Part shown: positions 1-64,000 of the stretch, in pieces
Layout: the number at the start of each line of letters is the position of its first letter
How positions within the stretch are numbered: position 1 is the first letter of the stretch
Source: a virus
Virus record (IMG/VR): IMGVR_UViG_3300021963_000115
Coordinates: 3,487-67,486 of that record
Length of the DNA stretch: 64,000 nt
Direction: 5' to 3' (one strand)
Program-made: the position numbers and the translations under genes
Notes under the pieces: model-generated
What the model was told of the DNA's origin: nothing
What the model saw: only the letters and a program-made list of their open reading frames with translations
Databases searched by the model: none

Positions 1-139
1 TGTAAGCCTCGGCTTTGGTGTACGGTTCGGTGAGTGTGTTTGCTATACACAATAACGCCTCGTAGTATTCAACACCTTTTAGGGCATGTTGTAGTTTAAA
101 TTCGTCCTCGGGGTATGCGAATTCAAGTAGTGCTTTCAT
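1..139 (-). CDS. hypothetical early protein (partial, runs off window start)
   Basis: ATG at 139 overlapping the end of the 123..314 ORF; open to window edge (MKALLEFAYPEDEFKLQHALKG...). Confidence 0.6.
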   Translation of the reverse strand, partial: MKALLEFAYPEDEFKLQHALKGVEYYEALLCIANTLTEPYTKAEAY

Positions 140-314
140 TGGCTTTCTCGCTTGGTGACACCCAACCAAATCTTCTCCATGTGGCTTGCACATCCGCACC
201 TGTTGTCCACACATAGCGTGGATCGTTAGCGGGTATGGTGGGCTCGGTGCGCTTAGAGTAAGGCACGGTTGTGGGTGGTGTAGTAGGGTACACAAATTTA
301 CGCTGTGTGTTCAT
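123..314 (-). CDS. hypothetical protein
   Basis: ATG at 314 with GAAGGAG SD; coupled to neighbours (MNTQRKFVYP...). Confidence 0.6.
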   Translation of the reverse strand: MNTQRKFVYPTTPPTTVPYSKRTEPTIPANDPRYVWTTGADVQATWRRFGWVSPSEKANESTT

Positions 315-609
315 GCCGATCTCCTTCTTCAATGTAATACAAACGGTCGTGGACTTTGAATCCAACGCCTGTGATTAAGTTACCCTCGGGTGCTATCCGT
401 AGGATAGACACCGCCTCCATGATCCATCGTTCTACATCCTCTTGCGGGATATTTTTTCTTAGCCGATTATTGTTGATACTTGGCATTGTAAAGTCTACAA
501 CATCAAATGTACCATCGTCATTGATAGAAACCCTATAACTATCACCTTTTGTTTCTATCATCTTGATCATTATCTCCATCCATTCATCTCGTACATCTTT
601 GTAGTTCAT
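298..609 (-). CDS. hypothetical protein, C-terminus similar to that of 606..1487
   Basis: ATGA overlap with the upstream stop; shared A(V/I)L.I......GVG(F/Y)KV...Y pattern. Confidence 0.7.
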   Translation of the reverse strand: MNYKDVRDEWMEIMIKMIETKGDSYRVSINDDGTFDVVDFTMPSINNNRLRKNIPQEDVERWIMEAVSILRIAPEGNLITGVGFKVHDRLYYIEEGDRHEHTA

Positions 610-1487
610 ACGAATACCCAATACATATCGTTACTCACTTTGTAGCCTACATCCATGAGGGCAGTCTTACTACCATCATTGATCTGCAACACGGCAATCT
701 TATCCCTAATGTTCTCTGGAACATCTTGTAGGTTGAACACCACATGTGGCTCAGTCTCACCATCGTAGCGGTACTCGATCCTGTCAGTCTTAGACCACAC
801 AAAACATTTGCTTGGCTTGTACTTGTCCATGGTACGCAGTTCTTCACCGCGCTCACGCAGAATCTTGAGGCTCTCACGAAACGCTTGTGTGACTGGCTCG
901 TAACCTGACTGCGCCATGAATTGCAGTTCTTCAAGTATGTAATCTCTACCGATGCGTGAGGCTTCATACAACTTGTTCTGCGCAGGCTCTTTCATACTAG
1001 CTACTGCGCGTTCCAAATGTACTTGGGTTTCGTTTATTACCTCGTTGAATATCTTAGGCTTGAGATACTGAAGCGCGTTCTTTACACCATTGGCAAACTT
1101 CTTGGTTGTCTTGATGCGATACCCATCGCTGTACGATGCGTACTTCTCATTCATGATGCGACTGGACTCCACAACATACTCTATCTCTCCCTTGTCATTC
1201 AACTCAAGACCAATGCGACCGACACGCAGGGTTGGTGACTGTGCGTATGCAACTCCCAAATCCGCAAACACAAGATACTCCAAGCCGTTGTACCGTGCGG
1301 GGCGGTGATCAGTATGCACAACCATGTCAGGGCGTTTGTACTTGATCTCGTTATAAAACTTCAAGAGTGTGCCAGTCACGGGGACATCACCAATCCAAAA
1401 CCCATGGTTATTCTGCTTGGCAGTATCAATAAGCGCAACCAAACGGTCGTAGTCATACTCACCCTTGTACTCGTCTCTGTTAATCAT
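606..1487 (-). CDS. hypothetical early protein (293 aa)
   Basis: long ORF; GGAGG SD before ATG 1487. Confidence 0.8.
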   Translation of the reverse strand: MINRDEYKGEYDYDRLVALIDTAKQNNHGFWIGDVPVTGTLLKFYNEIKYKRPDMVVHTDHRPARYNGLEYLVFADLGVAYAQSPTLRVGRIGLELNDKGEIEYVVESSRIMNEKYASYSDGYRIKTTKKFANGVKNALQYLKPKIFNEVINETQVHLERAVASMKEPAQNKLYEASRIGRDYILEELQFMAQSGYEPVTQAFRESLKILRERGEELRTMDKYKPSKCFVWSKTDRIEYRYDGETEPHVVFNLQDVPENIRDKIAVLQINDGSKTALMDVGYKVSNDMYWVFV

Positions 1488-1489
1488 GA

Positions 1490-1591
1490 TTAAGCCCTCC
1501 AATAAAATAAATCTAACAACACAACAATCAGACCGAGTAAGAACACTACTCGCTCCACCTTATCAATCAATGTCCAATCATTCCAACTCAT
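1490..1591 (-). CDS. small membrane peptide (33 aa)
   Basis: MSWNDWTLIDKVERVVFLLGLIVVLLDLFYWRA; GGAG SD; fills the gap with an ATGA overlap; below ORF-track cutoff. Confidence 0.55.
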   Translation of the reverse strand: MSWNDWTLIDKVERVVFLLGLIVVLLDLFYWRA

Positions 1592-2571
1592 TTGATTCTC
1601 CTTCCATTTGAATAAAACGGTACGCCTACATCTACTGCCACTTGTTTGAATGGCTTTGTCAGTTGATACAGATACGCACCGCGCAACTTATGCTCAAGTT
1701 TTTCACGGTCAGGGTATGTGATCTGAACCGTGTGGTTGCCCCCGTCCCAAGTGTGCTGAAAGTCAGTATGAGTATGGAACAGCGCTTCAACCATGTTCAT
1801 CCACTTCTCACCATACTCCTCACCATCTTGGCGTACTAACCAATTGGCTTGGTCTAACCTTTCACGCATGTCATGCCTAAAAGACCAAGTTGAGACAAGA
1901 TTCTCATCCGTAGTTACAAACGGACTCATGATCTCGTAGTAATCTAAGAACGGCTTAAGTTCTTGTCGTACCTTCTTCGCCTTCTCAGTATCAATCAACA
2001 ACTTGTGTTCAGCCAAGCCACCAATAACTTCAAAGAATCTCTTGCCATTACTTTCGTACGGTACGAATCTCATGTGCTGTCCGTCTTGGAAGTAATACTT
2101 CTTCGTCCCATCAGGTTGGTCTGCAACGATGTACTGTTTAGCACCGAACCTTGCAAAGCCAAGACCCGTAGGCAACAACGCTCCAAGTGTGTGCCATGTG
2201 ACATAGTTGCTCATCCATTGAGGCGTAAACTCAAACCGCCCATCAGGGTACGCCATGAGCAATGGCTTGTACTCTTTGTAGTAACTTGTGACTGTGGTCT
2301 TGCCTGTCTTTGGATCGCGTTGATGTTGTGTAGGGTACACCATGGCAAACGCCATACCGTATCTGTCACCATCTTTATGCCACACCTCAAATGTGCGATG
2401 ACGGTCAGTCAATGGACGATGATCTGTAATGCCATGCTTTACACGCTGACCCATCAACGGCTTAACACTCTCATACTTCTTCTTGGTTGTTTCATAATCA
2501 TCCATGCGTATGTGATACCCACGGTAGAACGCGAGTGAATATGTTTGGGTTGGTTTTGGAATTGCTTTCAT
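1588..2571 (-). CDS. hypothetical early protein (327 aa)
   Basis: long ORF with AAAGGA SD; contains a palindrome copy at 2052. Confidence 0.8.
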   Translation of the reverse strand: MKAIPKPTQTYSLAFYRGYHIRMDDYETTKKKYESVKPLMGQRVKHGITDHRPLTDRHRTFEVWHKDGDRYGMAFAMVYPTQHQRDPKTGKTTVTSYYKEYKPLLMAYPDGRFEFTPQWMSNYVTWHTLGALLPTGLGFARFGAKQYIVADQPDGTKKYYFQDGQHMRFVPYESNGKRFFEVIGGLAEHKLLIDTEKAKKVRQELKPFLDYYEIMSPFVTTDENLVSTWSFRHDMRERLDQANWLVRQDGEEYGEKWMNMVEALFHTHTDFQHTWDGGNHTVQITYPDREKLEHKLRGAYLYQLTKPFKQVAVDVGVPFYSNGRRIK

Positions 2572-2643
2572 GGTTTTCCTTTCTAAAAAATTAAATGGGA
2601 AGGTTTCGTACTGTACGAAACCACCCTCAGAGATACCTGTAAC

Positions 2644-3825
2644 TCAGTCTACATAGATGACTGCGCCAGTAGTAGGCTTGGGCTTGTACCCACCGACAAC
2701 ACACCACAACACGGGGTGCTCCCACTTGCCCCAACTACCAACATAACCATCGGTCAACACTACAACACACTCGGGCTTGATGCCACGATCCTTGATGTAC
2801 ACGGGGATACACGCAGGATCAGTACCACCGCCACCCGCAGGTTTGGTAGAGCTTGTCAACTTATCTTGCCGATCACGGGCATACACCTCATGACCTGCGA
2901 CCTCTGTGTCCCAATACAACAGATCAACAAGTTCAGGTGAGACATTGGCACAGATAGATTGCACCTCGGTCAGAAACTTATTTAAGTCCTCACCACCGAT
3001 AGAGCCTGATGTGTCAATGGCAATACAGATACGACCCATACTCTCGGACACAGTAGAGGGCATGTACATATCGTGCTGTAACCATCTACGGTTAACGCGT
3101 TGCCATGTGGATATATCCTTACCATCTGCAAGCGATGAGATGAAGTCACGCAACTGTTCACGCCAGTCAACCTTGGGTTCGAGCAATGCACCGATCTCAC
3201 GGGACAAGTTACCACCCATCTTGCCTGCATGTATTTGACCCTGACGGATTGCTTGGTTCACTTCCTTGATGTGATCCTCAATCTCTTGCTGTGTCATGTC
3301 GCCTGTGTCCCAATCATGAGAGTCAAAGCCACCCGCACCTTCGTCACCCTCATCACCACCACTACCCCCACCACCTTGCTTGAGGATATTGAACACTTCC
3401 TGTGAGTCCATGCCACGGAACTTCTCATTGAGTAAGCCCATCTTGGGTAATACAACAAACCCATTCGTTGCCTTCTCAATATCTTTGATGATGAGGTTGA
3501 TCACATAGTCACACGCCATGTTTGCACACTTGGCATGTTCCTCATACAGATGCTTCCACAAGAATGTATGCTGAAACAACTTGTGCAGATTCTCATGCAG
3601 GATCACGCCACGCAACTCACCATCGGGCAGAGATTCAACAAACGCTTTGCCGTAGATACAGTCGATGCCATTGGTACAAGCTGTTGGTACATCTTCGTCA
3701 ACCTTGTACTTGCCTACCATGATGATGGATGCGTACTCCATCGTATGCTTGTGTGCCATTAACTCTACATGGGCACGCTCAATGCGCTTAAGCGCAGATA
3801 AAGATTGTGTTGCTGTTACGAACAT
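2644..3825 (-). CDS. HExxH metallopeptidase-like + vWA domain protein (DUF2201-type)
   Basis: PTACTNG, ILHENLH (HExxH), N.A.D..IN, G/D-rich linker, MIDAS DTSGS, GGGGT, VLTDG. Confidence 0.85.
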   Translation of the reverse strand: MFVTATQSLSALKRIERAHVELMAHKHTMEYASIIMVGKYKVDEDVPTACTNGIDCIYGKAFVESLPDGELRGVILHENLHKLFQHTFLWKHLYEEHAKCANMACDYVINLIIKDIEKATNGFVVLPKMGLLNEKFRGMDSQEVFNILKQGGGGSGGDEGDEGAGGFDSHDWDTGDMTQQEIEDHIKEVNQAIRQGQIHAGKMGGNLSREIGALLEPKVDWREQLRDFISSLADGKDISTWQRVNRRWLQHDMYMPSTVSESMGRICIAIDTSGSIGGEDLNKFLTEVQSICANVSPELVDLLYWDTEVAGHEVYARDRQDKLTSSTKPAGGGGTDPACIPVYIKDRGIKPECVVVLTDGYVGSWGKWEHPVLWCVVGGYKPKPTTGAVIYVD

Positions 3826-3894
3826 AATGATTTCCTTTCATGGTTAAAGATGTTGAGGGTTTCGTACTGTACGAAACCCCCCGGGTTACTGCTA

Positions 3895-4974
3895 TTACTT
3901 ACGAGCAAACAAGTAGTTGTTGTCTGCCGCCCACTTAGCGAACTTGGGATTAGTTGCCGCAACTGTACGCTTGGGACACATATCGGACATGACGCTACGA
4001 GCGAACAAGCCTTGTGCTTCCTTAGACATACGGGGTAAGAACTGCATCCAAGCATCCATAGTGTTCTTCTCAATACGCTGTACTGCCTTGGCAATCAACA
4101 TACAACCCGCAGGGGCAGATGATGGGACAGTCGCTGTATCGGGTGACTTGATGAGATCATCCCAGTTAGTGAGCTGTGTGTCCAACTTCACCATCGTCAA
4201 GATGTTGTGCATTGCCTTCTCACCCACAGTACCCTTCAGGGCATGGCACATCACATCATCACCCAAGATCATGGTGCGCTTGATCACATCAGATGCTGTC
4301 TCTAAAGATCGTGGTGTAACAAACGCCATACGAATATCACGGGGGTCATTGATGTATGTATTCTGACGCGGATCTTCGTAGTCCTCAAACGATGCCAACA
4401 TCTCAGGGAACTCTTGCACAGTAGCAATGATGACTGGATGAAAGCCGTTGTTGATGCCGTACTGCATAACTTCTTCAGCACTAGGCTTGGCAACACGAAC
4501 TTGGATCACACGGTTACGGGCATGTGGTGGCACATTGTCACCGATACCCTCGACCGTCAAGTTGGTAGTCGCAAACAAGACACCCTCCAAGTCCCATATA
4601 CCCAATGAACGCTCTTGCATTAGTTTCAAGCAAGCATTGAGTACACCGCCCTTGGCTTTGCCGATCTCGTCAAGCATCATCACAACCTTCTTACCCTTGA
4701 AGTGCAAGCCGAACTCCTCGTTAGGCACAAAGCGACACACCTCATTGCCGTCAATGTCCTTGATCTTCGGAACCATGAAGTCACCAACATCTTTGGTAGT
4801 GATGTCAACATAGCAGAAATAGTGATCCTTAAACTCAGGCTTGTTGCGTAGCATCTTCAGGATAGATGACTTGCCAATACCCATCTCACCCTGTGCCAAC
4901 ACAGTACGCAGGTCACCAACAGCGGCAATTAAGTCAGCGGTTTGGGACAAAGACAAAGATTTATACATAGACAT
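3895..4974 (-). CDS. MoxR-like AAA+ ATPase
   Basis: Walker A GEMGIGKS, Walker B MMLDE, ATTN, ARNR, TPRS; adjacent to the vWA gene. Confidence 0.85.
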   Translation of the reverse strand: MSMYKSLSLSQTADLIAAVGDLRTVLAQGEMGIGKSSILKMLRNKPEFKDHYFCYVDITTKDVGDFMVPKIKDIDGNEVCRFVPNEEFGLHFKGKKVVMMLDEIGKAKGGVLNACLKLMQERSLGIWDLEGVLFATTNLTVEGIGDNVPPHARNRVIQVRVAKPSAEEVMQYGINNGFHPVIIATVQEFPEMLASFEDYEDPRQNTYINDPRDIRMAFVTPRSLETASDVIKRTMILGDDVMCHALKGTVGEKAMHNILTMVKLDTQLTNWDDLIKSPDTATVPSSAPAGCMLIAKAVQRIEKNTMDAWMQFLPRMSKEAQGLFARSVMSDMCPKRTVAATNPKFAKWAADNNYLFARK

Positions 4975-5075
4975 GATTGATTCCTTTCAAAGAATAAAAA
5001 CAACTAACACAAATAACTAACACACAACAACTTACACAATGAGGGTTTCGTACTGTACGAAACCCCCGACCTAAC

Positions 5076-5945
5076 TCAGAACGCAAACTTATCGAGCATG
5101 GCATCGACCTTGTTCTTGGTCTGCTCACGCAACATATCCGATTCACGCAATGACTGTGCATCTACATGACGCATGGTGTCCTCCAACTCCATACGCATGG
5201 CTTCCAACTTCAGATCACCGCTGATGTTGAAGTGCTTGAGTAACTGACACAACTCAACAGCGTTATCGACAAGCGAGTCACGGAAAATCTTGCGCTTGCC
5301 CTCATCTGTATCTGCAAGACGCTCAGACATGGCAGTCAACACACCATGCAGTCTGTCCCACGCATCACGCATTGCATCATTGAGCCGTGATGACAACACA
5401 CCCTCGTAATGTGTCTGCATCTCACGCAAGCCTTCCTCACCAATATCTACACGGAAGTCACCCGCCATTGGCAATGGTGTAAACGCATAGCGAAAGCCGA
5501 ACTTACTGATGATCTGATCACGGTGCGGATAGTCCTCACGATTGAATAGATCACCCAGTTGGAAAGCCGCGGCGGCAACAAGCGTGTCGTACTCATTGAG
5601 AAAGTTGTTGACAGATGTTGCGAACTGAGTCTCGAACTCGGACAGTCTTGACTTGTAGTCAATGAACGATGCCATGTTCAGCACACGATCACCGTTGTCA
5701 CCCCATGGCTGTGTGACTGTGTAGTGCCATGTACGAATCGCGCTTGCAACCTTGTTGATCTCCTCCAACTTGCCCGAGCCTGCCAACAGATTCTTGTTGT
5801 AGTTGCCCGCCCGAGTCTTGGTTGACTTGGCTTGGTCAACTTCTTCAGACACACGCTTGTCCAACTTGCGCCCTGTCCATACAGACATAGACAGATTGAC
5901 GATCAGGGCAGAGCCTGACAACTTAGATACATTTACTTGTTCCAT
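5076..5945 (-). CDS. DUF3150-like coiled-coil protein
   Basis: W.GRKLD, T.PW, LGDLF...DYP and C-terminal IFRDSLV..LKHFNI pattern of proteins found beside phage AAA/vWA pairs. Confidence 0.65.
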   Translation of the reverse strand: MEQVNVSKLSGSALIVNLSMSVWTGRKLDKRVSEEVDQAKSTKTRAGNYNKNLLAGSGKLEEINKVASAIRTWHYTVTQPWGDNGDRVLNMASFIDYKSRLSEFETQFATSVNNFLNEYDTLVAAAAFQLGDLFNREDYPHRDQIISKFGFRYAFTPLPMAGDFRVDIGEEGLREMQTHYEGVLSSRLNDAMRDAWDRLHGVLTAMSERLADTDEGKRKIFRDSLVDNAVELCQLLKHFNISGDLKLEAMRMELEDTMRHVDAQSLRESDMLREQTKNKVDAMLDKFAF

Positions 5946-6039
5946 GATATTTCCCTTTCATATTTCATTACATTTCAATATGCTTTCGTACTGTACGAAA
6001 CTATATCTACTTACACACAATACTACCTAACCAACCCAT

Positions 6040-6068
6040 ATTATAACAGATTGATACAACCATGTCAA
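6040..6068 (-). promoter_or_regulatory. consensus sigma70 promoter
   Basis: TTGACA (6068-6063), 17-nt spacer, TATAAT (6045-6040). Confidence 0.85.
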
Positions 6069-6072
6069 CCTA

Positions 6073-6255
6073 TTACTTGTTAGCAATATGTTGCTTATAG
6101 TCTTTGATCAAACGCTCACGATCCTCATCATCTTCAAGAAAATGCTGAACGAATCGTTTTGCCATGTGCAACTCCCGCTTGGCGTCGATCAAGAAACCTG
6201 TAACCACAATCGCCCATGCCAATAGCACGAACTCTGTTGCTGTAAATTCAATCAT
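6073..6255 (-). CDS. small membrane protein
   Basis: GGAGG SD; MIEFTATEFVLLAWAIVVTGFLI TM helix. Confidence 0.65.
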   Translation of the reverse strand: MIEFTATEFVLLAWAIVVTGFLIDAKRELHMAKRFVQHFLEDDEDRERLIKDYKQHIANK

Positions 6256-6376
6256 GCTTACCTCCATTAAAGATGTTGCGTAATACCCACCGAGCATCAA
6301 TGCGACTGGCAAACCATTTGCTCAATCGTTGGCACTCGTACCCTTCACACTCATCCTGCAATAACCCGTACGTCAT
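6248..6376 (-). CDS. hypothetical protein (42 aa)
   Basis: GGAGG SD; MTYGLLQDECEGYECQRLSKWFASRIDARW...; fills the gap. Confidence 0.5.
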   Translation of the reverse strand: MTYGLLQDECEGYECQRLSKWFASRIDARWVLRNIFNGGKHD

Positions 6377-6593
6377 TCTTTTCCTCCTGTTCTGTCCATT
6401 CCATAAAAGCTAACAACTCTTCAAAGTTGTAGCAGAACCTACCCTTCATGTCGTAGAACCGCCATGTGTCACAGTTCGCACACCCTGCTTCGTACGAACG
6501 GCATCGCTTGGATTGACTGGCACGCAGAAACTTAAAGCCATGCTCAACCACATACTTAGACTTGGCACGCTTGCGTATGTCTCTCACTTTCAT
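6351..6593 (-). CDS. hypothetical Cys-containing protein
   Basis: AAGGAG SD; MKVRDIRK...C..Y..GC.NC.TW. Confidence 0.6.
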   Translation of the reverse strand: MKVRDIRKRAKSKYVVEHGFKFLRASQSKRCRSYEAGCANCDTWRFYDMKGRFCYNFEELLAFMEWTEQEEKNDVRVIAG

Positions 6594-6772
6594 TTGATTT
6601 CTCCTTCTTCCAAATACAGCGCTGTGTCGTGCCAAAGTTGTGTGTCCTCGGGTGTCCCATTTATCTCAGCGATAAATGCCTTAGCCTTCGCTTCATCCGT
6701 AAACACAGCACCGTGTGGGTGTCCTTCGTAGTACGGGTCGTCACACGGACGGCAAATAATCCAACATTTCAT
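6590..6772 (-). CDS. hypothetical protein
   Basis: AAGGAG SD, coupled stop/start. Confidence 0.6.
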   Translation of the reverse strand: MKCWIICRPCDDPYYEGHPHGAVFTDEAKAKAFIAEINGTPEDTQLWHDTALYLEEGEIK

Positions 6773-7005
6773 ATATCACTCCTTAAATTCTTTTGGTTTG
6801 TTTGTGTCAGGGTACGCTTTGCCGCATCAGATGTGACGAACATATACCCGCCCTTGCCATACTCTTGCACCACCGTCCACGACTTGCGCTCTATTCGTGC
6901 GGCTTCCTCACCGCAGAACAAGCACAACTTGTAGCCTCGTTGCCACCGTTCAATGTGTATGTCATCACCACACTCACGGCACTCTCTCCAATCAGAATGG
7001 AACAT
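6769..7005 (-). CDS. C4 zinc-finger protein (DksA/TraR-type finger)
   Basis: CRECGDDIHIERW..GY.LCLFC; GAGGAG SD. Confidence 0.65.
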   Translation of the reverse strand: MFHSDWRECRECGDDIHIERWQRGYKLCLFCGEEAARIERKSWTVVQEYGKGGYMFVTSDAAKRTLTQTNQKNLRSDI

Positions 7006-7363
7006 CTTGCATCTCCTCATTAACTTTCGTACTGTACGAAATCAAACCAACCGATCCATACATCTGCACAGTCTGCATATCCTCCAAGCACAATGGTATG
7101 GTTGGTACGCATGGATGTAACTGCGTCTTGTGCTTAGATGTTGTACGGCTGTACTTGGTGCTGTTCTCGTACCATGTGTCCGACAATGGCTCGTACACAA
7201 ACAATGGGAAGTTGTAGCGATACGAATACACCACATACCGTTTCACAATATCTGCGCCCACGCCCTGTTCGTACCACTCACTCCAAATGTTCGAACCCTT
7301 GAACACTTCTAACTTGCGCACATACTCCCGTGCTTTGCCATTGGCAATGTACTTTGCACTCAT
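6992..7363 (-). CDS. hypothetical protein (alternative start 7420)
   Basis: AAAGGAG SD; YVVYSY...PL.....W.....YS.TTSKH. Confidence 0.7.
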   Translation of the reverse strand: MSAKYIANGKAREYVRKLEVFKGSNIWSEWYEQGVGADIVKRYVVYSYRYNFPLFVYEPLSDTWYENSTKYSRTTSKHKTQLHPCVPTIPLCLEDMQTVQMYGSVGLISYSTKVNEEMQDVPF

Positions 7364-7422
7364 GTAATCTCCTTTTCTAAAACTTGTTACTACAAATAAT
7401 CTCTGCCCTGATTCGCTCATAC

Positions 7423-7653
7423 TTATTTACTTTCGTACGGTACGAAACGATTTGCTTCCCACGATGCCACATTACGTTCCCGCAAGTGGTGCTTGTACAA
7501 CTCACTACTAACCTTAGTGAATTCATCATGCCCATACTTGCGCATCATTGCCGTTACACAATCCACGGCAAACCGTGAATTAAAAAACGCCACCCTGTCA
7601 TACACCATCAGGGCGGCAATGAAGTCCGTCAACTCGTAATCTGATTTAGTCAT
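7423..7653 (-). CDS. hypothetical protein
   Basis: coupled ORF with AAAGGA SD. Confidence 0.6.
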   Translation of the reverse strand: MTKSDYELTDFIAALMVYDRVAFFNSRFAVDCVTAMMRKYGHDEFTKVSSELYKHHLRERNVASWEANRFVPYESK

Positions 7654-7913
7654 TTGATTAGTCCTTTCTCATACATTTGTTTAAGCATTGATGAATGGAT
7701 AACTGAGTACCCTAACTTCGCACCTTGCTCGTTCATCCAATGGGCTTCACCCTCCACCGACAGATCAAACTCCCCTTCTCTGTAACAGCAATGGGTTACT
7801 GCGGTTGTGTATGTCATGCCTGAGTCAAACCAAAATCCATCAGGTGCAACGCACCCATAGAAGTTGTCGGTCGAGTGCATCCGATTAAATTCTTTCCATG
7901 TTTTCATTTCCAT
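7650..7913 (-). CDS. hypothetical protein
   Basis: coupled ORF with AAGGTG SD. Confidence 0.6.
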   Translation of the reverse strand: MEMKTWKEFNRMHSTDNFYGCVAPDGFWFDSGMTYTTAVTHCCYREGEFDLSVEGEAHWMNEQGAKLGYSVIHSSMLKQMYEKGLIK

Positions 7914-8086
7914 TCACCTTTCATTAACTTCTGTTCGTCACGTCTAGCAACTTTCAACGCTTTCGTACGGTACGAATCTGTCTTGACATTATTCTGTCGG
8001 TCAGAAGTTGTATCCGTAACAAAGCCACACCACAACATCTTGTCACGATGTTTGTTATTGATTAGCTTGCGCTCCAGTTTGTTCAT
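7904..8086 (-). CDS. hypothetical protein
   Basis: GAAAGGA SD. Confidence 0.55.
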   Translation of the reverse strand: MNKLERKLINNKHRDKMLWCGFVTDTTSDRQNNVKTDSYRTKALKVARRDEQKLMKGEWK

Positions 8087-8098
8087 GATGAAGTCCTT

Positions 8099-8353
8099 TC
8101 AGGTTGTAAATTCGTACACGATGCCCACATCAGCGGTATTTACAGAAAACCGCTTTGCTTGCTTAACTTCGTTGGCGATGCGCTCAAGATAGTCTGGGTA
8201 CTTTTTGCGTTCGTATTCACCCAAACTCACATCATTGGCAATGATGCGCTCACATTCAGCATCGGTGTATGCAATAACAAGTTGCACACCACCATACTCA
8301 GACGATGGAAAGGGTTTCCAATAGTCCACGATGTAAAGGGTCGGAGTTTTCAT
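8099..8353 (-). CDS. hypothetical protein, first ORF of the early operon
   Basis: GAAAGGACTTCATC-ATG; MKTPTLYIVDYWKPFPSSEYGG. Confidence 0.7.
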   Translation of the reverse strand: MKTPTLYIVDYWKPFPSSEYGGVQLVIAYTDAECERIIANDVSLGEYERKKYPDYLERIANEVKQAKRFSVNTADVGIVYEFTT

Positions 8354-8369
8354 GATGAAGTCCTTTCGG

Positions 8370-9105
8370 TTGGTTGATTGAATAGTGGTCATGACGCCAC
8401 CGCATAGCACACGGTCAAGTGTGCTACACGCTATCGTCTCTGCGGTTACCCGCTGTCGTATTTGGTAGTTCTCTTTGTTTGGTTTGGCGTTACTAACTGC
8501 GATAGTGTTTGTCGTTGCCACATCTCCCATTCGTACGGTACGAACGGCTTGGCTTCCTAGTGGTTGTTGGTATGTGTTCGGTCGGTGTTCTAAGGTGTGC
8601 TATCGGTTTCCCGTAGACTTATCACCCATGATCAAAGTGTATTGAACATGACTCTCACATACATACTCCACATTAGGGCTGTTGCGTCATTAGCGCAGAG
8701 CAACCCACACATTTAGGCAGTATCTACATTAGCTTGCACTTCGCTATCGTTAAGTTGTATTAGGGGTTGACGCACGCCTATCCTAAATTTAAACAACCAA
8801 CTACACCACAAAATGCCCCGACTGACTACGGGACGCCTATTCACGCATGGAAGGTATCGGGGGTTGATCTGACTTGCGTCTATGTGTCGTGGGCTTCGCA
8901 ATCCATCCTACACATAACAACCTGTCCACCTGTGAGCTTCTATCATCAAGACAGCGGCGGTTTAATTTACTGCGGTTACCTCAACTTTCGTACAGTACGA
9001 AAGCCAAAGATGCGTGCAGAGTGTTTATGCAAATTTTTAAAGAGCGTGTGGTTTACCACCACTTTCGTACAGTACGAAAGCGTCATACGGAAATGTTCCG
9101 AATGA
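8370..9105 (-). ncRNA. candidate long structured untranslated leader / ncRNA
   Basis: downstream of a perfect promoter, no SD-led ORF, nested long-range complementarities and many hairpins. Confidence 0.45.
9031..9046 (-). promoter_or_regulatory. boxA antitermination element
   Basis: CGCTCTTTAAAAATTT, near-identical to rrn boxA GCTCTTTAACAATTT, preceded by a GTGG-TAAA-CCAC hairpin. Confidence 0.65.
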
Positions 9106-9111
9106 GCCTTA

Positions 9112-9140
9112 ATTATACTAGGTTTACGCTACCTTGTCAA
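9112..9140 (-). promoter_or_regulatory. consensus sigma70 promoter (major early promoter)
   Basis: TTGACA (9140-9135), 17 nt, TATAAT (9117-9112). Confidence 0.85.
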
Positions 9141-9190
9141 GCTGTTACTAGTTAGGAAAAGGGGGTTATGTGGGGTGTTAAATCTATTTA

Positions 9191-9507
9191 ATTCTGCAAT
9201 ATTCTAGAGGGGAGAATAAAGCTAAGTTGTTGATTCGTAAGGCTTTTTTGATGGTTTTTTTTGTTTTATTCTATTATTCTCGGTTTTTGGGGTTATGCGA
9301 GCAAATAAGCAAAGAGAGATCGAGAGTGCAAGAATCTATGCAAAAACATCTGTGTGCATACACATGAAGATATGCAAATGTGCAAAATAAAATTGGGGTG
9401 TATATATATATTTTTAAAGAATAATAGAATAATAGGGGGGAAAACTCTCGCAAGTGCTTGATTTCATTGGGTTTTATATTATTCCCGTGCAGAGAATATT
9501 GCAGAAT
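9191..9507. repeat. nested inverted repeats with two IHF consensus sites (origin/packaging-like element)
   Basis: 15-bp IR 9191-9205/9493-9507; 15-bp IR 9266-9280/9418-9432; WATCAANNNNTTR on minus strand at 9223-9235 and 9451-9463; central TA run. Confidence 0.7.
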
Positions 9508-9575
9508 AATTAGCGAGTAATACGGCATCGTATCAGCTTTACATTTCGTACAGTACGAAAGTTCTAAGTTTCAGC

Positions 9576-9795
9576 ACGACCCACAATAAGGTTACAGGTT
9601 TCGTACGGTACGAAAGTCAAGATGGCACAAGTAGTAGTATCTGTAACACAACATAGTGATATGTAGTACGACCCACAGTAAGGTTACAGGTTTCTGTTAT
9701 GTTTCGTACGGTACGAAAGGTTGAGGGGTGTTGTGCGCCCCACGATGCGTGTACTGCCCACATCTTGTACGGCACGCAATGAGGTTACAGGTTTC
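9576..9795. repeat. three direct repeats with core AGGTTACAGGTTTC
   Basis: ACGACCCACARTAAGGTTACAGGTTTC at 9576 and 9668; core again at 9782. Confidence 0.85.
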
Positions 9796-9831
9796 AAAGG
9801 CACGGCTGAACCATGCCTAAAGATTTTGGAC

Positions 9832-9865
9832 AAAAAAAAGCCCCAACCTTTCGGTCAGGGCTTTT
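9832..9865 (-). terminator. intrinsic terminator
   Basis: GCCCTGACC-GAAA-GGTTGGGGC followed by T8 on the minus strand, just after the 9877 stop. Confidence 0.8.
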
Positions 9866-9876
9866 GGGGCTGAGGT

Positions 9877-10383
9877 TTATTTCAGCTTGATGCCTTCGGC
9901 TTCAAGATAAGACTTGATGCCTTCGAGCAAGGTTTCGAAGTCAGCATTTTCATAACCCGACTGTAAGTCATTGATGAAGCCTTCGAAGTCAGCATCGCGG
10001 TAAACTGTTGCCAGCTTGTCCGCAAACTCTTTTTTACCTTTGGCGGCTTTGGCGGCGCCGCCTTTGGCTTTGGCACGTTGCAGATTCCAGTCGGTGACTG
10101 GCTTGCCAGTTGCAACCGCTTGCTTGAAAGTAGGCAAGTAGGTTTTCTGCGCTGTGCTCTGGGTTAAACCAGACGCCATGCAACCATCAACAAAGGCGGT
10201 GGCTAAACCGCATCCAGTACCATCTTTTTTGTAGATACCAACCTTTGCCTTAGCTTCGAAAAGCTTTGCAATGTTCACATTAGCCGATTCGCGCAAAGCA
10301 TTTGCCTTGCCTTCGAGTTCGTTAATTGCACCAACAGCGACGCCAACTTGTTGCGCCAAGGATGTAAGGGAAAGTGTGCTCAT
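9877..10383 (-). CDS. monocistronic hypothetical protein (168 aa) with a K/A-rich linker
   Basis: GAAAGGAAACATC-ATG; own terminator. Confidence 0.8.
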   Translation of the reverse strand: MSTLSLTSLAQQVGVAVGAINELEGKANALRESANVNIAKLFEAKAKVGIYKKDGTGCGLATAFVDGCMASGLTQSTAQKTYLPTFKQAVATGKPVTDWNLQRAKAKGGAAKAAKGKKEFADKLATVYRDADFEGFINDLQSGYENADFETLLEGIKSYLEAEGIKLK

Positions 10384-10835
10384 GATGTTTCCTTTCGTAG
10401 AGCAATCGGGGAAACGACTGTTTCGCAACCGACAACTGAACTGTAACCGAATCAGTATAGTTTGCACGGGATAGCCCTACCCTGACATGATTTTCGTACA
10501 GTACGAAAGCTCGACCCCCCACCACCAAGATATAGGGAATGGTTCCATGGCGCGTATGTGTACTGAGTTTTGCACGTTACATCACCACTTTTTAAATCAC
10601 CCAGTTGTTTTGGCCACCATATATTTGTCACGCTACGAATTTCGTTTGTAGATAACACACCACAACATCTTAAGGGGGGTACCCCCATACGAAAACGTCG
10701 GTACTTATTGACAAGTACCGACACAAAAACACCCCCCGGTAAGGGGACCCAAAAAGGTAGTCGTAAAAATTTTTTGCATTCTGTAAATTTTGGTGGTACA
10801 GTCCGCTTCATTCCCGTTAACTTCGGTGCAAAAAT

Positions 10836-11471
10836 TTGGACGCGATTCTTGTTACACCAGAATTAAATGTACCCCCGCCATCTAAGATGACAAGCGAGGA
10901 GATTCACGACCTTCGTGAACGGGCGCAGCGTCTCTTTAATACAGTAGAGTTCTTGGAAGCCAACGGCTTGGATGTAGCTAACATTCAAGTTTCAAGTGAA
11001 GACCGAAAAGACGTGCATGCTGTATTTAATGACAGCCCCGCTGCCGATCCCAAAACCATTAATAGCCCTGCAAAAGCACTGCTGCTGCAGTCACTGCTTA
11101 ATGAATACGACATAGACGTTGTAAGAAACGCACAGCAGTTGCGCTCATATATAAAGCTCAGACTTCTGGAGCTCAGTGCATCGAATCAAGAGAAGACCCA
11201 GCTCAAGGCGTTGGACATGCTGGGCAAGCTGTCGGACGTTGGGGCGTTTGTTGAACGGATTGAGGTCAATGTGACACACCGCACCACAGAAGATCTTGAG
11301 AATGATCTGGCCAAAAAGCTGTCTGCTTATATGAGTGACATCATTGATGTGGACAGTAAAGACATTCCAGATAAATATGACCCGCTTCCAACAGCGCCAG
11401 CGGTTGAGGTGATAGATCTGGACGCCGAGTTGGGCGATATTATTCTGGACGACGGGCACATTGATGAGTGA
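10836..11471 (+). CDS. terminase small subunit (putative)
   Basis: immediately upstream of TerL; helical LKALDMLGK..DVG.F motif; start uncertain (TTG). Confidence 0.65.
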   Translation: MDAILVTPELNVPPPSKMTSEEIHDLRERAQRLFNTVEFLEANGLDVANIQVSSEDRKDVHAVFNDSPAADPKTINSPAKALLLQSLLNEYDIDVVRNAQQLRSYIKLRLLELSASNQEKTQLKALDMLGKLSDVGAFVERIEVNVTHRTTEDLENDLAKKLSAYMSDIIDVDSKDIPDKYDPLPTAPAVEVIDLDAELGDIILDDGHIDE

Positions 11472-13029
11472 AGCCAAAAAGATCTTTGAAAACCCGCAGG
11501 TACTAGAGCGGATCAGGCAGATGTCGCCTGAACAACTGCAGGTGTTGGTCAAAAGGTTCCCGGTTGATGAGCAGGAAGAGGTCAGCAAGATCTTAGAAGA
11601 ACTCAAAACCAGAAAAATCCGCGCTTTGGCGCAGGATGACTTCATGGAGTTTGTGGGAACGGTGTGGCCGACGTTCATTCATGGCAGGCACCACGAGAGA
11701 ATGGCCCGGGCGTTCGAAGAAGTGGCCAACGGCACGGTAAAACGGTTGATTATTAACATGCCGCCGCGGCATACGAAGTCAGAATTTGCGTCGTACCTGC
11801 TGCCAGCTTGGTTTTTGGGCAAGTTTCCGCAGAAAAAAGTCATTCAAACGTCCCATACAGCTGAATTGGCGACTGGATTTGGTCGAAAAGTCCGAAATTT
11901 GGTGGATTCTGAGCCTTATAAGAAGGTTTTTCCCCTCATTGAGCTGCAAACTGACTCAAAAGCGGCTGGTAGATGGAACACAAACTTCGGTGGCGACTAT
12001 TTTGCGATTGGTGTGGGCGGCGCGGTGACTGGTAAGGGCGCTGACGTACTAATAATAGATGACCCACACTCAGAACAGGAAGCTGCCATCGGTGCATACA
12101 ACCCAGAGGTGTATGACAAGGTGTATGAGTGGTATACATCTGGTCCCCGTCAGCGTCTGCAGCCGGGCGGGGCGATTGTGATCGTGATGACACGCTGGTC
12201 ACTGCGTGATTTGACTGCGCAAGTGTTGAAATCTGCCGCCCAAAGGGGTGGGGAAGAGTGGAAAGTCATCGAGTTTCCAGCGATTTTGCCCAATGACAAG
12301 CCACTTTGGCCTGAGTTTTGGTCTGAAAAAGAACTAAAAGCACTGCGTGAAGAGTTGCCCACAGGCAAGTGGATGGCTCAATATCAGCAGCAGCCGACGT
12401 CCGAGCAGGGCGCGTTGGTCAAAAGAGAGTGGTGGAAGTGGTGGGAAGGCGACAATCCGCCCCCATGCGACTTTATTATTCAGTCTTGGGACACGGCGCA
12501 CGAGCTGAAAAAGATCAATGACTACTCTGCGGTGACCACGTGGGGGGTGTTCTACGACCAAGAGGATCGTAATCTGCCTAATTTGATCCTCTTAAATGCG
12601 GCCAAACGCCGGGTTGAGTTTCCGGAGTTGAAACAGTGGGCATATGAAGAATGGGACGAATGGGACCCAGATTCGTTCTTGGTTGAGAAGAAGGCCGCAG
12701 GTGCGCCGCTGATCCAAGAGTTTCGTGCGATGGGTATTCCAGTTCAGGAATACAGCCCGGGCAAGGGGCAGGATAAGATCAGCCGATTAAATTCTGTTGC
12801 AGATATATTTAGGTCAGGTAAAGTGTGGGCACCGCGCACACGATGGGCTGAAGAACTCGTGGACGAAGTTGCGTCTTTTCCGTCCGGAGAGCATGATGAC
12901 TTGGTGGACTCGATGACACTGGCATTGATGCGGTTCAGACAAGGTGGGTATCTCAAACTTCCAAGCGATGAGGAAGACGAGATCAAATGGTTCAAAGGTT
13001 ACCGCCGCGAGCGGTTTTACACAGTTTAA
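11464..13029 (+). CDS. terL: terminase large subunit
   Basis: MPPRHTKSE Walker A variant, LIIDDP Walker B, MTRW, QSWDTA, HDDLVDS nuclease motif. Confidence 0.95.
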   Translation: MSEAKKIFENPQVLERIRQMSPEQLQVLVKRFPVDEQEEVSKILEELKTRKIRALAQDDFMEFVGTVWPTFIHGRHHERMARAFEEVANGTVKRLIINMPPRHTKSEFASYLLPAWFLGKFPQKKVIQTSHTAELATGFGRKVRNLVDSEPYKKVFPLIELQTDSKAAGRWNTNFGGDYFAIGVGGAVTGKGADVLIIDDPHSEQEAAIGAYNPEVYDKVYEWYTSGPRQRLQPGGAIVIVMTRWSLRDLTAQVLKSAAQRGGEEWKVIEFPAILPNDKPLWPEFWSEKELKALREELPTGKWMAQYQQQPTSEQGALVKREWWKWWEGDNPPPCDFIIQSWDTAHELKKINDYSAVTTWGVFYDQEDRNLPNLILLNAAKRRVEFPELKQWAYEEWDEWDPDSFLVEKKAAGAPLIQEFRAMGIPVQEYSPGKGQDKISRLNSVADIFRSGKVWAPRTRWAEELVDEVASFPSGEHDDLVDSMTLALMRFRQGGYLKLPSDEEDEIKWFKGYRRERFYTV

Positions 13030-13038
13030 GGAAACGTC

Positions 13039-15531
13039 ATGTTGGATAAAGCACTGTATCAGGCACCTGAAGGATATGGCTCAATGGGTGAAAGTCCTAT
13101 TGAGATTGAAATTGAAAATCCTGATGAGGTGAATATTGGCATTGGTGGGATGGAGATTAATCTCAAACCAGAGCCTGAAACAGCAGAAGACTTTGATGCC
13201 AACTTGGCTGAGTATTTAGATCCATCATTCTTGCAATCCTTGGGTGAAGAACTGGTTGAAGATTTTGGCAAAGACATCAATGACCGCAAAGACTGGATGC
13301 AGACGTACGTTGATGGTCTGAAATTGTTGGGTCTGAAATACGAGGACAGGACAGAGCCATGGCAAGGCGCGTGTGGTGTATTCCATCCGATGCTCACTGA
13401 GTCTGTTGTGCGCTTTCAAAGTGAAGGCATTACTGAAACATTCCCAGCCGCAGGTCCCGTTAAGACTGTCATTATTGGCAAAGACACTCCTGAGAAGGAA
13501 GATGCAGCCACTCGCGTGCGCGACGATATGAACTATCAGCTCACAGAAGTGATGTATGAGTACCGCCCAGAACACGAGAAGATGTTGTGGAATCTGCCGA
13601 TTGCAGGTTCGGCATTCAAGAAGGTGTACTTTGATCCTTCCAAGGGTCGTCAAATGGCGGTGTTTATTCCTGCTGAAGACATCGTTGTTCCTTACGGCGC
13701 ATCTAATTTAGAGACTTCGCCTCGCGTAACGCACGTGATGCGTAAGACAGAAAACGAGATATTGCAGCTGCAAGATGCTGGCTTTTATATGGATGTGGAG
13801 TTGGGTGAACCCACATATGAGCTGGATGATATTGAGAAACAAAAAGCGGAAGAGACAGGCATGTCTGCGATTGAAGATGATCGCTTCCGTATCTTGGAGA
13901 TGCACGTTGATCTTGATCTGCCCGGTTACGAGCACAAGAACAAAAAGAAGAAACCCACTGGCATTGCACTGCCATATGTTGTGACTGTTGAAAAGGGCAC
14001 GCGTAAGGTTCTGGCTATTCGCCGCAACTGGTACGAGGGTGATGAGCTGCACATGAAGCGCCAGCACTTTGTACATTACCAATATATACCGGGGTTTGGC
14101 TTTTATGGTTACGGACTCATTCACCTCATCGGTGGTTACGCCAAATCAGCGACTATGCTTATTCGTCAGCTCGTTGACGCTGGCACTTTGTCTAATTTAC
14201 CCGGTGGTCTTAAGGCTCGCGGTCTCCGAATCAAGGGAGACGACACACCGATTGCACCGGGTGAATGGCGAGACGTGGATGTGCCCTCCGGCAGTATTCG
14301 AGACAACATCTTGCCTTTGCCCTACAAAGAGCCATCGCAAGTTCTCTACACATTGTTTGATCGCATAGTTCAAGAAGGTCGCCAGTTTGCGTCTGCTGGT
14401 GATATGAAAGTAAGTGACATGAGTGCGCAAGCGCCAGTGGGCACTACCTTGGCGATTCTTGAGAGAACATTGAAAGTGATGGGTGCTGTGCAGGCTCGCA
14501 TGCACTACACCATGAAGCAGGAGTTCAAACTGCTCAAAGTAATCATTGCTGATTTCACTCCAGAAGAATACGACTATGAGCCAGAAGAAGGCTCACGCAA
14601 AGCGAAGAAATCTGACTACGACAGCGTGGACGTGATTCCCGTGTCTGATCCGAATGCAGCCACTATGGCTCAAAAAATCGTGCAGTATCAAGCTGCACTG
14701 CAGTTGGCGCAGACCGCTCCCCAACTTTACAACCTCCCCTTGCTCCATCGTCAGATGATCGAGGTGCTCGGCATTAAAAACGCCAACAAACTAATCCCAG
14801 TCGAAGACGACATGGTGCCATGTGATCCGATCACAGAAAACCAAAACCTGCTGATTATGAAGCCCGTCAAAGCGTTCATGGAACAAAACCATGAAGCGCA
14901 CATCCAAACTCATATGGCGGCGATACAAAATCCGAAGATCATGCAGTTGATGCAGATGAACCCACAGGCGCAGGCTATTCAAGCTGCGGCGATGGCTCAC
15001 ATCAACGAGCACATTGCGTTTGAGTATCGTCGTCAAATTGAAGAGGCGATGGGCCATATGCTCCCAACAGAAGAGCAGAACAAAGCAGTGCCACCAGAGT
15101 TGGCAGATCAAATTGCTGCAATGGCAGCGCAAGCGTCACAACAACTGTTGCAGCGCGACACGCAAGAAGCCAAACAACAGCAAGCCCAGCAGCAGATGCA
15201 GGACCCAGTCGTGCAGATGCAGATGCAGGAGCTCCAGCTCAAGGGCCAAGAGTTACAACTCAAGGCTCAAAAGCAACAGATTGAAGCGGCAGAGAAAGCC
15301 GACCGTATCCGTGTAGAAGAGGCGCGAATCGAAGCTCAGAAAGAAATTGCAGCAATGCAAGTTGCAGCTACAGCCGCTTCAAATAAAGACAAAGCCAGAC
15401 GCCAACAGGAAACTGATGGCTTGCGTATTGGCGCGGACATCGCCAAACACAAAGCACAAATGGCTTCGCATGCGCAGCGGGCAGCGCAGTTTAAGCAGCC
15501 TAGCAAACCCCCTAAAAAGGAAACTGAGTGA
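13039..15531 (+). CDS. portal protein
   Basis: follows TerL; 830 aa with a Q-rich coiled-coil C-terminal barrel (P22-like). Confidence 0.9.
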   Translation: MLDKALYQAPEGYGSMGESPIEIEIENPDEVNIGIGGMEINLKPEPETAEDFDANLAEYLDPSFLQSLGEELVEDFGKDINDRKDWMQTYVDGLKLLGLKYEDRTEPWQGACGVFHPMLTESVVRFQSEGITETFPAAGPVKTVIIGKDTPEKEDAATRVRDDMNYQLTEVMYEYRPEHEKMLWNLPIAGSAFKKVYFDPSKGRQMAVFIPAEDIVVPYGASNLETSPRVTHVMRKTENEILQLQDAGFYMDVELGEPTYELDDIEKQKAEETGMSAIEDDRFRILEMHVDLDLPGYEHKNKKKKPTGIALPYVVTVEKGTRKVLAIRRNWYEGDELHMKRQHFVHYQYIPGFGFYGYGLIHLIGGYAKSATMLIRQLVDAGTLSNLPGGLKARGLRIKGDDTPIAPGEWRDVDVPSGSIRDNILPLPYKEPSQVLYTLFDRIVQEGRQFASAGDMKVSDMSAQAPVGTTLAILERTLKVMGAVQARMHYTMKQEFKLLKVIIADFTPEEYDYEPEEGSRKAKKSDYDSVDVIPVSDPNAATMAQKIVQYQAALQLAQTAPQLYNLPLLHRQMIEVLGIKNANKLIPVEDDMVPCDPITENQNLLIMKPVKAFMEQNHEAHIQTHMAAIQNPKIMQLMQMNPQAQAIQAAAMAHINEHIAFEYRRQIEEAMGHMLPTEEQNKAVPPELADQIAAMAAQASQQLLQRDTQEAKQQQAQQQMQDPVVQMQMQELQLKGQELQLKAQKQQIEAAEKADRIRVEEARIEAQKEIAAMQVAATAASNKDKARRQQETDGLRIGADIAKHKAQMASHAQRAAQFKQPSKPPKKETE

Positions 15532-15725
15532 ACGACTACAAAACGTTGGCGTATATCGTCAAAGAAATTGTAAAGCAGCGTGAGACATACGAGATCGCGG
15601 TACAACGCGGTAGCGCTAAAGATTACGCTGAATACAAGAACCTCTGCGGACTAATCCAAGGTCTAACGACCGCAGAGCAAATCATTAACGACCTTGTGCA
15701 AAAAATGGAGAAATCTGATGACTGA
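15528..15725 (+). CDS. hypothetical head-module protein
   Basis: coupled GTG start; DYAEYK.LCG.I.GL. Confidence 0.7.
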   Translation: MNDYKTLAYIVKEIVKQRETYEIAVQRGSAKDYAEYKNLCGLIQGLTTAEQIINDLVQKMEKSDD

Positions 15726-16128
15726 ATTTGACGTTGCAGCGGTAGATCTTTCGGGCATTCTGAATAAGAATTCCGAAGATAAAGCCAAGCAATTGCCTGA
15801 TCCCAAAACCTTTCATCTTCTGTGCGTTGTCCCAGAAGCAATGGAAGAATACGCGGACAGCGAAATCGGTCTGGTGAAGTCCAGTCAAGCAATGCACTTC
15901 GAGGAAGTTTTGACTCCCGTGTTGTTCGTTGTGAAGCTCGGTCCTGACGCCTACGCTGATAAAACGCGTTTTCCTAGCGGGCCATCGTGCAAGCAAGGAG
16001 ATTTTGTTGTTGTCCGTCCCAATTCAGGTACACGCCTGAAGATTCATGGCCGTGAATTCCGCATCATTAACGATGATTCGGTTGAAGCAGTTGTGGAAGA
16101 CCCCCGTGGAATTACACGTGCATCATAA
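15718..16128 (+). CDS. groES: GroES-like co-chaperonin
   Basis: VVKLGP..Y, CKQGD.V, G..LKI.G.EFRIINDDSVEAVV matches the Cpn10 pattern. Confidence 0.8.
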   Translation: MTEFDVAAVDLSGILNKNSEDKAKQLPDPKTFHLLCVVPEAMEEYADSEIGLVKSSQAMHFEEVLTPVLFVVKLGPDAYADKTRFPSGPSCKQGDFVVVRPNSGTRLKIHGREFRIINDDSVEAVVEDPRGITRAS

Positions 16129-16137
16129 GGAATAAAT

Positions 16138-17145
16138 ATGCCATTACCAGAATTTAAAGGTGAGGACTTTGAGTTTCCAGATGAAAAGGAATCCAAAGCT
16201 AAATCCACCGAAAAAGATGACGATTTCAAAGTTGAAATTGAAGACGACACCCCTCCCGCAGACCGCGGTCGTAAAGCTGCACCACCACCTGATGATGTAA
16301 GCGACGACGAGTTGGCTTCATACGACGAGAAGGTTCAATCACGCCTGAAGAAATTTACACGTGGTTACCATGATGAGCGTCGAGCTAAAGAAGCAGCTGA
16401 ACGCGAACGCCAAGCGGCAGAAGATTTTGCACGTCAAGTGTTTGAAGAAAACAAACGCTTGAAACAACAACTATCAACTGGAAGCAAAGCCTTCATTGAG
16501 ACCTCCAAATCAGCCGCGCAGATTGAGTTGGAGTCCGCAGAGAAGAAATTCAAAGCAGCTTATGAAGCAGGTGACGCTGATGCGTTGACCTCTGCTCAAA
16601 AGGAAATTGCCCGCGCAACCATGAAATTGGACAAAGCTCAAGGCATGCGACCTGTTGAAGTGGACAAAGAAGACAAGTTCCAGCCTCCAGTTCGTGAAGA
16701 AGCCCAGCAGCCCAAAGTCAGTCCTCGGACTAAAAAATGGATTGATGCCAATAGTGATTGGTTTGGATCTGATGATGAAATGACAATGGCCGCTATGGGT
16801 ATTGACAAGAAGTTACAACGCGAGTATGGTGCTGATTATGTTGGCACGGAAGAGTACTTCCGTACGGTTGATAAAACCATGCGCAAACGTTTTCCTGAGT
16901 TTTTTGAGACTCAGAGCCTTGAGGAAGAAGATGCCCCGCCTCCTAGAAAGAGGGCAGAACCGGCAGAAGAGGATGAACCTCCACGCCGTGCAACACGATC
17001 CGCTGCAGTGGTGGCCCCGGCTTCCCGCAGTACCCCGCCTAATCGCGTTAAGTTGAAGGCATCCCAAGTTGCGTTGGCTCGCAAGCTCGGGGTTTCTCCA
17101 GAAGAATACGCAAAACAGGTTGCTTTACTTAATAGAGGTGAATAA
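16138..17145 (+). CDS. capsid scaffolding protein
   Basis: acidic coiled coil; C-terminal LKASQVALARKLGVSPEEYAK; upstream of MCP. Confidence 0.75.
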   Translation: MPLPEFKGEDFEFPDEKESKAKSTEKDDDFKVEIEDDTPPADRGRKAAPPPDDVSDDELASYDEKVQSRLKKFTRGYHDERRAKEAAERERQAAEDFARQVFEENKRLKQQLSTGSKAFIETSKSAAQIELESAEKKFKAAYEAGDADALTSAQKEIARATMKLDKAQGMRPVEVDKEDKFQPPVREEAQQPKVSPRTKKWIDANSDWFGSDDEMTMAAMGIDKKLQREYGADYVGTEEYFRTVDKTMRKRFPEFFETQSLEEEDAPPPRKRAEPAEEDEPPRRATRSAAVVAPASRSTPPNRVKLKASQVALARKLGVSPEEYAKQVALLNRGE

Positions 17146-17146
17146 T

Positions 17147-17611
17147 ATGGTTCAAGCGCAAACGCAAAATCGACTCAGTCGTGAATTGGAAGATCGCAAA
17201 TCGACGCAAATGCGTCAGGAAGCGTGGCGTCCGCCTGAAACGTTGCCCATGCCGAATGAGCGTCCCGGTTGGAAACATCGTTACATCCGTATTAGCATGA
17301 TGGGTCAATCTGACCCTAGTAACATTTCTAGTAAGTTTCGTGAAGGATATGAACCCTGCAAAGCGGAAGAATATCCCGAACTCATGATGCACGCTACCAC
17401 TGAAGGTCGCTTTAAAGGCGGCATTGAAGTGGGTGGTTTGTTGCTCTGTCGTATTCCAGAAGAGTTTTTGAGACAGCGTGAGGCATATTACGCCAATCAA
17501 AATAAAGCCCAGATGGATTCGGTAGACAACTCCTTCCTTCGAGAAAATGACCCACGGATGCAGAAGTTCGCTGAACGGAGCACCAAAGTCACTTTCGGTT
17601 CTGGTTCTTAA
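17147..17611 (+). CDS. head-module hypothetical protein
   Basis: GAGGTG SD; W.PP..LP.P...PGW..RYIR...GYEP, GGLLLCRIPEE. Confidence 0.75.
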   Translation: MVQAQTQNRLSRELEDRKSTQMRQEAWRPPETLPMPNERPGWKHRYIRISMMGQSDPSNISSKFREGYEPCKAEEYPELMMHATTEGRFKGGIEVGGLLLCRIPEEFLRQREAYYANQNKAQMDSVDNSFLRENDPRMQKFAERSTKVTFGSGS

Positions 17612-17630
17612 ATTTTTCAAGGAGTCTTAG

Positions 17631-18482
17631 ATGGCTTACCCTCTAATCGCAGCGCCTTACGGCCTGAAACCGATTAATTTGATCGGCGGGCAAGTTTTTG
17701 CGGGTTCTACTCGCAGCTTGCCAATTCAATACGGTTACAGCACAAACATCTTTTATGGTGATTTCGTTGTGTTGTCGCGTGGTTTCATCACCCGTGCAGC
17801 CGTTTCCACTGGCACCGCCTCTAACCAAGTTACAGGCATTTTCTTGGGCGTGAGTTTCACCAACCCAATCACCAAGCAAAAGCAGTTTTCGCAATTTTGG
17901 CCCTCCGGCACACTGGCTGGCGACGCTGAAGCTGTGGTTTGTGACGATCCCGACACTGTCTTCAAAGCTGTGGTGTGCTCTTCTACAACCGTAGTGGCTT
18001 CTGGCAGTTTGGCAATGATCGGCACGAACCTGTCGATGATCGACAACTCCGCTGTGGCTTCTAGCCTGAGCACCGGCAACTCCGCAAACGCTGTGTTGGC
18101 TCCTACATCCACTCCCGCCACTTCGATCCTGCCGGTTCGTTGCGTTGGTGTTGTGCCTGATACCGCCATCACTACGTCTGCACTGGGTAGCTCGTCTGGA
18201 ACATCCATTACCTTGACCGGTACTGGTTTGCCCATTGCGATCCCTGTCGGTACTAGCGTTGGTTATGTTGCCACTAACGGTCAGTTGATCAATACTGGTT
18301 CGTTTGTTACTTCAGCCGCGGTTGCTGGTGCCACTACGGTGAACATCAACTTGCAACCAAACGTGTTGGGTGTTGGTACAAACATTCCGGCAGCTTCCAC
18401 AATCACGTTCACTCAGTTCCCAGAAATTCTGGTAAAGATGAACCTGTTGGTGCACGGCTACTACAGCTCTACCACCGCTTAA
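17631..18482 (+). CDS. putative capsid decoration / minor capsid protein
   Basis: beta-rich T/S/G protein directly before MCP; AAGGAG SD. Confidence 0.6.
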   Translation: MAYPLIAAPYGLKPINLIGGQVFAGSTRSLPIQYGYSTNIFYGDFVVLSRGFITRAAVSTGTASNQVTGIFLGVSFTNPITKQKQFSQFWPSGTLAGDAEAVVCDDPDTVFKAVVCSSTTVVASGSLAMIGTNLSMIDNSAVASSLSTGNSANAVLAPTSTPATSILPVRCVGVVPDTAITTSALGSSSGTSITLTGTGLPIAIPVGTSVGYVATNGQLINTGSFVTSAAVAGATTVNINLQPNVLGVGTNIPAASTITFTQFPEILVKMNLLVHGYYSSTTA

Positions 18483-18498
18483 TAAGGAGTAACTTAAA

Positions 18499-19410
18499 AT
18501 GGCTATTTCACGCGCACAACTACTTAAAGAACTCCTGCCCGGCTTGAATGCTTTGTTCGGTTTGGAATACTCTCGTTACGGAGAAGAGCACAAAGAGATC
18601 TACGAAACAGAGACCTCTGAGCGTTCATTCGAAGAAGAGACCAAACTGTCTGGCTTCTCTGCTGCTCCTGTTAAGGCTGAAGGCTCTGCCATCGCTTATG
18701 ACAATGCACAAGAGGCATGGACAACGCGATACAACCACGAAACCATTGCTTTGGGTTTCTCAATCACTGAAGAAGCGATTGAAGATAACTTGTACGACAG
18801 CTTGTCTGCTCGTTACACCAAAGGTTTGGCTCGTGCAATGTCTTACACCAAGCAGGTTAAAGCCGCTTCTGTGTTGAACAACGGTTTCTCCGCTGCTTAT
18901 CCCGGCGGTGACGGCGTGGCATTGTTCTCTACGCAGCACCCCTTGGTCAACGGCGACCGTAACGCCAATACTCCCTCTACTCAAGCTGATTTGAACGAGA
19001 CTTCTTTGGAAGCCGCCGTTATTCAAATCGCTGCTTGGACGGATGAGCGTGGCCTGTTGATTGCCGCTAAACCCAAGAAGTTAATCATTCCACCAGCATT
19101 GCAATTTGTTGCAACCCGCTTGTTGGAAACTGAACTTCGCGTCGGTACAAACAACAACGACATTAATGCCATCAAGAACAACGGTTCAATCTCTGAAGGT
19201 TATACCGTTAACCACTTCTTGACCGACACTAATGCTTGGTTCTTGACAACTGACGTACCTAACGGTCTAAAGCACTTCATTCGTACCCCCTTGCAAAACA
19301 GCATGGATGGTGACTTTGATACCGGCAACGTCCGTTACAAAGCCCGCGAGCGTTACAGCTTTGGCTGGTCTGATCCTCTGGGCATTTTTGGCTCATCAGG
19401 TTCGTTCTAA
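18499..19410 (+). CDS. major capsid protein
   Basis: MAISRAQLLKELLPGLNALFGLEY, K.EG, PKKLIIPPAL, RERYSFGWSDP; strong SD; followed by a terminator. Confidence 0.9.
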   Translation: MAISRAQLLKELLPGLNALFGLEYSRYGEEHKEIYETETSERSFEEETKLSGFSAAPVKAEGSAIAYDNAQEAWTTRYNHETIALGFSITEEAIEDNLYDSLSARYTKGLARAMSYTKQVKAASVLNNGFSAAYPGGDGVALFSTQHPLVNGDRNANTPSTQADLNETSLEAAVIQIAAWTDERGLLIAAKPKKLIIPPALQFVATRLLETELRVGTNNNDINAIKNNGSISEGYTVNHFLTDTNAWFLTTDVPNGLKHFIRTPLQNSMDGDFDTGNVRYKARERYSFGWSDPLGIFGSSGSF

Positions 19411-19421
19411 ACGACGAAAAG

Positions 19422-19448
19422 AAAAAAGGGGCTTCGGCCCCTTTTTTT
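19422..19448 (+). terminator. intrinsic terminator (bidirectional type)
   Basis: A6-GGGGC-TTCG-GCCCC-T7. Confidence 0.9.
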
Positions 19449-19449
19449 G

Positions 19450-19477
19450 TTGACACGTGTTTTATTTCGTGTATATT
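19450..19477 (+). promoter_or_regulatory. sigma70-like promoter
   Basis: TTGACA-16 nt-TATATT directly after the terminator. Confidence 0.6.
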
Positions 19478-19485
19478 GCAAACAT

Positions 19486-19557
19486 CTGGGTGATTCGCCT
19501 TACCGCCACTGCCCCAGCAGACGATGCAACGATTGGTAGGGTACTTTTGCATAAGGA
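19486..19557 (+). ncRNA. candidate pseudoknotted cis-regulatory RNA
   Basis: crossing helices CTGGG/CCCAG, GCCTTACC/GGTAGGGT and ATGCAA/TTGCAT abutting the SD. Confidence 0.5.
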
Positions 19558-19566
19558 AACTTTATC

Positions 19567-20247
19567 ATGGCACGTTCCACGTTTGACGGTCCCGTTCTAG
19601 TCGGTGACAATCGTTTTGGCCCCTTGCGTAACGTAGGTTATGCTGAACTTGTTCAGGGCGTATCAATGGTGTTGACAAACACCACCCCTAATACGGCTGG
19701 TTATGGTGGTGCTTCCACTCAGTTTGTTTCTAACGTAAACATTCCCAATACCAACGCAACAATCTACACTCCCGGTACTACCACATATGCTGTGGCAACA
19801 GTACCCACTGCAGACACCACTTCATTGATTAACCGTGGTTGCGTGTTTTATGTGCCTGTTGGCGCTGACTTGCATGATGTTTTGGTTGATATGCAAGTGT
19901 TGCCTACAACAGCCGCAGGCACTGTGTCTGGCGTGACTGTGTTTGTTTCTAACAAATACGAAACATCCGCAGGTAATTACTTCCAAACTGGTTCATTGAC
20001 TTCAATTGGTCGTGGCGCTTTGGCAACATTTACTGCTGCTCAAATGTTGGCACAGCAATCTACATCTGCTGATATTATTCAACCAAATGGCCAAGCTAAC
20101 ATTTCGCAAGTTGTTGTTACTATTGCTATTGCAGGTTCTTCTATGACCACCTTGACTGCTGGCACTTTTAACATCACATTGCGTTACGGCACACCTGACG
20201 GCAACATCGGAACGACTACTGTCTACCCATACGGTAACCTCGATTAA
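19567..20247 (+). CDS. virion structural protein
   Basis: MARSTFDGPV N-terminus, T/G-rich, after MCP. Confidence 0.7.
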   Translation: MARSTFDGPVLVGDNRFGPLRNVGYAELVQGVSMVLTNTTPNTAGYGGASTQFVSNVNIPNTNATIYTPGTTTYAVATVPTADTTSLINRGCVFYVPVGADLHDVLVDMQVLPTTAAGTVSGVTVFVSNKYETSAGNYFQTGSLTSIGRGALATFTAAQMLAQQSTSADIIQPNGQANISQVVVTIAIAGSSMTTLTAGTFNITLRYGTPDGNIGTTTVYPYGNLD

Positions 20248-20256
20248 TTGAGCAAC

Positions 20257-20278
20257 AGGGGCTTCGGCCCCTTTCTTT
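20257..20278 (+). terminator. intrinsic terminator
   Basis: AGGGGC-TTCG-GCCCCT-TTCTTT; same hairpin as at 19427. Confidence 0.7.
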
Positions 20279-20295
20279 GGATTTAAGGAGCTAAT

Positions 20296-23145
20296 ATGTC
20301 TGGTGGATGGACTGTCGTTGATTCAATATCAAATAAATCGCTGCCCGTAGGCGGCACAAACAACTCTGGCGCTGCATCGCCTTACATCACTCCCGCGCCC
20401 GGTGTAAGCGATCCTGTTGGCAAGATGCGCATGTCGCAAGGCCAAGCGCTGATTGACACCGACTTTGAATACGGCCCACAGCCAACCAAGTGGGAAACGC
20501 TGGCCTTGCAAAACAACCGCAGCACGGCCTACTACATCCCGCAAGCAGCGTTGAATGTAAACTCCATTACCGGATTTGGCACATCTGGCTCACCGCTGTC
20601 AATTACTGGCACTTTTGTTGTCCCGGCCAACTCGTTAATTTACATCCAGAACTGTAACGATCAAGGTTCTAACGGCTGGGGTTTTACGGCCTCTGGCGGC
20701 ACCAACTCAATGTCCGTCATCATGGGCCAGTCTGGCTCAACCAGTGGCCAAAAATTTAACACCGCTGGCACGTACGTGTACGTGGGGTATTTTTACACCG
20801 GCTCTGGCTTTGCTTTAAACAGCTCAACAGCTTTTACTACAAACGGGAGCGCTTCAGTTACGGTAAACACAGCATCTCCCCACGGGTTGTCAGTTGGCTC
20901 GTTACTTTATGTGGTTGGCACAACATCTACCGGCACATCTATTAACGGCCCACAAACAGTTTCAATTGTTGATAACACAAGTACATTTCGGTTTACCAAC
21001 GTAAACGGCATTGTTGCTGCATCCGCAATTACCAACTCAATTGGCCAAACAAACCTGTACGCACGCTCAGCGGGCTATGTTGAAAGCCGCCCATACGATG
21101 GTGGCGTGGCGTTTTCTGCGGGTTCTATCGGTTCAAACCAGCAATTGATGCGACAGTCTCGTCGTTATTTCCGTTATCAGTCAGGTAAGGGTATTCAGTT
21201 CTCTACCGGATCGTCTTTGGCTCCAGCATTGTTTGTGACCTCAATTTCCAACAGTGGCGCAACAGTAACGGTTACAACCCGTTTTGCGCATAACCTTTCT
21301 ACAAACGCAAGCGTAAAAGTCGAGAACTGTACCGTCGGATACTTTAACGGGGTTTTTCAAATTGCCTCCACGCCGTCAGCAACTACGTTTACATACACCA
21401 TTCAAAACCCCGGTATCAGCCAAACTGCTGTTGGTTTCCCAGTGCGTGTAAGCCCATTCCGGTGGTTCGGCGCGTCAAACCGTATTGGCATGTTTGACCA
21501 GCAAAACGGCATGTACTTTGAGTTTGATGGAACTGTTTTGTCTGCCGTATTGCGAAGCAGCACAACTCAAATTAACGGTTCTGTGACAGTTACTAACGGG
21601 TCTAGCCTTGTTGTAGGGTCTGGCACTCAATTTTCCTCTCAACTGCAAGGGGGAGATTGGATTGTTATTCGCGGTCAGTCGTATCGCATATTGGGGATCA
21701 GTAGCGATACGCAGTTGTTTATTAGCCCAGAGTACCGTGGAACCACAATCTCTTCCCCATCATACGCACTCGTTTCGCGCACTGTAGATTTACGCATTCC
21801 GCAGTCTGTGTGGAATTTGGACAGGCTTGATGGCACAGGTCCATCCGGGTACACCATTGACGTCACCCGTATGCAAATGTGGTTTATTGACTACTCGTGG
21901 TACGGCGCTGGTGTGATCCGCTGGGGTGTTCGTGCCACTGGCGGACAGATTGTTTACTGCCACCAGTTGGTAAACAACAACCGTCAATTTGAAGCGTTTA
22001 TGCGTTCTGGTAACTTGCCATCGCACTATGAGTCAAACGGCGTACTTGGCTATGCAAGTACCACCGACGTCAACGGGTTTTATATCGGCAACTTTGGAAC
22101 CGCACTAACATCCGCCATTACCCGTGAGGCCACTGTAATTCCTGTCTCAAGCGCAAACACTTTCTTTTCTGCTCAAGGCGGAATTGGTCAGCTTGGCACG
22201 GGCGCTGGCATTGAGTATTTTAGCTATAGCGGGGTCACCGCTAGTACTGTAACGGGCGTGGTTCGTGGTATTTTGGGCACCACCGCTGATGCGTATGCAG
22301 CAGGGGCCGCATGTTTTAACAGCAGCATAGCGATTGGAAGTACGTATGGGTTTAACCCAACCGGAGGATCCATCAACATAATTGGGCCGGGGACTGGTAA
22401 CTCCGTGATTTCAAACGTCGCATATGTTGGCGTATCTGGAAACTTTTTGTACGGCATTACGTCTGGGAATTTTGTTGGACCTGGCGCAACGTCCCCATTT
22501 TTGGTTGAATACTCTACCCCCGATTCAACAGCTCCTTTGGCGCACTGGGGTTCGTCGGTCATCATGGATGGAGAATTCAACGACGACAAATCGCTGGTGT
22601 TCAACTACGGCACAACAACTCCGGTGTCGATTGCCGCTGGCGTTACCGCTCCACTTTTGGCAATCCGGGTTGCTCCATCTGCGGACAACAACACCATAGG
22701 TTTGCTTGGCGTAAAAGAAACCATTAACCGTATGCAGTTGCAGTTAACTGACATGGCGGTGGTGGCTTCTGGCGCTGTGTTAGTGAACTTGATCTTGAAT
22801 GGTGTGACAACCGGTTTTACGGGCACATTTGGTCCGGTTGCCATTGGTAACAACGTTACATCATCTTTAGCGCAGGTGGCGGTTAACACAAGCGGCACTG
22901 CTACCATTAGTGGCGGCGAATCTGTAACGGCTTTGTACGCTACTGGTGTGAACACAATTGATTTGGCTCAAGTTCGAGATTTGGGTAACTCAATTGGCGG
23001 CGGCGGTGTTAATAACACAGTTCCAACTACTCAAGCTGGTGTCTATCCGGACGGTCCAGACATCTTGTACATTACAGCTACCAATACAACTGGTGGCGCT
23101 GTAACGGTGTTAGCTCGTATTAACTGGAAAGAAGCGCAGGCTTAA
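20296..23145 (+). CDS. large virion structural protein (head fibre/appendage-like)
   Basis: 949 aa beta-rich; DFEYG.QPTKWE, RQSRRYFRYQSGKG, IDYSWYGAG. Confidence 0.75.
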   Translation: MSGGWTVVDSISNKSLPVGGTNNSGAASPYITPAPGVSDPVGKMRMSQGQALIDTDFEYGPQPTKWETLALQNNRSTAYYIPQAALNVNSITGFGTSGSPLSITGTFVVPANSLIYIQNCNDQGSNGWGFTASGGTNSMSVIMGQSGSTSGQKFNTAGTYVYVGYFYTGSGFALNSSTAFTTNGSASVTVNTASPHGLSVGSLLYVVGTTSTGTSINGPQTVSIVDNTSTFRFTNVNGIVAASAITNSIGQTNLYARSAGYVESRPYDGGVAFSAGSIGSNQQLMRQSRRYFRYQSGKGIQFSTGSSLAPALFVTSISNSGATVTVTTRFAHNLSTNASVKVENCTVGYFNGVFQIASTPSATTFTYTIQNPGISQTAVGFPVRVSPFRWFGASNRIGMFDQQNGMYFEFDGTVLSAVLRSSTTQINGSVTVTNGSSLVVGSGTQFSSQLQGGDWIVIRGQSYRILGISSDTQLFISPEYRGTTISSPSYALVSRTVDLRIPQSVWNLDRLDGTGPSGYTIDVTRMQMWFIDYSWYGAGVIRWGVRATGGQIVYCHQLVNNNRQFEAFMRSGNLPSHYESNGVLGYASTTDVNGFYIGNFGTALTSAITREATVIPVSSANTFFSAQGGIGQLGTGAGIEYFSYSGVTASTVTGVVRGILGTTADAYAAGAACFNSSIAIGSTYGFNPTGGSINIIGPGTGNSVISNVAYVGVSGNFLYGITSGNFVGPGATSPFLVEYSTPDSTAPLAHWGSSVIMDGEFNDDKSLVFNYGTTTPVSIAAGVTAPLLAIRVAPSADNNTIGLLGVKETINRMQLQLTDMAVVASGAVLVNLILNGVTTGFTGTFGPVAIGNNVTSSLAQVAVNTSGTATISGGESVTALYATGVNTIDLAQVRDLGNSIGGGGVNNTVPTTQAGVYPDGPDILYITATNTTGGAVTVLARINWKEAQA

Positions 23146-23146
23146 G

Positions 23147-23392
23147 ATGGCTAAGAGTCCAGCATGGCAGAGGAAAGAAGGGAAGAACCCCAAAGGCGGC
23201 TTGAACGCCAAGGGGCGAGCCTCCGCGAAAAAGCAAGGCATGAACTTGAAACCGCCCCAGCCAGAAGGCGGCTCCCGGCGCGACTCTTTTTGTGCGAGGA
23301 TGGAAGGGATGAAGAAGAAACTCACGTCCCCAAAGACCGCCAAAGACCCAGACTCACGCATAAACAAATCACTTAGAGCATGGAAGTGCTAA
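23147..23392 (+). CDS. small basic protein (DUF6321-like)
   Basis: AWQRKEGKNPKGGLNAKGRAS...SFCARM...SLRAWKC. Confidence 0.7.
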   Translation: MAKSPAWQRKEGKNPKGGLNAKGRASAKKQGMNLKPPQPEGGSRRDSFCARMEGMKKKLTSPKTAKDPDSRINKSLRAWKC

Positions 23393-23393
23393 C

Positions 23394-23582
23394 ATGAGCG
23401 AAATTGAATTAAACGAAAGAGAAAAAGCCATCGCTAAAGAAGCGGCCAGAATCGCTATTGAAGAGATGTCAAATGAGTTCTACAAAAAAGTTGGTAAGAC
23501 TGTTGTAGAGAAACTACTGATTTGGACTGGCATTTTAGTCGTGGGTTTTGTGTTTGGTAAGGGCTGGATCATTAAGGTTTAA
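23394..23582 (+). CDS. small membrane protein
   Basis: C-terminal TM helix. Confidence 0.65.
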   Translation: MSEIELNEREKAIAKEAARIAIEEMSNEFYKKVGKTVVEKLLIWTGILVVGFVFGKGWIIKV

Positions 23583-23583
23583 T

Positions 23584-23991
23584 ATGCCAAGTACAAGCAA
23601 AAAACAACACAATTTCATGGAAGCGGTGGCCCACAACCCAGCGTTTGCCAAGAAAGCAGGCGTCCCACAGTCCGTGGGCAAAGACTTTTCAGCGGCTGAT
23701 AAAGGTCGTAAATTTGCAAAAGGTGGTGATACTATGGCTTCTAAGATGAACCCCGGTTTTATGGCAATGATGGCCAAGAAAAAAGGCGCAACCAAAATGG
23801 CCGATGGCGGTATGAAACACGAAGACGTTAAAAAAGACAAAGGCATGATGCAAAAAGCCGTGAACAAACACGAAGGCCGTTTGCACAAAGGTCAGCCTAT
23901 GACCAAGCTAGCTAAAGGTGGCGGCATCGAGACCAAAGGTAAAACCAAAGGCACCATGGTCAAAATGAACATGGGCGGTAAAGCCTGCTAA
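23584..23991 (+). CDS. small basic protein with four xxGG motifs
   Basis: MPSTSKKQHNFMEAVAH; FAKGG, MADGG, LAKGG, MNMGG; KGKTKG. Confidence 0.7.
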   Translation: MPSTSKKQHNFMEAVAHNPAFAKKAGVPQSVGKDFSAADKGRKFAKGGDTMASKMNPGFMAMMAKKKGATKMADGGMKHEDVKKDKGMMQKAVNKHEGRLHKGQPMTKLAKGGGIETKGKTKGTMVKMNMGGKAC

Positions 23992-24001
23992 AGGAACAAT
24001 C

Positions 24002-25099
24002 ATGGCACGTAAAGGCAGGGGTAGTGATTTAGCAGGACTCGCAGCGCTTGGCGCTCTTGGTTACATGCTGTCTAAAGGTAGCAAAGCGGCTCCTACTGGC
24101 GGTAGTGGTGGAGAAAAAATGCCTACACCCGCAGTAGAAGCACCTTTAATTACTGATGATATGCGTAGACGCGCCAAAGAAGAAGGCGAAAAAATTTCTG
24201 AAGGTGAACGTATATCTAGTATGAGCGCTAGTAAACCCGCAGATAAACCCGCTACAGCAAAGCCAGCAGAAACAGCTAAGCCAGCATCTACAGCTAAACC
24301 TTCAGCTGAAACAGGCTACTTAAAGAATCCCGGTGCAGTAAGTCCTTCTGTAGGCAATCAACGTGGTCCTACCGCTGAAGAACTTGCAGCATATAACGCT
24401 AGCCGTAGAAAAAACCCCGGCACTGGTAACCAGCGCGGCCCTACTGCTGAAGAACTTGAAGCTTATGCCGCTAGTCGTAGGCGCCCAACAGCTGTAAATA
24501 CTGGCTCAGTAAGAGACATTCCAACTGGCGGTCCCGCTGGTTGGCAAGGTGGCCAAGGCGAGAAGATTGATAGCACAGAACTAGGCCGTCAATTTGGCAA
24601 CACATTAGCAGCTGCTGGTCCCGGTAAGTTATCTGGTGTTAGCAAAATTGGCTACGAAATGCGTAATGCCGATGCAATTCGTAAAGCGGCTTTGGCTGGT
24701 GAAGTCCCCTCACGTGGACGCGAGGCCGTTACCAATCCAATGATGTGGATGGGCGGTCCTAAAAATGTAGGAAAATTTGCCGAAGACGTACCTTCTGCTG
24801 GACGCGAGGCCGTAACTAATCCTATGGCTTGGATGGCTGGCCCCAAAGGAATGGCTCAAATGAATGAAGCCGCCCCTAGCATGACTACTAGGGCCAAAGA
24901 AGCTGCTGAAGCCGCCGCCGCTCGATTTAGAAAGAAACCTCTGTCTGAGGCCGATACAACTGGTGGCGCAGGTAGATACGGCTACAAAAAAGGTGGCGCT
25001 GTTAAAAAGAAAATGGCGTCGGGTGGTATGACTGGTAGCGCTTCCAAACGCGCTGATGGCATTGCCTCCAAAGGAAAAACTCGCGGTAAGATTTGTTAA
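24002..25099 (+). CDS. low-complexity putative internal head protein
   Basis: internal peptide duplications; YKKGG, MASGG, RADGIASKGKTRG. Confidence 0.75.
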   Translation: MARKGRGSDLAGLAALGALGYMLSKGSKAAPTGGSGGEKMPTPAVEAPLITDDMRRRAKEEGEKISEGERISSMSASKPADKPATAKPAETAKPASTAKPSAETGYLKNPGAVSPSVGNQRGPTAEELAAYNASRRKNPGTGNQRGPTAEELEAYAASRRRPTAVNTGSVRDIPTGGPAGWQGGQGEKIDSTELGRQFGNTLAAAGPGKLSGVSKIGYEMRNADAIRKAALAGEVPSRGREAVTNPMMWMGGPKNVGKFAEDVPSAGREAVTNPMAWMAGPKGMAQMNEAAPSMTTRAKEAAEAAAARFRKKPLSEADTTGGAGRYGYKKGGAVKKKMASGGMTGSASKRADGIASKGKTRGKIC

Positions 25100-25108
25100 G
25101 GAAATAAT

Positions 25109-25366
25109 ATGCCAATGACACCCGAAGCAGCTAAAAAATACAAGCCCCGTCGTACGCCTGAGTCTTTAGACGAGGTCATCTATCCTGAAACTCGTGCAAA
25201 AATGCAAGAGGCCAAGGCAGATGTTGCCGACGTTAAAGCTTCAGCCGAAGCCGGTGCGCAGTACGACAAAATTGTAGGTAAAGCCGGGGGCGGTTCTGTA
25301 GGTTCTGCCTCCACCCGTGCTGACGGCTGCTGCACCAAGGGCAAGACCCGCGGTAAGATGGTGTAA
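25109..25366 (+). CDS. small putative internal head protein
   Basis: AAGGA SD; RADGCCTKGKTRG C-terminus. Confidence 0.7.
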   Translation: MPMTPEAAKKYKPRRTPESLDEVIYPETRAKMQEAKADVADVKASAEAGAQYDKIVGKAGGGSVGSASTRADGCCTKGKTRGKMV

Positions 25367-25368
25367 CC

Positions 25369-25644
25369 ATGATGGCCAGCCGTGGAATGGGGGCAGTTGC
25401 CCCCTCTAAAATGCCAAAGGGTAAGAAGACTGCCCGTCGGGATGACACGGACTTCACACAATACGCCGCTGGTGGTAAAGTAAATGCGGCTGGCAATTAC
25501 ACAAAACCCAGTCTTCGTAAGAGGATTGTGTCCCAAGTAAAAGCAGCGGCTACGCAAGGTACAGGTGCAGGGCAATGGTCAGCACGTAAGGCTCAACTTG
25601 TTGCTAAGAAGTACAAGGAAGCTGGGGGTTCTTATCGTGACTAA
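25369..25644 (+). CDS. DUF5872-like protein, N-terminal half
   Basis: YTKPSLRKRI...GQWSARKAQL...GG.Y. Confidence 0.65.
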   Translation: MMASRGMGAVAPSKMPKGKKTARRDDTDFTQYAAGGKVNAAGNYTKPSLRKRIVSQVKAAATQGTGAGQWSARKAQLVAKKYKEAGGSYRD

Positions 25645-26074
25645 GATTTGCTTGAAATGTAATTCTGAGAAACCGTTAGAAGACTTTTACAAGTTTTTTG
25701 ACAAGTGGTCAGACAAGCACTATTCAAGCGCCCGTTGCAAACCTTGCCATCAAGAATACAAACGTGAAAGCCCAACTACCCCACGCAATCGCAAGGCGGA
25801 AAAATTACAGTTGCGGTACGGGTTAACTTACGAGCAGTGGGAACAAATGCGATTAAATGAAGGGCATGCTTGTATGATATGCGGCATAACCGAAGATGAG
25901 ATTGACAAAAAACTTGATGTGGATCATTGCCATACAAGTGGGAAAGTTCGTGGTATTTTGTGTAATCCATGCAACAATATGATTGGGCATGCTAAAGACA
26001 ACATTGAAGCATTGCGTGCGGCTGCGGATTATCTTGAACAAAATGCAAATGGGTACAAAGGTTTTGAAGCATGA
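25637..26074 (+). CDS. endonuclease VII-like HNH homing endonuclease
   Basis: CxxC...CxxC, YGLT, C.IC, LDVDHCHTSGKVRGILCNPCN..IG. Confidence 0.85.
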   Translation: MTKICLKCNSEKPLEDFYKFFDKWSDKHYSSARCKPCHQEYKRESPTTPRNRKAEKLQLRYGLTYEQWEQMRLNEGHACMICGITEDEIDKKLDVDHCHTSGKVRGILCNPCNNMIGHAKDNIEALRAAADYLEQNANGYKGFEA

Positions 26075-26304
26075 AAGCGCCGCAACAATCCCTTAAAGAT
26101 TGGGGCGACCAGAAATGGAGAACCAAAAGTGGCAAACGCTCTTCTGACACGGGTGAAAGATACCTTCCTAGTGCTGCGATTAAAAGTCTCAGCCCTGCTG
26201 AGTACGCTGCGACAACGCGTGCAAAACGTGCTGGCAAAAAAGCCGGACAACAATTCGTAAACCAACCAAAAACCATCGCTAAAAAAACAGCGCAGTTTAG
26301 GTAA
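26071..26304 (+). CDS. DUF5872-like protein, C-terminal half
   Basis: QSLKDW..QKWRTKSGK....GERYLP..AIK.LS..EY..T.RAKR.G...G.QFV. Confidence 0.65.
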   Translation: MKAPQQSLKDWGDQKWRTKSGKRSSDTGERYLPSAAIKSLSPAEYAATTRAKRAGKKAGQQFVNQPKTIAKKTAQFR

Positions 26305-26323
26305 CACTGTGTAAGGAACTAAG

Positions 26324-26542
26324 ATGAACCTCAATATTATTTTAATGTGCGCTCAAATGGCGGCACGCCAACAAGCTGCTGCGTTGGGCTGTGTAGACGC
26401 TGACGTCCAAGCCCTGATTGATGAAGTGGAGTCTTTGTTGGCCCCAGATCCAGTGGTTGAAGAAGCCCCAGTGGTTGAAGAAGCCCCAGTGGTTGAAGAA
26501 GCCCCAGTGGTTGAAGAAGCCCCCACCCCTACAGACGAGTAA
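26324..26542 (+). CDS. acidic protein with PVVEEA repeats
   Basis: AAGGA SD; tandem repeat. Confidence 0.6.
   Translation: MNLNIILMCAQMAARQQAAALGCVDADVQALIDEVESLLAPDPVVEEAPVVEEAPVVEEAPVVEEAPTPTDE
26450..26521. repeat. perfect 18-bp tandem repeat x4
   Basis: CCAGTGGTTGAAGAAGCC x4. Confidence 0.95.
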
Positions 26543-26545
26543 TTT

Positions 26546-27244
26546 ATGGCCACCTCCGGAATCGCATCGTTCAACATGGACCTCACGGAAATTGTGGAGG
26601 AAGCATTTGAGCGTGCTGGTTCGGAGTTGCGTACTGGTTATGACTTAAAGACAGCAAGGCGGTCTTTAAACCTGATGTTTGCTGAATGGGCAAACAAAGG
26701 GTTGAACATGTTTACGTATGAACAGGGCAGCATTACGCTAGTGCCCGGTACGGCTACATACAATTTACCAGCAGATACAGTAGATTTGCTAGAGCATGTT
26801 ATTCGCACAGGCGCTGGTAATACCGCTACGCAAGCAGATTTGACTATTACACGTATTAGTGTTTCTACTTACGCCACAATCCCAAACAAGCTGCAACAGG
26901 CTCGACCTATTCAAGTTTGGATACAACGTCTAGTGGATAACCCTAGTATTACTGTTTGGCCTGTTCCTGATGACTCACAAACGTATACGTTTGTGTACTG
27001 GCGTTTACGCCGTATCCAAGATGCTGGAACAGGTGTCAACACAATGGATTTACCATTCCGTTTCCTTCCTTGTATGGTTGCGGGCCTTGCATATCATTTG
27101 GCATTAAAAGTACCAACAGGCGCAGAACGTTTGCCTATTTTGAAACAGCAGTACGATGAAGCATGGGATTTAGCTTCTAGCGAAGATCGTGAAAAAGCGG
27201 CAGTTCGCTTCGTACCTCGTCAGCAGTATATTGGGGGCACCTGA
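26546..27244 (+). CDS. head-tail adaptor protein
   Basis: EEAFERAG...ARRSLNL...W.N.G, WPVPD, P.RFLPC...GLAY. Confidence 0.7.
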   Translation: MATSGIASFNMDLTEIVEEAFERAGSELRTGYDLKTARRSLNLMFAEWANKGLNMFTYEQGSITLVPGTATYNLPADTVDLLEHVIRTGAGNTATQADLTITRISVSTYATIPNKLQQARPIQVWIQRLVDNPSITVWPVPDDSQTYTFVYWRLRRIQDAGTGVNTMDLPFRFLPCMVAGLAYHLALKVPTGAERLPILKQQYDEAWDLASSEDREKAAVRFVPRQQYIGGT

Positions 27245-27627
27245 TGGGTAATCGGTTTGCTTCTGGCAAAATTGCAATTGCAGAGTGCGACCGCTGCGGG
27301 GAACGCTTTAAACTAAAACTGCTAAAACGTGAGATTATCAAAACCAAGAACTACGACCTCTTGGTATGCCCTGAGTGTTGGGACCCAGATCAACCTCAGT
27401 TGCAATTAGGTATGTACCCAGTGGATGATCCGCAGGGTCTAAGGAACCCACGTCCTGACAGAAGTTATGTGACGTCTGGTTTGAATGCAAACGGAAACCC
27501 TTCTGGAGGTTCACGGGACATTCAATGGGGTTGGGGGCCGGTTGGCGGCGCTAGCAGTTTTGATACAGTTTTAACACCAAACTACTTGGTTTCTCGCGCA
27601 AGTGTTGGTACAGTCACAATATCTTAA
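27244..27627 (+). CDS. Zn-ribbon hypothetical protein
   Basis: CDRCG...VCPECW.P.QPQL. Confidence 0.7.
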   Translation: MGNRFASGKIAIAECDRCGERFKLKLLKREIIKTKNYDLLVCPECWDPDQPQLQLGMYPVDDPQGLRNPRPDRSYVTSGLNANGNPSGGSRDIQWGWGPVGGASSFDTVLTPNYLVSRASVGTVTIS

Positions 27628-27638
27628 GGAGTTATTTC

Positions 27639-27821
27639 ATGGCATACACAAAAGCAGCAGACGGCGTCGCCAGAAAAGGTAAAACTAACGCCCAAATTAT
27701 GGCCAATGATGGGCCCACCGCGGCTAATCCTCGCGGTGGTAAAAGCAAAAAGGGCGGCCCAACTGGCCAACAAATGCGTGCCGTAGGCCGTAACATGGCT
27801 CGTGCTAATAACCAAAAGTGA
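27639..27821 (+). CDS. small basic protein
   Basis: AAGGAG SD; AADGVARKGKT. Confidence 0.65.
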   Translation: MAYTKAADGVARKGKTNAQIMANDGPTAANPRGGKSKKGGPTGQQMRAVGRNMARANNQK

Positions 27822-27829
27822 GGTTATTC

Positions 27830-28096
27830 ATGGCCAAATACAGCCGAAAATTAATGGGTAAAGAAGTTGGCAGTGCCGACGTTTATGCGGAGCCTCATAC
27901 TATGACTGGTAAAAAAGTAGCAATTCAATCTAATCCCGGCAAGCCTTCTGATATTTCAGAAACTAGCTCAATGCGCATGAGTGTTGGTAATTACAACAAC
28001 CCTAAAAACGCTCCAACCACTAAGACCAGCGGTATCAAGATTCGTGGCACAGGCGCGGCTACCAAAGGCACGATGGCTCGTGGCCCAATGGCTTGA
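27830..28096 (+). CDS. small basic protein
   Basis: GAGG SD; IRGTGAATKG. Confidence 0.65.
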   Translation: MAKYSRKLMGKEVGSADVYAEPHTMTGKKVAIQSNPGKPSDISETSSMRMSVGNYNNPKNAPTTKTSGIKIRGTGAATKGTMARGPMA

Positions 28097-28106
28097 GGAT
28101 TAACTC

Positions 28107-28784
28107 ATGGCGATGACTTATGCACAGCTTGTAACGCAAGTATCTGATTATTGTGAGAACACGTTTCCCACAGTTAATATAGACACGTTCATTCGACAGG
28201 CTGAACAGCGCATCTATAACACGGTGCAGCTGGCTAATCTTCGCAAAAATGTTACTGGCACTATCACCGCGACAAACAAATATTTATCAGCTCCAGATGA
28301 TTTTTTATCGGTTTACTCAATTGCGGCTTATCCAGTTGCGGGCGGTGATTACATATATTTGTTGAATAAAGATGTAAACTTTATTCGTGAAGCGTATCCA
28401 AACCCATCATCTACAGGAACACCAAAATACTACGCAATCTTTGGTCCAACCACTACCGCGCTTGGCGCTGTTACCAATGAGTTGTCTTTTATTGTTGGTC
28501 CAACACCTTCAATTGCATATTCTGTAGAGCTGCACTATTACTATTATCCTGAGTCTATTGTGACTGCTGGCCAAACATGGTTAGGTGATAATTTTGACTC
28601 TGCATTGTTATACGGTTCTTTGTGTGAAGCAGCAGTGTTTATGAAAAGCGGGCCTGACGACGCAATGTACACAACATACCAAGCGCGTTATAACGAGGCT
28701 ATGGGCATGCTTAAAAACTTGGGTGATGGCAAACAGCGCGGTGATGCGTACCGAAATGGCCAAACTAGGGTTCCCGCACAATGA
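28107..28784 (+). CDS. second adaptor / tail tubular A-like protein
   Basis: TY..L...V.DY, FI.QAE.RI, G.PKYY, PTP, TWL..N....LLYG.L.EA. Confidence 0.7.
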   Translation: MAMTYAQLVTQVSDYCENTFPTVNIDTFIRQAEQRIYNTVQLANLRKNVTGTITATNKYLSAPDDFLSVYSIAAYPVAGGDYIYLLNKDVNFIREAYPNPSSTGTPKYYAIFGPTTTALGAVTNELSFIVGPTPSIAYSVELHYYYYPESIVTAGQTWLGDNFDSALLYGSLCEAAVFMKSGPDDAMYTTYQARYNEAMGMLKNLGDGKQRGDAYRNGQTRVPAQ

Positions 28785-29203
28785 GCATCGTTCAGACACA
28801 AACGACCAGCTTCAAAGCGGAGCTGTATCAGGGCGTTCACGATCTGACAACAGATGTAATAAAGATCGCTCTGTACACGGCAAATGCAGATTTAAACGCG
28901 AGTACCACCGTGTATTCAACTTCAAACGAGATAGCCGCTACGGGCACGTATGTAGCTGGCGGAGCACAACTTACGCCGATTACGGTATCGTCATCAACAT
29001 CTGATGCAACAGCGTATGTGGGCTTCCCAAACATATCTTGGACTGGTAATATCACAGCACGATGTGCTTTAATTTACAATGCGAGTAAGGGCAATAAAGC
29101 CGTTGCCGTGTTGGACTTTGGATCAGACAAAACGTCTTCTAATTTCACAATCACAATGCCAGCGAATACGTCAACAACCGCGTTGCTTCGCTCTTCATAC
29201 TAA
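28781..29203 (+). CDS. tail-associated structural protein
   Basis: SFK.EL..G.H, KIALY, Y..GG, ALIYN, VLDFG.DK. Confidence 0.7.
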   Translation: MSIVQTQTTSFKAELYQGVHDLTTDVIKIALYTANADLNASTTVYSTSNEIAATGTYVAGGAQLTPITVSSSTSDATAYVGFPNISWTGNITARCALIYNASKGNKAVAVLDFGSDKTSSNFTITMPANTSTTALLRSSY

Positions 29204-29212
29204 GGGGTAATT

Positions 29213-29815
29213 ATGACTAAAGAACTCTCAAGCTTCGGCGACCATGCAGAAGTGACCATGCAATCAAACGTTGCTGGCACTGAGACTGTTGGCATTGAAG
29301 GCGTCTACCACGTAGTTTGCCGCGATGCCGACGGTAACATTAAATGGGAAGATCAGTTCCCAAATCTGGTTAATGCTGTTGGTAAACAGTTGATGCTGGA
29401 CACATTGCTTTCAGGCACAACATACACCACGGTTGGGCCGTTCCTTGGTTTGATTTCTGGCACCGGCCTGACGTTTGCCGCAGCCGATACGCTATCTTCA
29501 AAATCATGGACTGAGTTCATCAATTACACCGTTGGTGGTTCGGCTGTGCGTGGCACTGCAGTCTTTAGCGCCGCGTCTTCTTCAGGTACTACACCGTCCA
29601 ACGTGACAACCAAAACAGCTTCCGCGATTACGTACACCATTACAGGCGCAGGCGGTACAGTGGGTGGTTGTTTCTTAGTGACTGGTGCTGGCGCGGTCAA
29701 CACACAGAGCAGCACTGCTGGTACTCTGTATAGCGCAGGTGCATTTGCCACAGCCAAAGTGACCACTGCTGGTGACACTGTTTCTGTTACCTACGCCACT
29801 ACTGCGACAAGCTAA
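29213..29815 (+). CDS. tail-associated structural protein
   Basis: W.D...NLV...G..L; T/G-rich. Confidence 0.7.
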   Translation: MTKELSSFGDHAEVTMQSNVAGTETVGIEGVYHVVCRDADGNIKWEDQFPNLVNAVGKQLMLDTLLSGTTYTTVGPFLGLISGTGLTFAAADTLSSKSWTEFINYTVGGSAVRGTAVFSAASSSGTTPSNVTTKTASAITYTITGAGGTVGGCFLVTGAGAVNTQSSTAGTLYSAGAFATAKVTTAGDTVSVTYATTATS

Positions 29816-29827
29816 TAGGGGGTTCAA

Positions 29828-32050
29828 ATGCCTCTGGTCCTTGCAAACCGCGTCCAAGAAACGGGCACGGCAAATACCACTGTAAGTTTTACGCTTACGG
29901 GTGCGGTGCCGGGCTTCCAGTCGTTTGCCACGATTGGGAACACCAACACCACGTACTACTCAGCTACGGACGGTTCAAGCAACTGGGAAGTCGGCCTTGG
30001 TACGTATTCGACCACAGGACCAACATTAACCCGCACCACCATTTACGCTTCGAGCAACGCTGGTAGCGCGGTGACGTTTTCTGGGGTAGTCAGCGTATTT
30101 GTGACGTATCCTTCTGGACGCTCGGTTAATCTTGATGCAAGCGGAAACGTCTCTGCACTAGGCACTGTAGCGTCAGGTACATGGCAAGGATCGACCGTTG
30201 GTGTAGCGTATGGTGGCACAGGCGTAACTACTTCGACCGGCGCAAACTCCGTTGTGCTTCGGGATGCCAACGGAAACATCACGGTTAACCGTATAAGCCA
30301 AGAATTGCAGACCATCACTGCATCTGGTGGCACGACTGTGTTGACCGCAGCTTCGGACTTCAACCAGCAGCTGGTGGGCACTGGAGGTCACACGTTTAGG
30401 TTGCCAGACGCAACAACATTAACTGACACCACTGCGTTTCAGTTTAACAACAACGCCACTGGAACTCTGACTATTGAGAACAACGCTAGTGCGGTTATTA
30501 GTACGGTTGCTCCGGGCGGCGCTGCTGGCGTTGCCTTGATGAACAACACCACCGTGGCTGGTACATGGGACGTCCATGGCTACATCCCTGAAAATGTTAC
30601 TTGGGGAACCAACGCGCTGGCGCTGGGAACTACAGTCATCTCTGGCGGTACTTGGCAGGGGGGCACTATTCAATCGGGGTACGGCGGGACCGGCCTGACT
30701 ACATTTGCGGGCGCAAACAACGCCCTATATTCGACCAGTGCATCAGCGTTGGCCGCTGGTACCTTACCCGTAGCCGCAGGGGGGACCGGGACCGCAACAC
30801 CATCGTTGGTGGCTGGTACAAACATTACGATTTCGGGGTCGTTCCCAAACCAGACCATTAACGCTTCTAGCGGGGGACTGACCGGCTTTACTGGTGCTTT
30901 GGGGACCGCAGCTCCCAACGCGACGGTTAACGTCAGTTCGCTTACATCTTCTGCGGTATCAACTAATGCTGACGTAGCGTTTGTAGCCAAAGGTACAGGG
31001 GCTACATTGGCTCAAGTGCCTGATAACGCTACAAATGGCGGAAGTAAACGTGGGTCTTATGCAACTGATTGGCAAAAATTTAGAAGCACCAATACACAAA
31101 TTGCGTCTGCTTATGGGTCAACAATATCAGGTGGTCTTCAAAGCACCGCTTCTGGTAGCCGTTCAGCAATTGGAGGAGGGGAACTTCACACCGCATCTGG
31201 CGACTATTCTTCAGTGCTTGGTGGATTAATTAATACAGCATCCAGCCCATACTCATTTGTAGGTGGTGGGGGCTCAAACGCCGCTCAAACAGCAGCAACG
31301 GGGTACAACGTTGTAGTCGGTGGCGCAAACAATATTGCCTCTGGTAATTACTCATTTGTTGGGGGTGGCGGTGATGCCGCAACTGCTACGAACCGGAACA
31401 CGGCTTCTGGAAATTGGTCTTGTGTTACTAGTGGCCAAACTAACACAGCAAGCGGGTCTAGTGCTTCCGTTGTTGGTGGCTCAAGCAGCACAGCAAGCGG
31501 GTCTAGTGCTTCCGTTGTTGGTGGGTCAATAAACATTGCAAATTCCGATTTTGGTGTAGTTATTGGCGGTTCCCGAGGCGATACAAGAGGAATCTCTGGA
31601 AACTTTGTTACACCGGCAAGTAACAATCCAGTTTCCAACGCAAGTGGCGTACAGCAATTAGCAACACTATTACTTGGCCGTCAAACCACAGACGCAACTG
31701 CAACAAGGCTTACAAGCAACACATCTGCCGGAGCAACCACCAACCAAGTCATCCTTCCAAACAACAGCGCCTATTACTTTCGCGGATCGGTCACGTCTGG
31801 TGTAACTGGTGGGGGCAACTCGGCTATGTGGACCTTTGAAGGCGGCATCAAGCGCGGTGCTAACGCCGCATCCACAACCCTTATCCAGTCGGTCATTAAT
31901 CCAGTGGCTGCGGATTCTGGCGCATCTACGTGGATCGTTGCGCTGTCTGCTGATACAACAAACGGCGGTCTGGCTGTTACAGTAACCGGCCAAGCCTCAA
32001 CCACAATCAGGTGGGTGTGCAAAATCGAAACAACTGAAATGACCTTCTAA
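29828..32050 (+). CDS. tail fibre protein
   Basis: L.V..GGTG fibre repeats; ~15-aa N.ASG..S.V.GG beta-roll (YadA/Hep-Hag-like) repeats. Confidence 0.8.
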   Translation: MPLVLANRVQETGTANTTVSFTLTGAVPGFQSFATIGNTNTTYYSATDGSSNWEVGLGTYSTTGPTLTRTTIYASSNAGSAVTFSGVVSVFVTYPSGRSVNLDASGNVSALGTVASGTWQGSTVGVAYGGTGVTTSTGANSVVLRDANGNITVNRISQELQTITASGGTTVLTAASDFNQQLVGTGGHTFRLPDATTLTDTTAFQFNNNATGTLTIENNASAVISTVAPGGAAGVALMNNTTVAGTWDVHGYIPENVTWGTNALALGTTVISGGTWQGGTIQSGYGGTGLTTFAGANNALYSTSASALAAGTLPVAAGGTGTATPSLVAGTNITISGSFPNQTINASSGGLTGFTGALGTAAPNATVNVSSLTSSAVSTNADVAFVAKGTGATLAQVPDNATNGGSKRGSYATDWQKFRSTNTQIASAYGSTISGGLQSTASGSRSAIGGGELHTASGDYSSVLGGLINTASSPYSFVGGGGSNAAQTAATGYNVVVGGANNIASGNYSFVGGGGDAATATNRNTASGNWSCVTSGQTNTASGSSASVVGGSSSTASGSSASVVGGSINIANSDFGVVIGGSRGDTRGISGNFVTPASNNPVSNASGVQQLATLLLGRQTTDATATRLTSNTSAGATTNQVILPNNSAYYFRGSVTSGVTGGGNSAMWTFEGGIKRGANAASTTLIQSVINPVAADSGASTWIVALSADTTNGGLAVTVTGQASTTIRWVCKIETTEMTF

Positions 32051-32060
32051 GGGAAACATC

Positions 32061-32324
32061 ATGGCCCTAAAAATTTCCATCCCCACAAGCAATGTCGGCG
32101 TTCCATTTGCGGAAGCCTACGCCCGTATCACCAATATCTTTGGCAACAAAGATCAGGTGCAGTACCAAGTGTCTGTGTCTGCCAATGCTGATGCTCGTGA
32201 AGCAAACGCCCAAGAGGTCGCACAGCACGCCTTCTATTGCGCCACCCCACAAGGCAACCTGATGGAAGGCTTGTACGCCGACCTGAAACTGCAAGCTGGC
32301 TTTGAGGCCGCAGAGGACTGCTGA
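32061..32324 (+). CDS. fibre-associated small protein (assembly chaperone-like)
   Basis: directly after the fibre; Y..LK...F..A.DC. Confidence 0.6.
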   Translation: MALKISIPTSNVGVPFAEAYARITNIFGNKDQVQYQVSVSANADAREANAQEVAQHAFYCATPQGNLMEGLYADLKLQAGFEAAEDC

Positions 32325-32641
32325 TGGCCCAGATACCATTACTCAATGCGCAAACCGGCACCACCTACACGCTGGTGCTGGCCGATGCTGGAAAGTTTGT
32401 GACGTTGAACAATGCTGCCGCTATTGCATTGACGGTCCCGCTTGAGTCGTCGGTGAACTACGCCATTGGCACATCCATTGATCTTGTGCAACTTGGGGCC
32501 GGTCAGGTAACAGTCGCGGGCGCAGGTGGTGTTACAGTTAACGCAACGCCGGGACTTAAGCTTAGAGCGCAATACAGTGCAGCGACGTTGGTTAAAACCG
32601 CTTCAAACACTTGGGTGTTAGTGGGAGATATAGCCGCATGA
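32324..32641 (+). CDS. fibre-associated beta domain protein
   Basis: NAQTGTTYTLVL.DAG...LRAQYS.ATL.K...NTW.L.GD. Confidence 0.7.
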   Translation: MAQIPLLNAQTGTTYTLVLADAGKFVTLNNAAAIALTVPLESSVNYAIGTSIDLVQLGAGQVTVAGAGGVTVNATPGLKLRAQYSAATLVKTASNTWVLVGDIAA

Positions 32642-33336
32642 GTTTTCTTGGCATTACAGCATCGAATCAACAACGCAAGCCACTGGTGATTACGCAGGGC
32701 TTGACTGTTTATTTGGATGCGGCCAATAGGGCTTCGTATCCCGGCACTGGGTCAACGTGGTTTGATTTGAGTGGTAATGGCAACAATGGCACTTTGGTGA
32801 ATTCGCCAAGCTGGACAACAATTACCAGCGTTCAAACTTTTGCGTTTAACGGTACAAACAACCGTGTTTCGTTTAGTTACCAAACCCCCGTCCAATCAAA
32901 CTCAACTGGGTTTACTTGGGGCGCGTGGATTCGGGCCAACCGAAACTTTGACGGCGACGTTGTAATGGGCTTTCGCGGGACGACTCCATTGGAGTTCTAC
33001 AAAATGACCACCCAAAAGTTTGAAATGTACCCAGCAGAAGTTTTTGCTACGGTTACGCTAACAACGTGGATATACATCTGTGCAGTGTGGAACGGCAGCG
33101 GAACAAGCGGCGGAACAAATATGACTTGGTATCACAATGGCTCTAGTGTTGGATTGCGCGACGCAGACAACCCGGCATTTAGTGCTTCTGCAATGCCGTT
33201 TAACATTGGTGGAGATGCCGCTGCAAACGAATTTTTTCAAGGTTACATAGCGGCAGCACACGTTTACAATCGCGCTCTTTCTGCGGCGGAGGTTAGCGCA
33301 AACTTTGATTCGATGAAAAAATACTACGGGTATTAA
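32638..33336 (+). CDS. LamG/concanavalin A-like lectin domain protein
   Basis: LDAAN..SYPG.G.TW.DLSGNGN.GTL.N ... YNRALS..EV..NF. Confidence 0.85.
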   Translation: MSFLGITASNQQRKPLVITQGLTVYLDAANRASYPGTGSTWFDLSGNGNNGTLVNSPSWTTITSVQTFAFNGTNNRVSFSYQTPVQSNSTGFTWGAWIRANRNFDGDVVMGFRGTTPLEFYKMTTQKFEMYPAEVFATVTLTTWIYICAVWNGSGTSGGTNMTWYHNGSSVGLRDADNPAFSASAMPFNIGGDAAANEFFQGYIAAAHVYNRALSAAEVSANFDSMKKYYGY

Positions 33337-33351
33337 CCCAAAAAGACCATC

Positions 33352-34251
33352 ATGTTCGGCACCTCAAGTTTTGCCCAAACACCGTTTGCATCTCTTGCTG
33401 GAACTGCAAATGCGCTGTTTATTGTCGAGGGCATTCAGCTTGGTGATGCCAGCACTCAGCTGTCGGCGTTTTTGCAAACCCAAACAGAACCCGTTGTTAT
33501 GGGGGATATTAATTCCACAGCGGGACTTTTCTTTGGTAGTGTGACTGAATCACTAACGTCTGGGGATTCTAGTACGCAATTGTCCGCCTTTTTGCAGTCC
33601 ATCAGCGAGAATTCTCGCCCAGCGGACGCCGTTATAATTGCGGCCCAATTTGCCCAGTCGGTCGCAGAAAACTCGGTGTTGGCTGACACCCCCGTACCTT
33701 TTGCTGCGTTCCTTCAATCACTCACTGAAGGCGCGACACTGGCGGACAACAATACGCAGCAGTCAGTGTTTACCCAATCAATTACAGAAAATTTCCAACT
33801 AGCAGACTCTGTGGCAATCACGGCCCAGTTTGCTCAAGCCTTATCAGAAAACATCACGATGGCCGATTTACCGGTGATCGCCGCCCAGTTTGCTCAAATC
33901 GTTACAGAAAACGCGTCGCTTGCGGACATTCGAATAATTGGTTTGGCGTTTGTTGATGCAATTACAGAAAGCTTGTCCGCCGCTGATGCTGCAACGGTTG
34001 TAAGTTTGTTTTTTGAATCTGTCTTTGAAAACTTTAGCAGCGCTGATGCGGCTTCAATTGTTAGTGGGTTCCAACTGGCCATTACTGAAAACACAACTTT
34101 GGCAGACAGCACTGCGGTGGCTGGGTGGATCAAAATTATCGACTCTCAGACTGCAAACTGGGTCAATATCAACGACACGCAAAGCACCGTTTGGCAAAAT
34201 GTCAATGACAGCCAGACACCAAACTGGCAAAATATCAACAATTCGCAGTAA
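33352..34251 (+). CDS. repetitive tail/fibre structural protein
   Basis: MFG.S.FA..PFA N-terminus; ~19-aa E....AD repeats; W..I.D.Q C-terminal repeats. Confidence 0.7.
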   Translation: MFGTSSFAQTPFASLAGTANALFIVEGIQLGDASTQLSAFLQTQTEPVVMGDINSTAGLFFGSVTESLTSGDSSTQLSAFLQSISENSRPADAVIIAAQFAQSVAENSVLADTPVPFAAFLQSLTEGATLADNNTQQSVFTQSITENFQLADSVAITAQFAQALSENITMADLPVIAAQFAQIVTENASLADIRIIGLAFVDAITESLSAADAATVVSLFFESVFENFSSADAASIVSGFQLAITENTTLADSTAVAGWIKIIDSQTANWVNINDTQSTVWQNVNDSQTPNWQNINNSQ

Positions 34252-34260
34252 GGACACAAC

Positions 34261-35121
34261 ATGTCAAGCAGCTTTTCCAATCTTAAATTTGAGCTAATCG
34301 GCACGGGCGAGCAGTCCGGCACATGGGGCGCTACAACCAACACCAACATTGGAACAGCCATTGAGCAGGCGATTGTTGGCATGGGCACCCTGACGTCTTC
34401 TGACTTTACAGCCAACGTCGCTACCCTGACGTTGTCCAACACTAACGCAGCCCAAAACGCCCGTGCGTTGTGTTTAAACATTGCCGCAGGTGCAGTCTCT
34501 GCTGCCGGAACAATTAACGTCCCAGCGATCCAAAAACCGTATCTGATTATTAACGGTAGTAGTTATACGGTTACCGTCAAAGTCTCTGGCTTGACTGGTG
34601 TTGCAGTCCCTGCGGGTGAGCGCACTGTGGTGTATAACAACGGTACAGATGTAGGGGAACAAGTTACGTACCTGACAAATTTAGATCTGGGCACGGCGCT
34701 TCCAGTTGCCTCTGGTGGTACAGGCGCAACAACATTAGCAGCGGCAAGCATTGTTACGTATACCGGCGTAGAAACACTCTCAAATAAAAATATTCAAAGT
34801 CGTGTGGTAGTTGTGGCGGATGCTACATCTATTACGGTAAACGCAGACACTACCGATATTGCAACACAAGCAAACACTCAAAGTGCTGGCACTTTAACAA
34901 TAAATGCGCCTACTGGTACACCGTTTAATGGCCAAAAATGGATGTTGCGTTTAACTAGCACCAATGTTCAAACTTTTTCATGGAATGCAATTTTTGCCGG
35001 TTCCAATGATCTTGCATTGCCTGCAGTCTCCACTGGGTCTAGTAAAGCTGATTATTTAGGTTTTATATATAACAGCACTGCAAGTAAATGGCAATTGCTG
35101 GCTAAAAACTTTGGGTTCTAA
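34261..35121 (+). CDS. tail fibre-like protein
   Basis: L..EL..TGEQSGTWG..TN.N; LPVASGGTG. Confidence 0.7.
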   Translation: MSSSFSNLKFELIGTGEQSGTWGATTNTNIGTAIEQAIVGMGTLTSSDFTANVATLTLSNTNAAQNARALCLNIAAGAVSAAGTINVPAIQKPYLIINGSSYTVTVKVSGLTGVAVPAGERTVVYNNGTDVGEQVTYLTNLDLGTALPVASGGTGATTLAAASIVTYTGVETLSNKNIQSRVVVVADATSITVNADTTDIATQANTQSAGTLTINAPTGTPFNGQKWMLRLTSTNVQTFSWNAIFAGSNDLALPAVSTGSSKADYLGFIYNSTASKWQLLAKNFGF

Positions 35122-35124
35122 ATA

Positions 35125-36042
35125 ATGGCAATAAAAACTGTATTTATTACCACCCCCGGCGCTGGCACATTTACAGTGCCGCTTGATTTTGGATCTCTTG
35201 TTTCTGTTGAAGCCATTGGGGGTGGAAGTCACTATGACGCATATAAAGGCGGTAGCGGCGGCGCGTATGCTAAAAGTGTATCTGCGTTTGGTTTGACCGC
35301 TGGGCTAACTGTATATAAAAATGTTGGCGCGGCTGGTACAGGGGGTTCGCTTAATGGTGGCGATTCATGGATCAACACTACCACAAATGCGCCTCCCAGT
35401 TCTTCTTCACAAGGTGTTTTGGCAAAGGGTGGAGTGCCCGGACCCGGTGGTGGTGGCCCCACTGCAACTTCTGTTGGCGATACCAAATATGCTGGCGGAA
35501 GCGGTGGTGGTGCTATAGAACTTTTAAATGGTGCCGGTGGTGGCGGCGCAGCTGGGCCTTTAGGTTCAGGAAAAAACGGTGGAAATGGATATACGTTTAG
35601 CACTACCAAATTTTCTGGCGGCGGTGGTGGTGGTGGTGGCGGATCATCAACAGCAGGGCAATCCGCGGCATTTGCTTATTCTGGAGCTGGAGGTGCGGGG
35701 CCTAGTGGGACGGGTGGCGGAGCTGCGTCAGATGGTACTAGTACACAAGCAGGGAACGGCACAGATGGGGGTGGTGGCGGTGGTGGTATTTACGGTGGAT
35801 CTATTCCAACCATTTGCAATGCTGGTGGGGCTGGGGGCAACGGCACTGGGTGGGTGCAAACGTCAGATGGTGCTGTGGCAGGTGCTGGGGGCGGGGCAGG
35901 CGCTGGTTTGACTGCTTCTATTAGCGGACTATATGGAGCGGGGGCGGCTTTAGCTACTGGTGGCACTGCCGCCCAAGGGATTATTGTTTTAATTTACGAC
36001 ACCACTCCAAAAAATACTGGCGCATTTTTTGAATTTTTTTAA
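35125..36042 (+). CDS. glycine-rich fibre tip protein
   Basis: poly-G tracts, GGSGGAY, QGIIVL.Y. Confidence 0.7.
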   Translation: MAIKTVFITTPGAGTFTVPLDFGSLVSVEAIGGGSHYDAYKGGSGGAYAKSVSAFGLTAGLTVYKNVGAAGTGGSLNGGDSWINTTTNAPPSSSSQGVLAKGGVPGPGGGGPTATSVGDTKYAGGSGGGAIELLNGAGGGGAAGPLGSGKNGGNGYTFSTTKFSGGGGGGGGGSSTAGQSAAFAYSGAGGAGPSGTGGGAASDGTSTQAGNGTDGGGGGGGIYGGSIPTICNAGGAGGNGTGWVQTSDGAVAGAGGGAGAGLTASISGLYGAGAALATGGTAAQGIIVLIYDTTPKNTGAFFEFF

Positions 36043-36069
36043 ACGAAAAGTCATGCAGTAGGTTTAAAC

Positions 36070-36561
36070 ATGATTGATCCGATCACGGCCCTAGCCGGTA
36101 TTCAGTCCGCAGTAAAACTGATTAAGCAGGCTTCCAAGACCGTGGACGATGTGGCCTCGCTTGGGCCGATGCTGGGTAAGTATTTTGATGCCAAATCAAC
36201 TGCGGCTAAGGCTGTTGTAGAGTCTAAGAAAAAGGGTGGTTCCTCGATGGGGACTGCGCTTCAGATTGAGATGGCGCTTGACCAAGCCAAGACGTTTGAG
36301 GCTGACCTGCAAATGCTGTTCATGCAGGCGGGCAAGATTGATGTGTGGAACAAGATTAAAGCCAGAGCGCAGGCCATGGATGTGGAGGACGCCCACAATG
36401 CCAGACGCGAGAAGGAAGAAGCAAAGAAGCGTAAACAGCAAGAGCAGGAGCAACTTGAAATTAGCTTGATGCTGGGTGGTCTTGCGATCCTGTTGTTTAT
36501 GTTGTACGTTGGAATCTATGAGGTCATGGATCACTGCGCTAAAGTTAGGTGCGGGCGGTGA
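36070..36561 (+). CDS. membrane protein of the lysis region
   Basis: MIDPITALA N-terminus, coiled coil, C-terminal TM. Confidence 0.7.
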   Translation: MIDPITALAGIQSAVKLIKQASKTVDDVASLGPMLGKYFDAKSTAAKAVVESKKKGGSSMGTALQIEMALDQAKTFEADLQMLFMQAGKIDVWNKIKARAQAMDVEDAHNARREKEEAKKRKQQEQEQLEISLMLGGLAILLFMLYVGIYEVMDHCAKVRCGR

Positions 36562-36707
36562 ATGAGTACCAGAAAGCCGCTGACATGACCTTCAAGATTG
36601 TTGGTGCTTGGTGGGGGGCAAATCTGTTTCTGGATTTAATCAAGATACTGCCCAACTTTATTTCGGACAAGATTGTGAATAAAGTGCTTGGAATGGTTGG
36701 ACTATGA
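36558..36707 (+). CDS. small hydrophobic protein (49 aa)
   Basis: GTG start and ATGA end overlapping both neighbours; MNEYQKAADMTFKIVGAWWGANLFLDLI... Confidence 0.5.
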   Translation: MNEYQKAADMTFKIVGAWWGANLFLDLIKILPNFISDKIVNKVLGMVGL

Positions 36708-37315
36708 GTGAAGAAAAGCCAGCAGACGTATTGAGTAAGGTGCTGTCCTACGTAGACAGCCCGTTTAAACTGTTTGCGCTGATACTCATGGCGGTGTTTG
36801 CTTTCTCTGGGTACTTTGTCTGGCAGAACCAAGCCTTTTTGTTTGAGGCGTACAAAGAGAATAAGAAGCTCCCAACGATTGCAGAGGACAGGGCGGAAGA
36901 CGTTGCAGCGCATTTGTTCAAGAACACCAATGCGGCGGTGGTTGCAATATTCAAAGTCAACCCTCTGTTTGGGACAAGGGTGCTATATCGGGCGTATACC
37001 CGCGAGGGCAGGGACAGAACCCATGAGGGTTTAGACGTAGGCTTGTTTACACAGAGTTCAGCCAACAACCGCGATGTGGTTGCGTTGATGGCCAATGAGA
37101 TACCTTGCAGTGAATACAATGTGCCTCAAAGTGAGATTGGTCTTTGGTATATTGACAAGGGCGTAAGATTTGGATGCCGTGTAAGTGTCCCGCCAGAGCA
37201 GGGCAGGTTTGTTGGACAGATTACTGTCGGGTGGGAAAAAGAACCCAAAGATGTACACAAAGAAATGAGTATGTTATTGATTGCAAGTACTATGCTCAGT
37301 AAAAGTAAACAGTAA
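36704..37315 (+). CDS. single-TM protein with periplasmic domain (T4 holin T-like architecture)
   Basis: short N-terminus, one TM, ~160-aa domain with two Cys; in the lysis cassette. Confidence 0.55.
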   Translation: MSEEKPADVLSKVLSYVDSPFKLFALILMAVFAFSGYFVWQNQAFLFEAYKENKKLPTIAEDRAEDVAAHLFKNTNAAVVAIFKVNPLFGTRVLYRAYTREGRDRTHEGLDVGLFTQSSANNRDVVALMANEIPCSEYNVPQSEIGLWYIDKGVRFGCRVSVPPEQGRFVGQITVGWEKEPKDVHKEMSMLLIASTMLSKSKQ

Positions 37316-37324
37316 AGGATCATT

Positions 37325-37840
37325 ATGCTGACACTACTCTCCACGCTAATTTCGTTTTTAATGGGCGGTTTGCCCAAGATTCTGGAATTCTTCCAAGACC
37401 GAGCGGATAAAAAGCACGAGTTAAATCTTGCCCAAATGCAGATCACCCGTGAGCTGGAACTGCGTAAAGCGGGCTTTGAGGCGCAGGAACGCATTGAACA
37501 CATCAAGTCAGAACAGCTTGCCACAGAAAGCGCGGCCAATACCCAGCAGGTTCTGATTGGTGCGCAGCAGGCAGAAATGCAGGCTGTCTACGCCCACGAC
37601 ATGAGTTTAAACGAGGGCACTAGCGAGTGGATGAAGAACCTCCGCGCTTCTGTTCGCCCAGTTATCACCTACGGCTTCTTCTTCCTGCTGTTGTTTATTG
37701 ACATCGGCCTGTTTGCTTACGGCTGGAGCCGTGGTGTGCCGTTCACCGAGTTGGCTGAGATGCTGTGGGACTCTGACACCCAAGCGTTGTTTGCCTCAAT
37801 CATTGCGTTCCACTTTGGTGGCCGGGCGTTTGGTAAATGA
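37325..37840 (+). CDS. holin-like protein (3TM type)
   Basis: D.KHEL coiled coil, W...LRASVRP.ITY, FHFGGR; precedes lysozyme. Confidence 0.7.
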   Translation: MLTLLSTLISFLMGGLPKILEFFQDRADKKHELNLAQMQITRELELRKAGFEAQERIEHIKSEQLATESAANTQQVLIGAQQAEMQAVYAHDMSLNEGTSEWMKNLRASVRPVITYGFFFLLLFIDIGLFAYGWSRGVPFTELAEMLWDSDTQALFASIIAFHFGGRAFGK

Positions 37841-38313
37841 AAATCTCAGACAAGTGTTTACACATGATCCGCCACCACGAGGGCGTGAGGGTAAACCCGT
37901 ATAAATGTCCAGCAAAGCTTTGGACAATCGGGGTCGGCCATGTCATGTTCCCAGAGCAAGGCAAGCTGAAGATAGACCAGCGGGATGCGTTTACACCACC
38001 CGCAGAAGCCATGCGTAAATATTCAATGGAGGAAGTCGATGCAATACTTAGGGCAGACCTTGCTCGCTTTGAGAAAGGCGTGGCTACTTATTGTCCTGTG
38101 CCTCTTACTCAAGGACAGTTTGATGCGTTGGTATCATTTTCCTTCAATGTGGGGCTAGGCACATTGCAGCGTTCAACTCTGCGTCAGAAGGTGATGCGTG
38201 GTGATATGGAAGGTGCGGCAGAAGAACTCTTGAAGTATTGCATGGCGGGGGGTAAAATTCTCAAAGGGCTGCAAAAACGTCGCATCGACGAACGCGCCGT
38301 GTTTCTATCTTAG
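37837..38313 (+). CDS. endolysin, GH24 lysozyme
   Basis: HEG....Y.CPA..WTIG.GH; FDALVSF.FN.G; GL..RR..E..FL. Confidence 0.92.
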   Translation: MKISDKCLHMIRHHEGVRVNPYKCPAKLWTIGVGHVMFPEQGKLKIDQRDAFTPPAEAMRKYSMEEVDAILRADLARFEKGVATYCPVPLTQGQFDALVSFSFNVGLGTLQRSTLRQKVMRGDMEGAAEELLKYCMAGGKILKGLQKRRIDERAVFLS

Positions 38314-38321
38314 GACTGCCG

Positions 38322-40418
38322 ATGCCGCTTAAAAAACTTCAGCTCAAGGCCGGTGTTAACCAAGAAAACACCAGATATACCAACGAAAATGGTTGGTGGG
38401 CTACCGACAAGGTGCGCTTTCGTCAAGGCACGCCTGAAAAAATTGGTGGGTGGACACGCATTTCAGCCAACCTTTTCCTTGGCGTTTGCCGTTCTTTGTG
38501 GAACTGGGTAACTCTTGGTGGGGCAAATTTACTAAGTTTAGGTACAAACTTAAAGTTTTATATTGAACTTAGAGAAAGTGGTACGTACTACGACATTACC
38601 CCTATTCGTGCCAGCTCAGTTATTAATACCAACCCATTTACTGCTAATGGTACAACCACAGTTACAGTAACTGATACTGCCCATGGCGGCATTACAAACG
38701 ACTTTGTGACGTTCAGTGGTGCTACTGGCGCATACGCGACTACTTGGAATCAAGAGTATCAGATTTCAGTTTTGACTGTAGATACCTACACAATCACTGT
38801 AGCATCTGCAATTCCGGCTGGTTCATACGGCGGTGCGGCTGTTGTAGCGGCATATCAGATTAACGTTGGCCCCGTTACTGCTACTCCCACTAGCGGGTGG
38901 GGTTCTGGTGGATGGGGGTCTGGAGTATGGGGGTTTGGTGGCGCAACCGTAGTCCCAATTCGAATTTGGAGCCAATCTAATTTTGGTGAAAATTTAATCT
39001 TTGGCCCTCGTGGTGGTGGAATTTATTATTGGGATAACGTACTAGGATTATCATCTCGTGGGGTACTGGTATCAAGTTTGGGTGGAGCGGTATCGTTTAC
39101 AAATGCAAGCCCAACTGTAGTCACTGCAACAACTACGTTTTCAGAAGGTACAACTCTTCAATTTGCAGCGACAGGGTCACTGCCTACCGGTATATCTGCA
39201 AGTACAACTTATTACGTGTTTAATGTAGATGGGCTTACATTTAATCTGACGGACAGTATTGGTAACCTAATTAATACAACATCTACAGGTTCTGGTGTTT
39301 ATATTTCCAATATTGTTGATGTGCCTATAGTTCAAAACTATTTGGCAGTATCTGACGCATCCCGCTTTGTGTTTGCATTTGGTTGCAATGACTATGGTAG
39401 TGCCACACAAAATCAAATGCTTCTTCGTTGGTCAGATCAAGAAAATATATATCAGTGGACACCCGCGGCTACAAACCAAGCTGGTAGTTTATTGTTATCA
39501 CACGGTTCAAAGATTGTGACTGTAATGCAGGCACGCCAAGAACTTTTAGTGTTTACAGATTCAACATTGTATTCGTTACAGTATCTTGGCCCACCCGTCA
39601 TCTGGGGTTCTCAGTTGCTTGGTGACAATATATCTATTGTGGGTCCAAACTCAGTTGCTATTGCATCGGGGGTGATATATTGGATGGGTGTAGACAAGTT
39701 TTACAGATACGACGGTCGCATCCAGACAGTGCGTTGCGATCTTCTGCGATACGTCTATAGCGATATTAATCTTGACCAAGCTGACCAATTCTTTGCCAGT
39801 ACCAATGAAGGCTTCAATGAAGTTTGGTTCTTCTATTGCTCGGCATCGTCCTCTACGATTGACCGCTATGTAGTCTATAACTACCTTGAAAACGGTGGTG
39901 AGGGTGTGTGGTATTACGGTAACATGGCGCGTACAGCATGGCTTGACTCTGGCCTACGTAACTATCCAATGGCCGCAACATACTCAAATAATGTGGTATA
40001 TCATGAGTTGGGGTTGGATGACAACACAAATGCATCTCCCGTTGCAATTTATTCGTACGTTAGCTCATCAGAATTTGATATTGATGACGGCGACCGCTTT
40101 GGGTTTGTATGGCGTATTCTGCCCGACATTACTTTCAATGGGTCTACTACAGTAAATCCAACCGGTACGTTGACATTGATCCCCATGCAAAACTCAGGTT
40201 CTGGTTTTAACAACCCAACATCTGTTGCTGGTAGTAATAACGCATCTATTACACGTACCTCTACGGTGCCAATTGAGCAGTTTACTGGTCAGGTCTATAT
40301 TAGGGTTCGTGGTCGTCAGATGATTATTCAGTTTGAAAACGAGCAACTAGGTTCTACATGGCAGTTGGGTAGCCCTCGCATTGACATTAAACAAGATGGC
40401 CGTCGAGGTAACTCATGA
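38322..40418 (+). CDS. tail nozzle / stabilisation protein (P22 gp10-like)
   Basis: VRFR.G.PEKIGGW, RWSDQE, YWMG.D.FY.YDG, DG.R C-terminus; beta-propeller-like. Confidence 0.75.
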   Translation: MPLKKLQLKAGVNQENTRYTNENGWWATDKVRFRQGTPEKIGGWTRISANLFLGVCRSLWNWVTLGGANLLSLGTNLKFYIELRESGTYYDITPIRASSVINTNPFTANGTTTVTVTDTAHGGITNDFVTFSGATGAYATTWNQEYQISVLTVDTYTITVASAIPAGSYGGAAVVAAYQINVGPVTATPTSGWGSGGWGSGVWGFGGATVVPIRIWSQSNFGENLIFGPRGGGIYYWDNVLGLSSRGVLVSSLGGAVSFTNASPTVVTATTTFSEGTTLQFAATGSLPTGISASTTYYVFNVDGLTFNLTDSIGNLINTTSTGSGVYISNIVDVPIVQNYLAVSDASRFVFAFGCNDYGSATQNQMLLRWSDQENIYQWTPAATNQAGSLLLSHGSKIVTVMQARQELLVFTDSTLYSLQYLGPPVIWGSQLLGDNISIVGPNSVAIASGVIYWMGVDKFYRYDGRIQTVRCDLLRYVYSDINLDQADQFFASTNEGFNEVWFFYCSASSSTIDRYVVYNYLENGGEGVWYYGNMARTAWLDSGLRNYPMAATYSNNVVYHELGLDDNTNASPVAIYSYVSSSEFDIDDGDRFGFVWRILPDITFNGSTTVNPTGTLTLIPMQNSGSGFNNPTSVAGSNNASITRTSTVPIEQFTGQVYIRVRGRQMIIQFENEQLGSTWQLGSPRIDIKQDGRRGNS

Positions 40419-41074
40419 CAATGATTGTTACTACCGAAAATGAACTTAACAGAATTGCGGCTCCAAGTTTACCACTTGCGCCACAGCAGTACGAGTCCCG
40501 TTATCAAGACCAATTTTCTAACATCTTGCGTTTGTACTTTAACCGCCTTGATGAATTTTTCACTCGGTTTAATACTGCATCAAATACGGCTGGCCTGCGC
40601 GTGCCTTACGGTGCTTTTTCAGACTTTACCACCCAAACAACAACAGCTAATACAGCTACGTTAATGGCGCTGTCTGTGACGGATTTTTCCAGTGATGTGT
40701 TTCTCGATACTGGGTCAAAAATAACGGTAGCTAACGCTGGTATCTATAACTTACAGTTCAGCGTGCAGGTGCAGAACTTAGATAACGCTCCTGAAGACAT
40801 GTTTATTTGGCTGAGGCAAAACGGGACTGATATTGTTGGGTCAACTGGAAAAGTTGGCATGCCAGCTAGAAAGAGCGCGGGGGTTCCGTATCACGACATT
40901 AAGGGTTGGAATTACTTCTTGTCCATGAACGCTAATGACTACGTGCAGATTTACTGGTCTGTGCCCAATCCTTTGGTTACTATTGAGCAGTATCCAGCTT
41001 CTGGAACGCCAACTAAACCGTCTACAGCTTCTGTTGTGGCTACGCTGTCATTTGTGTCTGCGCTTCCACCATGA
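40415..41074 (+). CDS. tail-associated protein with C1q-like C-terminal domain
   Basis: LP.AP..Y...LRLYF; G.YNLQFS.Q, W.R.NG.D. Confidence 0.65.
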   Translation: MTMIVTTENELNRIAAPSLPLAPQQYESRYQDQFSNILRLYFNRLDEFFTRFNTASNTAGLRVPYGAFSDFTTQTTTANTATLMALSVTDFSSDVFLDTGSKITVANAGIYNLQFSVQVQNLDNAPEDMFIWLRQNGTDIVGSTGKVGMPARKSAGVPYHDIKGWNYFLSMNANDYVQIYWSVPNPLVTIEQYPASGTPTKPSTASVVATLSFVSALPP

Positions 41075-41108
41075 TAAACTTGATTAACCCCCCTTTTAAG
41101 AGGCAACT

Positions 41109-43763
41109 ATGAGCCTACAACACGCTGCAAATTACTTGGCTTCACGAGGTCGTGGCCCTGATGACACGCTTGTTCACATGACCCGTGGAGAAGTAAAAAG
41201 TCTTCAGGAAATTGCACGGGCGCATGGCGGCTCACTAAGTATTAACCCTGATACGGGTCTTGTAGAGGCTGGCTTTCTAAAGAACCTCCTGCCTATGATT
41301 GCGGGCGCTGGTATTACTGCCCTTACTGGCGGTGCGGCGGCTCCTTGGATGATTGGTTTAGGAGTTGGCGGTGTTCAAGCAGCTCGTACTGGCAGTTTGG
41401 AGAAGGGTCTCATGGCGGGTCTGGGTGCTTATGGTGGCTCAGGTCTGATGACTGGTTTGTCCGCTTCCGCTGGAGCGGCAGAGGCCGCTAATCCTGCTTC
41501 AAGTTTTGCTGGTAAAGCCGTCCCCCCAATTGAACAAATTAACCCTTCTAATGCGTTATCAATAGGGGATAAACTTAAATATGGTATTCAAGGTCTAGGT
41601 ACTGAAGCCGGACGTGGCGCGGCATTAAGTTCTTTGGGTGGTGGGTTTGGCGCGGCAAAAACTGCCGGTATGGCACTAGCACCTGCTTTGATGGATTCTG
41701 GTGATCAAGGTCCTCCACCTTCTGACAATGAACGCTACAACTACAGTTTTGATCCCGGTCGTGTGACTGATCCTAATGCAGGCTACACAGGTGCGGCTAC
41801 TGGCGAACGTACGTATTTCCGTCCGTCTTATACAAGGTTGCCAAACACCAAGGGTTTTAATGAAGGGGGCATAGCGCACTTTGATGAGGGTGGTGACACC
41901 TCGGATGTGCCCCCTTACAAACCAAACACAGCATTGTTGCAAGGTGCCGCAGCAATGAACAACGTAAGACCTTTTACTGGTAACGTGCCTTTTGCACAAC
42001 CTGCATCTTCTCCTGCTCAAGTTGGTAGCATTCAACCCACTACAAGCAACCCGTTCTACACAATGACTGGGGAGTCTGGTGATGCTTACAGATATTTGAT
42101 GGGTTTAGGTCCAACTTCAGCGGCAACAAACCCAGTAATCGCTACAAAACCAAACATTACAACCCAACCTACTGGCGGTGGTGACGGCGGTGGTGGAGGC
42201 GGTGCTAGTCCTATTATGGGTGGCGCAAGTGTGGGTAATGCCCCTCCAGCTGAAGTCGACCCATACGACCAAGAAAATCAAGACGCTATTAACAAAATTG
42301 AAGAAGAAGTTGCAAACGAGCAGTACGATCAAGATCGTCAGGATGCAATTGATAGGTACGAGCAATCACTCTATGACCAAGAAAGCCAAGATGCTATAAA
42401 TAAGATTGAGCAAGAAGTAGCAGGCGAAAATGCTTACAACGAAAGTTTAAATGATGATGAGCTGGGTTATTTACGTGATAATAACCCTTACACTTCTCCT
42501 CAAAATGAGACAACTCCTGTTAATCCAACGCCAGAAGAGTTGTTGAACAGAGATGAGTTTGGTGATTTGCAAGCTGCGATTGATACAAACACTAATATTG
42601 ACGCAAGCGCGGCAGCACTTGAACGGGAAGCTTTGGCAAGAGAAAACCCATGGGGCAATTTAGATGCGGCTATCGCTGCAAATAATTACGAAGATAGTCG
42701 CCGTGCCTCGGACATTGATGCGGCAACAATTGCGGTTGACAACTACGACACATACTCAGGGTTCAAGCCAGAGCCAGCTAATCCCAACATCCCTGTTGAA
42801 GATCGTGCACCTGAGCCAGTACAACCTACACCTGTGCAGCAAGAACCTGCGCCATATCAAGGCGATCCGTACACTGAGCCGTACGTACCATATCAAGGCG
42901 ATCCATACACTGAGCCGTACGTACCATATCAGGGCGATCCGTACACTGAGCCATATGTGCCAGAGCCTATACAACCTGAACCCGTGCCAGTACAACCTAC
43001 ACCTGTGCAGCAAGAACCTGTGCGGGAAGAACCTGTGCGGGAAGAACCTGTGCGGGAAGAACCTGTGCGGGAAGAACCTGTGCGGGAAGAACCTGTGCGG
43101 GAAGAACCTGTGCGGGAAGAACCTACACCCTACGATCAAAATTACGTAGAGCCTGTACAACAACAGGAAACACCCGTACAACCTGAGCCAGTACAACAGG
43201 AAGCACCTGTACAAGAAGTTGCGCAAAACTATACTCCTGCTGAACAAGAAGCTGTAACTTCCGATGTTCAAGAGGTAATTGACGCTCTCCAAGGGGACTC
43301 TGACGCTGGTGGTGATTTTGGTGACCTCGGCTTTGAGCAGTCCGACGACTTTGGCAAGTACGGTTTAGGCGTTAGTGACTTTGGTGGTAGTAATTTTGAT
43401 GAAGATTCTTACGACTTCCAAGGTATGGCTAACGGTGGCTTAATGGCTGCTCATCGCTATGCCATGGGTGGTAGCACTCTAGGCGGCTATTCTGATGGCG
43501 GTCGTTTACTGCGTGGACCCGGTGATGGCGTATCTGATTCCATTCCAGCAACCATTGGCGCTAAACGTCAACCTGCACGTCTTGCCGATGGCGAGTTCGT
43601 AGTGCCTGCACGTATTGTGTCTGAATTGGGTAACGGATCTACCGAAGCCGGTGCACGTAAGTTGTACGCCATGATGGAGCGTATCCAAGCTACCCGTGGG
43701 CGGACAGTTGGTAAAAATCGTGTAGCCACAAACTCACGTGCCGATAGGTATCTACCAGCATGA
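41109..43763 (+). CDS. internal virion / ejection protein
   Basis: GR..D..LVH...GG...INP.TGL.E N-domain, hydrophobic G/A helices, acidic repeats, C-terminal GPGDGVSDSIPA..GEFV. Confidence 0.75.
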   Translation: MSLQHAANYLASRGRGPDDTLVHMTRGEVKSLQEIARAHGGSLSINPDTGLVEAGFLKNLLPMIAGAGITALTGGAAAPWMIGLGVGGVQAARTGSLEKGLMAGLGAYGGSGLMTGLSASAGAAEAANPASSFAGKAVPPIEQINPSNALSIGDKLKYGIQGLGTEAGRGAALSSLGGGFGAAKTAGMALAPALMDSGDQGPPPSDNERYNYSFDPGRVTDPNAGYTGAATGERTYFRPSYTRLPNTKGFNEGGIAHFDEGGDTSDVPPYKPNTALLQGAAAMNNVRPFTGNVPFAQPASSPAQVGSIQPTTSNPFYTMTGESGDAYRYLMGLGPTSAATNPVIATKPNITTQPTGGGDGGGGGGASPIMGGASVGNAPPAEVDPYDQENQDAINKIEEEVANEQYDQDRQDAIDRYEQSLYDQESQDAINKIEQEVAGENAYNESLNDDELGYLRDNNPYTSPQNETTPVNPTPEELLNRDEFGDLQAAIDTNTNIDASAAALEREALARENPWGNLDAAIAANNYEDSRRASDIDAATIAVDNYDTYSGFKPEPANPNIPVEDRAPEPVQPTPVQQEPAPYQGDPYTEPYVPYQGDPYTEPYVPYQGDPYTEPYVPEPIQPEPVPVQPTPVQQEPVREEPVREEPVREEPVREEPVREEPVREEPVREEPTPYDQNYVEPVQQQETPVQPEPVQQEAPVQEVAQNYTPAEQEAVTSDVQEVIDALQGDSDAGGDFGDLGFEQSDDFGKYGLGVSDFGGSNFDEDSYDFQGMANGGLMAAHRYAMGGSTLGGYSDGGRLLRGPGDGVSDSIPATIGAKRQPARLADGEFVVPARIVSELGNGSTEAGARKLYAMMERIQATRGRTVGKNRVATNSRADRYLPA
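42816..43124. repeat. coding tandem repeats: 36 bp x3 and 15 bp x7
   Basis: PYQGDPYTEPYV x3 from 42852; GAACCTGTGCGGGAA x7 from 43014; 34-bp duplication at 42816/42987. Confidence 0.9.
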
Positions 43764-44164
43764 TCCTTCAGCGTGTAGACATCTCGCATGTCCACCATGT
43801 GTGGCCTATGGTTGAGGGTTTTTTGTCTTCCGCCTTAGAGTATTCGCAGGGTGACTACACATTAGAGCAAGTTAAATCGTTAGTAGCGATGGGAAACTGG
43901 ACACTAGTTGTTGCAGTAGATGATAATGGCGTACAGGGCGCGGCTACGGTTGATTTTTTTAACCGTCCAAACAACCGTGTAGCTTTCATCACAGCCATCG
44001 GTGGGCGTTTGGTTTCTAGTGAAGATTCAGTTGAGCAACTCAAGGAGTTGTTGGGTTCTTTTGGGGCTACGTGCATTGAAGGTGCCGCACGTGAGTCAAT
44101 TGCACGGTTATGGTCACGGTACGGCTTTGAAGAGAAGTACCGAATTGTAGGAGTAAAAATATGA
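43760..44164 (+). CDS. GNAT-fold protein in the ejection-protein cluster
   Basis: 134 aa; beta hairpin GA.TV.F, IEG.AR....RLW.RYGF motif; positioned like T7 gp13. Confidence 0.6.
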   Translation: MILQRVDISHVHHVWPMVEGFLSSALEYSQGDYTLEQVKSLVAMGNWTLVVAVDDNGVQGAATVDFFNRPNNRVAFITAIGGRLVSSEDSVEQLKELLGSFGATCIEGAARESIARLWSRYGFEEKYRIVGVKI

Positions 44165-46245
44165 GCGGTGGCGGCGGCAGTGGGACATCCACACAAATTC
44201 AAGACGTACCAGAGTGGGCACGGGGCTACGCTAAGAAAGCGTTAGGAACCGCTGAACAATTAACAGACATTGACAAAAACCCGTATCAATCATACACGGG
44301 TGAACGTGTTGCGCAGTTTACACCTCTACAACAACAGTCTTATCAAGGCGCTGCAAACATGCAGGCTGGGCCGGGGGCGTTCCAATCCCAAGTTGGGCAG
44401 TACATGTCGCCCTACATGCAAAATGTAGTGGATGTACAAAAGCGAGAGGCCGCACGATCATCCCAAATGGGAGGTTTGAGCGATCAAGCCATGATGACAA
44501 AAGCCGGTGCTTTTGGTGGTGGCCGCGATGCCATCATGCGTGCGGAACGCGCACGTAACCTCGGCACACAGATGGGTGACATTCAGGCCCAAGGACTACA
44601 GTCTGCTTACACCAATGCTACTAACCAGTACAACACTGGTCAACAGCAGAACATGGCGATCAACCAGTTGCAAAACCAGTTTGGTGGTCAACAGCAACAA
44701 CAAGTGCAAAACATTCTTGGTCAGCGATACCAAGATTTTCTTTCGCAAAAGCAGTATCCATATCAGCAGTTGGAGTTTATGTCCGGCCTGATGCGCGGCA
44801 CTCCTATGGGTACTGTGTCTTCAATGTATCAAGCCCCCGGTAGCATGTTGGGTCAGGTTGCGGGTCTCGGCATGGGTGCATACGGCCTGTCTCAAATGGG
44901 TATGAAGTTTGCGGGTGGTGGTAGTGTTGACGCCCCCGAAAATGTTGCGTCTATCGTAGATGGACTATCTGATGCGCAGTTGGAGCAAGCAGAACAAGCC
45001 GCGAAAGCCCGTGGTGATATTGAACAATTAAAAGCCATTCAATCTGAAAAAGCCATGCGTGCGTCTGAGCGCGGTGGTATGGCGGGTGCGTTCAATAGTC
45101 TCCCATATACACGCCAAGAGCAGATGATGGCGGGTGGTGGCATGGCTGTCGCTTTTAAAAAAGGTGGTGATGAAGGCGAGGAAACGTACTTCCAAGACCC
45201 TATGGGCACCCCCTCCGCGGCGCAAGGGCGTAAATTAAGTGTGTCAGACTTTTTGCCTGACTTGCGTCAAAATGTTAATGAGGGTGAGTCATACTCGCCC
45301 GGCCTACGTGGGATGTTGTTTGGGTACAATGTAAAAAAGCCCGAACCCAAAAAAGAAGAATCTAAGGCAGACCCCTACAAGGATATACCGCCTACACGCA
45401 GGGCAGACTTCGAAGACAAAACCAAAACGCAAATTAGCCCCACTGTTAAGCGTGGACTGTCTGAGCTTGCAAATAAAACTGGGTACTCTGCGGATTCTTT
45501 AATGGATCAGTTTAAATCCATGAACAGCTTTCTTAAGGAGCAAAGCAAGGGAGACATAGACGCCCTAAAAGCCATGGTTGACCAAAGCGCAGGCGACTCT
45601 AAAGAAGTTAAAGAACAGATGCTTGGTAAAGCACTGGCTCAATATGGTTTTCAATGGGCGGCTAATGCGGCTAAACCCGGCGCTCGTTTAGTTGGTAGTG
45701 CGGCTGAAGCGTCACCTGTCATTGCTCAATCTGTAGCCGAAAGTCAAAAACTAGAGCGCGACATGAAGCAGAATCAGCTCAAGCTCAATATGACTTTGCA
45801 ACAATTCCGTATTGCACAGAATAAGGGTGATGAGCGCACTGCGTTGATGTGGGCGCAACAAGCGCGTCAATTAGAACAGTCCCAACAAATGCTTGCCCTC
45901 AAACAGCAGGAACTTGGCATACAAGGGCAGGCGTTGGGGATGAAGCAAAATCAGTTCAATGCAATGTTGGGCGCTAAGATGGCGTCAGCCGCCGCACAGA
46001 ACAAACAAGCTCAAGCACGTATGGCTAAAGTTGGTGCGGATGCCGCGTTCAAATACGATGAAACAAACCGCCGTGCTAAAGATAAACTGATCGAAATCCA
46101 TGGTCCTGTTGCGGGTGAGGCTCTGTACAGACAGGGCCGTAAGAATTATATTAACGAGGCAATGCAATCCACTGCTGACTCTATGTCGGATACTCAAAGC
46201 AGTGGTGGTAGCGCCCGTAATGTATTTGATCTGTTGGAAGACTAA
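44161..46245 (+). CDS. ejection / DNA pilot protein
   Basis: MSGGGGSG start, YMSPY...V, GAFGG.R, Q-rich coils. Confidence 0.75.
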   Translation: MSGGGGSGTSTQIQDVPEWARGYAKKALGTAEQLTDIDKNPYQSYTGERVAQFTPLQQQSYQGAANMQAGPGAFQSQVGQYMSPYMQNVVDVQKREAARSSQMGGLSDQAMMTKAGAFGGGRDAIMRAERARNLGTQMGDIQAQGLQSAYTNATNQYNTGQQQNMAINQLQNQFGGQQQQQVQNILGQRYQDFLSQKQYPYQQLEFMSGLMRGTPMGTVSSMYQAPGSMLGQVAGLGMGAYGLSQMGMKFAGGGSVDAPENVASIVDGLSDAQLEQAEQAAKARGDIEQLKAIQSEKAMRASERGGMAGAFNSLPYTRQEQMMAGGGMAVAFKKGGDEGEETYFQDPMGTPSAAQGRKLSVSDFLPDLRQNVNEGESYSPGLRGMLFGYNVKKPEPKKEESKADPYKDIPPTRRADFEDKTKTQISPTVKRGLSELANKTGYSADSLMDQFKSMNSFLKEQSKGDIDALKAMVDQSAGDSKEVKEQMLGKALAQYGFQWAANAAKPGARLVGSAAEASPVIAQSVAESQKLERDMKQNQLKLNMTLQQFRIAQNKGDERTALMWAQQARQLEQSQQMLALKQQELGIQGQALGMKQNQFNAMLGAKMASAAAQNKQAQARMAKVGADAAFKYDETNRRAKDKLIEIHGPVAGEALYRQGRKNYINEAMQSTADSMSDTQSSGGSARNVFDLLED

Positions 46246-46247
46246 AC

Positions 46248-49200
46248 ATGATTATCAACCTGCCTAAACTTGGAGACGTAGAGTTTCCAGATAACGTCAC
46301 GCCTGAACAGCTGAATGGATTATTGGGCAGGTTGGCTGATAAATACGACTTCACCCTGCCAAAACCAGAGGCAAGTTTAGGCACGATTGCAAAGCGCGGG
46401 TTCATGCGCTCACTGGGAGAAACAGGTATCGCTCTGGGCGATCTGGCTCCCGCAATGCTCAACCAGTTTATCGGTGGTGATAAAGCGTACACCGAGCGCC
46501 AGATGGGTGAAGCGCAGAAGACCCGTGAAGAACTCCAACAGAAATATCCCACACGTTTTCGTTCGTATAAAAATATTGACAGCCCATTCCAAGCCATTGA
46601 GTACGGCGCAGAGACGCTAGGTGAGTTACTGCCCAGTGCCGCTACTACCATAATCCCCGGCGCAGGTGCGGGAATAATCGGTGGCAGAATGGCGGCACGC
46701 AGTGCAATGGGAGCGGCCTTGGAAGCAGGCCCACTATCCCGTGCGGGAATGATGGCGGCAGAGACTGCCGCTAAACAAGCTGGTCAAGTTGCAGGTCGCC
46801 GTGCGATGTACGCTGGCAGTTATCTGGGTTCGTTTGCGCAAAACGCACCCGAAGTCTTTGAGAGTATTTACCAAGAAACTGGCAAGTTTGAGCCGGGAAT
46901 TGCCGCCCTTGCAGGGGGTATCAGTTCTGTGTTGGACTCTATTGTTCCAACTAAAGTCATGGATCAGCTTGGCACATACGGCAAGCTAAAGCTCGTTGAA
47001 AAGTTGGCTAAAGAATCGGGTGCGGCCCCCAATGTGTGGAAACGTATTGGCGTTGATGCCGCTAAGACTGCGGCTACTGAAGGTTTGACTGAATCCGCGC
47101 AAGAGTCAATTAGTGCGTATGCAGAACAAGTTGCGGGCAGTGCCAAGGATGTACTAGACCCTGAGAATATCCAACGATACAAAGAAGCGTTTGTTAAAGG
47201 TGCTGTTGGCGGTGCAGGTTTTGCCGTGCCCCAAGCTGTATCTCAATACCGCACAATCAAACGTGACCAGTTCACAACCAAAGAAGCACAAGATGCGTTG
47301 GCTCAACAAGAACAGCTTGCGCAACAGCAAGCACAACAGCCAACAGCTATGCAACAGCAGGTTATGGGCGCTGTGCAGCCACAGCCCGGTGTTCCTCGCA
47401 CGCAGGAAGAACTTGAGCAAGCCTTTAGATACACGCAAGAAGAATTAGGCATCCTACAAAAACGTATGGATGCGGCTCGCCCCGGCTCACAGGCGTATGC
47501 CGAACTCGATTCCGCTATCAAAGCCAAACAAACTGAAGCTGACAAGATCAGCCAAGAGAAGGCTAAAGCAAGTGCGTTTGGTGCCGCCACACCAAACGAG
47601 CAGGGTCTATACACCGCACAGCAACCAGTTGATGCTGTCACTATTAAATCATTAGGGGTTAACCCTACATCCAAAGCCGCCCAATCTTTGCTGGGGCTTA
47701 ACTTAAACACGCCTGAAGGTGTTGCTACATTAGTACAGACACTTGAAGACCCCGGTTTTAGGGGTAATGTTAATGAAGCCGCTTACAACACCCTTATTTC
47801 TACACTTGACCCCACCGCAGTTGCGGAGGCTAGAAAAAGCTTCACAGGAGCGCCCAATGTTGCAAGACCTAACGCCCCAACAGGTGGAACGAGCACTAGA
47901 GTGGTTAGCCAGCCCAGTGGTGGACAGCCCGCCGCAGGAGCTACTACATCTCAACCAGATGGAGTGGTTTCTACTGGACAGAATGTTGACCAGTCTGCTG
48001 GAAGAGAAGGACAGTCAGCCGCTCCAGTAGAGGGTGAACTCGACCCACTATTTAAATATGCGGTGTCTTTGATCCAGACTGGTACTGAGCCTACACCCAA
48101 CGCCCTTGCAAAAGAACTTGGCGTTGACCAAGAACGTGCTTTAGAGATTTTGGCGTACATGGAATCTGAGGGCATGTTTGATGAGATTGCCAAACAACAG
48201 GCAATCGAACAAGGTAACGCAGTTGACGCAGGTAAGCGTAAACCGCCAGCCAAGCAACCGCCCGTAGGTACAGTCAAAACAATTAACATACCGCAAGAAG
48301 TTGTAGAGACCGAAGATCAAAAGGCAGCCACATCTGACAAAGAAAAGGTCTACCGTCTTGCTGATATAAAGAAGCCTACCAAACAGGAAAAAGCCGCCCG
48401 TGCATATTTCGGGCGTATGGAGTTTGGTTTGGCGCTTCGCTCTATTGCCAACGACTTGGCGCTTCAGCCTAGCCCATACCGCAATTCAAAGATGAAGACC
48501 TTTGAAGCGCACCCTGAAGGTCCTGAAGCATATTTTGCATCTGAAGACGAAGCTCAAATGCACCTTGGGCAGGGCGGTGTACATGCGCGTGATGCGTCTG
48601 ACTGGGTACGTAACAACCTGTCGGCAAAGAACGTTGCCTACATGGACAAAGAAGCCAAAAACTGGGCTTCAAGAAACGTTACGGCTTCACGGTTCTTAAA
48701 GAAATTAGACAAACAACAAAAGCAAAAAGCTAACGTAAAGACGCAAGTTAAAGAAGAAGCACAAGCCGCTAAAGAAGCAGGTGAGTACGCTCCCACTTTG
48801 GAAGAATTGGCAGAATCCAAATCCACGGATACTTTGGCTAAGAAACGCAAGAGAGAATTGGAAAGCCTTGCGCGGGAGTTGGAGAACGATGTCTATGGTG
48901 GGATGGACTTAGAAGCATCTCAAGATATTGCCGCTTTGTTTGTAGAAGCACACCCCGTCGTGCTTGACCTTCTGCGACGTGGGCATCTTAACCTTGCGCT
49001 GCGCTCGTTGTCTGAAACCGCTTCGTCTGAATTTGTTGGTAAGACAGCTGGAGCTTTGGCTAAGATTACAGGCAACACCAAACTTGTGTATGGTGCGGCT
49101 AAGTCTAAGTTTGATCCCACGACCAATACCGTCTACTTGCGTGAAGATGCAACCGACTACGAAATCCTGCACGAAATGTCTCATGCGGGTCTGTCGCATA

Positions 49201-52200
49201 CCATCTCCAACCCATCGCATCCAGTTACAAAACAACTGAACCAAATTTTTACGCAAATCAAAAATGATATTGACGGCGCGTATGGTGCGAAGAACTTACA
49301 GGAATTTGTTGCAGAGGCTTGGAGTAACGAAGACTTCCGGGGCCACCTGAAAGAGAAGTACGCCCCCGGAAACAAAATGTCCGTATGGGACAAGATCATG
49401 AACGTCCTACGTCGCATGATTGGCTACCCTCCCAAGGCGCAAGAGTCTGTGCTTGATAACATAGACCGCATGCTAAACCAAATCGCAAGTCCTGCGCCTG
49501 ATGTACGCAAGGGTGATTCACTGTATGCACAGGCTATTCATAGCCCCAACATGGCTCAAAAAGTTATGGGGAGAGTAGACGACATAATCCAGCAGCAGCA
49601 GGTTATGACACCTGAGCGTGCCGCTGAGTGGGTGGGTAAAGCCGAGAACATGGGCATCAGTTTCCGCGCCACCCTGCAGAGATTCTTAAACCTCTCAGCG
49701 TTGGGACAAGTTGGTAGTAAGTACCTTGGGCGTGATGCAATTACGTTTTCTGATAAGGTTAACGAGATGGCAGGTTACTACGAGAACTTGATGAATAAAC
49801 TCAAGCCTCTGGTTGACCGTGAAGAAGCCTTTGCAAAAACTGACCGCTATCAGTTTTGGTCAACTCTTGTAAACGACTCCACCGTTGAGGATGTGAACCC
49901 TGCCGCACCACGTAAAAACTACGAAGGTTCTCCAGAGAAGCTGGCCGCATGGGATCAGTTGTTCAAGCGCTACAACACGTTGACGGATACAGAGAAGAAG
50001 CTGTACAACGACCACTTTGGTGCGTTCAAAGAAATGTTCAAAGAACTGAAAGCTTCTATTAGAGGCAGTTTGAACCAGACTTTCCGCAATGAAGATGGCT
50101 CGCCCGACAATGATCGCATCTCGTCTGCCTATGAGAAGATCATGGACAAGATCACTAAGATGGGTATTGATCATTACTCGCCCCTGTACCGTCATGGTAG
50201 CTTTTGGTTAGTCTACACAGACAAAAATACCAATCAGTCCGTATCAAAACTGTTTGAAAGCCAAGCAGAGCGAAGACTCGAGCGTGAGAAGTTGGAAGCC
50301 GAGGGACATACTGGCTTTGATGAACCCGTGCGTATGGATCAGATGAAATCCAAATCTGTTCCACGTGGAACAGTTGCCGCAGATATTGTGAAGATTATGA
50401 AAGACGGTAACGCGGATGAAAAGGCTATTGATGCCTTTTACCAACTTATTGTCAGCGCACTGCCAGAGACCAGCGTGCTCAAGTCATTCCAAAAACGTAA
50501 GAACACCCCCGGTTATATTGATGATGCGGCATTGGCGTTTACCAACGTCACGAGCAACATGGCGCGTCAGTTGTCCCGCATGAAATACAACGAGGAACTC
50601 AAAGGCTTGGTTGATAAGATGCGTGCAACTGTGGCAGAGAGCCGTGGTAAAAACGCATTGCGCGGCTCAGACATTGTGAAAGAACTTGAAGCGCGTCATG
50701 AGTTTGCAATGAACCCCACCCTGTCCGACATATCGCGCTATGCGAGTGCAGGGGCGTTCTACTTTAACTTGGCGGGTAACGTCTCATCTGCCGTAGTTAA
50801 CTTAGTACAAACCCCAATGGCGACTTACCCCCAACTTGGTGGTGTGTATGGCTACTTAGAGGCAGGTAGAGCATTGATTGCGGCTACTAAACTGTATGGA
50901 TCATCAGGGTTAACCCGTGTAGTCACTGACATTAACGGTCAGCAGTCCACAGAAAAAGCCATGCTGTCTATTGAGAACCTTGTCAATGCAGGCAAAGCCC
51001 CGCAGTACAAAGCGCTTGTACAGCGTTTGAATGAACTGGGCTTCTTGCAAAACACAACAATGCGTGAGGCACTGGAAGCAAGTAACCGCGGAGAGATCAA
51101 CAAGGGTAAATCCTCAGACTTGATGAACAAGGTTACTCAAACTTCTACGTTCTTGTTCCACCATGCCGAGCGTGCTAACCGTGAAGTTTCTGCGATTGCC
51201 ACGTACGACTTGGAGATGCAGAAGCTGAAGAACAACAAGCAGATGAACGACGAGCAGAAGCAAGCGCAGGCAATTGAAAAAGCAGTGCGCATGTTGGAGT
51301 TCTCGCACGGTGCAAGCCACACAGAATCCGCCCCCAGTATTGGTCACAGCGACATTGGTAAGATTTTGACCGTGTTTAAGCGTTTCGGCTTCACCATGTA
51401 CTACATGTTGTTTGACACCATACGCAGATCACTCCCAATAGCAGGTGCCACTGGTAAAGAACTTGAGGGTATTAAAGCCGCACGTCGCCAGTTGGTCGGT
51501 ACATATGGCATGGCAGGAATCTTTGCAGGTGCAAAGGGTTTACCCTTGTACTGGGTTGCTGAGTTGGCGTACAACGCATTGAACGATGATGACGAAGATG
51601 ACTTCGATGCTGTCATGCGTAAGTATCTTGGTGAGCTTGTGTACAAAGGTCCGGTCAACTACTTCACCAACTTGGGCATTGCTGATCGTGTGGGTTGGAC
51701 TGATCTGATTTACCGTGAAAACAAAGGCGACAAAGCCGATGCGAGTGCTTTGAGCCAATTTGTAGAAAGCGTATTGGGTGCGCCATACTCTGTGGTTAAC
51801 AGTTTGTATCGTGCAAAAGAGTTGGCGTCTGAAGGACATACAGAACGCGCTATCGAGGCGGCACTGCCTATTGGCCTGCGCAACATCCTCAAAGGTAGAC
51901 GCTACTACTTTGAAGGTGCAAACACATTACGTGGTGACCCAGTGATGGGTGAAATCAACGGATACAACGCGGCTATGCAAGTGATGGGATTTGCTCCTGC
52001 TGACTTGATGGCGCAGTACGAAGAAAACGCATACGCCAAACAAAAGGGCGACACCATTAGCGGCATGGAGAAGAAGTACCTTAAACAGTATTACATCGCC
52101 GAGCGCATGGGGGACTATGAACGTGCTGATGAGTTGCGTCAGAAGTTGTATGACTTGGGCGACAAGTACCCTGAGTTAAAAATTACTGAATCCACGATTA

Positions 52201-52313
52201 CTAAGTCTGTTAAGAATCGTGACCGCATCTCAGAAGACATGCGCCACGGTGTGCAGTTGAACAAGAAACTGCGTCCATTGCTTGAACGCGATATTGCAGA
52301 ACTGCGTGATTAA
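46248..52313 (+). CDS. large ejection / polyvalent protein with zincin metallopeptidase motif
   Basis: 2021 aa; ILHEMSH plus downstream EFVAEA. Confidence 0.8.
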   Translation: MIINLPKLGDVEFPDNVTPEQLNGLLGRLADKYDFTLPKPEASLGTIAKRGFMRSLGETGIALGDLAPAMLNQFIGGDKAYTERQMGEAQKTREELQQKYPTRFRSYKNIDSPFQAIEYGAETLGELLPSAATTIIPGAGAGIIGGRMAARSAMGAALEAGPLSRAGMMAAETAAKQAGQVAGRRAMYAGSYLGSFAQNAPEVFESIYQETGKFEPGIAALAGGISSVLDSIVPTKVMDQLGTYGKLKLVEKLAKESGAAPNVWKRIGVDAAKTAATEGLTESAQESISAYAEQVAGSAKDVLDPENIQRYKEAFVKGAVGGAGFAVPQAVSQYRTIKRDQFTTKEAQDALAQQEQLAQQQAQQPTAMQQQVMGAVQPQPGVPRTQEELEQAFRYTQEELGILQKRMDAARPGSQAYAELDSAIKAKQTEADKISQEKAKASAFGAATPNEQGLYTAQQPVDAVTIKSLGVNPTSKAAQSLLGLNLNTPEGVATLVQTLEDPGFRGNVNEAAYNTLISTLDPTAVAEARKSFTGAPNVARPNAPTGGTSTRVVSQPSGGQPAAGATTSQPDGVVSTGQNVDQSAGREGQSAAPVEGELDPLFKYAVSLIQTGTEPTPNALAKELGVDQERALEILAYMESEGMFDEIAKQQAIEQGNAVDAGKRKPPAKQPPVGTVKTINIPQEVVETEDQKAATSDKEKVYRLADIKKPTKQEKAARAYFGRMEFGLALRSIANDLALQPSPYRNSKMKTFEAHPEGPEAYFASEDEAQMHLGQGGVHARDASDWVRNNLSAKNVAYMDKEAKNWASRNVTASRFLKKLDKQQKQKANVKTQVKEEAQAAKEAGEYAPTLEELAESKSTDTLAKKRKRELESLARELENDVYGGMDLEASQDIAALFVEAHPVVLDLLRRGHLNLALRSLSETASSEFVGKTAGALAKITGNTKLVYGAAKSKFDPTTNTVYLREDATDYEILHEMSHAGLSHTISNPSHPVTKQLNQIFTQIKNDIDGAYGAKNLQEFVAEAWSNEDFRGHLKEKYAPGNKMSVWDKIMNVLRRMIGYPPKAQESVLDNIDRMLNQIASPAPDVRKGDSLYAQAIHSPNMAQKVMGRVDDIIQQQQVMTPERAAEWVGKAENMGISFRATLQRFLNLSALGQVGSKYLGRDAITFSDKVNEMAGYYENLMNKLKPLVDREEAFAKTDRYQFWSTLVNDSTVEDVNPAAPRKNYEGSPEKLAAWDQLFKRYNTLTDTEKKLYNDHFGAFKEMFKELKASIRGSLNQTFRNEDGSPDNDRISSAYEKIMDKITKMGIDHYSPLYRHGSFWLVYTDKNTNQSVSKLFESQAERRLEREKLEAEGHTGFDEPVRMDQMKSKSVPRGTVAADIVKIMKDGNADEKAIDAFYQLIVSALPETSVLKSFQKRKNTPGYIDDAALAFTNVTSNMARQLSRMKYNEELKGLVDKMRATVAESRGKNALRGSDIVKELEARHEFAMNPTLSDISRYASAGAFYFNLAGNVSSAVVNLVQTPMATYPQLGGVYGYLEAGRALIAATKLYGSSGLTRVVTDINGQQSTEKAMLSIENLVNAGKAPQYKALVQRLNELGFLQNTTMREALEASNRGEINKGKSSDLMNKVTQTSTFLFHHAERANREVSAIATYDLEMQKLKNNKQMNDEQKQAQAIEKAVRMLEFSHGASHTESAPSIGHSDIGKILTVFKRFGFTMYYMLFDTIRRSLPIAGATGKELEGIKAARRQLVGTYGMAGIFAGAKGLPLYWVAELAYNALNDDDEDDFDAVMRKYLGELVYKGPVNYFTNLGIADRVGWTDLIYRENKGDKADASALSQFVESVLGAPYSVVNSLYRAKELASEGHTERAIEAALPIGLRNILKGRRYYFEGANTLRGDPVMGEINGYNAAMQVMGFAPADLMAQYEENAYAKQKGDTISGMEKKYLKQYYIAERMGDYERADELRQKLYDLGDKYPELKITESTITKSVKNRDRISEDMRHGVQLNKKLRPLLERDIAELRD

Positions 52314-52316
52314 ATG

Positions 52317-52345
52317 AAAAAACCCCCCGGTTTTTAGCCGGGGGG
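52317..52345 (-). terminator. intrinsic terminator at the convergence of late and replication operons
   Basis: CCCCCCGG/CCGGGGGG stem with an A6 tract on the left (U tail on minus strand). Confidence 0.75.
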
Positions 52346-52411
52346 AAAGATCAGGAGATCAGCAACTGGAAGGAGAGGAGATCAAGTTGCTAGGCGAACT
52401 CTATCACATGA

Positions 52412-52612
52412 TCATCCAATGCGCCAGACTCTCACACCCTGTGTGCCGTTCTCCAAACAAAAGCGCGACTTGACAGTCATATTGCGCTCTCGTGCTTCCC
52501 GTTTTATATCCGCTACCAACTTATCAGGGTCAAGTGTTGGAATATAAAACGAACTACCAATTATAAACTTGTGCCATTCAATAATAACTGGCAAGCCACT
52601 ATTCAATATCAT
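52412..52612 (-). CDS. hypothetical protein
   Basis: W..F.IG.SF.IP ... G.RVWR. Confidence 0.65.
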   Translation of the reverse strand: MILNSGLPVIIEWHKFIIGSSFYIPTLDPDKLVADIKREARERNMTVKSRFCLENGTQGVRVWRIG

Positions 52613-55460
52613 CGCTAGGTGACGGTGGTGTATCTTCCGGATCAAGCACTGTTGCTTTTGCGCAATCAATTACCAATGCACTGACAGATGGTGTGGTCAT
52701 ATCAGAGCCACGGGACATGGCTTTCTTAACGACACCCAGTGATGCGCCCATCTTATTCAAGTCATCGACCAGTGACTTGTATGAAACTTGATTGTCGCTA
52801 CACCAGTCACGCAGTATCTTGACTGTGATGAACAAATGTTTGGTGTCCGGCTCGTACCGAGTGATCAACTCTCCACGGGGTTCACGCACTGGCGCTTCGA
52901 ACAGCCCCGACCGTTTATCAGCCGTGCTTTTTACAATCAACATATTGTTGTTGTGTTTGTTCAAAAATAATCCAAGGTGTGCCATCGGACCTGATGCCCC
53001 GGGGCGTACTTCAACTCTCATCCTACCAATTGTTTCCACAGCCCACTTATACACGGCTGCCACATCAATGTTGTGAAGTCCTAACTTCTTAGTGATCAAA
53101 CCGGAAGTGATGGCACATGCCGCCTTCGCAGACCAAAAGCGCTCACGCTGAGTAAGCCCTGCCGCCTTATCAAACTTGCGTTGGATTTTCTCCAACATCT
53201 TCTTAACTTCAGGCAGATTGGTAATGACATAACGGATAAACACTTCACCCGCCACACCATAGTTGTCATACATGGCGTTGAAAGCCGCGTCTGACTCAGC
53301 CTTCGTCATGTTATCGGTCTTAGAGATTGTGAACTCCAAGATACGCATCAGCTCACCTTCAGGAAAGTCCTTCAGGTTAAACAGTTGATCGTACAAGCTC
53401 TTGTTGCCTGATGTAATCGCTATCAAAGCCCAGCGCAGTGTATTGCTACGCTCTGCGTTAACTTGTGACTGCATGCGGTTACGCCCACGACCATGTGTAA
53501 TGCTGTACGCCATGTTGCTAACTTCTTCGTCAGCCATGTTGGTTAGTTCGTCAATCGTAGCGGGTAAGTTACCAAGGATAGAGACACGGTGCATACGGGC
53601 AAGGTACTTGTCCTCCTGATTCATCAAGGTCTCAATCGGGCGACCCCAAATACTATTGACCATGTGCTGAACCGTGGTCTTGCCCACACCCGAGCCGTTG
53701 TTGGTCAGGTGAATGATGCCGCCACTCAAGTTAGTGAACTTGAACAATGCAGAGCCAAACCCTGCGAACAGAATGAACGCACGGTCTTCATTACCCGCAC
53801 GGGCGTAGTTGTTAGCCAACTTAGCCCACTCATGGATCGTACCCTTCTTAGAGTACATAGCCGCCAACTCAGCCGTAGCGGATGACGAGGGACTGTAATT
53901 GACCCCTGCCGCAGTAATCTCACGATTGCCTACGACGAACGTGGTGTCGTTGTCACACCAACCAAATTGTTGCCGCGCCTTCTCAGCCTCAGACAACTGT
54001 TGCAACTCATTAACCCATCGGGTGATATACGCCATAAGTCCATCCAATCTTTTGTTATACGCAGTGACGCCTTGGTACGCCAAGACTTCACGAAACTTGT
54101 CCTTCGACAGCACACTTGCCAGTGGGCATGAGAACTCGCGTATCCCATCCTTGGGCATGTGCAGTCGCATCCATAGAGATTCACCCGCATCGGGGTCAGT
54201 CAGTCGTTTGACGACATACAAGTCGTACTCATAGACGAGAGTGTCGCGCTCATCATCGTCTTCTTCGTCTTTCTTCTTGGCTTTCTCAGATGGGATACCA
54301 CGCTTGTAGACACCCCCATTCTTGCCTCGGAAGTACGGGAACGGATACTCCGGAATCTCAACTGTAATTTCTTCTTCTAACGTAGCGCTGTGCATGACAA
54401 CAATGTTGTCCTCTGCTTTTGCTTCCGCAATCTGTGCGCCAATTTGAATTGGTGAAGTGATCTTGCCCTTGTTCGGGCAATCTACACACCCGTCGGGATT
54501 TAGACCCGCAAACGTGGCGCATTTGTAAGGTTTTGTAAGTAGGGTGTTGGCTTTGTCTCTCGTCTCTTTTGGGTCATATTCAGGATGACCGTGCGAGATC
54601 TTGTGGATTGCCAACTCACCATCTTCACAATTAACTGCGATTGAAAGTCCTGCTCGCCATAACGGTTCTTCGGTGTTCTCTTGGTCGCGGTAGATTGAGA
54701 TTAGTTGTGCGCACCCCTTGCCTTGTGCGCTTTTGCGCATGATCGTGCCAAATCTTGACACGCTGTTACCCATCAAAGCGCGGGTGGTTGCATCCATTGG
54801 CTGTTTACGCACGGGGGCGGCAAACGGCAGGTCATCAGCCTCATCATCTGTTGTAATGCCTACGATGGCTTGAAATCGCTTGAAGTCAACGGGTTGTGAA
54901 GTTACCAACACACCGACTTGCTTGGGTGGTGAGTCTTTAAAGTTTAATGTCTCCGGTATTCGGAGGATACGGGCCGCGTCTGCTGTAACTGCGGGATCTG
55001 CATACAAGTTGTAGGATGCACAGAACTTCTTAAACGCTTCAGCGGTTGGCTTCCAGTCGTTGTAGAAGATTGTTTCCGTAAGTGTCCAGTATGCGTGTAC
55101 ACCACGTCCTGAATTTACAAGTGTTGGTTTTGGAAGACCAGTGGTCTGTACAAACTCTTTGAGTGCATTTATTGCTTGTGCTTGTGTTTCATAAGGCTTG
55201 TTATCACCGCAATCAAGGTCGAGCCAAAATGCTCTGAACCATTTAGCGTTCTGTGCTGTCCGCCCTTCAGAGGCGTTCAAATACTTTGCACATCCGAAAT
55301 ACGCATCGTATCCCTGTGAAAGTAACCCTTCTACTACACCGTCAATTTCTTCTAATGTCTCTACAAAAGTCTGTCTAGGCGCACCCTTCTTCAATCCCAC
55401 CACACAGTACATGCCATCAGAGGCAAGCACCGATGAGAGAAAGGGAATCCTTGAGGTCAT
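52599..55460 (-). CDS. primase-helicase (RepB-like primase + DUF927/SF3-like ATPase)
   Basis: WLDLD, SGRGVHAYW, RILRIP; Cys cluster; GSGVGKTT Walker A, IDE Walker B. Confidence 0.85.
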   Translation of the reverse strand: MTSRIPFLSSVLASDGMYCVVGLKKGAPRQTFVETLEEIDGVVEGLLSQGYDAYFGCAKYLNASEGRTAQNAKWFRAFWLDLDCGDNKPYETQAQAINALKEFVQTTGLPKPTLVNSGRGVHAYWTLTETIFYNDWKPTAEAFKKFCASYNLYADPAVTADAARILRIPETLNFKDSPPKQVGVLVTSQPVDFKRFQAIVGITTDDEADDLPFAAPVRKQPMDATTRALMGNSVSRFGTIMRKSAQGKGCAQLISIYRDQENTEEPLWRAGLSIAVNCEDGELAIHKISHGHPEYDPKETRDKANTLLTKPYKCATFAGLNPDGCVDCPNKGKITSPIQIGAQIAEAKAEDNIVVMHSATLEEEITVEIPEYPFPYFRGKNGGVYKRGIPSEKAKKKDEEDDDERDTLVYEYDLYVVKRLTDPDAGESLWMRLHMPKDGIREFSCPLASVLSKDKFREVLAYQGVTAYNKRLDGLMAYITRWVNELQQLSEAEKARQQFGWCDNDTTFVVGNREITAAGVNYSPSSSATAELAAMYSKKGTIHEWAKLANNYARAGNEDRAFILFAGFGSALFKFTNLSGGIIHLTNNGSGVGKTTVQHMVNSIWGRPIETLMNQEDKYLARMHRVSILGNLPATIDELTNMADEEVSNMAYSITHGRGRNRMQSQVNAERSNTLRWALIAITSGNKSLYDQLFNLKDFPEGELMRILEFTISKTDNMTKAESDAAFNAMYDNYGVAGEVFIRYVITNLPEVKKMLEKIQRKFDKAAGLTQRERFWSAKAACAITSGLITKKLGLHNIDVAAVYKWAVETIGRMRVEVRPGASGPMAHLGLFLNKHNNNMLIVKSTADKRSGLFEAPVREPRGELITRYEPDTKHLFITVKILRDWCSDNQVSYKSLVDDLNKMGASLGVVKKAMSRGSDMTTPSVSALVIDCAKATVLDPEDTPPSPSDDIE

Positions 55461-55507
55461 TGTTCGCTCTTAAAAATACCGTTAACCTACTGGCGATAGG
55501 TTAACGA

Positions 55508-55765
55508 TCAGATTGATGATTGGTTGCTTTTTGCTCTGAGTGTCTTGATGACGTTGGCAATCGTTTCTCGCATTTTGGGGTGGGGCATAGTCTTGCCCAA
55601 GAACCACATGTATGCCGCTTGCCTTGATACACCAATATATTCAGCCACATCCTGCACGGGAATGTCGCGTTCAATACATAAGCGCCCAAGTTGCACTCCA
55701 ATATGTTTGGAGTCTGCTTTCCTGTTTGCCTGTACGAACTTACGTGAATAGCCTGTATTGTTCAT
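55508..55765 (-). CDS. Cro/CI-type HTH DNA-binding protein
   Basis: VQDVAEYIGVSRQAAYMWF.G...P. Confidence 0.8.
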   Translation of the reverse strand: MNNTGYSRKFVQANRKADSKHIGVQLGRLCIERDIPVQDVAEYIGVSRQAAYMWFLGKTMPHPKMRETIANVIKTLRAKSNQSSI

Positions 55766-55774
55766 AGTAGGGGT

Positions 55775-55823
55775 GGGGGTACTCACCGTTCGTCCGCAAG
55801 CAAAGTTGCACGACTTTCCCCCC
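55775..55823 (-). ncRNA. candidate cis-regulatory hairpin with loop-E (GAA/AGUA) motif
   Basis: GGGGG-GAAA...AGTA-CCCCC closing stem with inner GTCGT/ACGGT and GCAA/TTGC helices. Confidence 0.45.
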
Positions 55824-55829
55824 GATTCA

Positions 55830-56705
55830 TTACTCAGCCCAGTCGTCTAAGATCGCGTCAACATCTTTCGGTGCGGCTTTCTTAGGGCGCTTAACTGGCT
55901 CAACTTCAGGCGCTTCTTGAGCTTCAACCTTTGGTGCGGCTTTGGGGGCAGGGGCTTCAATGGCTTTCGCTTTCACACCATCGGCCTGCGCAACGGTAGA
56001 GGCGATAGCAGTCTTGGCATCTGCAGACTGACCCTTCTCTTGGCATGTTGCCATCTCATCTTCTTCCAATGGGCGTACCGCCTTGAAAGTCAGCTTGGGT
56101 GTAGCACTTGATGTATCAAAGCGCATCTCAGTCACAACTGCGGTGACGGGCAGACCATGACCACCCAAGAACTTAGCATAAGCCTGCAAAGGCATTTTGC
56201 CACTCTCGGCATTACCAAAGATTGACTGCGCGGGAAGCGTCAACTGATACACATCTCCTTGGAGGTCGTTCTCAAGGGTAACTGCCAGTCTTTGACTGTA
56301 ACGGCAAGCACGTCCATTGCCCTGTCCTGAACCTGCGATGTTCTGTGGGCAGTTAGCGCACTTGGATGCTTGTGGCTCATCAACCTTAGTATCAGGGGTG
56401 ATACCATCGTTTGACCAACATGTTGGGGCAACATTCTTGCCTTCTTCATAAGTACCTTCATAAAAGCTACGTGATACGTGCGGGTTAGCCGCAACGATCA
56501 CAATGTTCATTGCACGATCTTCATTCTGTGCAATTTCTTTACCGTCAACGAGCATACGGAACACATTGCCGCGGATCGAGATTCGCTTGCCTGTGGAACT
56601 TCCAGTAGAACCCATTAGGGCTTTGGTGGTTGCATCCAGTTCAAGGTTGCGTAAGTGTGCGGGAAGATTATTACCGCCTTTTGAAAAGAGTGTCATTGCA
56701 GTCAT
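55830..56705 (-). CDS. ssDNA-binding / annealing-like protein
   Basis: P.CWS.DG..P, C..CP.NI.GSG....RAC; acidic/aromatic C-terminal tail (DDWAE). Confidence 0.65.
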   Translation of the reverse strand: MTAMTLFSKGGNNLPAHLRNLELDATTKALMGSTGSSTGKRISIRGNVFRMLVDGKEIAQNEDRAMNIVIVAANPHVSRSFYEGTYEEGKNVAPTCWSNDGITPDTKVDEPQASKCANCPQNIAGSGQGNGRACRYSQRLAVTLENDLQGDVYQLTLPAQSIFGNAESGKMPLQAYAKFLGGHGLPVTAVVTEMRFDTSSATPKLTFKAVRPLEEDEMATCQEKGQSADAKTAIASTVAQADGVKAKAIEAPAPKAAPKVEAQEAPEVEPVKRPKKAAPKDVDAILDDWAE

Positions 56706-56720
56706 TTAGTTTCTCCTGAG

Positions 56721-56954
56721 TTAAAGGGCGATCCATTCGCCATTGTGATCCACGTACTGTGTATCGAGATTACCGTCACACCATGTAATGATGTGTCCGA
56801 TAGATGGGACTTGTTCTACAAAGAACTTGATAGTCCTTGCCATGTCAGTGCAATTGCCCGCAGGCATGTGAACGTGACCAACATTCTTTAATAGGTCATA
56901 GGTTACGTTTGTAACCTCACACCCAAAGTAGTGGTGATCAATTGCGCTACTCAT
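56721..56954 (-). CDS. hypothetical protein
   Basis: AGGAG SD, coupled ORF. Confidence 0.6.
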   Translation of the reverse strand: MSSAIDHHYFGCEVTNVTYDLLKNVGHVHMPAGNCTDMARTIKFFVEQVPSIGHIITWCDGNLDTQYVDHNGEWIAL

Positions 56955-57127
56955 TTAGTATCTCCTGATGTGTTTGTGATGGTTTCGAGGTCTGAGCGTT
57001 TTACACGCACCTTGTTGCCTACTTTGAAATGTGGAATCTTATTCGCACGGATTAGCGTATAGACCGTTTGTCGAGAGACGCGCAAATACTTTGCAACTTC
57101 TTCAACGGTCAGAGTTTCAACTTCCAT
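56951..57127 (-). CDS. excisionase-family (HTH_17) DNA-binding protein, 58 aa
   Basis: MEVETLTVEEVAKYLRVSRQTVYTLIRANKIPHFKVGNKVRVKRSDL; AGGAGG SD; absent from the ORF track. Confidence 0.85.
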   Translation of the reverse strand: MEVETLTVEEVAKYLRVSRQTVYTLIRANKIPHFKVGNKVRVKRSDLETITNTSGDTK

Positions 57128-57524
57128 TTGAAGTCCTCCTGATGGTTACGGAATATTTAGAATCGACATTCAGACCCATGGGCATCATGTCGGGGTTTTC
57201 GTCAAGCAACTGTCTCATCGTAGTCTGACTGATGCGCTTCTCTAAGAGTTCAGGCATCTTGTGTTCCATGATGAAGCCGTGCATGGCTTGCCAATCACTT
57301 GTCCAGTAGCGGGTTTTAACACCACGCATGACTGTGCCGTGTTGGGTTTTAAGGCTATCAGCGCCAACGGATTTACAAAGGTCAAGCAGTTTGCCTTCCA
57401 ATGTTTCCATCTGTTCTTTGATAACCCCGTCCTGTTCTTCGTACTCACGTAGAAGTTCAGCACGTTTGTCGCGCATCTTGATGTATGCGGCGACAAGTCT
57501 ATCAGCCGAAATTGATTCGGTCAT
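57117..57524 (-). CDS. coiled-coil replication-region protein
   Basis: YIK.RD, T..GT, SDW, LLEKR. Confidence 0.75.
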   Translation of the reverse strand: MTESISADRLVAAYIKMRDKRAELLREYEEQDGVIKEQMETLEGKLLDLCKSVGADSLKTQHGTVMRGVKTRYWTSDWQAMHGFIMEHKMPELLEKRISQTTMRQLLDENPDMMPMGLNVDSKYSVTIRRTSNGS

Positions 57525-57550
57525 ATCTCTCTCCTTCTCTTTATGATTAA

Positions 57551-57578
57551 ATGATACACCTAAAATTTACATTGTCAA
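57551..57578 (-). promoter_or_regulatory. sigma70-like promoter
   Basis: TTGACA-16 nt-TATCAT in the intergenic gap. Confidence 0.55.
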
Positions 57579-57584
57579 GAATTT

Positions 57585-59132
57585 TTATCTCAGTAGTTCC
57601 CCGTATAACTGGATAATTTTGTGGTGTATATCAACCTTGCTGTTGAGCATGGTGTACATACGTCTCTCGACTCCACTACCTTGCAAATGCACCACGGTCG
57701 TAGGGTTCTTCTGCCCTGCTCTATGCACCCGTGCGTTACATTGCAAATACGTTTCCACGGACATGACTGGACTCCAATACACAATTGTGTTTGCGGCATG
57801 GAGCGTGACACCGTGTGATGCGGCTTGCGGTTGGATGACCAACACTTGCAAATCGTTTTTAGTTTGGAAGCGTTCAAAGATTTCTGAACGCTTTGCGGCA
57901 GGGACAGCACCGTTAATGATTGCGGTTGCGTACCCATGCTTCTTTAAATCTTCAGCAACAAGTTCAATAGCGTGTCGATAGGGGACAAACACCAGAACTT
58001 TGTGACTTGACTCCTCTACAACTTCTCGTAGGACAGCTAACCGATTGCTTGCATCAAAGTGAATCACCTCGCCTGTATCGGAATACACCGCGCCACCTGA
58101 TAGTTGTAGTAGCTTATTCAGATTAGCCGCGGCATTAACTGTTGTGATCTCCTCACCAGCGGCTTGTACGATCAACTGTTTACGTAGCAACTCGTAGTAC
58201 TTTGTTTGTTGTGCAGTAAGCGGGACGTCTCGCGTAACATAAGTCATCTCAGGCAGATCAAGGCATTGCTCTTTCGTAAATCGTATCGCGGGTTGCAAGG
58301 CTTTATGCACCACGTTATCCGCATCGGGTTTTGGCACCCACTTAAACTGCGTGACCTTGTTCATAACTTGATCTCTAAACCCACCAAAGAACCTTGGCAC
58401 TCCATCGGGGTTTACAAGTTTGGCGATGCCGTATGCGTCTGTCGGTGATTGGGACGCAGGTGTGCCTGTGAGCATCCACAACCATGTGTCCGGTGTCATT
58501 AGTTTACTCAACACCTTCCAACGTCTTGTCTGTGGATTTTTATACGCGTTAGCCTCGTCAATCACGATAAGATCAAAACCACCCCGTGCAATGGCATCCG
58601 CTACGATTTCTACACCATCGTAATTGATCACTACAAATTCAGCGTCACCACCAATGATCTCCTTGCGCTTCTCAGGCTTGCCGTAAGCAACATCCACCTT
58701 ACGGTGCATGGCAAACTTAAACAAATCATTGCGCCATGCCGAGTCCATGATGGACAAGGGGCAAATTACAAGCACACGCTTGATGCGTTTAAGCGTCATC
58801 AGATAGTCTGCCGCCCAAATGACTGACGCAGTTTTTCCTGTGCCTTGTTCATTGAAACAAAACGCACGTCTGTGTAGCGTTAAGAACGAGGAAGTTTCTC
58901 GTTGGTGGTCGAACGGTTTAAACAATCCTGGCCACTTGTACGTAGCGTTTATCGGTGAAGGTATTGGTATGCGTAAGTTCTTCAGAACAATCGCTTCCTC
59001 AAGTCCCCAATTCACCAAAACTTCTGCGTGGCTGTTGTACTCAGTTATTACTTTACTCTTTGGGATCACAGTTGTGATGCGATCCGGATTGCGTACCTTG
59101 AGCAATACTGCTCTGTTATCTATGATCTCCAT
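57585..59132 (-). CDS. SNF2-family DEAD-like helicase
   Basis: QGTGKT, ICPLS, IDEA, LTGTP, HGVTL, Q.NARVHRAGQ; GGAG SD before 59132. Confidence 0.9.
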   Translation of the reverse strand: MEIIDNRAVLLKVRNPDRITTVIPKSKVITEYNSHAEVLVNWGLEEAIVLKNLRIPIPSPINATYKWPGLFKPFDHQRETSSFLTLHRRAFCFNEQGTGKTASVIWAADYLMTLKRIKRVLVICPLSIMDSAWRNDLFKFAMHRKVDVAYGKPEKRKEIIGGDAEFVVINYDGVEIVADAIARGGFDLIVIDEANAYKNPQTRRWKVLSKLMTPDTWLWMLTGTPASQSPTDAYGIAKLVNPDGVPRFFGGFRDQVMNKVTQFKWVPKPDADNVVHKALQPAIRFTKEQCLDLPEMTYVTRDVPLTAQQTKYYELLRKQLIVQAAGEEITTVNAAANLNKLLQLSGGAVYSDTGEVIHFDASNRLAVLREVVEESSHKVLVFVPYRHAIELVAEDLKKHGYATAIINGAVPAAKRSEIFERFQTKNDLQVLVIQPQAASHGVTLHAANTIVYWSPVMSVETYLQCNARVHRAGQKNPTTVVHLQGSGVERRMYTMLNSKVDIHHKIIQLYGELLR

Positions 59133-59153
59133 GCCATCTCCAATAGCGTTGCA

Positions 59154-59293
59154 CTTCAAACACGGTGTTTGAAGGAAAATCCCCGTCTTTCCGAGGTGTC
59201 CGTCAGTTCCCAACTGAAAGGAGCGCTGTGCTGACTGGTGTAGTTATTCCATGAAAAAGGAAAAAATTCCTCGGTCTCGCTATCACTTACACC
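59154..59293 (-). ncRNA. candidate structured leader of the helicase gene
   Basis: three hairpins plus alternative long-range pairings in a 200-nt gap. Confidence 0.4.
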
Positions 59294-59336
59294 TTACTTC
59301 GCTAGACCCAATTTTAGTAATTCACCAAGGGGCAAC

Positions 59337-59597
59337 TTACATCATCGACTTGTCAGACTTACGCCTGAACGAGCGATTCTTTGAGGGGGCTTGCAACTTA
59401 TAACCGTCTGCATTACTACCACCCTTTGATAAGGCTTTGACGTGGGCAACATCTTTACCCGTACGGTCAACGCCTTTCTTGTCTAATGCTCTCCTAGCAC
59501 GTTGTCGCTCCATGCGAGCTTCATGCGCACCGGGTCGCTTCTTCTCTAATTCCCATTCGTGTTTAGCGTCACGATCCGCTTTATTTTTGTACGGCAT
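59337..59597 (-). CDS. small HNH-like basic protein
   Basis: R..ARR...GKDV.H..ALSKGG.N......S.NRS. Confidence 0.65.
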   Translation of the reverse strand: MPYKNKADRDAKHEWELEKKRPGAHEARMERQRARRALDKKGVDRTGKDVAHVKALSKGGSNADGYKLQAPSKNRSFRRKSDKSMM

Positions 59598-60284
59598 TTA
59601 TCCGTTCCTTCCATTGTGTGAACAATCTAGCACAGGACACCATCCCTTGCAAGTGAAATTTTGTTTAGGGTTAAACACTCCAGTTTCGTACGCAGTTTCA
59701 CGCGAAACCAATGAACCGTCCAACTCCGAAAAGACATTGAGGCCCGTAGATGCGTGGTACTCAGACCGTACAAAATCTTTACATACAACAAACAACAGAC
59801 CAGCCTTTACGCGTTCTATTTCAGGGAAATGCAGGAACACGCAGGCAGACATGAGTGCCAACTGTTTGGGGTCAGCGTACTTACTGCTCTTGCCCGTCTT
59901 GTAGTCAATAACACGGGCTTCTTTCTTTTCATGGTCGATGATGAGCAAGTCTGCAACACCCCGATACCAAACTTCTTTGTCAAAGAATCCGCAAGGGGCA
60001 AGGCGTCCATCGACCTTCTTGATGCCCATCTTGTGTTCGCACAGCTTCTCGCCTTTGATGTTTGCCAACTTGTCCAACATGGACTGCATGTAGCCGTACT
60101 TGGCAGGAATCGGTGTACCGTCTTTGATGTAGTCCTCAGCCGCTTGGTGGACTGCCGTACCGTACAGCATGGCTTCGCTCTCGGGTTCTTTAATGTCCTT
60201 GACCACTCGCAAGTGGTAATACTTCTTAGGACACTGATCGAACAGCGTGATACTTGAGTAACTCCATGCAGGCACTTTGACCAT
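59598..60284 (-). CDS. PD-(D/E)XK exonuclease (RecB/Cas4-like)
   Basis: WSYS...F.QCP, GT.VH, RG.AD, IDYKTG, QL, C.WC...C. Confidence 0.85.
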   Translation of the reverse strand: MVKVPAWSYSSITLFDQCPKKYYHLRVVKDIKEPESEAMLYGTAVHQAAEDYIKDGTPIPAKYGYMQSMLDKLANIKGEKLCEHKMGIKKVDGRLAPCGFFDKEVWYRGVADLLIIDHEKKEARVIDYKTGKSSKYADPKQLALMSACVFLHFPEIERVKAGLLFVVCKDFVRSEYHASTGLNVFSELDGSLVSRETAYETGVFNPKQNFTCKGWCPVLDCSHNGRNG

Positions 60285-62101
60285 TAACAATCTCCGTATG
60301 AGGCTCCGAACCCTGATTCACAATTCAGCGGGATACCTTCTGCCCACTCCGGTACGAATCGCATACATTCTTCGACGTATGCAACAGCTTCAGCGGCTTG
60401 CTCGATTGGAGCTACACACGCCACAGCATCGTGTACAGTGAGTACAACACGGTATCTCTTCGCAATCTTCAGCATCTGCTCACCAATGATGCAACGTGCC
60501 AAGCCCTGACAAATGTTCTCTGTCAACTTACCACCGTACAACTTCACTGAGCCTCTGCGTGAATCGTAAATATACTGCTCTTTTCCGTCTTTGTCTTTAA
60601 ATTTTTTCAGGTTTGGGTATCTTTGATACATACCGTTTGGCATCAGGATACCGTCCTTGTTGACGGTCACAGCGCCGTTGCCCCACTTGACAGTACGCCC
60701 CTTGGACAGCGCTTCGATTGCTCTGTTGCCGTTTTGCCACAAGGTTGGAATCCACGGGTACGTTTCACGGTATACATCTATGATGCGCTTGGCTTCTGCA
60801 AGTGGTGTCTCAACACCAAAGGTCTTGAGTTGGGTTTGAAACTTGTCCGCCCCCATGCCGTAGCCCGCGCCCAAGATCGTAGTCTTGCCAACAAAACGTT
60901 CGCCCTTCTCAATCTCATCGACCTCCTTGTTGTATATAGCAGATGCCATGATTTTGTATACGTCCTTGCCATCTCTAAACGCCTCCACCAAATCTGTTTG
61001 TCCTGCAAACCAAGCCAACACACGGGCTTCAATCTGCGCTGAGTCACAGTCAATGATCACATGCCCTTCGGGAGCAAGGATTGACCGCTTGATCTTGCCT
61101 GCGTTATCACCGCGTGAGGGCAGGTTCTGAAAGTTCAGTTTGTCTGCACCACCCCACCGTCCCGTGTGGGCGGCATAATAAGACAGGGGTACAGGTATCA
61201 GTCCTCTTGAGGCAATCCCAAGCAGGCGCTCGGTACGAGTCTCCTCAAGCGTAGTTTTGTTACCCAAACGTGCGGCAACAAGTAACTGTACGCGCTCGTC
61301 AGGATGTTCAGCCAAAGCCTTGAACCCCTCATCAGATTTAGCAAGTGCCAACGTCTCCTTGCCCGTAGTCAGACTAATCTTCATAGGCGGCTCAACGCCA
61401 AGGTCTACCAACAACTTGGCAAACTTCTGATTGGACATGAGGTTATCCAAATCTGTTGTCGTGCTGTCTATGAGGGCTTGCTTGCGCTTCTTCACATGCA
61501 CAAGATGTTGCTCCAAGACGGGTACATCCAAGCGCATGACTGGCTCTGTAAACATACGGATGGTCAGGTCGATCAACTTCAGCTCAGTTTTCTGAAACAT
61601 CGGGAGCAGAGTCAAGAACAGATCGTATGTCAGGTCAACATCATTGGCGCAGTACTTCGCATACAGTTTCATTTGATGGACGGGGAAGTCAGTACGCCTA
61701 ATGCCTAGCGCATTGATGACCTCATCCCCCTTCTCACCCAAGTTGTAGTGCTTGACCAACTTAGCCAAACTGTTACCGACCTCAGTGCCGTGTATGGCTC
61801 GCGCCATGCTCAATGTATCTGCAATAGCCTTGGGCTTGATGCCAAGAATCCAATTCAGAATAGACATATCGAACATGGCATTGTGGGCAACAACCATGCT
61901 GTTGTCCCAGTCATACCGCAACAACTGTTGACGTAACAGTTCATGCTCGCCAGAAAAGAACCGTGTCTTTTCATCGTTGACCTTGACGCCTACGCCAATG
62001 ATCTCAAACCTCGGATCACGCACGTACTCCTCTGTGGTGATCTTTGATAATGAGAAGTCCTTGTCGTAGTACGTCTCAAAGTCTATGGTGATAACATCCA
62101 T
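60284..62101 (-). CDS. DNA polymerase, family A, with 3'-5' exonuclease
   Basis: DFET, HNA.FD, YC.ND; motif A D.AQIEARVL, motif B R..GKT.ILG.GYG, motif C VHD. Confidence 0.92.
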   Translation of the reverse strand: MDVITIDFETYYDKDFSLSKITTEEYVRDPRFEIIGVGVKVNDEKTRFFSGEHELLRQQLLRYDWDNSMVVAHNAMFDMSILNWILGIKPKAIADTLSMARAIHGTEVGNSLAKLVKHYNLGEKGDEVINALGIRRTDFPVHQMKLYAKYCANDVDLTYDLFLTLLPMFQKTELKLIDLTIRMFTEPVMRLDVPVLEQHLVHVKKRKQALIDSTTTDLDNLMSNQKFAKLLVDLGVEPPMKISLTTGKETLALAKSDEGFKALAEHPDERVQLLVAARLGNKTTLEETRTERLLGIASRGLIPVPLSYYAAHTGRWGGADKLNFQNLPSRGDNAGKIKRSILAPEGHVIIDCDSAQIEARVLAWFAGQTDLVEAFRDGKDVYKIMASAIYNKEVDEIEKGERFVGKTTILGAGYGMGADKFQTQLKTFGVETPLAEAKRIIDVYRETYPWIPTLWQNGNRAIEALSKGRTVKWGNGAVTVNKDGILMPNGMYQRYPNLKKFKDKDGKEQYIYDSRRGSVKLYGGKLTENICQGLARCIIGEQMLKIAKRYRVVLTVHDAVACVAPIEQAAEAVAYVEECMRFVPEWAEGIPLNCESGFGASYGDC

Positions 62102-62379
62102 CAGAAGTTCAACCCGTAGAACGCTTCAATGTGGGCTTCAAAGTCTTTCTTATTAAAGATGCCCATCTCGCCAGTATTACGGTATCCGATACCAAACTGG
62201 TTGTCCCCTGTGTCCCATACTACGTAGTCGCCAAACACAATGCCTTTACCCATTGGTATGGTATCTACCCCGTAGCTACCACGCATCTGCCCATCATAAA
62301 ACACTTCGCCAAATATTTTTGGTGCGTCGGATGGTGTGTTATCTAATTTAGTATGTAGTAGTTCTTTGATCTTACTCAT
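62101..62379 (-). CDS. hypothetical protein
   Basis: GAGGAG SD, coupled. Confidence 0.6.
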   Translation of the reverse strand: MSKIKELLHTKLDNTPSDAPKIFGEVFYDGQMRGSYGVDTIPMGKGIVFGDYVVWDTGDNQFGIGYRNTGEMGIFNKKDFEAHIEAFYGLNF

Positions 62380-62695
62380 GATTGCTCCTCTCAATATCTT
62401 TGATTGCGTTAAACTGATTCACCAGCTCATCGTAGTCCGGTACTGTGCGTGCCAATATGTATTCGACACGCCTGATTGCTTCCTCATGTTCTCTAAACGG
62501 GTCAATGTATCTGCCTGAGTACGCGCCCCGTATCGTTGCTCCTGTCGCACCCTGTTGTCCTAGTGCCGTAGTAAGACTAGCGCCAAGATTGTTAGCCTGT
62601 TGTGCGCTGTACTGGTATGAGTCCAACACAGTACTACCCTCTTCCTTTATCGTAGGCATACCAAACATGTTTCGTGGGTCAAGCCAACTCATCAC
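62372..62695 (-). CDS. hypothetical protein
   Basis: GGAGG SD, coupled. Confidence 0.6.
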   Translation of the reverse strand: MMSWLDPRNMFGMPTIKEEGSTVLDSYQYSAQQANNLGASLTTALGQQGATGATIRGAYSGRYIDPFREHEEAIRRVEYILARTVPDYDELVNQFNAIKDIERSNHE

Positions 62696-63330
62696 ACACC
62701 TCCAAACATTTCTTTGAGTGCGATGTGTAACGCACGGGCTTGCTTGACTGTCAGGTTATCAAGCACCTCATCGACACTCCATTCGGTAGTTGTAGGCTTG
62801 GCTTCTGCAATCTTGGCGTTGACTGCCTCATAATCACCCAACAAGTCTGACAATGATTTCTTTTCGTACCGTACGAAAGATCCATCTTGAAACATCGTGG
62901 GTGTTTCTTGTGGGGCTGATTTATTTTGTTTAACTGCGCGTGCATGGGCGGCACGCTCTTTCGCTTGCTTGCGTTTACGCTTTGCCACACTCAACAACTT
63001 CTTACGATTATCTTCAGACACTGCGGTGTACGCATAGATTGAGCGACCATCTACCTTCTCAGGTGCATGTACCCGAGTGACAGAGAAGTTATCTACAAAC
63101 TGTTTGAGCATTGATGATACGAAACTTGGTGGTATGTCAGGGTGCTCCACACTTAGTCGTTGCTTGATCTCAATACTCGTAACCCCGGGTTTGTCTTTGA
63201 TGTAGCCAAGTATCACAGATGTTATAGAGCCTCGTTTTTTTGTTTCCATTTTGATCTCCTGTTGTGGTTGTTGATCTTCGGCATCCCATTGTTGGATAAC
63301 CTTCTTCATTTCTTCAGCTATTGAACCCAT
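62692..63330 (-). CDS. winged-HTH-like protein
   Basis: I..YIKD.PG.T..EI...L......SS.L.Q; contains a palindrome copy. Confidence 0.65.
   Translation of the reverse strand: MGSIAEEMKKVIQQWDAEDQQPQQEIKMETKKRGSITSVILGYIKDKPGVTSIEIKQRLSVEHPDIPPSFVSSMLKQFVDNFSVTRVHAPEKVDGRSIYAYTAVSEDNRKKLLSVAKRKRKQAKERAAHARAVKQNKSAPQETPTMFQDGSFVRYEKKSLSDLLGDYEAVNAKIAEAKPTTTEWSVDEVLDNLTVKQARALHIALKEMFGGV
62862..62878. repeat. 16th copy of TTTCGTACNGTACGAAA
   Basis: TTTCGTACCGTACGAAA inside a coding sequence. Confidence 0.95.
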
Positions 63331-63632
63331 CTCTCGTTCTCCTCTTTTGTGATGTAGTCTAAAATTTCCTGAACTTCTATCAGGTTCTCCTCATTGACGA
63401 CAATAGCAAAGCCACCGGCATCTTTGATCTGCGCTATGTTCCTGTCTTGCAGTGCAGTGGTCTTGCCCTTGCCTGCCTTACATTCGATAGCAAAAAATCT
63501 TCCCATGTAGCAGGCAACAATGTCCGGTATGCCTGCTGATCCAAACCCCCCTGCGACTGGGTAGAAGCAGTATGCGTTATGTTTTTTAAGTAAAGCTACT
63601 ACTGCGTTCTTGACTTTCTTTTCGGGAGTCAT
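63318..63632 (-). CDS. VRR-NUC domain nuclease (Holliday junction resolvase-like)
   Basis: TPEKKVK, G.PD..AC..GRF.AIECKAG...T.LQ......GG. Confidence 0.85.
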   Translation of the reverse strand: MTPEKKVKNAVVALLKKHNAYCFYPVAGGFGSAGIPDIVACYMGRFFAIECKAGKGKTTALQDRNIAQIKDAGGFAIVVNEENLIEVQEILDYITKEENERWVQ

Positions 63633-63777
63633 AGTATTTCCTTGGTAATGGTGCATGTTTATCTAACATTTGTCTTAACCATACGACCCCACCAAGTTGT
63701 TTAAGTATTACCTTGTGTGTGGATGTAAGACGAAAGTCAGCGCGTTCTAATGGTTCGGATGGTTTAGGTCTTGGCAT
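63586..63777 (-). CDS. small DNA-binding-like protein
   Basis: MPRPKP.EPL....FRL......LGG..WLR (RHH-like). Confidence 0.6.
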   Translation of the reverse strand: MPRPKPSEPLERADFRLTSTHKVILKQLGGVVWLRQMLDKHAPLPRKYYDSRKESQERSSSFT

Positions 63778-63982
63778 TTTTCATGTTCCTTACAAACGCG
63801 GCAAAACTCCAAGAGGTATCGCCAAACGCTGTCATCTTCTCAAACTCTTTCGCCACCTCCTCTAAAACAGTATTACGTTGAGAGGGGGATACATACACAT
63901 CGTAGTGGTATGGCTGACCCTTCTTCATCTCAGCTTCATGCGCAATGCGCTCGAACTCGTCGTCTTCATCGGTGTGAATCAT
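63764..63982 (-). CDS. hypothetical protein
   Basis: AGGAG SD; RN.VLEEVA.E.....FG.T..SFA.FVR.MK. Confidence 0.65.
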   Translation of the reverse strand: MIHTDEDDEFERIAHEAEMKKGQPYHYDVYVSPSQRNTVLEEVAKEFEKMTAFGDTSWSFAAFVRNMKNAKT

Positions 63983-64000
63983 TTCTTCTCCTTTGGTGGG

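Follow-up and report, generated by a model that had tools for sequence, protein, structure and literature searches.

An array of 17-bp palindromes that changes in concert with the first early protein of a phage and appears to be its recognition site

In Cluster A mycobacteriophages (L5, Bxb1), stoperators are described as many near-identical sites across transcribed regions, mostly outside promoters, that are read by one phage protein, the immunity repressor, which stops elongation; site consensus and protein vary by lineage and match each other (PMC6550527, PMC9283540). These sites are reported to be asymmetric, oriented with transcription and distributed genome-wide, and the repressor, encoded by temperate phages, to have two domains and to bind as a monomer (PMC6550527, PMC9283540). 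For Cluster O mycobacteriophages, more than 30 genome-wide copies of a 17-bp palindrome (TGTTCGGNNNCCGAACA) with invariant 7-bp arms, a 3-bp spacer and a variable centre have been described, mostly intergenic or near gene starts and with only a handful of imperfect copies; the available text of that description proposes no reader protein (PMC4351075). The uncultured aquatic phage studied here resembles Cluster O, as so described, in carrying a 17-bp dyad with fixed arms, a free centre and few imperfect copies, and differs in that its array is regional and that comparative data give a candidate reader.

In phage lambda, N is the first gene of its early operon and is followed by terminators, and the two hairpin-forming nut (boxB) sites lie in leaders past the early promoters. 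The N protein is small, disordered and arginine-rich, recognises the loop of a 5-bp hairpin, and has a site-specific N-terminal part that differs between related phages. The repressor of the temperate actinophage phiC31 binds conserved inverted repeats (CIRs), 17 bp long and present in many intergenic early-region copies, one of them at the repressor's own gene; we know of no homology between phiC31 and the phage studied here. Cro/CI-type operators of lambdoid phages are 14-17-bp dyads read by dimers of HTH_3 proteins; they are few, they overlap promoters, and specificity modules are exchanged between relatives.

The window, the whole 64,000-nt stretch of DNA that was analysed, was scanned for the palindrome TTTCGTACNGTACGAAA, with 13 exact matches (mean of 0.00 in 100 shuffles) and 16 matches at ≤3 mismatches (shuffle mean 0.33, maximum 2). 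Near copies were three in number, with mismatches at the outermost bases only, and the centre base of the 16 copies (+ strand) was G in six, T in five, A in four and C in one. The 15-nt core was found 16 times across the whole 67,486-nt record, with zero copies in the 3,486 nt beyond the window, and its reversed control gave none. Outside the palindromes the half-site TTTCGTAC occurred a single time, at 59684. Sigma70 promoters were located by consensus scan. The copies and the associated features are as follows (positions in the window).

2052..2068, palindrome copy with one outer-base mismatch, within ORF 1588..2571
2604..2620, perfect copy at the junction of the DUF2201 gene and ORF 1588..2571; GG/CC extension; RNA hairpin of -16.3 kcal/mol
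3860..3876, perfect copy at the junction of the AAA-ATPase and DUF2201 genes; GGG/CCC extension; -18.0 kcal/mol
5046..5062, perfect copy at the junction of the DUF3150-like and AAA-ATPase genes; GGG/CCC extension; -18.1 kcal/mol
5984..6000, perfect copy in the P2 leader, 34 nt past the estimated start and 38 nt ahead of the DUF3150-like start codon
6040..6068, minus strand, promoter P2, TTGACA-17-TATAAT, 12/12 consensus positions
7025..7041, perfect copy in the final codons of ORF 6992..7420; next start codon 19 nt on
7431..7447, perfect copy in the final codons of ORF 7423..7653; next start codon 10 nt on
7961..7977, copy with one outer mismatch, within ORF 7904..8086
8529..8545, copy with two outer mismatches, directly adjoining the start of ORF 8099..8523/8530
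8986..9002, perfect copy, the second in the P1 leader
9063..9079, perfect copy, beginning 27 nt past the estimated start of P1
9112..9140, minus strand, promoter P1, TTGACA-17-TATAAT, 12/12 consensus positions
9544..9560, perfect copy in non-coding DNA beyond the terminator of gene 9877..10383
9599..9615, perfect copy abutting a 30-nt direct repeat
9702..9718, perfect copy adjoining a 30-nt direct repeat
9836..9865, minus strand, strong intrinsic terminator (13-pair stem and T8) directly after gene 9877..10383
9877..10383, minus strand, first gene of the leftward early operon (168 aa), start ATG at 10383 after GAAAGGAAA; proposed cognate binding protein
10440..10475, minus strand, conserved box GCTATCCCGTGCAA (10462-10475), 16 nt, then TACAGT (10440-10445); possible promoter of gene 9877..10383
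10492..10508, perfect copy 108 nt upstream of gene 9877..10383, between a conserved G-rich box and the conserved promoter-like box
62862..62878, perfect outlying copy within ORF 62692..63330, present there only in the studied phage and its closest relative, G001

The first-pass annotation had listed 16 copies, 13 of them perfect and three off at terminal bases, with all four bases at the centre and none in 10.5-62.8 kb; the same counts and coordinates were recovered, and no copy lay between 10508 and 62862 in the whole-window scan. Its placement of copies ~25-50 nt past both perfect sigma70 promoters was borne out at 27 and 34 nt from the estimated starts. The junction copies at 2604, 3860 and 5046, for which it had noted a longer dyad, were indeed intergenic and lengthened by two to three complementary G/C pairs, and the five copies that it had placed inside ORFs encode the same peptides in called ORFs: FVPYE (2052, 7431), SYSTK (7025), SYRTK (7961) and FVRYE (62862). 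The suggestion that 62862 would lie near the others if the genome is circularly permuted was also supported: the record is probably circular, since its final 222 nt repeat positions 1509-1808, and the 16th copy is therefore ~4.9 kb from the copy at 2052. The corresponding distance to the outlying copy in G001 is 5.2 kb.

Arrays of the same kind were found in related phages. Each of 11 complete or near-complete genomes (the studied phage and 10 relatives) carried one palindrome type in 5-16 copies, in an array spanning 5-13 kb from the junction with the small-terminase gene, and 46 of 80 related loci had a palindrome in at least five copies. The arrays always begin where the leftward genes diverge from the terminase genes. 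The palindrome is lineage-specific, with the cores CGTAC, CATAC, CCCAC or CATAT and other palindromes farther out; arm changes between lineages are compensatory, and the sequence is fixed within a lineage. Conservation is all-or-none, with 286 distinct perfect 13-bp cores versus five with one mismatch. The earlier proposal of a phage-specific system confined to the early region agrees with the presence of palindromes in the early leftward operon only, and the palindrome, same or divergent, was confined in this way in 10/10 complete relatives examined.

Placement within the arrays is also conserved. Of the near-consensus promoters within the arrays of 10 genomes, 16/16 are followed by a site whose first base is 27-39 nt past the start, starts being estimates from consensus scans, and no palindrome overlapped a -35 or -10 element in the studied phage or at the near-consensus promoters of its relatives. 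Gene 9877..10383 was bracketed by sites in 48/48 distinct loci, each with a perfect site upstream of the gene (distance 107-308 nt, median 133.5). Where at least 400 nt of flank was available (36 loci), the stop codon was followed by a first site within 1-3 nt in 11 loci and only after 110-658 nt in the other 25.

One gene, 9877..10383, was found to co-vary with the palindrome, and no other conserved gene did so in the genomes compared. Its protein consists of an N-terminal domain (~1-104), a Lys-rich linker and a conserved acidic C-terminal domain. On trees of 52 proteins (two fragments under 150 aa were left out), palindrome type required nine changes on the N-domain tree (minimum 4; shuffled mean 26.7, with 0/200 shuffles that low) and 13 on the C-domain tree. 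In contig G011 the region is present in two copies, co-occurring variants that match at ~100% in their flanks and C-terminal half, diverge strongly over the first ~115 codons and have both flanking sites swapped (CCCAC vs CATAT). Between L030 and L041/L026 the backbone is 97-100% identical and the N-domain only 48-70%, and at each of four sites essentially the core alone has been exchanged. Sites 1-8 kb away change together with the N-domain across intervening DNA that is 97-100% identical. L156/L157 (CATAC) are nested within the CCCAC clade, and their differences from L166 fall mainly in residues 65-104, which are the version of other CATAC/CATAT phages.

These mosaics suggest that specificity maps to residues ~65-104 of the 9877..10383 protein. 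In the long-form clade, residue 81 is T in 13/13 CGTAC phages and V in 8/8 CATAC phages, and residue 65 is V in 12/13 and I in 7/8, respectively, contrasts of which 2-3 are independent (sign test not significant, p 0.5). CCCAC types have KK..Q where CATAC types have small residues. Such swaps would fit direct read-out of G:C versus T:A pairs, an argument that rests on textbook base-contact chemistry. Physical linkage contributes to the co-variation, the gene adjoining the first sites. Because the palindrome and one protein segment change together in relatives, the phage's first early protein appears to recognise the palindrome.

The protein had no match to Pfam, PHROG or PDB families, and no Pfam family was common to its homologues across 24 or 128 members. 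Comparison of its profile (hhalign) with HTH_3 proteins of the same phages gave a probability of 0.25%, and with their excisionase-type HTH proteins a probability under 1%. A recurrent weak similarity to the RNA binder ribosomal protein S7 (residues 50-101, E 0.11-0.13) was not significant. Of the five candidate readers named earlier, the first, 9877..10383, was retained and three were not: 55508..55765 (HTH_3) and 56951..57127 (excisionase-like HTH) showed no co-variation and are absent from several array-bearing genomes, and 62692..63330 is absent from G009 and G010, both of which have arrays.

The preferred reading, to which we assign a probability of about one half, is that the 17-bp palindromes are cognate sites of the 9877..10383 protein, which would bind them as a dimer on DNA rather than RNA and exert stoperator-like control of early transcription, presumably repression. 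This corresponds to the multi-site repressor or roadblock among the mechanisms suggested by the first-pass annotation; its parS-like and DNA-entry or protection options found no specific support. Set against stoperators as described in the cited reports, the likenesses are the many sites (16 here, 5-16 in each of 10 relatives), their transcribed positions off the -35 and -10 elements, and a lineage-specific consensus that matches a candidate protein. The differences are that the sites here are perfect palindromes restricted to the early operon, that no HTH or other known domain could be detected in the protein, and that, unlike the temperate phages concerned, the studied record has no match to integrase PF00589 (the control matched in 14/14 genomes). 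From Cro/CI-type control the arrays differ in having 5-16 sites per genome, placed 27-39 nt past estimated starts and off the promoter hexamers, and in a candidate reader without an HTH_3 signature.

It is possible, though unlikely, that the same protein instead reads an RNA hairpin in early transcripts, as in lambda N/nut, an attenuator or a translational operator, and alters termination, processing or translation. The palindrome can form a hairpin with a 7-bp stem and a 3-nt loop (CNG triloop), the type-specific positions 5, 6 and 8 are base pairs beside this loop, and, with the first site as a possible exception, every site is either within a transcribed leader (+27 to +39 from each strong promoter) or 5-50 nt ahead of a start codon. 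As with lambda N, the sites are in promoter-downstream leaders, gene 9877..10383 heads its operon with a strong terminator behind it (and a site 1-3 nt past the stop in the 11 loci noted above), and the layout of a variable N-terminal and a conserved C-terminal part resembles N proteins; the weak S7-like signal points the same way. Some sites lie in covarying extended stems of -16 to -18 kcal/mol, and flank pairing is enriched: the first position flanking the 17-mer pairs in 43.5% (25% expected), and 103/230 17-mers are lengthened by at least one pair (57.5 expected). A DNA binder that favours symmetric flanks would yield this enrichment equally, however, and the flank pairing shows no sense-strand wobble bias. 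Nor are G.U pairs tolerated in the core, where only one of the five one-mismatch cores is of G.U type in the sense strand (one copy among 291). By itself the 17-mer folds into a weak hairpin (-7 to -8 kcal/mol), no better than shuffles in 4/8 contexts, and no Rfam family was matched. Variation is confined to the loop centre, with none at any of the 16 stem positions, and for most known RNA-hairpin readers the opposite holds; lambda nut differs in this as well as in having two sites rather than 16, and no arginine-rich N-terminus was evident in the alignment of the 9877..10383 family. The change from G:C to A:T goes along with hydrophobic substitutions, which would suit the thymine methyl group, absent from RNA. 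The segment 10440..10475 is a possible promoter of gene 9877..10383; site 10492, being upstream of this promoter-like box, may go untranscribed, which would favour a DNA target.

Binding of the protein to DNA sites for purposes other than transcription control, such as loading or condensing on the early region (parS/ParB-like), marking that region for replication or shielding it from host nucleases, is distinctly improbable. The copies are numerous and regularly spaced, roughly every 0.1-1.3 kb in one genome segment, and an iteron-like, AT-rich region lies among them, but the +27 to +39 promoter placement and the gene-junction placement would be left unexplained. No ParB family was found among 19 proteins scanned against Pfam, and nuclease-inhibitor similarity was likewise absent from the subset of proteins scanned.

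It is very improbable that another host or phage factor reads the sites and that co-variation with 9877..10383 reflects linkage only. The gene does sit between the first two sites, recombination patches could move gene and sites jointly, and the independent contrasts are few; against this stand the concerted switching of sites 1-8 kb away described above, the 40-residue internal segment that by itself tracks palindrome type, the lack of any other co-varying conserved gene and, for a host factor, the two variants in one sample. A purely structural, protein-independent role for the sites (as terminators, as sites of RNase processing or as hairpin promoters of the N4 type for a phage RNA polymerase) is scarcely credible. 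Hairpins can form, T-rich tracts trail several junction copies and DUF2201/ATPase genes are shared with N4-like phages, but structure alone does not require identity within a genome and concerted change between genomes. The phage has strong sigma70 promoters, the search for an RNA polymerase gave none (PF00940 had no match, the control genomes being silent too), and in PHROGs the 2021-aa virion protein resembles DarB, with no PDB sequence match.

Under the preferred reading of a DNA-bound early regulator, the N-terminal domain, chiefly residues ~65-104, would read a half-site, and two protein copies would occupy each site on double-stranded DNA, because the sites have two-fold symmetry with a free centre base. 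The site upstream of the reader's own gene, where that gene and the terminase/late genes diverge, would provide self-regulation; one or more sites would act beyond that gene's stop codon and terminator, one about 30 nt into the leader behind every strong sigma70 promoter of the early genes, and the remainder between genes. Rising levels of the protein would block or modulate host RNA polymerase during elongation across the first ~12 kb of the early operon, and the outcome would be a stoperator-like early switch.

The palindrome TTTCGTACNGTACGAAA was present in 13 exact copies in the window and in none of 100 shuffles; at up to three mismatches there were 16 matches, against a shuffled mean of 0.33 and a largest value of 2. 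Mismatches in the imperfect copies (2052, 7961 and 8529) were limited to the outermost bases, and the centre base took all four values among the copies. A scan of the entire 67,486-nt record for the 15-nt core returned 16 copies, with none in the extra 3.5 kb outside the window, and the reversed control pattern of the core gave no matches in the entire record. The half-site alone was not over-represented (one occurrence outside palindromes). The repeated palindrome reported in the first-pass annotation was thus confirmed by counts against shuffles and by whole-record scanning, as were its extended dyads at three gene junctions, where a GGG/CCC extension was seen, and its five ORF-internal copies, translated as FVPYE, SYSTK, SYRTK and FVRYE. 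The other 11 of the 16 copies are non-coding, and three of the five coding copies occupy the last codons of small ORFs, 10–47 nt ahead of the next start codon. The last 222 nt of the record (window 63779-64000) repeat record positions 1509-1808 at 95-100% identity, which suggests that the genome is probably circular and recorded with an overlap, and would place the outlying copy at 62862 about 4.9 kb from the copy at 2052. A variant or a misjoin may account for the first ~1.5 kb of the record.

Genes running leftwards from 10811, and from 64000 down to 52599, are all on the minus strand, and the terminase and virion genes are on the plus strand; the array therefore spans the ~12 kb nearest the promoters in a long leftward operon, which is divergent from the late genes.

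Features of the window
2644-5945, minus strand: DUF3150-like gene, ATPase, and DUF2201 metallopeptidase/VWA gene, in the leftward block
Leftward block, minus strand: family-A DNA polymerase, SNF2 helicase, PD-(D/E)XK nuclease, DUF927 primase-helicase
9877..10383, minus strand: 168-aa protein, first leftward early gene
9140-9112, minus strand: promoter P1
6068-6040, minus strand: promoter P2
From 10836, plus strand: terminase and virion genes, a block ending in a 2021-aa DarB-like protein
46248-52313, plus strand: the 2021-aa protein that closes the virion module, with a match to PHROG 10089 'DarB-like antirestriction' (E 1.7e-75) over the C-terminal 700 residues

The 2021-aa protein had no sequence match in the PDB. 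No integrase (PF00589) was found in the genome, and no match to a single-subunit RNA polymerase was found there either, a weak result as the control was silent too. The DUF3150-like/ATPase/DUF2201 (metallopeptidase and VWA) trio was kept in all relatives; among cultured phages, the best matches of the DUF2201 protein were in ~78-kb Vibrio phages such as vB_VspP_SBP1 (about 32% identity), which we take to be N4-like.

Eighty related viral loci were retrieved with the DUF2201 protein, and 46 of them carried a palindrome (6-nt arms) in at least five copies. Lineages differed by symmetric changes in both arms; the types are referred to here by their cores (CGTAC, the type of the window phage, CATAC, CCCAC and CATAT).

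Palindrome types of the related lineages
TTTCGTAC-N-GTACGAAA: type of one lineage
TTTCATAC-N-GTATGAAA: type of one lineage
TTTCCCAC-N-GTGGGAAA: type of one lineage
CTTCATAT-N-ATATGAAG: type of one lineage
ATACTGTC-N-GACAGTAT, and TAAACAGCTGTTTA in the more distant relative G015: examples of unrelated palindromes in further-out relatives

Throughout ten complete or near-complete relatives the palindrome was restricted to 5-13 kb in the same place: the array opens in the gap separating the first leftward gene from the small-terminase gene, passes through small variable ORFs and extends as far as the junctions of the DUF3150, ATPase and DUF2201 genes. A copy within 62692..63330 was seen only in the window phage and its closest relative. 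In G015 (L127-L130) six copies of a 13-14-bp palindrome (sites 28162-36141) closely precede ribosome-binding sites and the 168-aa protein has no detectable homologue, a pattern that suggests the array principle retained with another reader. The 74-kb record G001 (L085-L088) has the same virion-gene block at both ends and so exceeds one genome length.

Close copies of the stretch analysed here came from marine, estuary and freshwater metagenomes. The terminase was nearest to those of HTVC023P-type pelagiphages and phage DSL-LC04; the latter was discarded as a match for the early layout, as it has a different layout and no divergent early operon. Neither the first 12 kb (megablast) nor the 168-aa protein (tblastn) matched any of 50,697 phage records, and palindromes, promoters and operators go unmentioned in the main text of the HTVC023P-type genome paper. 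Among bacterial genomes, a single-protein search with the 168-aa protein found one 9-kb contig (CGTAC type, seven sites) binned in an alphaproteobacterial MAG, too weak a basis to name a host. In RNA runs X17-X20 relatives were represented by short contigs alone (share 0.07-0.08), which were uninformative on starts, ends, strand and transcription.

Both 12/12 sigma70 promoters of the first-pass annotation were present on the minus strand. Scanning the early strand of ten genomes at a threshold of at least 10/12 gave 19 promoter-like hits, 16 of them inside arrays, and each of these 16 was followed by a palindrome starting 27-39 nt past the estimated start; the other three were all in the window genome outside the array, in sequence that fell within the scan only after the outlying 16th copy had extended its range. 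No site overlapped a promoter hexamer, the sites being those of leaders and junctions. The first palindrome lies between a G-rich box just upstream (TTGGTGGTGGGGGG, 10515-10528; GGGGGGTGGGG in relatives) and the box GCTATCCCGTGCAA just downstream (10462-10475). Both boxes were conserved over 48 loci covering all four palindrome types, to a degree beyond the needs of a -35 element. The box GCTATCCCGTGCAA, taken with a TAnnnT-like hexamer located 16-17 nt beyond it, looks like part of a putative promoter of the 168-aa protein's own gene, in which case the first site would be upstream of that promoter and not transcribed from it.

Three 30-nt direct repeats (9573-9602, 9665-9694 and 9766-9795; spacing 92-101 nt; minus-strand consensus GAAACCTGTAACCT.A.TG.G.G.CGT.C) are interleaved with three palindromes and followed by a very AT-rich stretch (9150-9540), a layout that looks like iterons with an unwinding region and thus perhaps an origin. 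At this place relatives have a different repeat (GATAACTGTTCCCTC...), which does not change when the palindrome type switches. The ORF 9274..9528 in the AT-rich stretch is almost without homologues and is probably not a gene. The 212-aa protein of 62692-63330 is a candidate reader of the 30-nt repeats; it is fast-evolving (56% identity to its counterpart in a relative, against >90% for the neighbouring genes), with a winged-helix-like N-terminal part and the 16th palindrome in a variable linker.

The first leftward gene, whose real start is the ATG at 10383, was found in 10 of 11 genomes by clustering, with a distant homologue in the eleventh. A search of 1.8 billion proteins at E <= 0.001 placed 145 representatives in the family of its 168-aa product, and 57 more loci were fetched with its profile. 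A perfect palindrome was present 107-308 nt upstream of this regulator gene in 48 of 48 distinct loci; in the 36 loci with enough flank, the first site past its stop codon came after 1-3 nt (11 loci) or 110-658 nt (25 loci). A strong intrinsic terminator stands 3' of the gene (9865-9836 here) and likewise in relatives. Searches of the ESM Atlas returned viral clusters without names (0.93-0.94), the named matches being at chance level (DUF3102, 0.81-0.83; closterovirus coat, 0.84; RegA-like, 0.81), and its profile matched neither the HTH_3 nor the excisionase-type proteins encoded by the same phages. Residues 50-101 twice matched ribosomal protein S7 (residues ~30-79) in profile searches at a non-significant E of about 0.1; the alignment (DG.., F.D, kT.q..l..Fk.aV...kP) looks plausible.

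Palindrome type tracks the N-terminal domain of this protein. From 86 proteins collected, 54 were distinct and two fragments were dropped; on the tree of the first ~100 residues of the remaining 52, palindrome type required nine changes against a shuffled mean of 26.7, and on the C-terminal domain tree 13. A first set of 28 proteins had given five and eight changes, respectively. In the 60,129-nt contig G011 (L124-L126, L134; L030, L179, L185) the assembler joined two co-occurring strains, and each end has its own allele of the regulator region. The two alleles are about 100% identical in upstream flank, C-terminal half, terminator and a second conserved repeat but diverge over the first ~115 codons; one has CCCAC at both flanking sites, the other CATAT at both. 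Between the L030 copy and the related loci L041/L026 the backbone is 97-100% identical and the N-domain 48-70%, and at four sites the exchange is essentially limited to the core bases. The reading that L030 had arisen by natural recombination, leaving its distal sites as 'orphans', was dropped, its contig joining two co-occurring variants. The CATAC loci L156/L157 were placed within the CCCAC clade and differ from their neighbour L166 mainly at residues 65-104, where they have the version of other CATAC/CATAT phages. Within the clade of the window protein, residue 81 is T in 13/13 CGTAC phages and V in 8/8 CATAC phages, and residue 65 is V in 12/13 and I in 7/8, a pattern not statistically significant on its own because only two or three of the contrasts are phylogenetically independent.

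Other readers proposed in the first-pass annotation fared poorly: the winged-helix-like protein of 62692..63330 is absent from relatives G009 and G010, and the HTH_3 protein (55508..55765) and the excisionase-like protein (56951..57127) do not vary with palindrome type and are absent from several array-bearing genomes. Its general proposal and first candidate gene, 9877..10383, were supported by the comparative evidence, and we put the probability that the 168-aa protein is the reader of the palindromes at about 0.8.

The target of this putative reader could be an RNA hairpin instead of duplex DNA. An RNA target would suit the placement of sites in leaders and junctions and never on promoter hexamers, as well as a regulator gene that is first in its operon and followed by a terminator, which recalls lambda N; some sites are within longer stems (-16 to -18 kcal/mol), with covariation of the flanks from lineage to lineage, pairing is enriched 1-3 positions past the 17-mer, and the weak S7 match is the sole recurrent database echo. 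However, the sites are all-or-none, with 286 distinct cores perfect over 13 bp and five one-mismatch copies (one G.U-type change in the sense strand, one in the antisense strand), flank pairing had no sense-strand wobble bias, and the stem is invariant at every position around a free centre. The bare 17-mer is also a weak hairpin, no better than shuffles in four of eight contexts, and Rfam gave no meaningful match. By textbook chemistry, the changes from Thr to Val and Val to Ile with G:C to A:T, and the Lys/Gln residues found with the G-rich CCCAC type, would fit major-groove read-out of duplex DNA. DNA binding is given about twice the odds of RNA binding, both being putative.

If duplex DNA is the target, host RNA polymerase would initiate at the strong early promoters and at the regulator gene's own promoter, and the 168-aa protein would build up and then bind each palindrome as a dimer. 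Binding at the first site would control its own gene and possibly also the divergent late promoter; elsewhere, elongation would be blocked or paused at +30 of P1 and P2 and at gene junctions, so that early genes are shut down or metered. We give this full DNA-dimer-roadblock mechanism an even chance. The near-identical backbones have divergent 'islands' at the sites and at residues ~1-115, as might be expected of selection against mismatched protein-site pairs in freely recombining phages.

Further systems for comparison are lambda N/nut, the phiC31 CIRs and the Cro/CI operators. The present system lacks some defining features of each family tested, and it was therefore filed outside all named families, as an apparent variant of the multi-site operator kind. 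The closest functional analogue in the published text covered is the stoperators of Cluster A mycobacteriophages (PMC6550527; PMC9283540); in contrast to these, the present sites are palindromic and regional, the phage has no detected integrase and the candidate reader is of no known family. Cluster O mycobacteriophages have a formally very similar 17-bp palindrome in >30 copies, for which no reader is named in the text covered (PMC4351075).

It seems unlikely that the 168-aa protein represents a reader class of its own for specific nucleic-acid sequences, with no relation detected to HTH, RHH or other known DNA-binding folds beyond the faint S7 match, and that with its all-or-none palindromes it makes up a 'barcode' by which lytic phages that co-occur and recombine freely are sorted into regulatory incompatibility groups. 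For phages lacking lysogeny this would amount to an equivalent of heteroimmunity, with a specificity switchable by a 40-residue cassette. If the pairing of protein and site holds, widespread uncultured ~60-kb aquatic phages would have a defined early-gene control circuit made of one unannotated protein family and its sites. The natural specificity swaps on hand, which span four types of site, one segment of 40 residues and the individual positions 65 and 81, would provide a ready-made set of orthogonal protein-site pairs. The same pairing would be a case of co-adapted loci kept together against recombination, and would extend stoperator-like control beyond the temperate actinophages.

What the first reader, a model, noticed from the sequence alone, without database searches (positions are those of the whole stretch)
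8370..9105. ~740-nt untranslated, apparently multi-domain RNA driven by the main early promoter
Seen: between the predicted TSS (~9105) and the first SD-led ORF (8353) there is no convincing gene. Mutually nested long-range complements exist: 8450-8457/8950-8957 (8 bp), 8562-8576/8911-8922 (bulged), 8609-8616/8826-8833 (8 bp) and 8711-8717/8782-8788 (7 bp). Local hairpins occur at 8405-8426, 8627-8650, 8676-8706, 8881-8916 and 9083-9105; some of these compete with the long-range helices. An 11-nt direct repeat GGTAACCGCAG (8440-8450, 8970-8980) flanks the outer helix, and three palindrome copies fall inside. Established: phages carry large structured ncRNAs (GOLLD, ROOL classes) and RNA antiterminators (HK022 put). 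Inference: an undescribed large ncRNA or antitermination leader. The helices are short, so covariation evidence is needed.
Basis: partly seen in the sequence, partly recalled or inferred. Interest (0 to 1): 0.7.

Follow-up and report, generated by a model that had tools for sequence, protein, structure and literature searches.

The report
New large structured phage leader RNA
The roughly 750 untranslated bases behind this phage's strongest early promoter encode a large, intricately folded RNA that is conserved in dozens of uncultured aquatic phages, matches no described RNA family, and has no known function.

Summary
The region is real and non-coding. A 12-of-12 sigma-70 promoter (9140-9112, minus strand) precedes 752 nt (9105-8354) that end at the Shine-Dalgarno/ATG of the first early ORF.

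Homologous leaders were found in 35 viral-contig stretches, 86 of 105 metagenome stretches and 1 of 8 genome-contig stretches.

A consensus fold of about 20 helices, including long-range ones, is strongly supported. On 28 sequences, 90.7% of cells pair against 28-44% for slid controls, and 47 of 79 pairs show compensatory changes. It holds on 54 sequences and in a covariance-model alignment of the core.

Substitutions show no codon periodicity, whereas the downstream ORF does. G.U outnumbers A.C by 193 to 39, which fixes the strand.

There is no Rfam match and no match in deposited phages.

Two of its local hairpins coincide with conserved helices P18 and P10/P11.

Verdict: a new family of large structured phage RNA. 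Its function is inferred only, as either a free-standing RNA or a cis-acting leader.

The parts
9112..9140 (-). Sigma-70 promoter: -35 TTGACA, 17-nt spacer, -10 TATAAT
   Evidence: It matches 12 of 12 positions. A promoter of the same form sits directly upstream of the homologous RNA in 35 of 38 loci checked by pattern.
8354..9105 (-). The structured non-coding RNA / leader, 752 nt, from the predicted 5' end to the base before the first ORF's ATG
   Evidence: Homologues. Covariation. No codon periodicity. No Rfam match.
9083..9104 (-). 5'-terminal hairpin; its sequence varies between relatives
   Evidence: Folding the first 45 nt gives a hairpin in the window and many relatives but not in all.
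9039..9043 (-). Invariant UCUUU within GCUCUUUAA. Candidate P1 5' strand, complementary to the Shine-Dalgarno AAAGG at 8362-8366.
   Evidence: The 5 pairs are canonical in 23 or 24 of 25-26 sequences each. Only one-sided changes are seen and there is no compensatory proof.
8956..8959 (-). P2 5' strand (CGCC), pairing with 8834-8837 (GGCG). This helix closes domain I.
   Evidence: 28 of 28 sequences are canonical at all 4 pairs. One pair is C-G in 26 and U-A in 2.
8940..8954 (-). P2a hairpin (8954-8950 with 8944-8940)
   Evidence: The two outer pairs are invariant and the inner pairs vary in sequence. On 54 sequences it is 83% paired, with 34 double-change cells.
8933..8937 (-). P3 5' strand, pairing with 8843-8847
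   Evidence: 87.9% paired, and 2 of 5 pairs show compensatory changes. The window itself has one U.C mismatch.
8816..8833 (-). P5 hairpin (8833-8829 with 8820-8816) carrying the invariant 8-nt loop UAGUCAGU
   Evidence: The three central pairs have four, four and two pair types and no broken cell in 28 sequences. In the 58-sequence covariance-model alignment the helix is 97% paired.
8737..8815 (-). P6 (8815-8808 with 8744-8737), enclosing the P7/P8 arm. In the window and L043 this arm is replaced by a longer variant stem-loop.
   Evidence: P6 is 91% paired and 4 of 8 pairs are compensatory. P8 is 95% paired in the sequences that have it. The window's letters do not fit consensus P7/P8.
8717..8721 (-). 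P9 5' strand (ACUGC), pairing about 220 nt away with 8496-8500 (GCAGU). This helix closes domain III.
   Evidence: The four core pairs are canonical in 26 of 26 sequences. One pair is C-G in 18 and G-C in 8; another is G-C in 22 and A-U in 4.
8676..8706 (-). P10 (8706-8701 with 8681-8676) and the inner hairpin P11 (8697-8694 with 8686-8683).
   Evidence: P10 is 90.5% and P11 88.1% paired, both with compensatory pairs.
8560..8671 (-). P12 (8671-8668 with 8563-8560), enclosing P13 (8662-8656 with 8576-8570) and P14 (8652-8644 with 8590-8581)
   Evidence: P12 is 94.7% and P13 88.8% paired, with compensatory changes. P14 and P15 lie in poorly aligned variable sequence and are weaker.
8517..8553 (-). 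P16 (8553-8550 with 8520-8517) and P17 (8547-8546 with 8528-8527). In the window the tip of P17 is extended by the palindrome at 8530-8544.
   Evidence: All 4 pairs of P16 show compensatory changes. Relatives cap P17 with a short loop or with their own palindrome.
8404..8427 (-). P18 hairpin, 11 bp in the consensus.
   Evidence: 88% paired with 7 of 11 pairs compensatory on 28 sequences. On 54 sequences it is 94.8% paired.
8385..8400 (-). P19 hairpin (GUGG...CCAC in the window)
   Evidence: Read from the window sequence. Family support is weaker: 78% paired on the 54-sequence alignment, in a poorly aligned region.
8351..8367 (-). Shine-Dalgarno (AAAGGA, 8366-8361) and ATG (8353-8351) of the first early ORF
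   Evidence: The 27 relatives that reach this point were cut at the column of the window's ATG, and there 26 of 27 show ATG, most of them behind a purine-rich stretch, although the first genes differ.
9064..9078 (.). Palindrome copy TTCGTAC-N-GTACGAA. Further copies inside the RNA lie at 8987-9001 and 8530-8544.
   Evidence: Relatives carry their own variants of the palindrome at other variable positions in the RNA.

Best explanation
SHOWN:
- The minus strand from about 9105 to 8354 encodes a member of a previously undescribed family of large structured non-coding RNAs. Full-length relatives run 482-843 nt; this copy is 752 nt.
- It has a conserved multi-domain fold:
  - a variable 5' part with hairpins;
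  - domain I, closed by P2;
  - domain II (P5-P8), with an invariant 8-nt loop;
  - domain III, closed by the long-range helix P9 and containing P10-P17;
  - a 3' pair of hairpins, P18 and P19.
- The most conserved nucleotides lie in loops and junctions.

INFERRED:
- The RNA works as a folded RNA particle in its own right. It would be made first and abundantly on infection and would act on a host or phage macromolecule. This is how the other large phage-borne RNAs (GOLLD, ROOL, the ICP1 800-nt RNA) are thought of.
- It is unlikely to regulate one particular downstream gene, because the first gene behind it differs between relatives.
- My odds: the family and fold are real, about 0.95. Given that, free-standing function about 0.5, cis-acting leader function about 0.35, and something else about 0.15. 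The confidence given for this explanation (0.5) is for the whole statement, inferred function included.
For: - Homologues with conserved blocks were found by protein-anchored and motif scans. An nhmmer profile confirmed 87 of the 113 later loci. Twenty-eight, then 54, non-redundant sequences were aligned.
- Covariation on 28 sequences: 79 pairs are 90.7% paired against 28.3-44.1% when partners are slid. 47 pairs and 227 cells have changes on both sides, against 17-25 pairs and 33-50 cells. 0 of 500 shuffles reach any measure.
- The same helices hold on 54 sequences, 33 of them loci from the metagenome scan that were not used to derive the fold. There, 95 pairs are 88.6% paired against 31-43%, with 578 double-change cells against 57-111.
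- A covariance model of the core hits 83 of 100 metagenome loci, giving 58 distinct sequences. These are 94.4% paired, with 228 double-change cells against 15-33 for slid controls.
- Strand: 193 G.U cells against 39 A.C cells.
- Non-coding: substitutions show no phase bias in 15 of 15 pairs (p 0.35-0.99), and most indels are not multiples of 3. The adjacent ORF shows a third-position excess (p 0.0012 and 4.6e-5).
- The promoter is conserved in 35 of 38 loci.
- The first ORF differs between relatives. In L009 and L011 the 84-aa gene is absent and the RNA abuts the next gene.
- No Rfam family matches.
- Weak hint of expression: near-identical contigs from 4 metatranscriptome runs of 4 studies lie inside 8486-9085, accounting for 7 of 11 laid pieces.
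Against: - No experiment shows a discrete RNA, its ends or its level. The metatranscriptome runs were chosen with this very stretch, hold contigs only, and may contain DNA.
- There is no terminator or recognisable processing site between the RNA and the first ORF. As encoded, it is therefore a 5' leader, which fits a cis role at least as well as a free-standing one.
- An invariant UCUUU can pair with the first ORF's Shine-Dalgarno.
- Thermodynamic stability is unremarkable for domains I-II, with z = 0.1.
- The fold was derived from the same family on which it was first counted. MAFFT alignments of the variable arms (P7, P14, P15, P19) are poor, and those helices are only 68-81% paired.
- No partner, target or catalytic activity can be named.
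Confidence: 0.5

Rival explanations
1. The RNA is a cis-acting leader that conditions expression of the early operon. It could modify or protect the transcribing RNA polymerase (put-like antitermination, or shielding a long untranslated stretch from Rho). It could protect the 5' end from decay. Or it could gate translation of the first ORF by pairing the invariant UCUUU (9043-9039) with the Shine-Dalgarno (8366-8362).
For: - The RNA lies between a consensus promoter and the first ORF. At the aligned end, 26 of 27 relatives show ATG, and the scan of the window found no convincing terminator in between.
- The five P1 pairs are canonical in 23 or 24 of 25-26 sequences each.
- The window and many relatives have a hairpin at the extreme 5' end.
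- A/C-rich, G-poor stretches lie near 8460-8519 and 8540-8619.
Against: - From recall, known cis elements of this kind are 70-300 nt. A 500-800-nt multi-domain fold with invariant junctions is far more than any of them needs.
- No convincing intrinsic terminator was found in the operon downstream of 8350 for it to overcome.
- P1 shows only one-sided changes, and any Shine-Dalgarno is complementary to a UCUUU-like motif.
- The first gene varies between relatives.
Confidence: 0.3
2. The region is tiled by small translated ORFs, or is an N-terminal extension of the 84-aa protein (the 143-aa frame 8530-8099), and its conservation is protein-level.
For: - Sense-strand ORFs exist: 143 aa from ATG 8530 in frame with the 84-aa ORF, 62 aa at 8901-8713, and 36 aa at 9086-8976.
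- Nucleotide similarity to relatives extends about 220 nt upstream of ATG 8353.
Against: - There is no codon-phase bias in 15 of 15 sequence pairs, and 149 of 177 indels are not multiples of 3 (summed). The neighbouring ORF shows clear third-position bias.
- ORF positions and frames differ from relative to relative.
- In L005 the frame corresponding to 8530 is closed by a stop, as read from alignment A1.
- Long blocks are invariant at every position, and the variable positions covary as base pairs.
Confidence: 0.02
3. The conserved element acts as DNA. It would be an origin, packaging site or array of protein-binding sites, and the pairing reflects cruciforms or single-stranded DNA.
For: - Palindromes that look like protein-binding sites lie in the region.
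- An origin-like region with nested inverted repeats and 100-bp-spaced direct repeats lies just upstream, at 9190-9800.
Against: - Pairing is strand-specific: 193 G.U cells against 39 A.C cells. G.U pairs would be A.C mismatches on the other strand or in a cruciform.
- The element starts at a conserved promoter, in the transcribed orientation, in 35 of 38 loci.
- The palindromes are not the conserved part. Their positions and sequences differ between relatives.
Confidence: 0.03
4. The region is an ordinary long 5' UTR whose complementarities are chance, with phage-specific palindromes scattered through it.
For:
- The whole-region folding z-score is modest.
Against: Conservation across at least 54 distinct sequences, with hundreds of compensatory changes in a common fold.
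Confidence: 0.01

Closest known systems
GOLLD and ROOL RNAs (large 'ornate' RNAs, often phage- or prophage-borne)
   Same: - They are in the same size class, several hundred nucleotides.
- They are carried by phages and have a multi-domain fold supported by covariation. Conserved junction and loop nucleotides are, from recall, another shared trait.
- Their function is unknown.
- GOLLD accumulates during lytic growth (passages of PMC7567579 citing Harris and Breaker 2018; abstract of PMC12286853).
   Different: - No sequence or structure match to either Rfam model, in the window or in 8 relatives' loci.
- This RNA is not near tRNA genes; the window has none.
- Whether it forms RNA-only multimers like GOLLD and ROOL is untested.
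The roughly 800-nt most-abundant non-coding transcript of Vibrio phage ICP1
   Same: It is a large non-coding transcript of a lytic phage from an ORF-less gap of about 1 kb, compared by its authors to GOLLD/ROOL, with unknown role (passages read in PMC7567579).
   Different: - The deposited-phage collection, which I assume holds ICP1 but did not check, gave no blastn match.
- The ICP1 transcript lies between late/lysis genes, not behind the main early promoter.
- In the passages I read, no conserved structure is reported for it.
put RNA of phage HK022 (cis-acting antitermination RNA; details recalled, not from a call)
   Same: It is a structured RNA encoded immediately downstream of early promoters. 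It acts without being translated and affects the same transcript's downstream genes.
   Different: - put is about 70 nt with two stem-loops. This RNA is 500-800 nt with about 20 helices.
- No downstream intrinsic terminators were found here.
- Antitermination activity is untested.
Candidate structured RNAs ('csRNAs', DNAVirus_X) predicted from IMG/VR intergenic regions (PMC10690425)
   Same: They come from the same kind of data (uncultured viral contigs) and the same criterion (covariation). Single hairpins or domains of this RNA may be among them.
   Different: All 8,495 DNA-virus candidates there are 29-151 bases long (section 2.1 read). The roughly 700-nt RNA as a whole is therefore not described there. 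The lists are in supplements I could not open, so overlap of fragments is unknown.

Membership tests
GOLLD RNA (Rfam) | Match to the family covariance model at or near its gathering score | tested here: not met
   cmscan with permissive filters found no GOLLD match at E up to 10 on window 7000-11000. None was found at E up to 1 on 8 relatives' loci.
GOLLD / ROOL RNA | Frequent placement next to tRNA genes in phages or prophages (stated in PMC7567579) | tested here: not met
   ARAGORN finds 0 tRNA genes in the 64-kb window.
ROOL RNA (Rfam) | Match to the family covariance model | tested here: not met
   No ROOL match.
Any Rfam 15 family (riboswitches, T-box, leaders, ribozymes, introns, OLE, HEARO and so on) | Match to a curated covariance model | tested here: not met
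   In one search the only overlapping matches were mir-239 (19 bits against a gathering score of 49) and a nematode snoRNA (18.4 against 50), which are noise. In one search none of the 9 weak matches lies inside a leader.
Large structured non-coding RNA (generic kind) | Conserved secondary structure supported by compensatory changes in many independent sequences | tested here: met
Large structured non-coding RNA (generic kind) | Not protein-coding | tested here: met
   No codon periodicity, and indels that are not multiples of 3. The positive control on the adjacent ORF shows periodicity.
Large structured non-coding RNA (generic kind) | Exists as a transcript | tested here: inconclusive
   A consensus promoter is conserved upstream. 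Contigs from 4 RNA libraries overlap it, but the runs were chosen with this stretch and may hold DNA.
put-type cis antitermination RNA | Short two-stem-loop element just downstream of an early promoter (recalled) | tested here: not met
   The position fits. The element, however, is 752 nt with about 20 helices.
put-type cis antitermination RNA | Makes RNA polymerase read through downstream terminators | not testable with these tools
   The only available check was a pattern scan. It found no convincing intrinsic terminator downstream of 8350 on the minus strand.

The most novel reading that the evidence does not exclude
This is a new class of giant phage RNA machine. It would be the first product of infection: a roughly 700-nt RNA with a ribozyme-like conserved core. 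It would either assemble into an RNA-only particle or bind and disable a host factor (RNA polymerase, Rho, the ribosome or a defence system). That would make host takeover in this phage clade RNA-based rather than protein-based.
Probability: 0.25. Interest if true: 0.9.

Novelty: new variant of a known kind. Interest (0 to 1): 0.8.

Why it matters
- Only a handful of bacterial or phage RNAs of this size and complexity are known, such as GOLLD, ROOL, OLE, HEARO and raiA. Each has proved biologically or structurally surprising.
- This RNA has dozens of diverse natural sequences, a well-constrained fold and a defined promoter. It also has a fixed place at the very start of the transcript behind the phage's strongest promoter.
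- It can therefore be tested directly: express it from its own sigma-70 promoter, probe it, image it, and ask whether it acts in cis or in trans.
- It is common in freshwater, estuarine and riverine metagenomes. It may therefore be a general feature of infection by an abundant but uncultured phage group.

Tried and rejected
- Structure-aware MAFFT (Q-INS-i) was not installed, so I used E-INS-i, the covariance model and anchored counts.
I dropped it and gave helix positions as numbers instead.
- A literature search for the invariant loop motif returned 389 unrelated papers, mostly primers. One literature query was rejected for its wording and was not repeated.
- A table of sense-strand ORFs of at least 25 codons was uninformative, because random ORFs with ATG/GTG/TTG starts cover almost everything.
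- Metatranscriptome contigs cannot show ends, strand or level. Parts without cover mean nothing, and the three pieces starting near 8486-8490 include one that simply continues into a relative's insertion, so I claim no processing site.
- The 83-aa C4 zinc-ribbon protein looked DksA/TraR-like by eye. The profile matches are far below threshold: PF01258 at E 4.1 and NF008243 at E 0.063.
- I looked by eye for a partner of the invariant P5 loop. Short complements exist in two conserved blocks but do not hold across the family, so I claim no pseudoknot.
- A rut-like (Rho-loading) reading of the A/C-rich stretches rests only on a moderate C>G skew in the window.
- The covariance model of the core found nothing in the four deposited phages with the closest terminase: DSL-LC04, 023Pt_psg01, and Pelagibacter phages HTVC027P and HTVC023P.
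- Seven of the 8 motif matches in bacterial and archaeal genomes were chance.

Full report
**What is in the window**

The window is most of a 67.5-kb uncultured virus record. It has a terminase, portal, family-A DNA polymerase, helicase and primase. Its closest terminases are in uncultured aquatic phages and in Pelagibacter phages, at 49-58% identity.

On the minus strand a perfect TTGACA-17-TATAAT promoter lies at 9140-9112. The next Shine-Dalgarno-led ORF starts at 8353 (84 aa, PHROG 21741 of unknown function). Between them are 752 nt.

The sense-strand ORFs in this stretch are:
- a 143-aa frame from 8530 that runs into the 84-aa ORF;
- a 62-aa TTG frame;
- a 36-aa frame.

Three copies of the palindrome TTCGTAC-N-GTACGAA lie inside the stretch, out of 16 in the window and 0 in 100 shuffles.

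All four long-range complements are present in the window. Across relatives, however, their 35 pairs are 51.6% paired against 50.0% in shuffles. Slid controls give 31-38%, and there is no covariation.

About four perfect 8-mer complements are expected by chance in 750 nt, by my arithmetic. Folding energy is only modestly better than shuffles:
- z = -1.69 with 20 shuffles;
- z = -2.5 with 100 shuffles for the whole RNA, and 0.1, -2.4 and -3.0 for its parts.

**Relatives**

- A scan with the 84-aa protein gave four loci. Their upstream regions align with the window in blocks and show visibly compensating stems.
- Scans with invariant motifs gave 12, 12 and 35 stretches in viral contigs, 8 in genome contigs and 105 in metagenome contigs.
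- An nhmmer profile confirmed 38 of the first loci and 87 of the 113 later ones. That is 86 of 105 metagenome stretches and 1 of 8 genome-contig stretches. The one genome-contig hit is a 4.4-kb contig binned with a Rhodobacteraceae MAG.
- In 35 of 38 loci a TTGAC(A/T)-17-TAnnnT-type promoter lies directly upstream.
- After removing duplicates there were 28 sequences (none at 93% identity or more over more than 400 nt), and later 54 (none at 96% identity or more).
- Lengths from promoter to first ATG are 482-843 nt for the complete ones.
- Deposited phage genomes hold nothing similar by blastn.
- A covariance model of the core finds one copy in this genome. It finds none in the four deposited phages with the closest terminase.

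**The fold**

I derived helices from RNAalifold on MAFFT alignments and from my own covariation scan. I then fixed them by position on a typical member.

On the 28-sequence alignment A3, the counting tool gave the following for 79 pairs in 20 helices:
- 90.7% of cells pair, against 78.3% in shuffles and 28.3-44.1% for slid partners.
- 47 pairs and 227 cells change on both sides, against 17-25 pairs and 33-50 cells for slid partners.
- 0 of 500 shuffles reach any of the five measures.

Individual helices stand out:
- P5 has four, four and two pair types in its three central pairs, with no broken cell.
- The long-range P9 spans about 220 nt. Its four core pairs are 26 of 26 canonical, with C-G in 18 and G-C in 8 at one pair, and G-C in 22 and A-U in 4 at another.
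- P2 spans about 120 nt and is 28 of 28 canonical, with two U-A exchanges.
- All four pairs of P16 covary.

Two caveats apply. The structure was derived from these sequences. The variable arms (P7, P14, P15, P19) are poorly aligned and weaker.

As a partial answer, the same positions were counted on a 54-sequence alignment. Of its 54 sequences, 33 are loci from the metagenome scan that played no part in deriving the fold. There, 95 pairs are 88.6% paired against 31-43%, with 578 double-change cells against 57-111.

A covariance model of the core (P5-P8) hit 83 of 100 metagenome loci. Its alignment of 58 distinct sequences is 94.4% paired, with 228 double-change cells against 15-33 for slid controls. 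That alignment is fitted to the model and so leans towards it.

In window coordinates the helices are listed under 'parts'.

In the window and in L043 the P7/P8 arm is replaced by a longer stem-loop.

From recall, not from a tool: the AGUA / GAA pattern flanking P8 resembles a sarcin-ricin (loop E) module. Several variable hairpins are capped by GNRA-type loops.

**RNA, not protein and not DNA**

- Substitutions between 15 pairs of relatives show no phase bias (p 0.35-0.99), and most indels are not multiples of three.
- The adjacent 84-aa ORF shows the expected third-position excess (p 0.0012 and 4.6e-5).
- Among paired cells, G.U outnumbers A.C by 193 to 39. The pairing is therefore on the minus-strand transcript, not on the opposite strand or in a cruciform.

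**Is it known?**

- Rfam 15 gave only noise on the window and nothing inside the leaders of eight relatives.
- A 2023 screen of IMG/VR intergenic regions reports 8,495 DNA-virus candidates of 29-151 bases (PMC10690425, section 2.1 read). Fragments of this RNA could be in its supplements, which I could not open, but the whole RNA is not described there.
- Searches for large phage RNAs returned the GOLLD/ROOL/OLE cryo-EM paper (PMC12286853, abstract seen) and the ICP1 transcriptome paper. The latter reports an unexplained, most-abundant ncRNA of about 800 nt (PMC7567579, passages read).
- I found no description of this family in those searches.

**How it may work**

What is shown is the promoter, the non-coding nature, the fold and the family. 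The rest is inference.

Three points argue for a free-standing function:
- The size, the number of helices and the invariant junction and loop nucleotides go far beyond known cis elements.
- The gene behind the RNA differs between relatives. In L009 and L011 the 84-aa ORF is missing altogether, bounded in the window by a duplicated 17-mer that holds the SD and ATG.
- Other phages carry large RNAs of unknown role.

Three points argue for a cis role:
- As encoded, it is a leader with no terminator before the first ORF.
- An invariant UCUUU can pair with the Shine-Dalgarno in 23 or 24 of 25-26 sequences per pair, though without compensatory proof.
- The window and many relatives start with a 5' hairpin.

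No convincing intrinsic terminator lies downstream for an antiterminator to overcome.

Contigs from four RNA libraries of four studies overlap 8486-9085. Within the stretch used to find those runs (8100-9300), they do not overlap the flanking ORF or the promoter-upstream DNA. The choice of runs biases this, and DNA carry-over is possible.

**Context**

- The downstream genes are small proteins of unknown function.
- The most widely co-occurring is an 83-aa C4 zinc-ribbon protein, found in 26 loci; 31 of the 54 loci have at least 1.5 kb downstream. Its profile matches to DksA/TraR are sub-threshold.
- The palindromes belong to a clade-wide pattern, TTC-NN-AC-N-GT-NN-GAA, with phage-specific centres. 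The pattern is present in 86 of 162 loci held, often in 5-14 copies.
- Inside the RNA, the copies I traced sit in variable segments. The one in P17 extends the tip of that hairpin.

**Verdict**

This is a real, conserved, large structured RNA of a new family.

Noticed in passing
window 2053-10507 and 62863-62877; relatives' loci: The 15-19-bp palindrome (C)TTTCGTAC-N-GTACGAAA(G) occurs 16 times in the window, mostly between the genes of this leftward block and around the promoter region. Relatives use their own versions, such as TTCATAC-N-GTATGAA and TTCCCAC-N-GTGGGAA. The general form TTC-NN-AC-N-GT-NN-GAA is found in 86 of 162 loci, often in 5-14 copies. Sameness within a phage and difference between phages suggests a co-evolving sequence-specific binding protein, acting on DNA or RNA.
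   Followed up: partly
window 9190-9800: The 700-bp AT-rich gap upstream of the promoter holds two nested perfect 15-nt inverted repeats: 9191-9205 with 9493-9507, and 9266-9280 with 9418-9432. Both are centred near 9349. It also holds three 30-nt direct repeats about 100 bp apart (9573, 9665, 9766), each ending in a palindrome copy. It looks like an origin or a regulatory hub.
   Followed up: no
window 6040-6068 (minus strand): A second 12-of-12 sigma-70 promoter, with a TG extension, lies upstream of the 289-aa gene (5076-5945). A palindrome copy sits in its short leader.
   Followed up: no
window 8084-8367: The 84-aa ORF is bracketed by the same 17-mer (Shine-Dalgarno to ATG) at 8367-8351 and 8100-8084. 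The ORF is missing as a unit in L009 and L011, like a cassette gained or lost by recombination between the repeats.
   Followed up: partly
window 6769-7020 (minus strand): An 83-aa protein with a CxxC-17-CxxC zinc ribbon is the downstream gene that most widely accompanies the RNA. It is found in 26 loci; 31 of the 54 loci have at least 1.5 kb downstream. Matches to DksA/TraR profiles are far below threshold.
   Followed up: partly
window 9836-9865 (minus strand): A strong intrinsic terminator (13-bp stem followed by a T run) ends the 168-aa gene upstream of the AT-rich gap. It explains the weak Rfam 'sar'-like and similar matches there.
   Followed up: no
window 46248-52313 (plus strand): A 2021-aa protein has a C-terminal 700 aa that match the ends of giant phage proteins, among them a PHROG annotated 'DarB-like antirestriction' (E 1.7e-75). 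Pfam gives nothing significant.
   Followed up: no
L028 and L030 (between P19 and the next gene): Two distant relatives carry an extra stretch behind the RNA that begins with its own AAAGGA...ATG, where other relatives go straight to the first gene. It looks like an extra small ORF, but I did not translate it.
   Followed up: no
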